Virus record (IMG/VR): IMGVR_UViG_2778261300_000004
Coordinates: 1-21,891 of that record
Strand: one strand, 5' to 3'
DNA from: a virus
Taxonomy: Duplodnaviria > Heunggongvirae > Uroviricota > Caudoviricetes
Length of the DNA stretch: 21,891 nucleotides
Shown: positions 1 to 21,891 of the stretch, piece after piece
How the letters are laid out: each line of letters begins with the position of its first letter
Numbering within the stretch: position 1 is the stretch's first letter
Notes under the pieces: generated by a model
Seen by the model: only the letters and a program-made list of their open reading frames with translations
Databases searched by the model: none
Told to the model about the DNA's origin: nothing
Position numbers and translations under genes: made by a program

Positions 1-516
1 ATGAAATTTAAAAAATGTCTTCTGCCTGTGGCAATGTTAGCGTCATTCACTCTGGCAGGATGCCAGTCAAATGCTGACGATCATGCCGCCGATGTTTATC
101 AAACCGATCAACTGAATACCAAACAAGAAACTAAAACCGTTAATATTATTTCCATTCTTCCCGCAAAAGTTGCCGTAGACAACTCCCAAAATAAACGGAA
201 CGCACAAGCCTTCGGCGCGCTTATTGGCGCAGTCGCTGGCGGTGTTATCGGCCACAACGTCGGTTCTGGCAGCAATTCCGGAACGACGGCAGGGGCAGTT
301 GGCGGCGGAGCTGTAGGCGCGGCAGCGGGTTCTATGGTGAATGATAAAACCTTAGTGGAAGGTGTTTCTTTAACCTATAAGGAAGGCACCAAAGTGTATA
401 CCTCTACCCAGGTGGGTAAAGAGTGCCAGTTTACGACAGGTTTAGCCGTTGTTATTACCACGACGTATAACGAAACGCGTATTCAGCCAAATACCAAATG
501 TCCTGAAAAGAGCTAA
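1..516 (+). CDS. Outer-membrane lipoprotein with glycine-zipper segment (YcfJ / Rick_17kDa_Anti-like); probably host flank or cargo
   Basis: ATG at window start; signal peptide ending in lipobox LAGC; Gly/Ala-rich segment GALIGAVAGGVIGHNVGSG resembling the YcfJ-type glycine zipper as recalled. Confidence 0.55.
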   Translation: MKFKKCLLPVAMLASFTLAGCQSNADDHAADVYQTDQLNTKQETKTVNIISILPAKVAVDNSQNKRNAQAFGALIGAVAGGVIGHNVGSGSNSGTTAGAVGGGAVGAAAGSMVNDKTLVEGVSLTYKEGTKVYTSTQVGKECQFTTGLAVVITTTYNETRIQPNTKCPEKS

Positions 517-531
517 TAATCAGGAGGAGTC

Positions 532-1071
532 ATGAAGAAAGTTTTTCTTTGCGCCATCTTAGCCTCCTTAAGCTATCCGGCTATCGCCTCATCATTGCAG
601 GATCAACTCTCTGCTGTCGCAGAAGCGGAACAGCAAGGTAAAAATGAAGAGCAAAGGCAGCATGACGAATGGGTCGCGGAGCGCAACAGGGAAATCCAGC
701 AAGAGAAGCAACGTCGCGCAAATGCCCAGGCCGCCGCTAACAAAAGAGCGGCAACGGCAGCGGCAAATAAGAAAGCTCGTCAGGATAAACTGGACGCCGA
801 AGCCACTGCGGACAAAAAACGCGATCAAAGTTATGAAGATGAGCTACGCAGCTTAGAGATTCAGAAACAAAAACTGGCGCTGGCGAAAGAAGAAGCCCGC
901 GTTAAGCGAGAAAACGAATTTATCGATCAGGAACTGAAGCACAAAGCTGCGCAAACCGATGTGGTGCAATCTGAAGCTGACGCCAACAGAAATATGACTG
1001 AAGGCGGTCGCGATCTGATGAAAAGCGTGGGCAAAGCAGAAGAGAACAAATCGGACAGCTGGTTTAATTAA
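532..1071 (+). CDS. Secreted, highly charged coiled-coil protein of unknown function
   Basis: AGGAGG 5-10 nt upstream of ATG 532; N-terminal signal peptide; K/E/R/A/Q-rich remainder; followed by a strong terminator. Confidence 0.55.
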   Translation: MKKVFLCAILASLSYPAIASSLQDQLSAVAEAEQQGKNEEQRQHDEWVAERNREIQQEKQRRANAQAAANKRAATAAANKKARQDKLDAEATADKKRDQSYEDELRSLEIQKQKLALAKEEARVKRENEFIDQELKHKAAQTDVVQSEADANRNMTEGGRDLMKSVGKAEENKSDSWFN

Positions 1072-1111
1072 TCGATGTTAGTAACTTCAAGCCTATGATT
1101 CTTGAAGATAA

Positions 1112-1142
1112 AAAACCCTCTGTAGTAACAGAGGGTTTTGTT
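1112..1142. terminator. Bidirectional rho-independent terminator between convergent genes
   Basis: Perfect hairpin aaaaccctctg / tagtaa / cagagggtttt with A-run 5' and T-run 3', so it can terminate both the + genes and the minus-strand lysis operon. Confidence 0.7.
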
Positions 1143-1290
1143 CATTCATAGTGCAGGGATTAAAATCATTCCCACTCAATTATTTACGACAATCATAACC
1201 AATTGAGTGATAACATTTTTCCAAAACCAAATTTTTCCCGTACCGTTTTATATACCGTCACCGAAAATCAGTACCATGAAAAATGCCATG

Positions 1291-1773
1291 CTATCTGGTC
1301 AGGGTGTCGTACTGTTTTTCGCAGACTCTTCCGGCTTCGACAGCCCTGTCAGCATACTCTGCCAGTTGTCTGTTTCTCTCGAGAGATTTACTGAGCACGT
1401 CGGCAAGCAAAACTCCGGTGTCTGCGGCTGACGTCCCAGCGCCGACAATGGCGTTATACTGCCTGAGCTGCTCACGGATGGCAACGAGCTGTTGCTGCAA
1501 CCGGCCAGCGCGAGCGGCAGCATCAAGAGCATCATTGCGCGCCTGGTCGATCCTCTGCTGCGCTTCACGTTCATTGATCGCTTTCTCCTGTTCGTAGTGA
1601 TGACGAACTCTCTCATCTTCGGTTTTGCGGTCTTCTTTCGCCTGCGCATACCCGGCGTCGTACTGACGACTGCCGTGTACATTCCAGGCAACAACTCCTG
1701 ATATGACCAGAACAGCAAGCACCGCCATGATAATCAACTGTTTCCGGTATGCTTTTACGAATGCCCAGATCAT
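1291..1773 (-). CDS. Rz: Rz-like i-spanin (inner-membrane spanin subunit)
   Basis: 160 aa with one N-terminal TM helix then a charged coiled coil; start ATG overlaps the endolysin stop (ATGA); position after the endolysin. Confidence 0.7.
1299..1535 (-). CDS. Rz1: Rz1-like o-spanin lipoprotein embedded in the +1 frame of Rz
   Basis: Internal [16 protein letters not shown] with lipobox LAGC, moderately Pro/Ser-rich mature part, entirely inside Rz. Confidence 0.5.
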   Translation of the reverse strand: MMLLMLPLALAGCSNSSLPSVSSSGSITPLSALGRQPQTPEFCLPTCSVNLSRETDNWQSMLTGLSKPEESAKNSTTP

Positions 1774-2399
1774 GCCGCCAGCACCTTACTGGCAGTGACG
1801 TACCGCGTGCGCCGGTCGTCGATGCCATTCCTGCCACCATTGATAATCAAAGTTACACGTGCAATATCGCCGGGATACTTCATGCAGCCTTTGCTGGAGA
1901 AGAACCACGCCGCGCTACGAGCCGCGTATTCGTCTTGCGTCAACAGCTCAGGATTCTCCAGCAGGTCCACTTTCAGGCCGTTTCCGCAGTCACGATAGTT
2001 ATTCAAACCGGTAATCTGGATAAGTCCGCGCCCACGGTAATTCCAACCATCACCGGGAGCATTGTTCCCCATGCGTTTGCTATACACCAGATTTGCGATC
2101 GCGCGCTGTCGCTCAAGTGGCAATGGTGGTTCACCAGCACGGCGTCCCAATGCATTAGCCTGCCCTTGGGTGAGACGCCCAGCACGAACGAAGTTGGCCA
2201 GCCCGGTAACGCTGTAGTTGAAATTCTCCTGCAACCGGGTGAAGCCTCCAGACTCATGCCCGACCATAGCAATAAACATTGCCTGATCTTCGGGGTTGCT
2301 GATACCAAACTCTTTCATCGCAGAAGTTATATGCAAGAACCAGCGTGCGGCCAGCGCCTCGCTGATACCAGCAGCTCGCTGGAATTGTTTAATCTCCAT
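1770..2399 (-). CDS. Endolysin, GH19 (chitinase-like) lysozyme type
   Basis: Starts at internal ATG 2399 ([21 protein letters not shown]...) with GAGG upstream; family assignment from recalled GH19 endolysin features; the track ORF extends upstream only through alternative frames. Confidence 0.7.
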
Positions 2400-2695
2400 G
2401 TTTAGACCTCGATATTTTGAAAATCTGAACAACGTTACCGCGTGTTTTAATAACCGCAGCAAGCATAACAGCGTTGATAATGACCTCAGGTAAATCCACA
2501 GCCATTGGCGTGCATAACCAGATTGCATAGACGACACGAACAGGAATACTGGCCGCAGCAACAATAAGGAAATAAGCAAGCCCCCCCCCATCTTCGGTGT
2601 TGAGAGCCATTACGCCGGAATGTGACAACGCGAATTGCTATTCCCGAACAAATAATCGCATTGGCAATAAGCAAAAAAAGCTCATGAGTTACCAT
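2389..2695 (-). CDS. Holin-like small membrane gene split into two overlapping frames at a G9 tract (frameshifted or slippage-dependent)
   Basis: ORF A (ATG 2695, GGGGAG RBS, one TM) and ORF B (ends 2389, two hydrophobic segments) overlap by 125 nt in frames differing by 1; removing one G at 2581-2589 fuses them into a ~104-aa, 3-TM protein ending 10 nt into the endolysin start. Confidence 0.4.
2581..2589. repeat. Homopolymer tract C9 on + (G9 on the coding minus strand)
   Basis: Read directly; the only long G/C homopolymer in the window, at the junction of the two holin-like frames. Confidence 0.9.
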
Positions 2696-3086
2696 TGTCT
2701 TTTCTCCCCGGAATTAACTCACGTGGATTATCTGAACGATGGTAGAGCCATATACCAATACGTACAGCGACAATCGCCGATACGAATGCTCCTGCAGAAA
2801 AGACGATCCCTTTCTCGAAAGAGTCCTGTGTGATGGTAGGGATCAGGCTGGCTATGCCGATAAGAATCGATGCTGCTGGTTTGTAAAAGAGAAGGCCGCA
2901 AAGAAAGCTGAGAATAGACAGGAGCACCCGGCGGCGGATCGGATACTCGACAGCAGAGGTAACAAAAATCACCGCTCCTGACAAAGCACCGAGCACCACC
3001 TCTGGCGGAACGCCTACGATAACCGCAGCAAGAGAACTCATACTAAGCCACTGATTTAAAGCCCCATCTGTTAGCTGAGCTGACAT
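2682..3086 (-). CDS. Membrane protein with about four predicted TM segments, first gene of the lysis cassette (holin family or lysis accessory)
   Basis: ATG 3086 preceded by GGTGG; 134 aa with four hydrophobic stretches; stop overlaps the start of the next small ORF. Confidence 0.45.
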   Translation of the reverse strand: MSAQLTDGALNQWLSMSSLAAVIVGVPPEVVLGALSGAVIFVTSAVEYPIRRRVLLSILSFLCGLLFYKPAASILIGIASLIPTITQDSFEKGIVFSAGAFVSAIVAVRIGIWLYHRSDNPRELIPGRKDNGNS

Positions 3087-3213
3087 AAAAACCACCGTTT
3101 AATGTGCATAAGACCCTCCTTAGTTGGTGAGTTTATCATACACAATAAACCATATATGGATTAAAGTTAATCAAGCAAAAGACTACCTCCCCAGGAGGTG
3201 GTTTAGGGATAAC

Positions 3214-3242
3214 AATAAAAAGATGGCGCATTGAGCGCCATC
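3214..3242 (-). terminator. Rho-independent terminator after the acyltransferase gene
   Basis: Hairpin gatggcgc / loop / gcgccatc followed on the minus strand by TTTTTA, immediately past the acyltransferase stop; a second weaker hairpin (acctcc/ggaggt) follows. Confidence 0.55.
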
Positions 3243-3245
3243 ATA

Positions 3246-4382
3246 TTAATTATGTTTGTTTGCTGCAATGTTAATAAAATACCTTTCAAAAAAATGGAAG
3301 GTTAAACATGACACAACACAAAGAAATATAAAGACAATAGTTAGCTGAAGATAAAAAATACCACCACTCATAGGAAGGTTGTTTTCTTTCATTACTTTAA
3401 AAGCGACATAAAAAATCACCCCCTGAAGTAGATATATACTGTAACTAGCCTCTCCAAGCCTTATAAATCCCTTGGTTCTAAATAGACCAAATAGATCGGC
3501 ACCTGAGCATACAGCAAAGAAACCTATCGCTGAAACAAATATGAGCTTTGTGCTAAGAGTGCCTGGTGAAAGTATAATAATGCTTAATATTGATGCAACC
3601 AACAAAATTTCTGATTGCAATTTTGTTATTTTCACCAGCAATGTTATTTCTTTCACCAACATACCAAAACAAAAAGCCGCCCATAAGTTTGCTTTGGCAT
3701 CTGGGAAAAATGATGGTACAAAATACATGGATAAAAAAGTAATGGCTGAGATGAACTCTAACGATTTTTCTCTAAATAAGTAAAGCAAAGGAAGAATGAA
3801 ATAAAACCCCCACTCCCACACAAGAGTCCATGTAACTCCAGCAGTTACATATCTTGAGTTAATCATCCCGTTTATATCTGGTCTTATATTCGTAAACCCA
3901 CAGTCAAACCAATACAAATAGTTCTGATACTTCTGAATAAAATCAGATGGAAGCCCTGTATAATACAATATTACAACTATAGCCAAAAGTGATGACAACC
4001 AAGCCATTGGCAAGATTCTAAACAGCCTTCCCTTATACATTGAAATCCAGTCAACACGCTCTGAGTCTCTTATTTTCCCCCAAAATAAAAAAGCAGTAAT
4101 CATGAAGAAAAAATAAACCCCAATATTTCCTATATAGTACATAAATGATGATGTGAACCACCATTTATTATTTATGGTAAAATTCAAAAAAAAGTCCATA
4201 TGGTCAAAGACGACCATTGATGCAAGTATATATCTTACACCTGTTAATTGCATATTTCTATGCAGCTTCACGCCTTTATCCATAAATGAGAATAAAGGCA
4301 TGGAAAATATTAAAGAAACAAATAATATAGAACCAAAAACCCATATTGCTAAATATATGCTATTCTGCATGATTGACACCAT
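3246..4382 (-). CDS. Integral-membrane acyltransferase family 3 (O-antigen acetyltransferase-like) moron
   Basis: 378 aa, roughly ten hydrophobic segments, strongly AT-rich relative to neighbours; acyltransferase-3-like N-terminal motif (LTGVRYILASMVVFDHM) and FFFMITAF; own terminator; immediately after the tailspike. Confidence 0.65.
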   Translation of the reverse strand: MVSIMQNSIYLAIWVFGSILFVSLIFSMPLFSFMDKGVKLHRNMQLTGVRYILASMVVFDHMDFFLNFTINNKWWFTSSFMYYIGNIGVYFFFMITAFLFWGKIRDSERVDWISMYKGRLFRILPMAWLSSLLAIVVILYYTGLPSDFIQKYQNYLYWFDCGFTNIRPDINGMINSRYVTAGVTWTLVWEWGFYFILPLLYLFREKSLEFISAITFLSMYFVPSFFPDAKANLWAAFCFGMLVKEITLLVKITKLQSEILLVASILSIIILSPGTLSTKLIFVSAIGFFAVCSGADLFGLFRTKGFIRLGEASYSIYLLQGVIFYVAFKVMKENNLPMSGGIFYLQLTIVFIFLCVVSCLTFHFFERYFINIAANKHN

Positions 4383-4453
4383 TTTAAATATTTATATTTA
4401 AATTATCACACATAAATAAATATAACAATAGTGCCAATCACATCAGTTATTGA

Positions 4454-6925
4454 TTAAACCACACTTAACCAACTTGAACCATTCGCAACAACTGGGCCAA
4501 CTCCACCAGCAAGACTGGTATTTGTGTTGTAACAGTGACTCCCCCTAACCGCAGTTGCGTTACTAACATCCGCAAAAATACCAAACCCTTTAATCGCCCA
4601 CGTGACCCCTGAAACCGGTGTAGATGGTATAGCTGAGTTTCCATACTGCATATGCCCACTTATATTTACAGAGCCAGTTGTTGTGGTGAAAACTTCACCC
4701 GTTTTACTTGATACGACATTACCGCCGCAAATAACAGAATAGCCACTAACCAGACTTGTTAATTTGTCTGGCCTGTTGAAAAATCCACCGATAAACTCAA
4801 ACGAGGGAGTGGTATTGTCGTAGTTAACACCAGTACTTATAAAGCTATAACCATTAGATTGGGTTAATTTGTCGAAGATAACTTTCTCTACTTTACCACT
4901 AGACTTTCTGATCACCGCCTGCCCGGAAACCAAATCAATATTCCCCGAAACAATAACGGTGTTTATCTGCCCACGGGTGATACGAACTCCGGCTGCGTCC
5001 GACACACTGGTAGCAAGTAAGGTTTTATCGAAATTAACATTAAGATTGTCTATGCGACTATTGTCGGCACCAGCACCATCACCCCCTACCTCCAGAAAAT
5101 ATGCGACATCACGAGGGCACCGACATTCCAGATTGTAGACACGAACTGCTGATGAGCCAGCCGTCCCAGTGGTTACCGACACTACAGGCACAACTGCTGC
5201 CGAGTAGTTAGCCGAGATAACGCCGATTACAGCGTTATCGACGGTAACAGTACCAGTCCCTACTGTTTTAAATTCAATGGTTCTGTAGCCAGCGCCAGCA
5301 ATTCCACCGACATTGTCGATATTCAGTGTTTTCACGTTGGTTTGTGACAGATTTGGTCCATCTGTCCACACCCTGATTACACTATGCTGGTAGCTACCAT
5401 AAACACCATCTATGCTCAGGTGGCGAACAGGTGTTGTGCTGTTTCCTGCAACCTTTACTGCACATAAAGAATTAATGCCATAAATGCCCTTAACGTCGAT
5501 GTGATTAAACGTTCCGCGCAACCCTAAATCGTAAGCAAGGTAATCCCCTCCGGTCATTGCAAACATGTCATCGCCAGTCGTACCGTACAGATCCCTTACG
5601 TAGGCATAATCAATAGGTGGCTGTAGATGAAGTCCATCAGAGTTGTTATTAAAACGAAGCCCTTGAGCATCAAGATATTGAACGTTGGCTACAAGGTAAG
5701 AATATTTTCTTGCACCTTTAATTTCCAGTCCACCACCTAATTTAACCCGCACTGCTGATGCAATGCAGATGCAATGCATTTCCATCCCATTCGAGGTGCC
5801 TCCCGTAGAATAGTTGTAGTCAACGGTCCCACCTCCCCATATCCCAATATAATCTGAGCGGTTACCAAGATCGGATGTGTTAGAAGCAAAACCTCCCGAG
5901 ACTGTCCTGTTTGACAGAACATATTCCCATTTCTCACTTACAAATACCGGCCTCAGATTGCCAGACGCGCCTGAAACCGTAACGCCGGATTTAATTTCGA
6001 TGTCGGTGTTATTAGGGACTATGATTGGCCCATTGACAAAAATAGTACCCTGATCTGCAAACACAATTCTCGTAATCGTGGACTTACCAGACAGATCGTT
6101 CAGCATGTTCTGCAAATTTGTAGAGTTAACGGTGGCACTATTTGTTGGTAAGACACCATAATCACTTACATAATAAATCCTATCTAATTTGTCTTTTACT
6201 GTCTGTAAAATCGCAAATGGTCCCTTATTTTTATATCCTGTTATTTTTGCACCATTGTTTGCTAACTCAATTAGAACATCTGAAGCCGAGCCTGATTCTG
6301 GCAAAACGGCAATTGGTCTCCCTACATCATTAAAAGCAAGAATTTTATTCGCTCTCTCTTCATTTGATGGTATCTGATCAACATAACTTTCAGGAACTCT
6401 TAGCGTCCTTTTGAAAAGGTTGTCGACATAATAGGCGACACTGTCAACATAATTTTTTGTTGCCGCATCCTGTGGATCTCGTGGGTCTCTAAGATTACGG
6501 ATATAGTTGTTTAGCGCGTCGTACCAGTTCGCGATGCTTGATGGCTTACGCAGCGCAAGGCTAAACAAACTGCGAACCTGCTGAATCAACATCGTTAGCT
6601 TATCAAACGCATCCTCATGCACCTCAGCAAAAAACTTACCCTGATTGCGCAGATCAGTTTCCTGTGTAACCGGTAGCTCTCGTGATATAGAAATCCGATA
6701 ACCGTTAGCCAACGCCTTCGACAGAATTACATTACCGCCGTTGTACCCTCCCGCACCAGTGACTGCGTAATCAGTATCAAGAGCCAGCACAGCGATATTT
6801 TCATCAAGGTCAACCACCTGTACTACCAGATCAGATTCCTGGAAAATCCTAAAGGTATAAGGGAATGAAGTCGTAACACCGTTACCTGTGTATTCGTTGT
6901 GGTCAACTTCTGTTGATACCGTCAT
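4454..6925 (-). CDS. Tailspike / receptor-binding protein, likely beta-helix glycanase
   Basis: ATG 6925 with GGAG RBS (track start is an upstream TTG); N-terminal ~150 aa (MTVSTEVDHNEYTGNGVTTSFPYTF...QETDLRNQGKFFAEVHEDAFDKL) matches the conserved tail fibre/tailspike N-domain as recalled; G/S/T/N/V-rich remainder. Confidence 0.7.
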   Translation of the reverse strand: MTVSTEVDHNEYTGNGVTTSFPYTFRIFQESDLVVQVVDLDENIAVLALDTDYAVTGAGGYNGGNVILSKALANGYRISISRELPVTQETDLRNQGKFFAEVHEDAFDKLTMLIQQVRSLFSLALRKPSSIANWYDALNNYIRNLRDPRDPQDAATKNYVDSVAYYVDNLFKRTLRVPESYVDQIPSNEERANKILAFNDVGRPIAVLPESGSASDVLIELANNGAKITGYKNKGPFAILQTVKDKLDRIYYVSDYGVLPTNSATVNSTNLQNMLNDLSGKSTITRIVFADQGTIFVNGPIIVPNNTDIEIKSGVTVSGASGNLRPVFVSEKWEYVLSNRTVSGGFASNTSDLGNRSDYIGIWGGGTVDYNYSTGGTSNGMEMHCICIASAVRVKLGGGLEIKGARKYSYLVANVQYLDAQGLRFNNNSDGLHLQPPIDYAYVRDLYGTTGDDMFAMTGGDYLAYDLGLRGTFNHIDVKGIYGINSLCAVKVAGNSTTPVRHLSIDGVYGSYQHSVIRVWTDGPNLSQTNVKTLNIDNVGGIAGAGYRTIEFKTVGTGTVTVDNAVIGVISANYSAAVVPVVSVTTGTAGSSAVRVYNLECRCPRDVAYFLEVGGDGAGADNSRIDNLNVNFDKTLLATSVSDAAGVRITRGQINTVIVSGNIDLVSGQAVIRKSSGKVEKVIFDKLTQSNGYSFISTGVNYDNTTPSFEFIGGFFNRPDKLTSLVSGYSVICGGNVVSSKTGEVFTTTTGSVNISGHMQYGNSAIPSTPVSGVTWAIKGFGIFADVSNATAVRGSHCYNTNTSLAGGVGPVVANGSSWLSVV

Positions 6926-7028
6926 GTTCAATCTCCGGATAGTCGCAGCACCCGTTGCGCCGCATACCCGGTTATTTTATTACCTTAAAAACCACATATG
7001 GATAGATAACCCATAAATACGAACAGAT

Positions 7029-7045
7029 ATCACCTTTCAGGTGAT
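7029..7045. promoter_or_regulatory. 17-bp inverted repeat A-TCACC-N5-GGTGA-T, a variant of the operator-like motif
   Basis: atcacctttcaggtgat in the divergent tailspike / SOS-gene intergenic region; same architecture as the TTACC-N5-GGTAA sites. Confidence 0.35.
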
Positions 7046-7081
7046 TTGCAAAACGTGCTGGATAGCAAATAAATTATTTGA

Positions 7082-7101
7082 TACTGTATATTCATACAGT
7101 T
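7082..7101. promoter_or_regulatory. LexA (SOS) box
   Basis: TACTGTATATTCATACAGTT matches the CTGT-N8-ACAG consensus with both arms intact (about 17/20 to TACTGTATATATATACAGTA); 20 bp upstream of ATG 7121. Confidence 0.65.
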
Positions 7102-7120
7102 ATTGCATGGAGAAGATAAG

Positions 7121-7378
7121 ATGCAGCAGTATCACTATCCACTGGAAAACGGATTTACCGAAAAGATTCACACGCCGGGAGGCGTCAGATCACTGGTGGA
7201 GGGATCGCACTTGATGAAATTACTCCGGGATCTCGATAAAGATGGATTTAATGTCGATGGTCCACTTGCCGAACTGACTGCACTGATTAACTACGTCACC
7301 AGCTCACAGATGTCTATGCAGGATCTGCAAACACATCTCGACTATTGTGCCGAACAATTACGAAAACAAACCCGGTAA
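7121..7378 (+). CDS. Small SOS-regulated protein of unknown function (candidate antirepressor or SOS-induced accessory factor)
   Basis: ATG 7121 with GGAGAAG RBS (track start is an upstream TTG at 7103); 85 aa, acidic and soluble; LexA box at its promoter; a hairpin follows. Confidence 0.5.
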   Translation: MQQYHYPLENGFTEKIHTPGGVRSLVEGSHLMKLLRDLDKDGFNVDGPLAELTALINYVTSSQMSMQDLQTHLDYCAEQLRKQTR

Positions 7379-7385
7379 ATTTAAA

Positions 7386-7401
7386 GGCCGCAAGAGCGGC
7401 C
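7386..7401. terminator. Hairpin between convergent genes (terminator-like)
   Basis: ggccgc / aaga / gcggcc; T-rich tract on the minus strand side, weaker on +. Confidence 0.4.
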
Positions 7402-7402
7402 T

Positions 7403-7414
7403 GTGACATGTCAC
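7403..7414. repeat. 12-bp perfect palindrome GTGACATGTCAC, copy 1 of 2
   Basis: Read directly; an identical copy lies at 13756-13767. Confidence 0.8.
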
Positions 7415-7421
7415 GCTCACG

Positions 7422-7562
7422 TTATGACAAGCCTATGTACCCTGCTACACCAGATAATATCAAAACAACTGCAACAGCAAATTCGCCATCGTGAATGATA
7501 CATTTACGGTTCATAACGCCAAGTGCAACAAGCGCAAACACAACAAGAATAAAAGCAATCAT
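7422..7562 (-). CDS. 46-aa hydrophobic membrane peptide (below the ORF-track cutoff)
   Basis: ATG 7562 with AGGATGAG RBS 10 nt after the 750-aa gene stop; MIAFILVVFALVALGVMNRKCIIHDGEFAVAVVLILSGVAGYIGLS gives two hydrophobic segments; stop at 7422-7424. Confidence 0.4.
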   Translation of the reverse strand: MIAFILVVFALVALGVMNRKCIIHDGEFAVAVVLILSGVAGYIGLS

Positions 7563-7571
7563 TTCTCATCC

Positions 7572-9824
7572 TTATTGCGGAGTGACATCCTGTGGTCGCC
7601 ACCAGTATGTCTGGTTAAACTCTTTCTTCGAACGTTGCTCCATTTTACGCAAATAACCTGGTGAAAAATACTCCTGCATCTGGTTAAAGATCATGTGATC
7701 GAGAGCCGCCTTTAAGTACCAGAGATTCGCACCTGGCATCAGACCTTTCCCCAGCTTAACCAGATCACCACCAGTCTGCTCATTCTTCCCTTCCACAGCA
7801 TTTAACGGTATGCCCTGAGCAATCTTCACTACGTCATCAACCAGACCAGCTACCGGGCCAAGCATCGACGCCAGCGCGCCGCTTCCGTACCTGGTGTGAT
7901 CTGACAATAAAAAGTCACCGTAAAGGCCAAGACCACCACCTTTCAGTAGAGCACCAAGCCAGAATTTTGCGGCATCTTCTCCTGTCATCTCTCGAGGATT
8001 ACGACCAGACGCAAGGTCGTTAAGTTGCTGCGACAAAGCGCCAAGAATGGTCGTACTGGCAATAAACGTCGCAATATATGCCGCACGCCCACCAGCAGAC
8101 GGCATACCCATAGCGCGTGACCAGTGACGCATAACCACCGAGATAGGGAACGATTTAAACAGGAAAACACTTCTCGTTAATTCACCTTTCCATGTTCCAC
8201 GCTGAATACCAGAACCGGTTATCAGTTGCTCACGTGCTCCCGGTGTAATAACAGCCATATCAACTTCTTCAGTTACGGCACCGAGCAGTTTACGCATTGC
8301 CTCAAATTTCACGCGTTCAGGCTCACCAAGATGTTTAACTGCTGAATCAGGGATACGCATAATGCTTTCCGGTGTCAGCATCGTATTATTGCCGTTCCCC
8401 CAGTCCTCCTGTTGCGCCAGACTCCATACGCTCCAGTCTGTGTCAGTAATCCCTTTGCTTTTCAGGATACGATAATCAGAATCATCGAGGCTATGAAGGT
8501 CTGGTGTCCGTGACACTACTTCTCCCAGGCTTCCCATCATGGTTACGCCATAGGCGCGCTTGTGCGCATCTGACCATGCTGTAAGCCCACTGGCACGCAT
8601 TACCGCCGTTGCAGCCCAACGAGACACAGACGGCCCCATATTATCCATCGCCCAGCGGTTAACGCTGCCAAGTAGAGATTCCATCGCCAGACCAGCGCGG
8701 CGCGCCCGCGCAAGCTCAGTACGGTTCGTTGGGTCCATAGCTTCAAGCTGGTTGCGGAATAACTGGTTCATTGGAAGGTTGGTCACCTTCGCAGACAGAT
8801 ACATGGTTCCAAGATCAGAGAACGATGACAGCAACGCGGATCCGAGTCTGCTGGCAACCAGCCAGTTGCGGATATTGTCAGACCATCGCGCGATGTGCGG
8901 ATTCGCTACAGGCTGTGTCTTTCCGGAAATAAAGTTGTACAGATTCTCTGTGTTGTTCGCCAGCCGCTCGACTTTACCGGTTTTACTCGGGTTAGCTGTT
9001 GCCGTTTCTGCCTTAACCTGATCAAGAAGGGAGCGGAAAACATGATCGGGGTTTGGACCATATGTTTCCACCAGAGCAATATCTTTACTGATACCTTCCA
9101 GGTGACCGACCATGATTTCCCATAGAGAGCGATCGCCATAAAGTTGTTGATATTGGAGATAGGAATCTGCATCTTTGAAATGTATCTGTCGTGATGCATT
9201 ACCACGGTTAGCACGTGCGCCGGAAATTCGCATTCCGGTATCAGTAAGCTTATTCAGCCCACCAGTAGCGATCGTGTTATAAGCCTCTCCAAGAAATGCA
9301 GACAACTCGGCATCGTTCATCAGTTGTCCATCGGCTCGGGTATAATATTTGCGATCCAGCTTACCTATAACATCGCTAACCCACTTATCCTTTGATACCG
9401 CCCCAACCTTTTCCATAGAATGATGTTGAGGGATCCCCCAGTTTTCGAGATAGCCAATGTCCCCACCAGCATCATTAAACCGGCGGCGCAGCAGCTCTGT
9501 AACTTCTCTCCACGCCTTAGCACCTTTTCTTGCTTTAGCATTGCCAGTATTTTGCCCCCGCATTTCATATACCAGGTCACGTACGCCCGCTTCATCTTCA
9601 AACAGACCAAAAAAGCGAGGATCAACTGCTTCGAATGCCTCCTGCAATTGACTCAATGCATAATCACGGGTGGCTTTTGTTCTGGATTCAACAGAGAGGA
9701 AATTAGATTTACCGTCTGCATTAAAAGCTATAGTACGGTTAAGAGCGCCAAGTTTCCCATCAGCCCCTTGATAGCTATTGATAAATTTATCCAATCTCTG
9801 ACGCGCGGCTATAGTGAGAGCCAC
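7572..9824 (-). CDS. Large virion protein, probably a DNA-ejection/injection (internal) protein of a podovirus-like particle
   Basis: 750 aa, GTG start; soluble N-terminal part and a C-terminal region with hydrophobic and Gly-rich segments; sits upstream of the tailspike where P22-like phages carry ejection proteins. Not portal-like by eye. Assignment is positional. Confidence 0.4.
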   Translation of the reverse strand: MALTIAARQRLDKFINSYQGADGKLGALNRTIAFNADGKSNFLSVESRTKATRDYALSQLQEAFEAVDPRFFGLFEDEAGVRDLVYEMRGQNTGNAKARKGAKAWREVTELLRRRFNDAGGDIGYLENWGIPQHHSMEKVGAVSKDKWVSDVIGKLDRKYYTRADGQLMNDAELSAFLGEAYNTIATGGLNKLTDTGMRISGARANRGNASRQIHFKDADSYLQYQQLYGDRSLWEIMVGHLEGISKDIALVETYGPNPDHVFRSLLDQVKAETATANPSKTGKVERLANNTENLYNFISGKTQPVANPHIARWSDNIRNWLVASRLGSALLSSFSDLGTMYLSAKVTNLPMNQLFRNQLEAMDPTNRTELARARRAGLAMESLLGSVNRWAMDNMGPSVSRWAATAVMRASGLTAWSDAHKRAYGVTMMGSLGEVVSRTPDLHSLDDSDYRILKSKGITDTDWSVWSLAQQEDWGNGNNTMLTPESIMRIPDSAVKHLGEPERVKFEAMRKLLGAVTEEVDMAVITPGAREQLITGSGIQRGTWKGELTRSVFLFKSFPISVVMRHWSRAMGMPSAGGRAAYIATFIASTTILGALSQQLNDLASGRNPREMTGEDAAKFWLGALLKGGGLGLYGDFLLSDHTRYGSGALASMLGPVAGLVDDVVKIAQGIPLNAVEGKNEQTGGDLVKLGKGLMPGANLWYLKAALDHMIFNQMQEYFSPGYLRKMEQRSKKEFNQTYWWRPQDVTPQ

Positions 9825-9835
9825 ACGACGTTTCT

Positions 9836-10090
9836 TTAATGCCGCTTCACCATGTCAGAAAACTCAAGGCGGAGATCAGCATCTTTAGGCATCGGAATAC
9901 CTTTCGCGTCATCAGTACCTTTACGAGCCGCCGCGCCAGCAAGAATTGTCTGCGCAGCGGTTTCAGGAGACACGGAAACATCCGGATTAAACCAGTTTTT
10001 TTCTGCCAAAATACCACCTGGCTTATCCATCAGTATCCCGGCAACGGCAGCAGATGGAGCGTTGGCACTGATCTGCTGTAGTGCTGACAT
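9836..10090 (-). CDS. Short ORF, probably the C-terminal remnant of a truncated upstream virion gene
   Basis: 84 aa from ATG 10090; stop 12 nt before the 750-aa gene start; nothing phage-structural lies upstream of it, only the tRNA island. Confidence 0.3.
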   Translation of the reverse strand: MSALQQISANAPSAAVAGILMDKPGGILAEKNWFNPDVSVSPETAAQTILAGAAARKGTDDAKGIPMPKDADLRLEFSDMVKRH

Positions 10091-10343
10091 ATACACCTGC
10101 CCACCACCAGTGCTCTGCCTGATGGTAGCGGTCTGGATACGTTTAAGGGGCACCCTCCCTTGCTCGGGCAAACGAACCAGGTAGCCGGAATGTGCAAGTC
10201 GAGCGGTTTTATTCCGCGCACGGGGATTCACCATCCCGGCGATTCGGTGTGACACCTCGGAAGAGACGAGGGTGCAACGATGAGAGCATTTATGGAGCCG
10301 CGACAAAGTGTGGTGCCTTAACAGGCTAAGTGCTCTCAGCGTT

Positions 10344-10420
10344 GTGGCATTAGCTCAGTTGGACAGAGCAACCGCCTTCTAAGCGGTTGGTCGCAGGTTC
10401 GAATCCTGCATGCCACGCCA
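10344..10420 (+). tRNA. tRNA-Arg, anticodon UCU (reads AGA/AGG)
   Basis: Cloverleaf folded by hand: 7-bp acceptor stem GTGGCAT/ATGCCAC, D-arm GCTC..GAGC, anticodon stem ACCGC/GCGGT with loop CTTCTAA, T-arm GCAGG TTCGAAT CCTGC, discriminator G and encoded CCA. Confidence 0.9.
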
Positions 10421-10463
10421 GAATCACGCCTAAGGACCGTGATGCCAGAAGTTCCAGGTGCTT

Positions 10464-10506
10464 GGCGGTGATGGTTTCCCTTGAAGGACTACCACCGCCC
10501 TTTTTA
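10464..10506 (+). terminator. Hairpin plus T-run after the tRNA (terminator-like)
   Basis: ggcggtg ... caccgcc arms followed by CTTTTTACA. Confidence 0.35.
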
Positions 10507-10583
10507 CAGCAGGACGCCATTGCGATGACTTCATGCTGTAAACCCGTACAGCCACGGAAGGCATAACTCATTGCTTCCAGTTC

Positions 10584-10608
10584 GCCCACTTCAGTGGGCT
10601 TTTTTTTC
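10584..10608 (+). terminator. Rho-independent terminator
   Basis: gcccac / ttca / gtgggc followed by T8. Confidence 0.7.
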
Positions 10609-10620
10609 TAGTGACTACTG

Positions 10621-10637
10621 ATTACCTTATGGGTAAT
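10621..10637. promoter_or_regulatory. Operator-like inverted repeat A-TTACC-N5-GGTAA-T in the promoter region of the AT-rich gene
   Basis: attaccttatgggtaat, perfect arms; overlaps a candidate -10 TAATAT (10634-10639) about 30 bp upstream of ATG 10669. Confidence 0.5.
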
Positions 10638-10668
10638 ATGCTGCAAACAAATAACACAAGGCCGTGAC

Positions 10669-11487
10669 ATGCTTGACTTCATCCGTGACATTTACTCCTC
10701 TTTCCGCCAAGCATCTCTTGAGCGGGTGAAAAGCCCGTTCCTTGGGGCATTTGTTTTTTCCTGGCTTTGCTTTAATTGGCAGATGTTAGCAATTCTATTT
10801 TTTAGTTCTAAGGATATTGAAAAGCGCCTTGCTATTATTAATGGCTCTTTCGGCATCGTCAGCTTTTTAATTGCGCCAATATGCACTACAGCATTGATAG
10901 TTATCCTTTTACCGCAAATTAATAAATTAATTACAATAATACAAGATAAACCTAACTCAGACACAATTGAAATGAGCCTTGCATCTAAAATAAAGATCGC
11001 CGAACTGCAGCAACTATTAGCAGAAAATGAAGCAAGAAAGAAACTTGCTGATAAAAAAGAAGAACGCTTCATTGAAGAGAATATTATTTCAATAAAAAAA
11101 GACCATGAAAAAGCAATAGATAACCTTAAAGACAAAGAAAGTAAAATCTCAAATCTCACGGACACAATAACTGAACTTCAGAGCAAACTGGTTAAAGCTG
11201 AGGCCACTCTCAAAGTTGAACAGGAGTCAAGATCCCAAGTGCAGAATGAATTGATTATTGAAAAAGAGAACAAGCGGAAATTAGAAGACAACATTCTGCA
11301 CCTTAATTTAAGTTTAAAAAAAAACCAATCAGAATTGGCCATTGCAAAAGAAGCCTATGATAATACCTTGATGGCTTATAATGAACTTAACACAACATTA
11401 AAAAAAGCAGAAAGCTCAATAATAAACTTCAACGCTAACTTTCCTTTTTTAACTGACATAAATAACAGCACCCCAAATACATACTAA
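10669..11487 (+). CDS. AT-rich moron: protein with two N-terminal TM helices and a long coiled coil (candidate exclusion, abortive-infection or host-takeover factor)
   Basis: 272 aa; two N-terminal hydrophobic segments then a K/E/L/N-rich heptad-like region; composition much more AT-rich than flanking phage genes; opposite strand to neighbours; own promoter-like and terminator-like signals. Confidence 0.55.
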   Translation: MLDFIRDIYSSFRQASLERVKSPFLGAFVFSWLCFNWQMLAILFFSSKDIEKRLAIINGSFGIVSFLIAPICTTALIVILLPQINKLITIIQDKPNSDTIEMSLASKIKIAELQQLLAENEARKKLADKKEERFIEENIISIKKDHEKAIDNLKDKESKISNLTDTITELQSKLVKAEATLKVEQESRSQVQNELIIEKENKRKLEDNILHLNLSLKKNQSELAIAKEAYDNTLMAYNELNTTLKKAESSIINFNANFPFLTDINNSTPNTY

Positions 11488-11582
11488 AAAAAAAATAAAA
11501 ATGCATGGGAGCATTTAGTTAGTTTAAATTTAAGTCTAAAGGAGAAAATACAAAAATAAATAACCAATCCACTATGGCATAT

Positions 11583-13052
11583 TTACTCATACGGGTCATA
11601 ATCTATTATAGCCTTACCCTGCTGCTGGCGCGGATCATTAAGTTTTTTTGTGACCGGAAAAGCAAACGTCAGCAGTAGCGCATCGCCTTTACCCGGCGAA
11701 CGCCCAAGCCGCTCCTTGATATCTTCCTTCGGTTCGATAACGATTTTACCGTCCACGCGAACTTTGTACTCTGCCGCCGACAGGTCGTCCGCTGTTTCCT
11801 GGTCATCCAGCATGCCGCCCAGCCTCAGCCATGTCTTGCATGAGTTGAACATCTCCCCACGCTTGTTAAGCATCTGCGGGTCAGTGGACGCACCGCCGAA
11901 CGGAACAAGTTGCCATGTACGTCCCCAGCCATCACCGATTGACTTCAGACCAGTTCCGTAACCGAAGTCGATGAACACTGCGTCAGCCTGGTACTGGTCT
12001 TCAAAGTCAGCGATATGCTTCGCCATAATCAGATCGTCAGTGGTCTTGTTGCCAGTCCACAGCACCTTACTGTGCAGCCCCTGCCGCAGGTATATCACAG
12101 CGTCATCAACGCCGGAGTATGCCGGGTCAACGCCGATTATCACCGGTGCATGTGCCACCTGCGCAGCAGTTACCACCCGTTTCATTGCCTCGTCAGTAAG
12201 ACCGGTAGGGATAAACTGCAATTCAGATGCATCAGGGAATATGCCGCGCACACGGATTTTAACGAAGTCGCTGTCTTCCCCGTAGTCATCAACCCATTTC
12301 TGCAATTGCTGCTTGTTAGTACCTTCCACCGTCCGGCTGTCAATCTGCGCAGTTTTCCAGCGGTGTTTATATTTGCGGAAACATTCACGGAAACGTCCGG
12401 TATTACGCGTCGGGTTTCCGAACGCCACCCAGATAATCTCAGTGTCTTCGTCCGTAAGCGCACCCTCAGCAACTTCCCACACCAGATCCGCAATGTTCGA
12501 CGCTTCATCGAATACCACGATGATGCGTTTGCGCTCGTTGTGTAGTCCGGCGAATGCCTCAGTGTTGTGCTCAGACCAGGGGATTGCGTCAGCTCGCCAC
12601 CGCTTGTCGTGCCCAGGATCATTGCTGTACATCGCAGTAGCGGTACAGGTAAACCAGTCTTTCGTGATAGCAAGGTTCGACCACTTGATAATTTCCGGCC
12701 AGGTCTTCGTTCGTAGCTGGTTGTCGGTGTTGGCGGTCACCACGACCTTACAATCCTCGCAAGTGGACATGCCCCAGTTGATCAGCATTGAGATGAGTGC
12801 TGATTTACCAATACCGTGACCCGAAGCACGTGCCAGCATAAGCGGCTGATAGCGCGTCTCGGGATTCTGCAGGTGATCACGTATCTCTCGGAACGCATCG
12901 GCCTGCCACTGACGTGGGCCGGAAGCATGTGCCAGTTCAGTCCCCTCTTCCCCCCACGGGAACGCATAGAGGGCATAGCCAAGCGGATCGTGAGTGAACC
13001 CTGCAATATCCTCGATCAACTGCTCTTCAGGAGATAACGCTGCATCTGTCAC
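11583..13052 (-). CDS. terL: Terminase large subunit
   Basis: 489 aa; Walker A-like SGHGIGKS; GTG start overlaps the terS stop (GTGA). Confidence 0.8.
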   Translation of the reverse strand: MTDAALSPEEQLIEDIAGFTHDPLGYALYAFPWGEEGTELAHASGPRQWQADAFREIRDHLQNPETRYQPLMLARASGHGIGKSALISMLINWGMSTCEDCKVVVTANTDNQLRTKTWPEIIKWSNLAITKDWFTCTATAMYSNDPGHDKRWRADAIPWSEHNTEAFAGLHNERKRIIVVFDEASNIADLVWEVAEGALTDEDTEIIWVAFGNPTRNTGRFRECFRKYKHRWKTAQIDSRTVEGTNKQQLQKWVDDYGEDSDFVKIRVRGIFPDASELQFIPTGLTDEAMKRVVTAAQVAHAPVIIGVDPAYSGVDDAVIYLRQGLHSKVLWTGNKTTDDLIMAKHIADFEDQYQADAVFIDFGYGTGLKSIGDGWGRTWQLVPFGGASTDPQMLNKRGEMFNSCKTWLRLGGMLDDQETADDLSAAEYKVRVDGKIVIEPKEDIKERLGRSPGKGDALLLTFAFPVTKKLNDPRQQQGKAIIDYDPYE

Positions 13053-13645
13053 TGATTGCCATCCTGACGTTCTTTCAGTCTCTTCCTGGCTGCTGCTATG
13101 CGATCAGCAATTGTCACATTCACATTAACATCCATGCGTTCTTTGAACGCGTTGACGTCGACGTGCTTACCAATCAGTTCGAGGTTCTTCACCTTGTCAG
13201 GCCATTTAATTTTTTTGAGGATTGTCTCTATCGAATCCTCGTTCATGTTCATGATGGTCGATGACAGATCAAAGCCGCTAAGCGTAGTGCGCCAGATTTT
13301 CGGCCACTCGCGGATTGGCTTAAGGCTCCCATCGTCGTTGAGGATATCAATCACGTCCATCTGGTCGATCTCCACCAGGCGCATGAGAACGTAATCGGCA
13401 CTGACGCGCATTCGTTTGTTGCGCTCCTCCATCAACTCGGCAATCCGTTTTTGAATGCGTTCATCGCGCATCATGACACTGGCTTTAACTGCCGCTGTAT
13501 TTGGGGAGAATCCTGCGTTAATCGCTGCCTGAGTCTGGTTTTCAGGCGTTTTGATGTATGACTGGCAATAAGCCTCCTGCATTGCTGTTAGTGGCTTAAA
13601 TTGCGTTGATTTGCGTTTATAGGTTTTAGGTTCAGCAGACATCAT
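13049..13645 (-). CDS. terS: Terminase small subunit
   Basis: Most likely start is the ATG-ATG at 13645 (MMSAEPKTYKRK...); the track ORF begins at an upstream TTG (13723); basic helical protein directly before and coupled to terL. Confidence 0.65.
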   Translation of the reverse strand: MMSAEPKTYKRKSTQFKPLTAMQEAYCQSYIKTPENQTQAAINAGFSPNTAAVKASVMMRDERIQKRIAELMEERNKRMRVSADYVLMRLVEIDQMDVIDILNDDGSLKPIREWPKIWRTTLSGFDLSSTIMNMNEDSIETILKKIKWPDKVKNLELIGKHVDVNAFKERMDVNVNVTIADRIAAARKRLKERQDGNQ

Positions 13646-13755
13646 AACCACCGTGGTAATAGTTACCGTTGTGGTAATAGTACCATGCAAAATAAAGCCG
13701 CCATAGTTGGCGGCAGTATTCAAAACCCGTCAAATTCATCATGCATAATCTACTC

Positions 13756-13767
13756 GTGACATGTCAC
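13756..13767. repeat. 12-bp perfect palindrome GTGACATGTCAC, copy 2 of 2
   Basis: Read directly; overlaps the stop codon of the 13764-14111 gene, just upstream of terS. Confidence 0.8.
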
Positions 13768-14111
13768 ACTATTAATTTCGTTTCATGCCAGCCTTTAGTC
13801 ACCCAGCATTGCGAGTCACCATTACACGGGCATGAATTAACTGGAACTCTCTCGCCGCACTTACCGCAACGTTTTCTGCTGATCGATTTTATACGCCCGC
13901 GCACACGTGCATCATCCTGGCGGATCAGCAGCGCGATGTACTCGGCCATTTCATAGGGATCGCGACCAGGGCGCCGGGCGGCGCAGTTCCGCGCTAGCAT
14001 TTCCTGCTCCTGCTTATCCAGCACCAGTTCAATTTTGCGCTCACCGGCGGCGGACTGCCGAGCGCGCTGCGCGGCTTTGCGTTCTGCGGGGGATTTAGCC
14101 ACGAATCGCAC
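13764..14111 (-). CDS. Small basic protein with Cys-rich C-terminus (possible zinc-binding regulator)
   Basis: Track ORF with GTG start; a second GTG with GGAG RBS three codons in; C-terminal CGKCG...CPCNGDSQC cysteine cluster. Confidence 0.4.
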   Translation of the reverse strand: MRFVAKSPAERKAAQRARQSAAGERKIELVLDKQEQEMLARNCAARRPGRDPYEMAEYIALLIRQDDARVRGRIKSISRKRCGKCGERVPVNSCPCNGDSQCWVTKGWHETKLIV

Positions 14112-14216
14112 TCCACGCCAGATTGATTAATGACTCCCAGGTAATATAAACCCGGATACCAGCAGCCAGGCCGAAACCAATCACCATGGCATAAAGCAGA
14201 GCGTTGCACTTGTTCA

Positions 14217-14762
14217 TCACTTCACCTCCTGCGGCGGCTCCGGTAGCGGCATCCAGTGTGACGGCTCACATACCCCCTCAACACCATTCATGTAAAAGAA
14301 TTGAAATAACCCTTTACCTTTGTGAAACCCTACCATCTGCTCTTTTGTGTCTGAGCAATAAACCAAAACATCTTCTTCGCTTGGCATTCGCTCACTACAG
14401 CTTATCCAACCATCCGGAGTTACCGGAGAGTTGCTATTTACATCGAAGTTTGGCTCTGCGTCCTGAACCAGGAGGATGTAACCATTCTTGGCTGTATCAA
14501 GTTCTAACGCCTCGGTGACGGTGCCGAAATAGCGATTACCTAAATCAGCATCACAAGTGCTTACATCAATGGAAACTTCCATGCCTTCGATTAATTCTGG
14601 CAAGTTGTAAGTTTGGTTTACAGGCTCTGCTTCCAGCGATGCCAGAGCAATTCGTGCCAGTTCTTCCGCTTCTTCTGCTGGCAGTACAACGTTGCTACCA
14701 GGTCCGTATGTTTCGCGCCACTGCTTGATTGTCAGCAGTCGCTCTTTGGTAATAGTGGTCAT
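14217..14762 (-). CDS. Phage accessory protein, DUF551-like C-terminus
   Basis: Start taken at ATG 14762 (MTTITKERLL...) with strong GGAG RBS; C-terminal ...CEPSHWMPLPEPP resembles the DUF551 family as recalled. Confidence 0.5.
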   Translation of the reverse strand: MTTITKERLLTIKQWRETYGPGSNVVLPAEEAEELARIALASLEAEPVNQTYNLPELIEGMEVSIDVSTCDADLGNRYFGTVTEALELDTAKNGYILLVQDAEPNFDVNSNSPVTPDGWISCSERMPSEEDVLVYCSDTKEQMVGFHKGKGLFQFFYMNGVEGVCEPSHWMPLPEPPQEVK

Positions 14763-14763
14763 A

Positions 14764-15276
14764 TCACTCTCCTTTGATGCGAATGCCAGTAGCGCGGATT
14801 GCATCGATGACTTCAGAAACTTTGTATGCCATTACCGTTTGGTAATCATCGTGAAAATCTGTTCGATGAAGCATGCTGCTACGTTCCGGGAGCAGTATTT
14901 CCCGCGCTTCCAGTTCTGCAATGCGCTTACCTCCATCCGCGATTACTCCATCGTAATACTCACGCTGCTCGTTGAGTTTTGATTTTGCTGCTTCAAGCTC
15001 AACACGCAGTTTCCCTACCGTTAGCGCAATTTCCTCGTTCTCCTGGTCGCGGCGTTTGATGTATTGCTGGTTTCTTTCCCGTTCATCCAGCAGCGCCAGC
15101 ACGGTTTCTGGTCCGGTCAGAAATTTGAAGGCGTTGAGCGCATCAATATCCACACCGTAATCTTTAAGTTCCTGTTCACTTAACAAATCATCATCAACTG
15201 GCAACATTAACAGGCGTTCCATTGCTGGAGTTGCACGTTCTGCCGCCTCACGCAGTACCTGATAGTCAATTGTCAT
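14764..15276 (-). CDS. Acidic coiled-coil protein (Ea22-like?)
   Basis: ATG 15276 with GGGTGG RBS; stop and next start nearly abut. Confidence 0.45.
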   Translation of the reverse strand: MTIDYQVLREAAERATPAMERLLMLPVDDDLLSEQELKDYGVDIDALNAFKFLTGPETVLALLDERERNQQYIKRRDQENEEIALTVGKLRVELEAAKSKLNEQREYYDGVIADGGKRIAELEAREILLPERSSMLHRTDFHDDYQTVMAYKVSEVIDAIRATGIRIKGE

Positions 15277-15917
15277 TCTCGCCACCCTTCACAGTTGTAA
15301 TCACTACAGCCTTCAAAATCATATGGGCTGTACTGCCAGGTTATTTTTCCGCAATGCGGACAATTCCAACGCACCTTCCCGCTTCGCGACTTCTTTCTTC
15401 TGTTCTGCTCTTTCAACCAGTCAGGCATGACCAAACCTGCGCCCTGAACCATTGTTCTGCGGTTAAATTTATTGATATTGAACGTCCGGCGCTTTGCTGA
15501 ATCAGCAATGGAAAATGGCAACCAAACTATTCCTGGTTCGTTTTTGTTGGCGACGCTAAAGATGGTCGCTTTACTGAAGTCATCTGTTGGCAATCCACCG
15601 TGTTGAAGCCAGTAAACATCGTTGCCGTTCCAGCTACCTTTTTTGTAGGCCACATACGCAGTGCAATCTGGCTCAATCAGGTTTTCTGTAGGGATGTACT
15701 GGCAATCAACGTGCCACACAGCCATTGCATCCACGCTATCAGCGCAAACAGGCTGATCGATATCTCGACCACAATTCCAGGCTTTTTGGGCTTCTTCCAG
15801 CGTGTAAACATGAGCGCGATCGATATTAGAACTGTAACCATTGCCGTTATGGCAATGGAATGAAGCGTTATTACCCACAGTTTCACGCAAGCACATCATG
15901 TAAAAGCGGTTATTCAC
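15273..15917 (-). CDS. Hypothetical phage protein with C-terminal Cys cluster
   Basis: GTG start overlapping the upstream stop (GTGA); C-terminal CPHCG...C...C motif. Confidence 0.45.
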   Translation of the reverse strand: MNNRFYMMCLRETVGNNASFHCHNGNGYSSNIDRAHVYTLEEAQKAWNCGRDIDQPVCADSVDAMAVWHVDCQYIPTENLIEPDCTAYVAYKKGSWNGNDVYWLQHGGLPTDDFSKATIFSVANKNEPGIVWLPFSIADSAKRRTFNINKFNRRTMVQGAGLVMPDWLKEQNRRKKSRSGKVRWNCPHCGKITWQYSPYDFEGCSDYNCEGWRE

Positions 15918-16477
15918 TGGATGACTCCTTTACGAAGCTGTTCAGCGATATCTTCGAGAACGCCATCAGAGAATGAGCGGTCAAAATCTCCTTCCGGCAC
16001 ATTAGCCATAAAATCAGTAGAGGTAAGAATCATCCGGGCAATATCCTCGGCGTTCTTCGCAGTATCATCAATAAAACCAGCTTTCCAGGCAGCCAACATT
16101 CTGTTCGCCACAAAGTAAGCCCCTTCCTTGCGTGCTTCAGTCTTCATTTCATCCAAGAAAGCATCGGTCGCAGGAGTGGTTTTTTGTGGTGATATGGCGA
16201 TACGAATTGTTTCAAGAGCTGGATCTGTTTCCACTGTTGGCACCTTGATAAAACCAAGCTGCACGCCATTCATAATGAACGTGCGGCGATCCTCACATAT
16301 CGCCTTCAGTCTCGCATTCTCCGCAGCCAGCACCGAAAACTTCTCGTGTGCCAACTTAACAGCCGCATCAGCCTGCTTAATTGACTCAATCGCTTTCTGC
16401 TGGTCTTCGGCCAGCGCATTAGCACGCTCCAGTTGCACTTCCAGTTGCGTTGCCAAATCGCTGATTCCATGGTGCAC
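15914..16477 (-). CDS. Hypothetical protein with N-terminal coiled coil; true start uncertain
   Basis: Track ORF from GTG 16477; N-terminal region overlaps a second frame that carries a small zinc-ribbon-like ORF. Confidence 0.4.
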   Translation of the reverse strand: MHHGISDLATQLEVQLERANALAEDQQKAIESIKQADAAVKLAHEKFSVLAAENARLKAICEDRRTFIMNGVQLGFIKVPTVETDPALETIRIAISPQKTTPATDAFLDEMKTEARKEGAYFVANRMLAAWKAGFIDDTAKNAEDIARMILTSTDFMANVPEGDFDRSFSDGVLEDIAEQLRKGVIQ

Positions 16478-16596
16478 TCAACACAGTGTCCGTTGTAAAC
16501 CCAGCGTTCACTGTCATGTCCGTGCTTACATGGTTTTCCGGTGTAGTAGCGTTTAAGTCCGCGCTTTGCGGCATCAATACGTGTAATGATTTCCAT
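16471..16596 (-). CDS. Small zinc-ribbon-like ORF; 3' end unresolved
   Basis: ATG 16596 (MEIITRIDAAKRGLKRYYTGKPCKHGHDSERWVYNGHCVEC); its frame has no stop until 16306 and becomes Arg/Trp-rich where it overlaps the coiled-coil frame. Confidence 0.25.
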
Positions 16597-16705
16597 GGTA
16601 AGTACTGTTATTAGTATTGGGATTACGGTTATTTTGTGCTGACACAAAAAAAAGATCAACCAGATTTGGTTTTTTATTACCTTTGAGGTGCGAATAGATA
16701 TGAAA

Positions 16706-16725
16706 AGACCGCCGGATGGCGGTCT
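16706..16725 (-). terminator. Hairpin terminator about 20 nt after the Cro-like gene
   Basis: agaccgcc / ggat / ggcggtct followed on the minus strand by TTTTCATATCT. Confidence 0.4.
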
Positions 16726-16746
16726 ACAGAGGGTTGTGGCTGGATA

Positions 16747-16977
16747 TCATGAGTAGAAGAAGTATGCCAGTTCTGCTTTTGAGCGCAGCCATTGTCTTGT
16801 TTTACAGGCTTTAAAAAGCCCATTCATCAATACCTTACCTGGCATTTTGCGCTTACCTGTTAAGTGAGTCTGGATATAGTGACTCGTCGTTCCGGCTTCC
16901 TGTGCGAAGGCTTCACGCTCATCCGGAGTAAGTGCAAGCCAGTGCTTTTTGAAATCGAAATGTCCGTTATCGCTCAT
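16747..16977 (-). CDS. Cro-like small HTH regulator (YdaS/Cro-type)
   Basis: 76 aa, ATG 16977; HTH-like segment TTSHYIQTHLTGKRKMP; divergent from the repressor gene across an operator-bearing intergenic region. Confidence 0.5.
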   Translation of the reverse strand: MSDNGHFDFKKHWLALTPDEREAFAQEAGTTSHYIQTHLTGKRKMPGKVLMNGLFKACKTRQWLRSKAELAYFFYS

Positions 16978-17012
16978 AGCTATTGCCTGATATTTATTTC
17001 AGATAATAAATA

Positions 17013-17077
17013 TTCACCCATAAGGTAACAAAAATCAAGGATAGTTACCCATGGGGTGCATTTACCTGTTGGGTAAT
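17013..17077. promoter_or_regulatory. Immunity-region operator cluster: three 17-bp sites of the form (A/T)-T(T/C)ACC-N5-GGTAA-(T/C)
   Basis: 17013-17029 ttcacccataaggtaac; 17044-17060 gttacccatggggtgca (weaker right arm); 17061-17077 tttacctgttgggtaat; all between the Cro-like and repressor starts. Confidence 0.5.
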
Positions 17078-17131
17078 ATTGCTTTAAATTGAATCATCTA
17101 CTGATTCATATATGAGGCGATTTTCCAGAAA

Positions 17132-17716
17132 ATGAAAAGTATCCAGGACGTCCGCAGGCAAAATCTCAACGACTTGATCGACCGTGAATTCAATGGTGTT
17201 CAGACGCGGATGGCAGAAAAACTTGGAACTCAGGCAAATCTGGTAAACCGCTGGGCTCTTGGCAAGAAGGTTATCGGCGATCAGGTTGCGCGAAAAATTG
17301 AAGCTGCCGCCAATAAACCCCGTAACTGGCTTGATATCGATCGCTCTCTTTCTCAGGAAGGTTTTCAGCCTGTCGGCCCAAGCGACATTGGTCAGCTGGC
17401 GGCTCACAACCTGGAGCGCTGGATGAGCGAAAGCCGCGACCTTTCAACACAGGGAAAACTTCACCGCGCATCCGGCGTAGCCCAGGTGACAATCAGCCGC
17501 CTGTTAAACAATGAGGTCAGCGTTTCCATTTCCACCCTGGAGAATGTTGCATCCGCATTCGGGCGTCATGGCTATGAATTACTGATTCACCCGCACGACC
17601 CTGCGACCATCAACTATGACCGCTCGCGCTACGCATTGTTACCCGAAACCGAGAAAGCAAAGATCGAAAGTTACATTGAATTTGTCATCAACCAGAACGA
17701 AAAAAACAAACAATAA
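17132..17716 (+). CDS. Prophage repressor candidate with two HTH (XRE-type) domains and no recognisable peptidase/autocleavage domain
   Basis: 194 aa; HTH-like segments around residues 25-45 and 110-130; no S24-like Ser/Lys motif region seen by eye; followed by a strong terminator. Confidence 0.55.
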   Translation: MKSIQDVRRQNLNDLIDREFNGVQTRMAEKLGTQANLVNRWALGKKVIGDQVARKIEAAANKPRNWLDIDRSLSQEGFQPVGPSDIGQLAAHNLERWMSESRDLSTQGKLHRASGVAQVTISRLLNNEVSVSISTLENVASAFGRHGYELLIHPHDPATINYDRSRYALLPETEKAKIESYIEFVINQNEKNKQ

Positions 17717-17736
17717 AATCATATTTTTCAGTAAGT

Positions 17737-17762
17737 AAGCCGCCTTCTGGCGGCTTTTTTTA
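17737..17762 (+). terminator. Rho-independent terminator after the repressor gene
   Basis: aagccgcc / ttct / ggcggctt followed by T7. Confidence 0.7.
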
Positions 17763-17773
17763 TTGTCTATACG

Positions 17774-17790
17774 ATTACCTGACGGGTAAT
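17774..17790. promoter_or_regulatory. Operator site (perfect arms) upstream of the early-operon promoter
   Basis: attacctgacgggtaat. Confidence 0.5.
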
Positions 17791-17808
17791 TTTTTTAACT
17801 CATATCTA

Positions 17809-17836
17809 TTGACATCAAACCAAATACGCATAATCA
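17809..17836 (+). promoter_or_regulatory. Candidate sigma70 promoter of the + strand early operon
   Basis: Perfect -35 TTGACA (17809-17814); -10 candidate TAATCA 16 bp downstream; bracketed by two operator sites. Confidence 0.4.
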
Positions 17837-17852
17837 TTACCTCAACGGTAAC
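17836..17852. promoter_or_regulatory. Operator site overlapping the -10 / start region
   Basis: attacctcaacggtaac. Confidence 0.5.
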
Positions 17853-17870
17853 AGACCGAGGTAACAAATT

Positions 17871-18022
17871 ATGCAGTGGAAAATCATCAACGGTTGGTAC
17901 TGCGTTACTGCATGCGGATTCATGAGCTGGAAGTTCCGCACCTTACAGGAAGGCATTAAGTGGGCTTTCGTCAGCAAAGAAGCTCGCGATGTGGCCAACG
18001 ATAACGAGATATGGGAGGGCTG
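17871..18022 (+). CDS. 49-aa Trp/Cys-containing small protein, first gene of the operator-controlled operon (below the ORF-track cutoff)
   Basis: ATG 17871 with GAGG 8 nt upstream; MQWKIINGWYCVTACGFMSWKFRTLQEGIKWAFVSKEARDVANDNEIWEG. Confidence 0.35.
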
Positions 18023-18025
18023 ATA

Positions 18026-18325
18026 ATGAACGTTAATCAGCAGAAAAATCTTCAAAAAATCATGCTGGCATTCGACAAGGACTACCGCCTGTCAGAACAG
18101 CTATATGACCGACAAGTTGAACTGATTGAGAGTATCCGGCTTCATCAACTGGCCTCAACTTTCGACGTTGTAACAGGCAAAGGTGTTCGCCAGGAAGTGC
18201 TGGAAGCAGCTAAAGACAGCCCTGAGTTCGAAGAACTGATGGATTCCTACCGGCGCGAGGCAATGGCAATTATCGCCCGCTGGGATCTGGCTGATCAGAT
18301 TGATGGGCAGAGGGACGCGGCATGA
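18026..18325 (+). CDS. Hypothetical early protein
   Basis: ATG 18026 with GGAGGG RBS (track start 18011 is in-frame upstream); stop overlaps the next start (ATGA). Confidence 0.45.
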   Translation: MNVNQQKNLQKIMLAFDKDYRLSEQLYDRQVELIESIRLHQLASTFDVVTGKGVRQEVLEAAKDSPEFEELMDSYRREAMAIIARWDLADQIDGQRDAA

Positions 18326-18528
18326 AACCAACGCTCCTCTCATTGCTGCGAGGTGGAAAACACAGCATCCGAGATATGGCAAAGATTCTTGGTATCTCAA
18401 AATCGAAGGTTTCTTGGTTCATCGCTGAGCTTGAACGTCGCAAATGGGTAAAGGTGACCAGGTGCGCAATATATTTCCACGATGGAACCCGTTCCAACAA
18501 GCAGAACGAATACAAGGTTAAGTTATGA
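18322..18528 (+). CDS. Small basic HTH-like protein
   Basis: 68 aa; segment IRDMAKILGISKSKVSWFIAELERRKW resembles a winged-helix/HTH; coupled to both neighbours. Confidence 0.45.
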   Translation: MKPTLLSLLRGGKHSIRDMAKILGISKSKVSWFIAELERRKWVKVTRCAIYFHDGTRSNKQNEYKVKL

Positions 18529-19346
18529 ATACTGGCATCTATTTCGATATCAGCAACGAGGATTACCACGCCGGTGACGGCGTGAGCAAGTCGCAGCTAG
18601 ATATGGTGGCTAAGAACCCTGCCCTCCTGAAATGGGTTCAGGCAGCACCAGAAGACGAAGAGAAAAAGTCTGCACTGGATATGGGAACCGCATTGCACTG
18701 TCTGCTTCTGGAGCCTAGAGAGTTCGACAAACGCTTCATTGTTTCACCGAAATTCGATCGTCGGACGAAACAAGGTAAAGCTGACGAAGAGGCATTTCTT
18801 CGTGATGTGGCGGATATGGGGATTTCGGTACTTGATGCAGAGCAGTGGCGGAAACTGGAGCTGATGCGTGATAGCGCAATGGCTCACCCGGCGGCACGCT
18901 GGATGTTGGAAGCACCTGGTTACTGCGAAGCATCAATGTACTGGAACGATGAAGAGACTGGTGAGTTGTGCCGCATTCGTCCAGACAAATGGCTGAACGA
19001 GCACAACGTGATCGTCGACGTGAAAAAGGTTGCAGATATGGACCGTTTTGCACGCCACATCGAGGAATTCCGCTACCACGTGCAGGACGCAATGTACCGC
19101 GAAGGCGCAATGAGGGTTACTGGTCAGCCGCATGGTTTTTTCTTTCTTGCCGTGAGCGAAAGCATTGATTGTGGTCGGTATCCGGTACGCGTGTTCGAGC
19201 TGGATGCGCCGGATGTCGATGCCGGGCACGCTCTGTTCCGCCGGGATCTGAATACCTATCACGAATGCCGCATCAACGATGAATGGGGCGGAGTGGAAAT
19301 TATTAAACGCCCTGACTGGGCACGTAAACAGGATATGTATGTATGA
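18525..19346 (+). CDS. PD-(D/E)XK exonuclease of the phage recombination module (RecE-C-terminal-like)
   Basis: Motifs consistent with the PD-(D/E)XK fold: IRPD, IVDVKK (D-x-K), QDAMY; stop overlaps the recombinase start. Confidence 0.6.
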   Translation: MNTGIYFDISNEDYHAGDGVSKSQLDMVAKNPALLKWVQAAPEDEEKKSALDMGTALHCLLLEPREFDKRFIVSPKFDRRTKQGKADEEAFLRDVADMGISVLDAEQWRKLELMRDSAMAHPAARWMLEAPGYCEASMYWNDEETGELCRIRPDKWLNEHNVIVDVKKVADMDRFARHIEEFRYHVQDAMYREGAMRVTGQPHGFFFLAVSESIDCGRYPVRVFELDAPDVDAGHALFRRDLNTYHECRINDEWGGVEIIKRPDWARKQDMYV

Positions 19347-20224
19347 GCAATGATATCGCAATCACATCACAACCAGGCGCAACTGTAGGCACTGCTGCGG
19401 CAATCTTCAGCCCCGAGGGCATGAATCAACTGGTGCGTTTCGCGGAGTTGATGTCACAAAGCAAAGCGACTGTACCGAAACATCTTGAAGGCAAACCTGC
19501 CGATTGCCTGGCGGTGACCATGCAGGCGACACAGTGGGGAATGAACCCGTTCGCCGTGGCGCAGAAAACGCATGTGGTAAACGGAACGTTAGGCTACGAA
19601 GCACAGTTGGTAAACGCGGTCGTATCCTCTTCCAGCCTGCTGGCGACACGCCTGAATTATCGCTGGAGCGGTGACTGGTCGAATGTTAACGGCAAAACAG
19701 ATAAATCACCGAATCTGACGGTAACTGTGTCAGCAGTTCTTAAAGGAGAAGCAGAACCACGTGAGCTTACCATCAGTATGGCGCAAGCCGGAGTGCGTAA
19801 CTCTCCATTGTGGGAACAGGATCCGCGCCAGCAGCTTGCCTATCTTTGCACGAAACGATGGGCTCGCCTGCACGCTCCTGATGTACTTCTCGGTGTTTAC
19901 ACCCCTGACGAATTACAGGAAACGGCACCGCGCGTTGAACGAGACATTACTCCGCAAACAACTACGGCTGCGGGAATGAATAGTCTGATCAACGCTAAAA
20001 CAGTGAAAAAGCCTGATGAGCAAACGCGTAAAGCGGATAGCCGTGATCCAGAAGAAATGCTGATGGCCTTTACCAGCGCAGCGATGAATTACAGCACTGT
20101 CTCCGAACTGGATAAGGCTTACAAATACATTGCACAAAAACTTTCAGATGATGACGAACTGCTGGCAAAAGCCACCGACGTTTACAGCGTTCGTCGGGAA
20201 GAATTAAACGAAACATCTATGTAA
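19343..20224 (+). CDS. Single-strand annealing recombinase, Red-beta/RecT superfamily (Bet-like)
   Basis: Segments resembling lambda Bet as recalled (QWGMNPF..., ERDITPQ); paired with the exonuclease. Confidence 0.65.
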   Translation: MSNDIAITSQPGATVGTAAAIFSPEGMNQLVRFAELMSQSKATVPKHLEGKPADCLAVTMQATQWGMNPFAVAQKTHVVNGTLGYEAQLVNAVVSSSSLLATRLNYRWSGDWSNVNGKTDKSPNLTVTVSAVLKGEAEPRELTISMAQAGVRNSPLWEQDPRQQLAYLCTKRWARLHAPDVLLGVYTPDELQETAPRVERDITPQTTTAAGMNSLINAKTVKKPDEQTRKADSRDPEEMLMAFTSAAMNYSTVSELDKAYKYIAQKLSDDDELLAKATDVYSVRREELNETSM

Positions 20225-20273
20225 CCACCACCGCGGCGCCACGCGCGCCGCACTGCAACCAAGAGAGGTATTT

Positions 20274-20522
20274 ATGAAAGGTGCATTAGGTAAGAAGGAA
20301 CTCCTGGCGGTGGTGCCACTGTCATGGAGCACTATCGACCGTATGGAGCGCGCAGGGGAATTTCCTAAACGCTGGTACATCACCGATAAACGCTGCGCAT
20401 GGAACCGTGATGAAGTTGAGCGTTGGCTTGATGAACGTCAGGCAGCAAGCCCGGCAGAGTTCCAGGGTAAAAAGCCTCCTGTTCAGCGACGTGTATATCG
20501 TCCTGTGAGCAACGCTGCATGA
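20274..20522 (+). CDS. alpA: AlpA-family regulator / excisionase-like protein
   Basis: AGAGAGG RBS; ...STIDRMERAGEFPKRWYI... matches the AlpA signature (AGEFPK) as recalled; lies next to the integrase. Confidence 0.65.
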   Translation: MKGALGKKELLAVVPLSWSTIDRMERAGEFPKRWYITDKRCAWNRDEVERWLDERQAASPAEFQGKKPPVQRRVYRPVSNAA

Positions 20523-20631
20523 GTGTGCTGCTAAGACACTGGAGCAAATGGTCAGGATGGTACTTATTCCTGGCCTCTGTTTCAGCATGGCTTTATCTGC
20601 TGGCATTAATTTTCAGAGAGGGTTGGATTAA

Positions 20632-20931
20632 GTGAGAAAGTTAAGCCGACTTGAAAAATATCACATGAACAAGGTTTCAATGCGCAGCCCTTCAAAGGTT
20701 GTTTCCGTTACTCCTGCGGCGATAGAGATCGAAAAACGCGCGATTGAAAGAGAGAAAAAAGGGCAGTTCCGCATTGCCGCTCACCTTTGGCTTCAGTGTA
20801 TGGATGTTGCTTCTGGTGATGTTGAGCGTGCAAGGATCGCGGTTCGCAGGGACCAATGTATCACAAAAGGTAACGGCCTTCGCCGTGGCGACTATAGCGG
20901 AATAGGATGTTGTGGGGTGGTTTATGACTAA
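20632..20931 (+). CDS. PerC-like transcriptional activator (start uncertain; ATG 20665 is more likely than GTG 20632)
   Basis: ...AAHLWLQCMDVASGDVERARIAVRRDQC... resembles the PerC family pattern as recalled. Confidence 0.45.
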   Translation: MRKLSRLEKYHMNKVSMRSPSKVVSVTPAAIEIEKRAIEREKKGQFRIAAHLWLQCMDVASGDVERARIAVRRDQCITKGNGLRRGDYSGIGCCGVVYD

Positions 20932-20946
20932 GAAATACACACTAAT

Positions 20947-21891
20947 CTATGCAGATCCACCCTGGGTATTAGATAATGGCTTCCGGAAGTTGTAACGACC
21001 AGGAACCAGATATTCACTTCCACCAGCGCACATCTGCAACCCGACCAATATATCCTGTGCCTGTTTAGGCAGGTAAATAACGTGCGCCCGGCTTCCCTTC
21101 ATGCGGTCTGAAGGAATTGTCCATGTCCATTTTTTAAAATCTATTTCGTCCCACGTTGCATTGGTGAATTCGCCTTTACGAACCATAGTGATAAGCACCA
21201 GCTTTAAAGCCATTTTCATAGTGCCCATAGCACCAATGGCATCCAGCGTACGGAAGAACAGGCCAATTTCTTCTGGTGTCAGTGTTCGCTCTCGTGGTTT
21301 AAATATGGCGATAGACGAAGGTTTAATGTCAGCTGCAGGATTAAACAAACCATGACCACGGTCATTGGCGTGACGGTATACGCTGCTGATGATCTCCCTG
21401 GCCTGCACTGCTGTTGCCCGGCCACCGCGTTCGACAATCCGGTCACACAAATCACGAACCATCGATGTGGTAATTTCAACCATCATTTTGTTGCCAAGAA
21501 CCGGAAGTATGTCACGGTCGATCACCGCCTGCTTCATTGCGCGGGTACTTTCAGCCAGGATGACGTGTTTCATATAACTGTCGGTATGTACCGCAAACGT
21601 CTCGGCACCACGAATCTTTTTGATACCGTCACGTTTAGCCACAGCCGGCGACTGGCCTGCTTTAAGCAGCTTCTTTGCAGCAATCAGTTCTTCCCGCGCT
21701 TCTGCCAGGCTGATACCGTCACGCCCATACTGCCCGATTACCAGTGTTTCGCGGCGACCGTTGATACGGTAGTCATAGCGAAACGAGACCGTGCCTGACG
21801 TAAGCACAGCTACATACAGCCCGTCACGATCGGAGACCTTGTACAGTTTGTCCTGCGGCTTGAGGTTTTTTAATTTTGTATCGGTAAGCAC
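20947..21891 (-). CDS. int: Tyrosine integrase, P4-type; N-terminus runs off the window and the ORF ends before the catalytic C-terminal segment
   Basis: Arm-binding-like N-terminal region (LTDTKLKNLKPQDKLYKVSDRDGLY...) and core segment (LVLITMVRKGEF...HVIYLPKQAQDIL...SEYLVPGRY) present; ORF stops after ...FRKPLSNTQGGSA with no H-x-x-R / catalytic-Tyr region in any frame downstream. Confidence 0.7.
   Translation of the reverse strand: MLTDTKLKNLKPQDKLYKVSDRDGLYVAVLTSGTVSFRYDYRINGRRETLVIGQYGRDGISLAEAREELIAAKKLLKAGQSPAVAKRDGIKKIRGAETFAVHTDSYMKHVILAESTRAMKQAVIDRDILPVLGNKMMVEITTSMVRDLCDRIVERGGRATAVQAREIISSVYRHANDRGHGLFNPAADIKPSSIAIFKPRERTLTPEEIGLFFRTLDAIGAMGTMKMALKLVLITMVRKGEFTNATWDEIDFKKWTWTIPSDRMKGSRAHVIYLPKQAQDILVGLQMCAGGSEYLVPGRYNFRKPLSNTQGGSA

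What the first reader, a model, noticed from the sequence alone, without database searches (positions are those of the whole stretch)
17013..17852. Recurrent operator-like inverted repeat A-TTACC-N5-GGTAA-T defines a putative repressor regulon
Three adjacent sites lie between the divergent Cro-like and repressor genes, and two perfect sites bracket a TTGACA promoter ahead of the exonuclease/recombinase operon. One further perfect site lies far away at 10621-10637 in front of the AT-rich 2TM gene, and a TCACC/GGTGA variant lies at 7029-7045 ahead of the SOS-box gene. Perfect 17-bp copies at scattered promoters are unlikely by chance and suggest one repressor coordinates the early operon and at least one distant accessory gene.
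Basis: seen in the sequence. Interest (0 to 1): 0.55.

Follow-up and report, generated by a model that had tools for sequence, protein, structure and literature searches.

The report
Known repressor operators of phiV10-like prophage
The repeated A-TTACC-N5-GGTAA-T palindrome is real and far from chance, but it is the operator set already annotated for the epsilon15/phiV10/SPC32H group of temperate phages, here carried by a partly deleted E. coli prophage, so it is an ordinary finding that was read correctly.

Summary
The window has five perfect TTACC-N5-GGTAA sites against 0.02 expected (P about 5e-11), plus weaker copies at positions that carry sites in related phages.

The window is a phiV10-like (Uetakevirus) prophage. 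Its 194-aa repressor is identical to phiV10 gp40 and homologous along its whole length to the Salmonella phage SPC32H Rep (PDB 5D50). The "SOS-box gene" is the SPC32H-type antirepressor Ant.

The same core sits at the same intergenic positions in phiV10, epsilon15, SPC32H, Tyrion, a Klebsiella phage and a complete E. coli prophage. The epsilon15 GenBank record already labels these sites as repressor binding sites. The regulon reading is therefore supported, but it is not new.

- A conserved module of operator, -35, -10 and operator spans 62 bp.
- Operators travel with inserted accessory-gene cassettes.
- The TTACC half-site follows the repressor's N-terminal domain into Pseudomonas-type phages. 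There the repressor has an S24 peptidase C-terminal domain and the spacer is N4 instead of N5.

Binding to these exact sites was not shown in anything I could read.

The parts
17132..17716 (+). Repressor gene (Rep; identical to phiV10 gp40). N-terminal DNA-binding domain about aa 1-72; C-terminal domain homologous to the SPC32H Rep dimerisation and Ant-binding part.
   Evidence: 100% identical to phiV10 gp40. 5D50_A E 4e-42 over residues 1-190. Pfam HTH_3 at 106-147 and no S24 peptidase domain.
16747..16977 (-). Cro-like gene (76 aa), divergent from rep.
   Evidence: phrog_35 'transcriptional repressor', E 5.6e-13. 58-84% identical to the gene at the same position in Tyrion, BUCT711, epsilon15 and SPC32H, with an invariant GTTSHYIQ.HLT segment.
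17061..17077 (.). OR site nearest rep, TTTACCTGTTGGGTAAT (core perfect).
   Evidence: Aligned with perfect sites in all relatives.
17044..17060 (.). Middle OR site, GTTACCCATGGGGTGCA (2 core mismatches), abutting the previous site at a 17-bp period.
   Evidence: Aligns with perfect sites of epsilon15, SPC32H and BUCT711.
17013..17029 (.). OR site nearest cro, TTCACCCATAAGGTAAC (1 core mismatch, TCACC half-site). It lies inside the predicted leftward promoter.
   Evidence: Predicted promoter TTGTTA 17031-17026 / TATTAT 17008-17003 on the minus strand. A one-mismatch site at this position in every lineage.
17737..17756 (+). Intrinsic terminator after rep.
17774..17790 (.). PL distal operator, ATTACCTGACGGGTAAT, ending 18 bp upstream of the -35.
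17809..17837 (+). Predicted PL promoter: TTGACA, 17-nt spacer, AATCAT.
   Evidence: 10 of 12 consensus matches. TATTGAC (the -35 hexamer lacking its last base, plus two bases 5' of it) is invariant in five lineages.
17836..17852 (.). PL proximal operator, ATTACCTCAACGGTAAC. It overlaps the end of the -10 and the expected start site, and lies 62 bp centre to centre from the distal site.
17871..20931 (+). Early-left operon: two small ORFs, a 68-aa ORF, PD-(D/E)XK exonuclease, RecT, AlpA-like HTH protein and PerC-like regulator.
   Evidence: ORFs. PGAP annotation of the 98-99% identical E. coli prophage. phrog_898 and phrog_856.
16676..16692 (.). Decayed site, ATTACCTTTGAGGTGCG (2 core mismatches), just downstream of the cro terminator (16706-16725, minus strand).
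   Evidence: One-mismatch sites lie at the same offset of 337 bp from the nearest OR site in phiV10, Tyrion and E275a.
13644..13678 (.). Two adjacent operators, ATTACCACAACGGTAAC (13678-13662) and ATTACCACGGTGGTTAT (13660-13644), read on the minus strand, 18 bp apart. They lie between a terminator (13714-13697) and the terS start (ATG 13642).
   Evidence: The same pair precedes terS in phiV10, epsilon15, Tyrion and E275a; SPC32H keeps only the distal site within 1 core mismatch. Tyrion's annotated RBS and start codon follow the pair.
13049..13642 (-). Small terminase gene, followed by large terminase 11583-13052 on the minus strand.
10621..10637 (.). Perfect operator, ATTACCTTATGGGTAAT, in front of the accessory ORF. 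A weak candidate promoter GTGACT-17-TAATAT would place it over the spacer and -10 (my reading, below the scan threshold).
   Evidence: An identical site and cassette occur in the complete prophage of E. coli E275a.
10669..11487 (+). AT-rich accessory ORF (272 aa): two N-terminal hydrophobic segments, then a long charged region that looks coiled-coil by eye. Function unknown.
   Evidence: 34.6% GC against 47.1% for the window, with hydropathy peaks. phrog_13369 E 7e-132. No Pfam match, and PADLOC only LmuB at E 0.0084. Present in 41 E. coli genomes, 30 of them at 80% coverage or more.
7029..7045 (.). Symmetric weak variant, ATCACCTTTCAGGTGAT, in the divergent region between the tail-fibre gene and ant. 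It abuts a candidate ant -35 (TTGCAA 7047-7052).
   Evidence: Aligned with perfect sites of epsilon15, SPC32H and BUCT711 and one-mismatch sites of phiV10 and E275a.
7084..7099 (.). LexA box, CTGTATATTCATACAG.
   Evidence: Its CTGT/ACAG arms are almost fully conserved in all six genomes (BUCT711 lacks the first C).
7121..7378 (+). Antirepressor gene ant (85 aa), the inducer arm of the switch.
   Evidence: 5D50_E 'Anti-repressor protein', E 2.3e-46. phrog_450.

Best explanation
The 17-bp palindromes are the operators of the prophage repressor Rep (17132-17716), an SPC32H/epsilon15-type repressor.

Inferred mechanism:
- Pairs of Rep N-terminal helix-turn-helix domains each read one TTACC half-site of a palindrome. 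Because Rep is a tetramer with two such pairs, one tetramer can hold two operators.
- This would explain why the important promoters carry paired sites. The pairs either abut (17-18 bp, at OR and before terS) or bracket a promoter at 62 bp, about six helical turns (at PL, and at a second early/middle promoter in complete relatives).
- At PL the proximal site covers the -10 and start site, and the distal site lies just upstream of the -35.
- At the rightward switch one site lies inside the cro promoter, and the strong site lies next to rep.
- Single sites sit before the accessory AT-rich ORF and in the ant/tail-fibre region.

In a lysogen Rep would silence all these units at once. Rep has no autocleavage domain. 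On DNA damage, loss of LexA from the box at 7084-7099 lets the small antirepressor Ant be made, and Ant strips Rep from DNA.

Shown here: the sites exist, are non-random, are intergenic and are conserved by position, and Rep and Ant are homologues of the solved SPC32H proteins. Inferred: that Rep binds these very sites, the looping, and the direction of regulation at each single site.
For: Non-randomness and location:
- 5 perfect sites against 0.02 expected.
- 0 perfect sites in 100 kb of control E. coli DNA.
- In epsilon15, 11 of 11 perfect sites lie in the 6.6% of the genome that is non-coding (P 1e-13). In phiV10 it is 7 of 8.

Link to Rep:
- Rep is identical to phiV10 gp40.
- The identical protein in ZX5 cuts holin transcription by 99.97% when overexpressed (PMC9782041).
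- Full-length homology to SPC32H Rep, and the Ant homologue is about 88% identical.
- SPC32H Rep binds palindromic sites as a tetramer and is removed by tetrameric Ant (PMC9638917).
- The epsilon15 GenBank record marks the same motif as repressor binding sites.

Conservation:
- Half-sites and the -35 are invariant while spacers and flanks drift.
- The 62-bp module is conserved in all lineages.
- The Rep N-terminal domain is more conserved than the C-terminal domain (53-90% against 39-75%), with an invariant NLVNRW segment.

Out-group:
- 20 Pseudomonas-type phage loci share only the N-terminal domain; their C-terminal domain is an S24 peptidase.
- They carry 57 TTACC-N4-GGTAA sites flanking the repressor gene and none with any other spacing.
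- In the one locus examined (PseuP_224), the divergent 76-aa ORF shows no similarity to the window's Cro-like protein.
Against: - I could not obtain direct binding data for these sites. The primary papers were not held (Kropinski 2007; Kim and Ryu 2013; Kim et al. 2016).
- The rep promoter could not be identified.
- The terS pair and the post-cro site follow terminators with no recognisable sigma-70 promoter, so occlusion and roadblock cannot be told apart there.
- The promoters of the AT-rich ORF and of ant are below the scan threshold.
- The Cro-like protein is also conserved across the genus and may read the same sites.
- This prophage is partly deleted, so some sites may be relics.
Confidence: 0.85

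Rival explanations
1. The palindromes are read mainly by the Cro-like protein (16747-16977), or by both Cro-like and Rep as in lambda, rather than being Rep-specific operators.
For: The Cro-like gene is divergent from rep across the three OR sites. It falls in a PHROG family annotated as transcriptional repressors. Its putative HTH is invariant across the genus, as the half-sites are.
Against: In the out-group phage PseuP_224, only the repressor N-terminal domain is shared with the window, yet the TTACC half-sites are kept. Its divergent 76-aa ORF has no detectable similarity to the window's Cro-like protein. The epsilon15 record assigns the sites to the repressor. Dual reading is compatible with the main explanation. 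Only the exclusive version is a rival.
Confidence: 0.05
2. The sites are inherited relics in a decaying prophage. The motif once defined a regulon, but in this element it no longer coordinates anything useful.
For: Against phiV10 the window lacks the DNA matching phiV10 3147-14351, 14636-17059 and 19524-20542. These segments hold the portal, capsid and most virion genes and the Bro-N gene. The second 62-bp module and the portal, lysis and Bro-proximal sites are absent. Sites 7029 and 16676 each carry one more core mismatch than in phiV10 and E275a.
Against: Rep, the Cro-like gene, Ant, the LexA box and the OR/PL operators are intact, and Rep is identical to that of viable phages. Five sites remain perfect. 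A live repressor still confers immunity and silences PL and the accessory ORF.
Confidence: 0.08
3. The motif is a binding site for another factor (the phage AlpA-like or PerC-like regulator, or a host protein), a promoter element, or a chance recurrence.
For: GGTAAT resembles a -10 hexamer, and several sites overlap predicted -10 regions.
Against: Strict two-fold symmetry with fixed N5 spacing. 237 perfect N5 sites and a single site at any other spacing (N6) in 80 phiV10-type loci. Clustering in the immunity region. 0 of 100 shuffles give any site. None in 100 kb of control DNA.
Confidence: 0.02

Closest known systems
Epsilon15 gp38 repressor and its annotated binding sites (GenBank AY150271.2; Kropinski et al. 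2007, Virology 369:234, paper not readable here)
   Same: Same consensus, ATTACC-N5-GGTAAT. Same genus and gene order. Sites lie at the same places: before terS, in the ant/tailspike region, at PL with 62-bp spacing, and at OR.
   Different: The window's Rep is only 42-43% identical to gp38. The window has two PL sites where epsilon15 has three. Its middle OR site is degenerate. It has an extra site on an accessory cassette that epsilon15 lacks. The epsilon15 record itself leaves out its OR sites and the lysis-region site.
Salmonella phage SPC32H Rep-Ant switch (PDB 5D50, 5D4Z; Kim and Ryu 2013; Kim et al. 2016, papers not readable here)
   Same: Full-length Rep homologue and an Ant about 88% identical. 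LexA box before ant. No S24 domain in Rep. The operator core is the same in SPC32H.
   Different: The Rep C-terminal domain is only 39% identical. Tetramer formation, the trans arrangement of DNA-binding domains and removal by Ant are known for SPC32H (PMC9638917; PMC9986798) and are only inferred here.
Lambda CI/Cro with tripartite OR and OL
   Same: Divergent repressor and cro genes with three 17-bp two-fold symmetric operators between them. A second operator cluster at the leftward early promoter. Strong and weak sites.
   Different: No RecA-stimulated self-cleavage; induction is through an antirepressor. Operators abut at a 17-bp period or bracket a promoter at 62 bp. Many further sites lie outside the immunity region, and the repressor fold and oligomer differ.
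Dispersed-operator repressors: P1 C1 and mycobacteriophage L5 gp71 'stoperators' (from my own knowledge)
   Same: One repressor with about 10-15 sites spread over the whole genome. Some sites lie downstream of terminators and directly before genes, where a roadblock role is conceivable.
   Different: Those sites are asymmetric and, in L5, depend on orientation. The sites here are palindromic.
S24-peptidase cI repressors of Pseudomonas phage PseuP_224 and 19 IMG/VR relatives
   Same: N-terminal domain 39% identical to the window's Rep (E 1e-12). The same TTACC/GGTAA half-sites flank the repressor gene.
   Different: The spacer is N4, not N5. The C-terminal domain is a LexA-like S24 peptidase. 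In PseuP_224 the cro-position gene is unrelated.

Membership tests
Uetakevirus (epsilon15/phiV10/SPC32H) Rep-operator-Ant immunity system | Repressor homologous to SPC32H Rep / epsilon15 gp38 over its full length | tested here: met
   5D50_A E 4e-42, query residues 1-190. 42-100% identical to the repressors of the genus.
Uetakevirus (epsilon15/phiV10/SPC32H) Rep-operator-Ant immunity system | Operator consensus ATTACC-N5-GGTAAT, as annotated for epsilon15 | tested here: met
   Five perfect cores in the window. The seven annotated epsilon15 sites have the same sequence pattern.
Uetakevirus (epsilon15/phiV10/SPC32H) Rep-operator-Ant immunity system | Sites at the same intergenic positions (OR, PL, terS, ant/tail fibre) | tested here: met
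   Site maps of six genomes. Alignments A3, A4 and A6.
Uetakevirus (epsilon15/phiV10/SPC32H) Rep-operator-Ant immunity system | Small antirepressor Ant under a LexA box | tested here: met
   5D50_E E 2.3e-46. Perfect LexA box at 7084-7099.
Uetakevirus (epsilon15/phiV10/SPC32H) Rep-operator-Ant immunity system | Repressor lacks an autocleavage (S24) domain | tested here: met
   Pfam finds only HTH-type families.
Uetakevirus (epsilon15/phiV10/SPC32H) Rep-operator-Ant immunity system | Rep physically binds the palindromes as a tetramer and is released by Ant | not testable with these tools
   Known for SPC32H only, second hand (PMC9638917). Needs EMSA, footprinting or ChIP.
Lambda-type CI/Cro switch | Divergent repressor and cro genes separated by three two-fold symmetric operators | tested here: met
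   Sites at 17013, 17044 and 17061 between 16977 and 17132.
Lambda-type CI/Cro switch | Repressor with an S24 peptidase C-terminal domain, cleaved on RecA activation | tested here: not met
   No Peptidase_S24 hit. The C-terminal domain is homologous to SPC32H Rep 92-198 (5D4Z).
Dispersed asymmetric operators / stoperators (P1 C1, L5 gp71) | Many sites spread over the genome | tested here: met
   8-11 perfect and 4-8 one-mismatch cores per complete genome.
Dispersed asymmetric operators / stoperators (P1 C1, L5 gp71) | Asymmetric, orientation-dependent sites | tested here: not met
   The sites are palindromic.
Dispersed asymmetric operators / stoperators (P1 C1, L5 gp71) | Sites act as elongation roadblocks inside transcription units | tested here: inconclusive
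   The terS pair and the post-cro site lie after terminators with no recognisable promoter. No functional data.

The most novel reading that the evidence does not exclude
The TTACC half-site may be a fixed 'reading code' of one repressor N-terminal domain that has been joined to different C-terminal modules. With the SPC32H-type tetramerising, Ant-binding domain the spacer is N5, and sites come in abutting or 62-bp looping pairs. With the LexA-like S24 domain the spacer is N4. Because the code does not vary across E. coli, Salmonella, Enterobacter and Klebsiella members of the genus, these phages may be homoimmune at the DNA-recognition level. Accessory cassettes could then plug into the regulon simply by carrying one operator. 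I found no description of this spacer/domain co-variation or of the plug-in operators in the papers I could search.
Probability: 0.3. Interest if true: 0.35.

Novelty: already known. Interest (0 to 1): 0.17.

Why it matters
For annotation, the result lets the unlabelled palindromes in phiV10-type prophages be marked as Rep operators. The 1.5-kb immunity region of this window is present in about 560 of 5426 complete E. coli genomes.

It also corrects two things:
- The likely terS start in phiV10-type records.
- The identity of the true antirepressor, which is the small LexA-controlled Ant and not the Bro-N protein.

For biology, it shows that a partly deleted prophage keeps an intact, SOS-linked repressor circuit that still controls an accessory membrane protein. 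It also gives a clean natural example of one DNA-reading head used with two operator spacings. None of this changes current understanding of the system.

Tried and rejected
- Reading the primary papers. Kropinski 2007 (PMC2698709), Kim and Ryu 2013 (PMC3807360) and Kim et al. 2016 (PMC4983836) are not held. A full-text search for the degenerate consensus I recalled found nothing. Searches for operator mapping in phiV10 or Uetakevirus found none.
- The ZX5 paper maps no operators.
- Pfam gave nothing for the Cro-like protein or the AT-rich ORF. PADLOC gave only a sub-threshold LmuB hit for the AT-rich ORF.
- Promoter scans found no sigma-70 match at the ant/tail-fibre region or before the AT-rich ORF, and only a distant one near terS. 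Promoter assignments there are my own weak readings.
- I could not place the rep promoter.
- An N5 search and an inverted-repeat search in the PseuP_224 locus found nothing convincing. A one-base-shorter spacer then showed the real sites.
- The first IMG/VR scan returned only identical phiV10-type loci and had to be repeated with the out-group sequence first.
- I considered a CRISPR-like or iteron reading of the repeats. I rejected it because the copies are palindromic, dispersed and at promoters.
- I considered 18562-18578 as a seventh site. I rejected it as not conserved.
Full report
**What the window is**

The 1.5 kb around the finding is 98-99% identical to Escherichia phage phiV10, to its relatives ZX5, phiv142-3 and TL-2011b, and to prophages in about 560 of 5426 complete E. 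coli genomes. phiV10 belongs to the genus Uetakevirus, together with Salmonella phages epsilon15 and SPC32H. The window is the reverse complement of the phiV10 map.

A local BLAST against phiV10 shows that the element is a partly deleted prophage.
- Host DNA and the attachment end occupy roughly 1-1163.
- The DNA matching phiV10 3147-14351 and 14636-17059 is missing. This is the portal, capsid and most virion genes.
- The DNA matching phiV10 19524-20542 is missing. This holds the Bro-N 'anti-immunity' gene.
- The replication and nin-like region (about 14100-16460) is replaced by other genes.

**Checking the observation**

An exact search finds five TTACC-N5-GGTAA cores, at 10622, 13663, 17062, 17775 and 17837. 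None appeared in 100 dinucleotide-preserving shuffles. With the window's base composition the expectation is 0.023 sites, giving a Poisson P of 5e-11 for five or more. Allowing up to two mismatches gives 23 matches against 7.5 +/- 2.8 expected.

An independent repeat finder recovers the same family. It also finds that the two weak OR sites resemble each other.

This included an unrelated lambdoid prophage. It holds no perfect core and three one-mismatch cores.

Three points need correcting or adding:
- Only one of the three sites between the cro-like and repressor genes is perfect.

**The proteins**

- The 194-aa product of 17132-17716 is 100% identical to phiV10 gp40.
- It matches the full-length repressor chain of PDB 5D50 (Salmonella phage SPC32H Rep) at E 4e-42 over residues 1-190. 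It also matches the C-terminal fragment 5D4Z.
- Pfam sees only helix-turn-helix families and no S24 peptidase domain.
- The identical protein of phage ZX5, when overexpressed, abolished free phage and reduced holin transcription by 99.97% (PMC9782041). That paper did not map operators.
It matches 5D50 chain E, 'Anti-repressor protein', at E 2.3e-46 and about 88% identity.
- This gene is preceded by a perfect LexA box, TACTGTATATTCATACAGT, at 7082-7100.
- Secondary sources state that SPC32H Rep binds palindromic sites as a tetramer. The DNA-binding domain pairs come from different dimers, and tetrameric Ant disassembles the complex (PMC9638917; PMC9986798). They also state that Ant synthesis follows LexA cleavage (PMC7380047).

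**Prior knowledge of the motif**

The epsilon15 GenBank record (AY150271.2) carries seven protein_bind features labelled 'repressor / lysogeny'. Reading them out gives ATTACC-N5-GGTAAT every time.

The paper behind that record, and the two SPC32H papers, were not available to me. I therefore cannot say which sites were confirmed by experiment.

**Comparative map**

I scanned complete genomes of phiV10, epsilon15, SPC32H, Enterobacter phage Tyrion, Klebsiella phage BUCT711 and the complete prophage of E. coli E275a. Their repressors are 78%, 44% and 43% identical to the window's. All carry 8-11 perfect and 4-8 one-mismatch cores, and these fall at the same places:

| Position | Pattern |
|---|---|
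| Directly before terS | A pair 18 bp apart in phiV10, epsilon15, Tyrion and E275a; one site in SPC32H |
| Before the small gene that heads the portal operon | One site |
| Divergent ant / tail-spike region | One site |
| Before the lysis cassette | One site |
| Before int | One site, always with the same weak GGTATA half |
| PL | A pair 62 bp apart, plus a third site in epsilon15 and SPC32H (an N4 version in BUCT711) |
| Between rep and cro | Three sites, at offsets 0, 17 and 47-48 bp |
| After the cro terminator | One site |
| Before the DUF1064 or RuvC gene, after the replication genes | A second pair 62 bp apart |

In epsilon15 all 11 perfect sites lie in the 6.6% of the genome that is non-coding (P about 1e-13). 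In phiV10 it is 7 of 8. The eighth lies inside a terS start that is probably annotated too far upstream.

Alignments of the PL, OR, ant and second-module regions show the half-sites and the -35 hexamers invariant while spacers and flanks vary.

The variant at 7029-7045 aligns with perfect sites in epsilon15, SPC32H and BUCT711. The TCACC half-site recurs at the weak operators of several genomes, so it is a tolerated weak half-site and not noise.

**Anatomy in the window**

*PL.* A predicted promoter, TTGACA (17809-17814), 17-nt spacer, AATCAT (17832-17837), is the best sigma-70 match in the region. The proximal operator (17836-17852) overlaps the end of the -10 and the expected start site. The distal operator (17774-17790) ends 18 bp upstream of the -35. 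The first gene starts at 17871. The same layout of operator, TTGAnn, 17 nt, -10, operator with 62-bp spacing recurs before the DUF1064 or RuvC gene in every complete relative. It is lost from the window along with the replaced replication module.

*OR.* Site 17013-17029 lies inside the predicted leftward promoter (TTGTTA 17031-17026, TATTAT 17008-17003). Sites 17044-17060 and 17061-17077 abut each other. I could not place the rep promoter.

*terS.* On the minus strand, a terminator (13714-13697) is followed by the two operators and then immediately by ATG 13642. Epsilon15, SPC32H and Tyrion annotate terS as starting right after the pair. No convincing promoter lies between the terminator and the gene. 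The pair may therefore block read-through rather than occlude a promoter. This remains open.

*The accessory ORF.* The site at 10621-10637 belongs to a cassette with these parts:
- tRNA-Arg(TCT) at 10344-10420.
- A terminator at 10584-10599.
- The operator itself.
- A 272-aa ORF of 34.6% GC with two N-terminal hydrophobic segments and a long charged tail.

The ORF matches phrog_13369, of unknown function. The cassette, with the identical operator, is present in 41 E. coli genomes, 30 of them at 80% coverage or more. One of these is the complete E275a prophage. E275a also has operators next to other inserted accessory genes, near a YafO toxin and Bro-N region. Inserted cassettes in this phage group thus come with their own operator.

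**Which protein reads the half-site**

Within the genus both Rep and the Cro-like protein are conserved, so conservation alone cannot decide. An out-group helps.

- The cI of Pseudomonas phage PseuP_224 shares only the N-terminal domain with Rep (39% identity over 71 aligned positions (Rep residues 4-68), E 1e-12).
- Its C-terminal domain is an S24 peptidase.
- The 76-aa ORF at the cro position shows no similarity to the window's Cro-like protein.
- The cI gene is nevertheless flanked by TTACC/GGTAA inverted repeats, with a 4-bp spacer.

A scan of IMG/VR with an alignment of N-terminal domains gave the following counts of perfect sites. Spacers from 2 to 8 bp were tested. Apart from a single N6 site among the phiV10-type loci, none had a spacer other than N4 or N5.

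| Lineage | Loci | N5 sites | N4 sites |
|---|---|---|---|
| PseuP-like (S24 C-terminal domain) | 20 | 0 | 57 |
| phiV10-type | 80 | 237 | 0 |
| Klebsiella-type | 60 | 237 | 59 |

In the Klebsiella-type loci nearly all of the N4 sites fall at one position, the third site next to PL.

The half-site therefore follows the N-terminal domain, and the spacer follows the type of C-terminal domain. This is the strongest computational support available here for the claim that Rep reads the palindromes. It is also the one piece of the analysis that I did not find described in the searchable literature.

**Mechanism and rivals**

The best-supported model is a Rep tetramer holding two operators at once, either abutting or 62 bp apart (5.9 helical turns). 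It silences PL, the cro promoter, the packaging genes and the accessory ORF, and is relieved by LexA-controlled Ant.

The oligomeric state, the looping and the direction of regulation at single sites are inferred by homology and geometry. They were not tested. This includes the site that abuts the candidate ant -35.

Rivals:
- Reading by the Cro-like protein alone, which the out-group makes unlikely.
- A purely vestigial regulon in a decaying prophage. This is possible for the weakened sites, but not for OR and PL, which are intact next to an intact repressor.
- Another factor, a promoter element, or chance, all excluded by the symmetry, the fixed spacing and the statistics.

**Verdict**

The system is already known, so the interest is low. 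The residual novelty lies in three things: the spacer/domain co-variation, the 62-bp module seen as a possible looping unit, and the operators that travel with accessory cassettes.

Noticed in passing
window 9845-10130 and 10126-10607 junctions; 7378/7384 junction: The prophage is defective. Against phiV10 it lacks the DNA matching phiV10 3147-14351 (portal to part of p18), 14636-17059 and 19524-20542 (p22 and the Bro-N 'anti-immunity' gene p23). No complete E. coli genome in the collection matches window 1-13800 at 80% coverage or more.
   Followed up: partly
window 14831-14846: A perfect ATTACCAAACGGTAAT, with the same half-sites and flanks but a 4-bp spacer, lies inside the 3' end of an Ead/Ea22-like ORF (14764-15285, minus strand). 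It is about 70 nt upstream of the likely DUF551 gene start. Expected by chance about 0.001 times per window. It is absent from the other Uetakevirus loci held. Unexplained.
   Followed up: partly
window 15840-15856: ATTGCCGTTATGGCAAT is a perfectly symmetric variant of the operator (A to G at the same position of both half-sites). It lies inside ORF 15273-15917 (minus strand) of the replaced replication module.
   Followed up: no
window 13642-13723 (phiV10 41-120): The phiV10-style terS start (a 224-225 aa ORF from a TTG) runs through an intrinsic terminator and both operators. Epsilon15, SPC32H and Tyrion start terS right after the operator pair, and the window has an in-frame ATG at 13642. 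The longer start is probably an over-extension.
   Followed up: partly
window 10344-10420: A tRNA-Arg(TCT) on the plus strand is also annotated in E. coli prophages and in SPC32H. The phiV10 'p04' ORF on the opposite strand overlaps it and may be spurious.
   Followed up: no
L010 2422-2474 and 3297-3336; L091-L110: Pseudomonas-type phages have a cI that shares the Rep N-terminal domain but carries an S24 peptidase C-terminal domain. They use TTACC-N4-GGTAA operators: 57 perfect N4 sites in 20 loci and none at any other spacing.
   Followed up: yes
L006 7262-7275; L111-L170 around position 2267: In the Klebsiella-type lineage the third operator next to PL has a 4-bp spacer (TTACCAAATGGTAA), where epsilon15 and SPC32H have N5. 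This is a one-base spacer deletion, and an N4 site is present in 58 of 60 loci, nearly always at this position.
   Followed up: partly
window 7121-7378 versus phiV10 p23 / ZX5 ORF4: Records and the ZX5 paper call the Bro-N protein the anti-repressor. The homologue of the structurally characterised antirepressor is instead the small LexA-controlled gene (phiV10 p24, annotated 'hypothetical'). The window keeps this gene and has lost the Bro-N gene.
   Followed up: partly
L007 4993-5134 and 6185-6201: In the complete E275a prophage, further operators lie next to inserted accessory genes (a YafO-family toxin cassette and a Bro-N gene). This suggests that cassettes in this region carry their own Rep sites.
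   Followed up: no
window 14100-16460: The replication and nin-like module differs from phiV10. It lacks the DUF1064 gene and the second 62-bp operator-promoter module that is conserved in all complete relatives.
   Followed up: partly

What the first reader, a model, noticed from the sequence alone, without database searches (positions are those of the whole stretch)
20932..21891. Integrase ORF stops before its catalytic C-terminal segment
The in-window integrase has the N-terminal arm-binding and first core regions of P4-type tyrosine integrases, but ends at ...FRKPLSNTQGGSA. Related integrases continue for roughly 80-90 residues from that point, carrying the H-x-x-R box and catalytic tyrosine, and no frame downstream encodes such a segment. 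Only 15 bp separate this stop from the stop of the convergent PerC-like gene. The prophage is therefore probably locked in place.
Basis: partly seen in the sequence, partly recalled or inferred. Interest (0 to 1): 0.5.

Follow-up and report, generated by a model that had tools for sequence, protein, structure and literature searches.

The report
Deletion-truncated phiV10-type prophage integrase
A 1,128-bp deletion in a decayed phiV10-like prophage of E. coli has cut off the catalytic end of its integrase and removed two neighbouring genes, which is an ordinary case of a prophage remnant that can no longer cut itself out.

Summary
The minus-strand ORF 20947-21891 (314 aa) is the integrase of a phiV10/epsilon15-type (Uetakevirus) prophage inserted at the 3' end of guaA. 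Intact alleles are 416 aa and 99% identical over the shared part. Only residues 1-308 are native. The last six residues (TQGGSA) are read from the antisense strand of a methyltransferase gene stub.

The cause is a clean 1,128-bp deletion with 2 bp of microhomology (AT, window 20968-20969). It removed int codons 309-416 (H335, R338, H361 and the catalytic Y370), the whole DUF1382 gene and codons 16-216 of the MT-A70 methyltransferase. R238 and K265 remain. No frame in the window encodes the missing C-terminus.

The exact truncated protein occurs on about five public contigs of different lengths, and the junction has no long repeat, so misassembly is unlikely. No complete E. coli genome (0 of 5,426) carries the junction.

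Both 17-bp att cores survive. The element also has three further microhomology deletions (2.4, 11.2 and 2.3 kb) that removed the portal, capsid, tail and replication genes. It is therefore a dead, self-immobile remnant. "Locked in place" holds for self-excision, but excision by a related integrase supplied in trans is not excluded. This is known biology of low interest.

The parts
20947..21891 (-). Truncated integrase ORF of 314 codons plus stop. Codons 1-308 (window 20968-21891) are native phiV10-type Int. Codons 309-314 (20950-20967, TQGGSA) and the TAG stop (20947-20949) are read from the antisense of the methyltransferase stub.
   Evidence: 99% nucleotide identity to intact int of E. coli AR_0085 and 98% to phiV10. 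Pfam domains.
20968..20969 (.). Deletion junction J4. The dinucleotide AT is shared by both flanks (GGTAT versus GGCAT if one mismatch is allowed). 1,128 bp present in intact relatives are missing here.
   Evidence: Query of 1,492 bp maps onto 2,620 bp in two pieces in relatives.
20924..20995 (+). Stub of the MT-A70 DNA methyltransferase gene. 15 native codons (MTKKYTLIYADPPWV, up to the DPPW motif) are followed by 8 codons read from int antisense and a stop. The intact protein is 216 aa.
20632..20931 (+). PerC-family transcriptional activator gene, intact. RefSeq annotates either the 300-bp or the 252-bp version. Its stop overlaps the methyltransferase start in the usual phiV10 arrangement.
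20274..20522 (+). AlpA-family small DNA-binding protein gene (candidate excisionase/regulator), intact.
1164..1180 (+). 17-bp att core AATCATTCCCACTCAAT at the yfgI-side prophage end. The second copy lies at the 3' end of guaA just beyond the window (L003 5793-5809, reverse complement).
   Evidence: Identical to the published attP/attB core of phiV10, epsilon15 and vB_EcoP_ZX5 (PMC9782041).
9845..9848 (.). Deletion junction J1 (CTTC microhomology). About 2.4 kb of virion protein genes are missing relative to the intact prophage.
10126..10127 (.). Deletion junction J2 (TA microhomology). About 11.2 kb are missing, covering the portal, protease, major capsid, cement/staple, tail and internal virion protein genes.
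16462..16465 (.). Deletion junction J3 (TGAT microhomology). About 2.3 kb are missing, covering the DnaT-like and P-like replication genes and their neighbours.

Best explanation
The window holds a defective phiV10/epsilon15-type (Uetakevirus) prophage inserted between yfgI and guaA of E. coli. A single illegitimate, microhomology-mediated deletion of 1,128 bp fused codon 15 of the MT-A70 methyltransferase gene, in antisense, to codon 308 of the convergent integrase gene. It removed int codons 309-416, the whole DUF1382 gene and 201 of the 216 methyltransferase codons. The resulting 314-aa protein keeps the arm-binding domain, the core-binding domain, and the first Arg and the Lys of the active site. 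It lacks His-x-x-Arg, the second His and the nucleophilic Tyr, so it cannot cleave DNA. The element therefore cannot catalyse its own excision, although both att cores are intact. Shown here: the deletion, its borders, the lost residues, its presence in independent assemblies and the other three deletions. Inferred: loss of recombinase activity, from the established catalytic mechanism of tyrosine recombinases; loss of self-excision; and the deletion mechanism (replication slippage or end-joining at 2-4 bp microhomologies).
For: In the best-matching complete E. coli genomes listed, the 1,492-bp query maps onto 2,620 bp in two pieces, with MT-A70, DUF1382 and a 416-aa integrase lying between PerC and guaA; 367 of 5,426 genomes have a single place covering at least 80% of the query. 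Pairwise BLAST places the two flanks directly next to each other with a 2-bp overlap and no foreign sequence. The intact Int is 99% identical to the phiV10 integrase, and the gene order int-DUF1382-MTase-PerC-AlpA-RecT is that of phiV10. Alignment with lambda Int, whose residues R212, K235, H308, R311, H333 and Y342 were checked on the lambda sequence, places H335, R338, H361 and Y370 in the deleted part; the H-to-Y spacing of 9 is the same as in lambda. Pfam coverage of PF00589 drops from positions 3-170 to 3-101 of 172. The C-terminus is absent from all six frames. The exact 314-aa protein is on five contigs (4 by the count) falling in three length classes from 20 kb to 1 Mb, held in Logan and NCBI, one of them 100% identical to window 14947-21891. 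Both att cores are intact and equal the published core. Three more deletions have 2-4 bp microhomology.
Against: No functional data exist: loss of excision is inferred, not measured. Only the window and one 13-kb stretch of a related contig were seen, so a second phiV10-type integrase elsewhere in the genome that could act in trans cannot be excluded. Nor can relocation, rather than loss, of the 1,128 bp. The independent contigs may all derive from one clone, so they exclude a one-off assembly error but not a systematic one. That is improbable without a repeat at the junction.
Confidence: 0.93

Rival explanations
1. Assembly artefact: the genome really has the intact 2.6-kb PerC-MTase-DUF1382-int arrangement and the assembler collapsed it.
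For: No complete E. coli genome (0 of 5,426) carries the junction. Three other junctions in the same element are equally private.
Against: The exact truncated protein occurs on about five contigs of different lengths (20 kb to 1 Mb) from Logan and NCBI assemblies, one of them 100% identical over 6.9 kb including junctions J3 and J4. The flanks share only 2 bp, or 4 of 5, so there is no repeat that an assembler could collapse.
Confidence: 0.03
2. The 314-aa protein is a retained, functional DNA-binding derivative. Its arm- and core-binding domains occupy att sites, for example to block integration of superinfecting phiV10-like phages or to regulate neighbouring genes. On this reading it is not a mere pseudogene.
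For: The ORF is uninterrupted over 308 native codons, with only 3 amino-acid changes from an intact allele. Both DNA-binding domains score as well as in the intact protein. Candidate arm-type sites (TACCGTCACC) and both cores persist.
Against: The allele is rare and apparently recent: 99% identical to intact alleles and absent from 5,426 complete genomes. An open frame therefore needs no selection to explain it. Half of the catalytic domain remains and would probably misfold. The same element carries three other random-looking deletions, which fits neutral decay.
Confidence: 0.03
3. Module exchange (mosaicism) rather than deletion: recombination with another phage replaced the int 3' end and its neighbours.
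For: Uetakevirus prophages at guaA are mosaic. Strain VE-V11-M has a Ser/Thr phosphatase gene in place of DUF1382 and a 418-aa Int.
Against: No sequence of foreign origin lies at the junction. Every base on each side matches the reference, and the flanks overlap by 2 bp.
Confidence: 0.01

Closest known systems
Integrase of Escherichia phage phiV10 (PhiV10p31) and of vB_EcoP_ZX5, O157 typing phages 9/10 and TL-2011b; more distantly epsilon15, SPN1S and Tyrion
   Same: 98-99% identical over residues 1-308 / nt 20968-21891. Same neighbours (PerC, AlpA, RecT), same 17-bp att core and same insertion site at the 3' end of guaA.
   Different: Lacks residues 309-416 (H-x-x-R, His, Tyr) and carries a 6-residue foreign tail. 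The adjacent DUF1382 and MT-A70 genes are deleted or truncated.
Bacteriophage P4 integrase / INT_P4 family (Arm-DNA-bind_3 + Phage_int_M + Phage_integrase)
   Same: Same three-domain architecture in the intact allele. About 30% identity to P4 Int, with Arg, Lys, HxxR, His and Tyr aligned.
   Different: In the window the catalytic domain stops at Pfam profile position 101 of 172.
'Grounded'/cryptic prophages of E. coli (e.g. DLP12, e14, Rac, CPZ-55, Qin) as reviewed in PMC6379469
   Same: A prophage that has lost its excision function through mutation of its recombinase gene and has been eroded further by internal deletions.
   Different: A young remnant. The retained sequence is still 97-99% identical to active phages, both att cores are intact, and this deletion allele is absent from 5,426 complete genomes.

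Membership tests
P4-type tyrosine integrase (INT_P4) | N-terminal arm-type DNA-binding domain (Pfam PF13356) | tested here: met
   Residues 2-87, E = 6.7e-20, 71 bits. Also matches solved CP4-like integrase arm domains 3ju0 and 3jtz (run with the intact allele).
P4-type tyrosine integrase (INT_P4) | Central core-binding domain (PF22022 / SAM-like) | tested here: met
   Residues 113-190, E = 2.2e-11.
P4-type tyrosine integrase (INT_P4) | Complete catalytic domain with the R-K-H-R-H-Y active site | tested here: not met
   Only R238 and K265 are present. H335, R338, H361 and Y370 lie in the deleted codons 309-416. PF00589 is covered over positions 3-101 of 172 only, against 3-170 in the intact allele. 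The ORF is a member by descent (a pseudogene), not a functional member.
phiV10/epsilon15-type (Uetakevirus) prophage at guaA | 17-bp att core attgagtgggaatgatt duplicated at both ends, one copy overlapping the guaA stop | tested here: met
   Window 1164-1180 and L003 5793-5809. The core sequence is as published (PMC9782041).
phiV10/epsilon15-type (Uetakevirus) prophage at guaA | Synteny of the lysogeny/early-left module int-DUF1382-MTase-PerC-AlpA-RecT | tested here: met
   The order is the same as in phiV10 and in intact prophages, apart from the 1,128 bp deleted.
phiV10/epsilon15-type (Uetakevirus) prophage at guaA | Complete set of virion and replication genes (a viable phage) | tested here: not met
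   About 17 kb is missing relative to the intact prophage L002: portal, protease, major capsid, tail and internal proteins, and the DnaT-like and P-like replication genes.
Grounded (excision-defective) prophage | Failure to excise because the recombinase or the att sites are mutated | not testable with these tools
   Recombinase inactivation is shown at sequence level. Actual absence of excision needs PCR or sequencing of attB/attP junctions.

The most novel reading that the evidence does not exclude
The truncated integrase keeps intact arm-binding and core-binding domains, and its cognate att cores and candidate arm sites are still present. It could be an expressed, catalytically dead att-site binder. 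Such a protein might interfere with integration or excision of incoming phiV10-like phages (a dominant-negative form of superinfection exclusion), or it might stabilise the remnant.
Probability: 0.03. Interest if true: 0.45.

Novelty: already known. Interest (0 to 1): 0.1.

Why it matters
It matters mainly for annotation. The gene should be called an integrase pseudogene, and the region a defective phiV10-type prophage remnant that cannot excise by itself. The stub at 20924-20995 should not be called a gene. The case is a clean, datable example of early prophage decay: four small-microhomology deletions in an element otherwise 97-99% identical to active phages. It could be used in surveys of how quickly and in what order prophages lose excision, replication and virion functions. 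It opens no new biological question.

Tried and rejected
(1) An exact-match scan of the 40-nt junction in genome contigs (one genome per species) found nothing. This is uninformative, because the E. coli representative genomes need not carry this lineage.

(2) Two sequence searches of the PDB with the catalytic half of the intact Int were swamped by spurious WD40-repeat hits to the segment NSLIDRTVKIINEDGEHIQDFTVHD. They did not print the lambda Int alignment. I fetched lambda and P4 int from the phage collection and aligned them instead.

(3) MAFFT misplaces the last block of lambda Int (Y342 against KAEY). The assignment of Y370 rests on the conserved His-to-Tyr spacing of 9 and on the P4-family motif VRA(V/A)Y. 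Either candidate Tyr lies in the deleted part, so the conclusion does not depend on the choice.

(4) I looked for complete genomes that share junctions J2 or J3 but have an intact int, in order to order the deletion events. There are none.

(5) The complete genome closest in the guaBA-xseA-der flank (VE-V11-M, 99.9%) carries a different, full-length prophage allele. It does not help to date the deletion.

(6) IS-mediated deletion was rejected: no IS sequence or terminal repeat lies at any junction.

(7) My first estimate of 1,123 bp for the deletion was wrong, because it ignored the BLAST overlap. The correct figure is 1,128 bp (2,620 - 1,492).

Full report
**1. The observation**

The minus-strand ORF 20947-21891 encodes 314 residues ending ...RYNFRKPLSNTQGGSA. 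The convergent PerC-family ORF (20632-20931, PF06069) stops 15 bp before the integrase stop codon. Pfam finds three domains in the 314-aa protein:
- the P4-type arm-binding domain (PF13356, residues 2-87);
- the central domain (PF22022, residues 113-190);
- only the first 101 of 172 profile positions of the catalytic Phage_integrase domain (residues 204-302, 31 bits).

**2. What intact relatives look like**

A megablast of window 20400-21891 against 5,426 complete E. coli genomes hit 550 genomes. In the best hits the 1,492-bp query is spread over 2,620 bp in two pieces. The annotated features under those matches are AlpA-family/HTH regulator, PerC, MT-A70 methyltransferase, DUF1382 protein and a tyrosine integrase.

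In strain AR_0085 (L001) the order is as follows:
- PerC (252 bp);
- MT-A70 methyltransferase (651 bp, whose start overlaps the PerC stop);
- DUF1382 (195 bp);
- a convergent integrase of 1,251 bp (416 aa);
- guaA, 193 bp beyond the integrase start.

The intact integrase is 99.0% identical to that of Escherichia phage phiV10 and 99.8% identical to that of vB_EcoP_ZX5. phiV10 has the same gene order: int (p31), DUF1382 (p32), DNA methyltransferase (p33), PerC-family activator (p34), AlpA (p36), RecE/T (p37).

**3. The lesion**

Pairwise BLAST shows that window 20400-20969 matches L001 3001-3570 and window 20965-21891 matches L001 4694-5620. Base-by-base comparison with L001 and L002 gives these borders:
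- The left reference matches through window 20969.
- The right reference matches from window 20968.
- The flanks share only AT (GGTAT versus GGCAT if one mismatch is allowed).
- No foreign base lies between the flanks.

The missing stretch is 1,128 bp (2,620 - 1,492). It comprised three things:
- codons 16-216 of the methyltransferase;
- the whole DUF1382 gene;
- codons 309-416 of int.

What remains of the methyltransferase is MTKKYTLIYADPPWV, which ends just after its DPPW motif. It now reads on into int antisense for 8 codons, giving a 23-codon stub at 20924-20995. Conversely, the integrase frame reads six codons (TQGGSA) and a TAG from the antisense of that stub.

**4. What the integrase lost**

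I aligned the truncated protein, the intact 416-aa allele, P4 Int and lambda Int. I verified lambda's catalytic residues (R212, K235, H308, R311, H333, Y342) on the lambda sequence itself. The result is:
- R238 (VRKGE) and K265 (RMKGS) are retained.
- H335 and R338 (HDMRR), H361 (LAHE) and Y370 (RAVY) lie beyond residue 308 and are gone.

The His-to-Tyr spacing (9) and the His-to-His spacing (26, against 25 in lambda) match lambda. MAFFT misplaced lambda's last block, but every candidate Tyr is in the deleted part.

The intact allele covers PF00589 positions 3-170 of 172 at 71 bits. tblastn of the 108 lost residues against the window finds nothing better than E = 0.9.

Tyrosine recombinases cleave DNA through the C-terminal Tyr, assisted by the RKHRH residues. 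This is established knowledge of the family. A protein lacking four of the six residues, including the nucleophile, cannot catalyse recombination. That step is an inference, not a measurement.

**5. Real deletion or artefact?**

The exact 314-aa sequence is recorded on five contigs (4 by the count) in three length classes from 20 kb to 1 Mb, held in Logan and NCBI assemblies. One of them (SRR29736265, L003) is 100% identical to window 14947-21891 and continues into guaA-guaB-xseA-yfgJ-der. With only 2 bp of shared sequence at the junction, there is no repeat that could be collapsed.

No complete E. coli genome has the junction in one piece (0 of 5,426), while 543 carry the two halves apart. 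The allele is therefore real, rare and probably recent.

**6. Context: the whole element is a remnant**

The window begins with the host genes yfgH and yfgI (1-1071). The 17-bp sequence AATCATTCCCACTCAAT occurs at window 1164-1180 and again across the guaA stop codon in L003. [quoted passage not shown] Both att cores are thus intact.

Intact prophages at this site are about 38 kb (L002). The copy in the window is about 20.7 kb. Besides the int deletion (J4), comparison with L002 and phiV10 shows three further clean deletions:

| Junction | Window position | Microhomology | Size | Genes lost |
|---|---|---|---|---|
| J1 | 9845-9848 | CTTC | 2,426 bp | virion protein genes |
| J2 | 10126-10127 | TA | 11,215 bp | portal, protease, major capsid, cement/staple, tail and internal virion proteins |
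| J3 | 16462-16465 | TGAT | 2,311 bp | DnaT-like and P-like replication genes |

Junctions J2 and J3 are likewise absent from all complete E. coli genomes. The retained DNA is mostly 97-99% identical to active phages. This is therefore a young element decaying by small-microhomology deletions.

**7. Mechanism and consequences**

Shown:
- one deletion event inactivated int and the methyltransferase and removed DUF1382;
- the repressor-side genes, AlpA, PerC, RecT and the exonuclease remain.

Inferred:
- The deletion arose by illegitimate recombination (slippage or end-joining at 2-4 bp microhomologies), like the other three.
- The element cannot excise by itself.
- Even if it were excised, it could neither replicate nor build particles.

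Because both att cores and the flanking arm regions persist, a phiV10-type integrase supplied in trans by a superinfecting or co-resident relative could in principle still excise it. A TACCGTCACC motif occurs once next to each core. "Locked in place" therefore holds only for autonomous excision.

**8. Comparison with known systems and novelty**

This fits the well-described category of cryptic or "grounded" prophages, in which mutation of the recombinase or the att sites fixes the element in the chromosome and further deletions erode it (PMC6379469). By descent the gene belongs to the phiV10/INT_P4 integrase family. Functionally it fails the defining active-site test and should be annotated as a pseudogene.

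Nothing here departs from known biology. The only less ordinary reading is a catalytically dead att-binding derivative with a role in superinfection interference. It is not excluded, but nothing beyond an open frame supports it, and the youth of the allele explains the open frame without selection.

**9. Verdict**

- Observation: confirmed.
- Interpretation: supported, with corrections. 108 residues are missing rather than 80-90. The cause is a 1,128-bp deletion that also removed two neighbouring genes. Excision in trans is not excluded. The element is defective in several other ways.
- Interest: low, about 0.1.
- Novelty: already known in kind.

Noticed in passing
window 9845-9848, 10126-10127, 16462-16465: Three further clean internal deletions (about 2.4, 11.2 and 2.3 kb) relative to intact phiV10-type prophages, each with 2-4 bp microhomology (CTTC, TA, TGAT). 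They removed portal, capsid, tail and replication genes. The ORF 9836-10306 (156 aa) spans J2 and ends just short of J1, so it is a fusion product. J2 and J3 are absent from all 5,426 complete E. coli genomes.
   Followed up: yes
window 10344-10420: A phage-borne tRNA-Arg (anticodon TCT) survives next to deletion J2. Intact relatives have the same tRNA (L002 27629-27705).
   Followed up: partly
window 10608-11652 (ORF 10669-11487, +, 272 aa): A segment of about 1 kb has no counterpart in L002 or phiV10, where a Gp49-family gene lies. Its 272-aa ORF has no Pfam match. It may be a moron or accessory gene of unknown function.
   Followed up: no
window 3170-6243 (ORF 3246-4382, -, 378 aa; C-terminal part of ORF 4454-6931, -, 825 aa): This stretch does not match the reference prophages. 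It holds an Acyl_transf_3 acyltransferase, at the position of the phiV10 O-acetyltransferase oac but a different allele, and the distal part of the tail-spike gene. This looks like a swapped serotype-conversion/receptor-binding module, and both ORFs are intact in the remnant.
   Followed up: partly
window 1253-1262; L003, 58 nt upstream of the int start: The decamer TACCGTCACC occurs once in the window, 73 bp inside the prophage from the att core at 1164-1180. It occurs once more between int and the guaA-side core. These are candidate arm-type Int binding sites, and both are still present.
   Followed up: partly
window 1164-3169: The att-proximal arm and the lysis cassette (Rz-like, GH19 endolysin, holins) are only about 88% identical to L002 and phiV10, whereas most of the remaining matched sequence is 93-99% identical. 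This part of the element has a different mosaic origin.
   Followed up: no
window 21889-21891 (window end): The window ends exactly on the annotated GTG start codon of int. The int promoter, the 193-bp int-guaA spacer and the second att core are therefore outside the window. They were recovered from contig L003.
   Followed up: yes
L007 (E. coli VE-V11-M, NZ_AP027978.1) 26000-28565: A related prophage at the same guaA site has a 418-aa integrase allele and a Ser/Thr protein phosphatase gene in place of DUF1382. This shows module exchange immediately downstream of int in this phage group.
   Followed up: no
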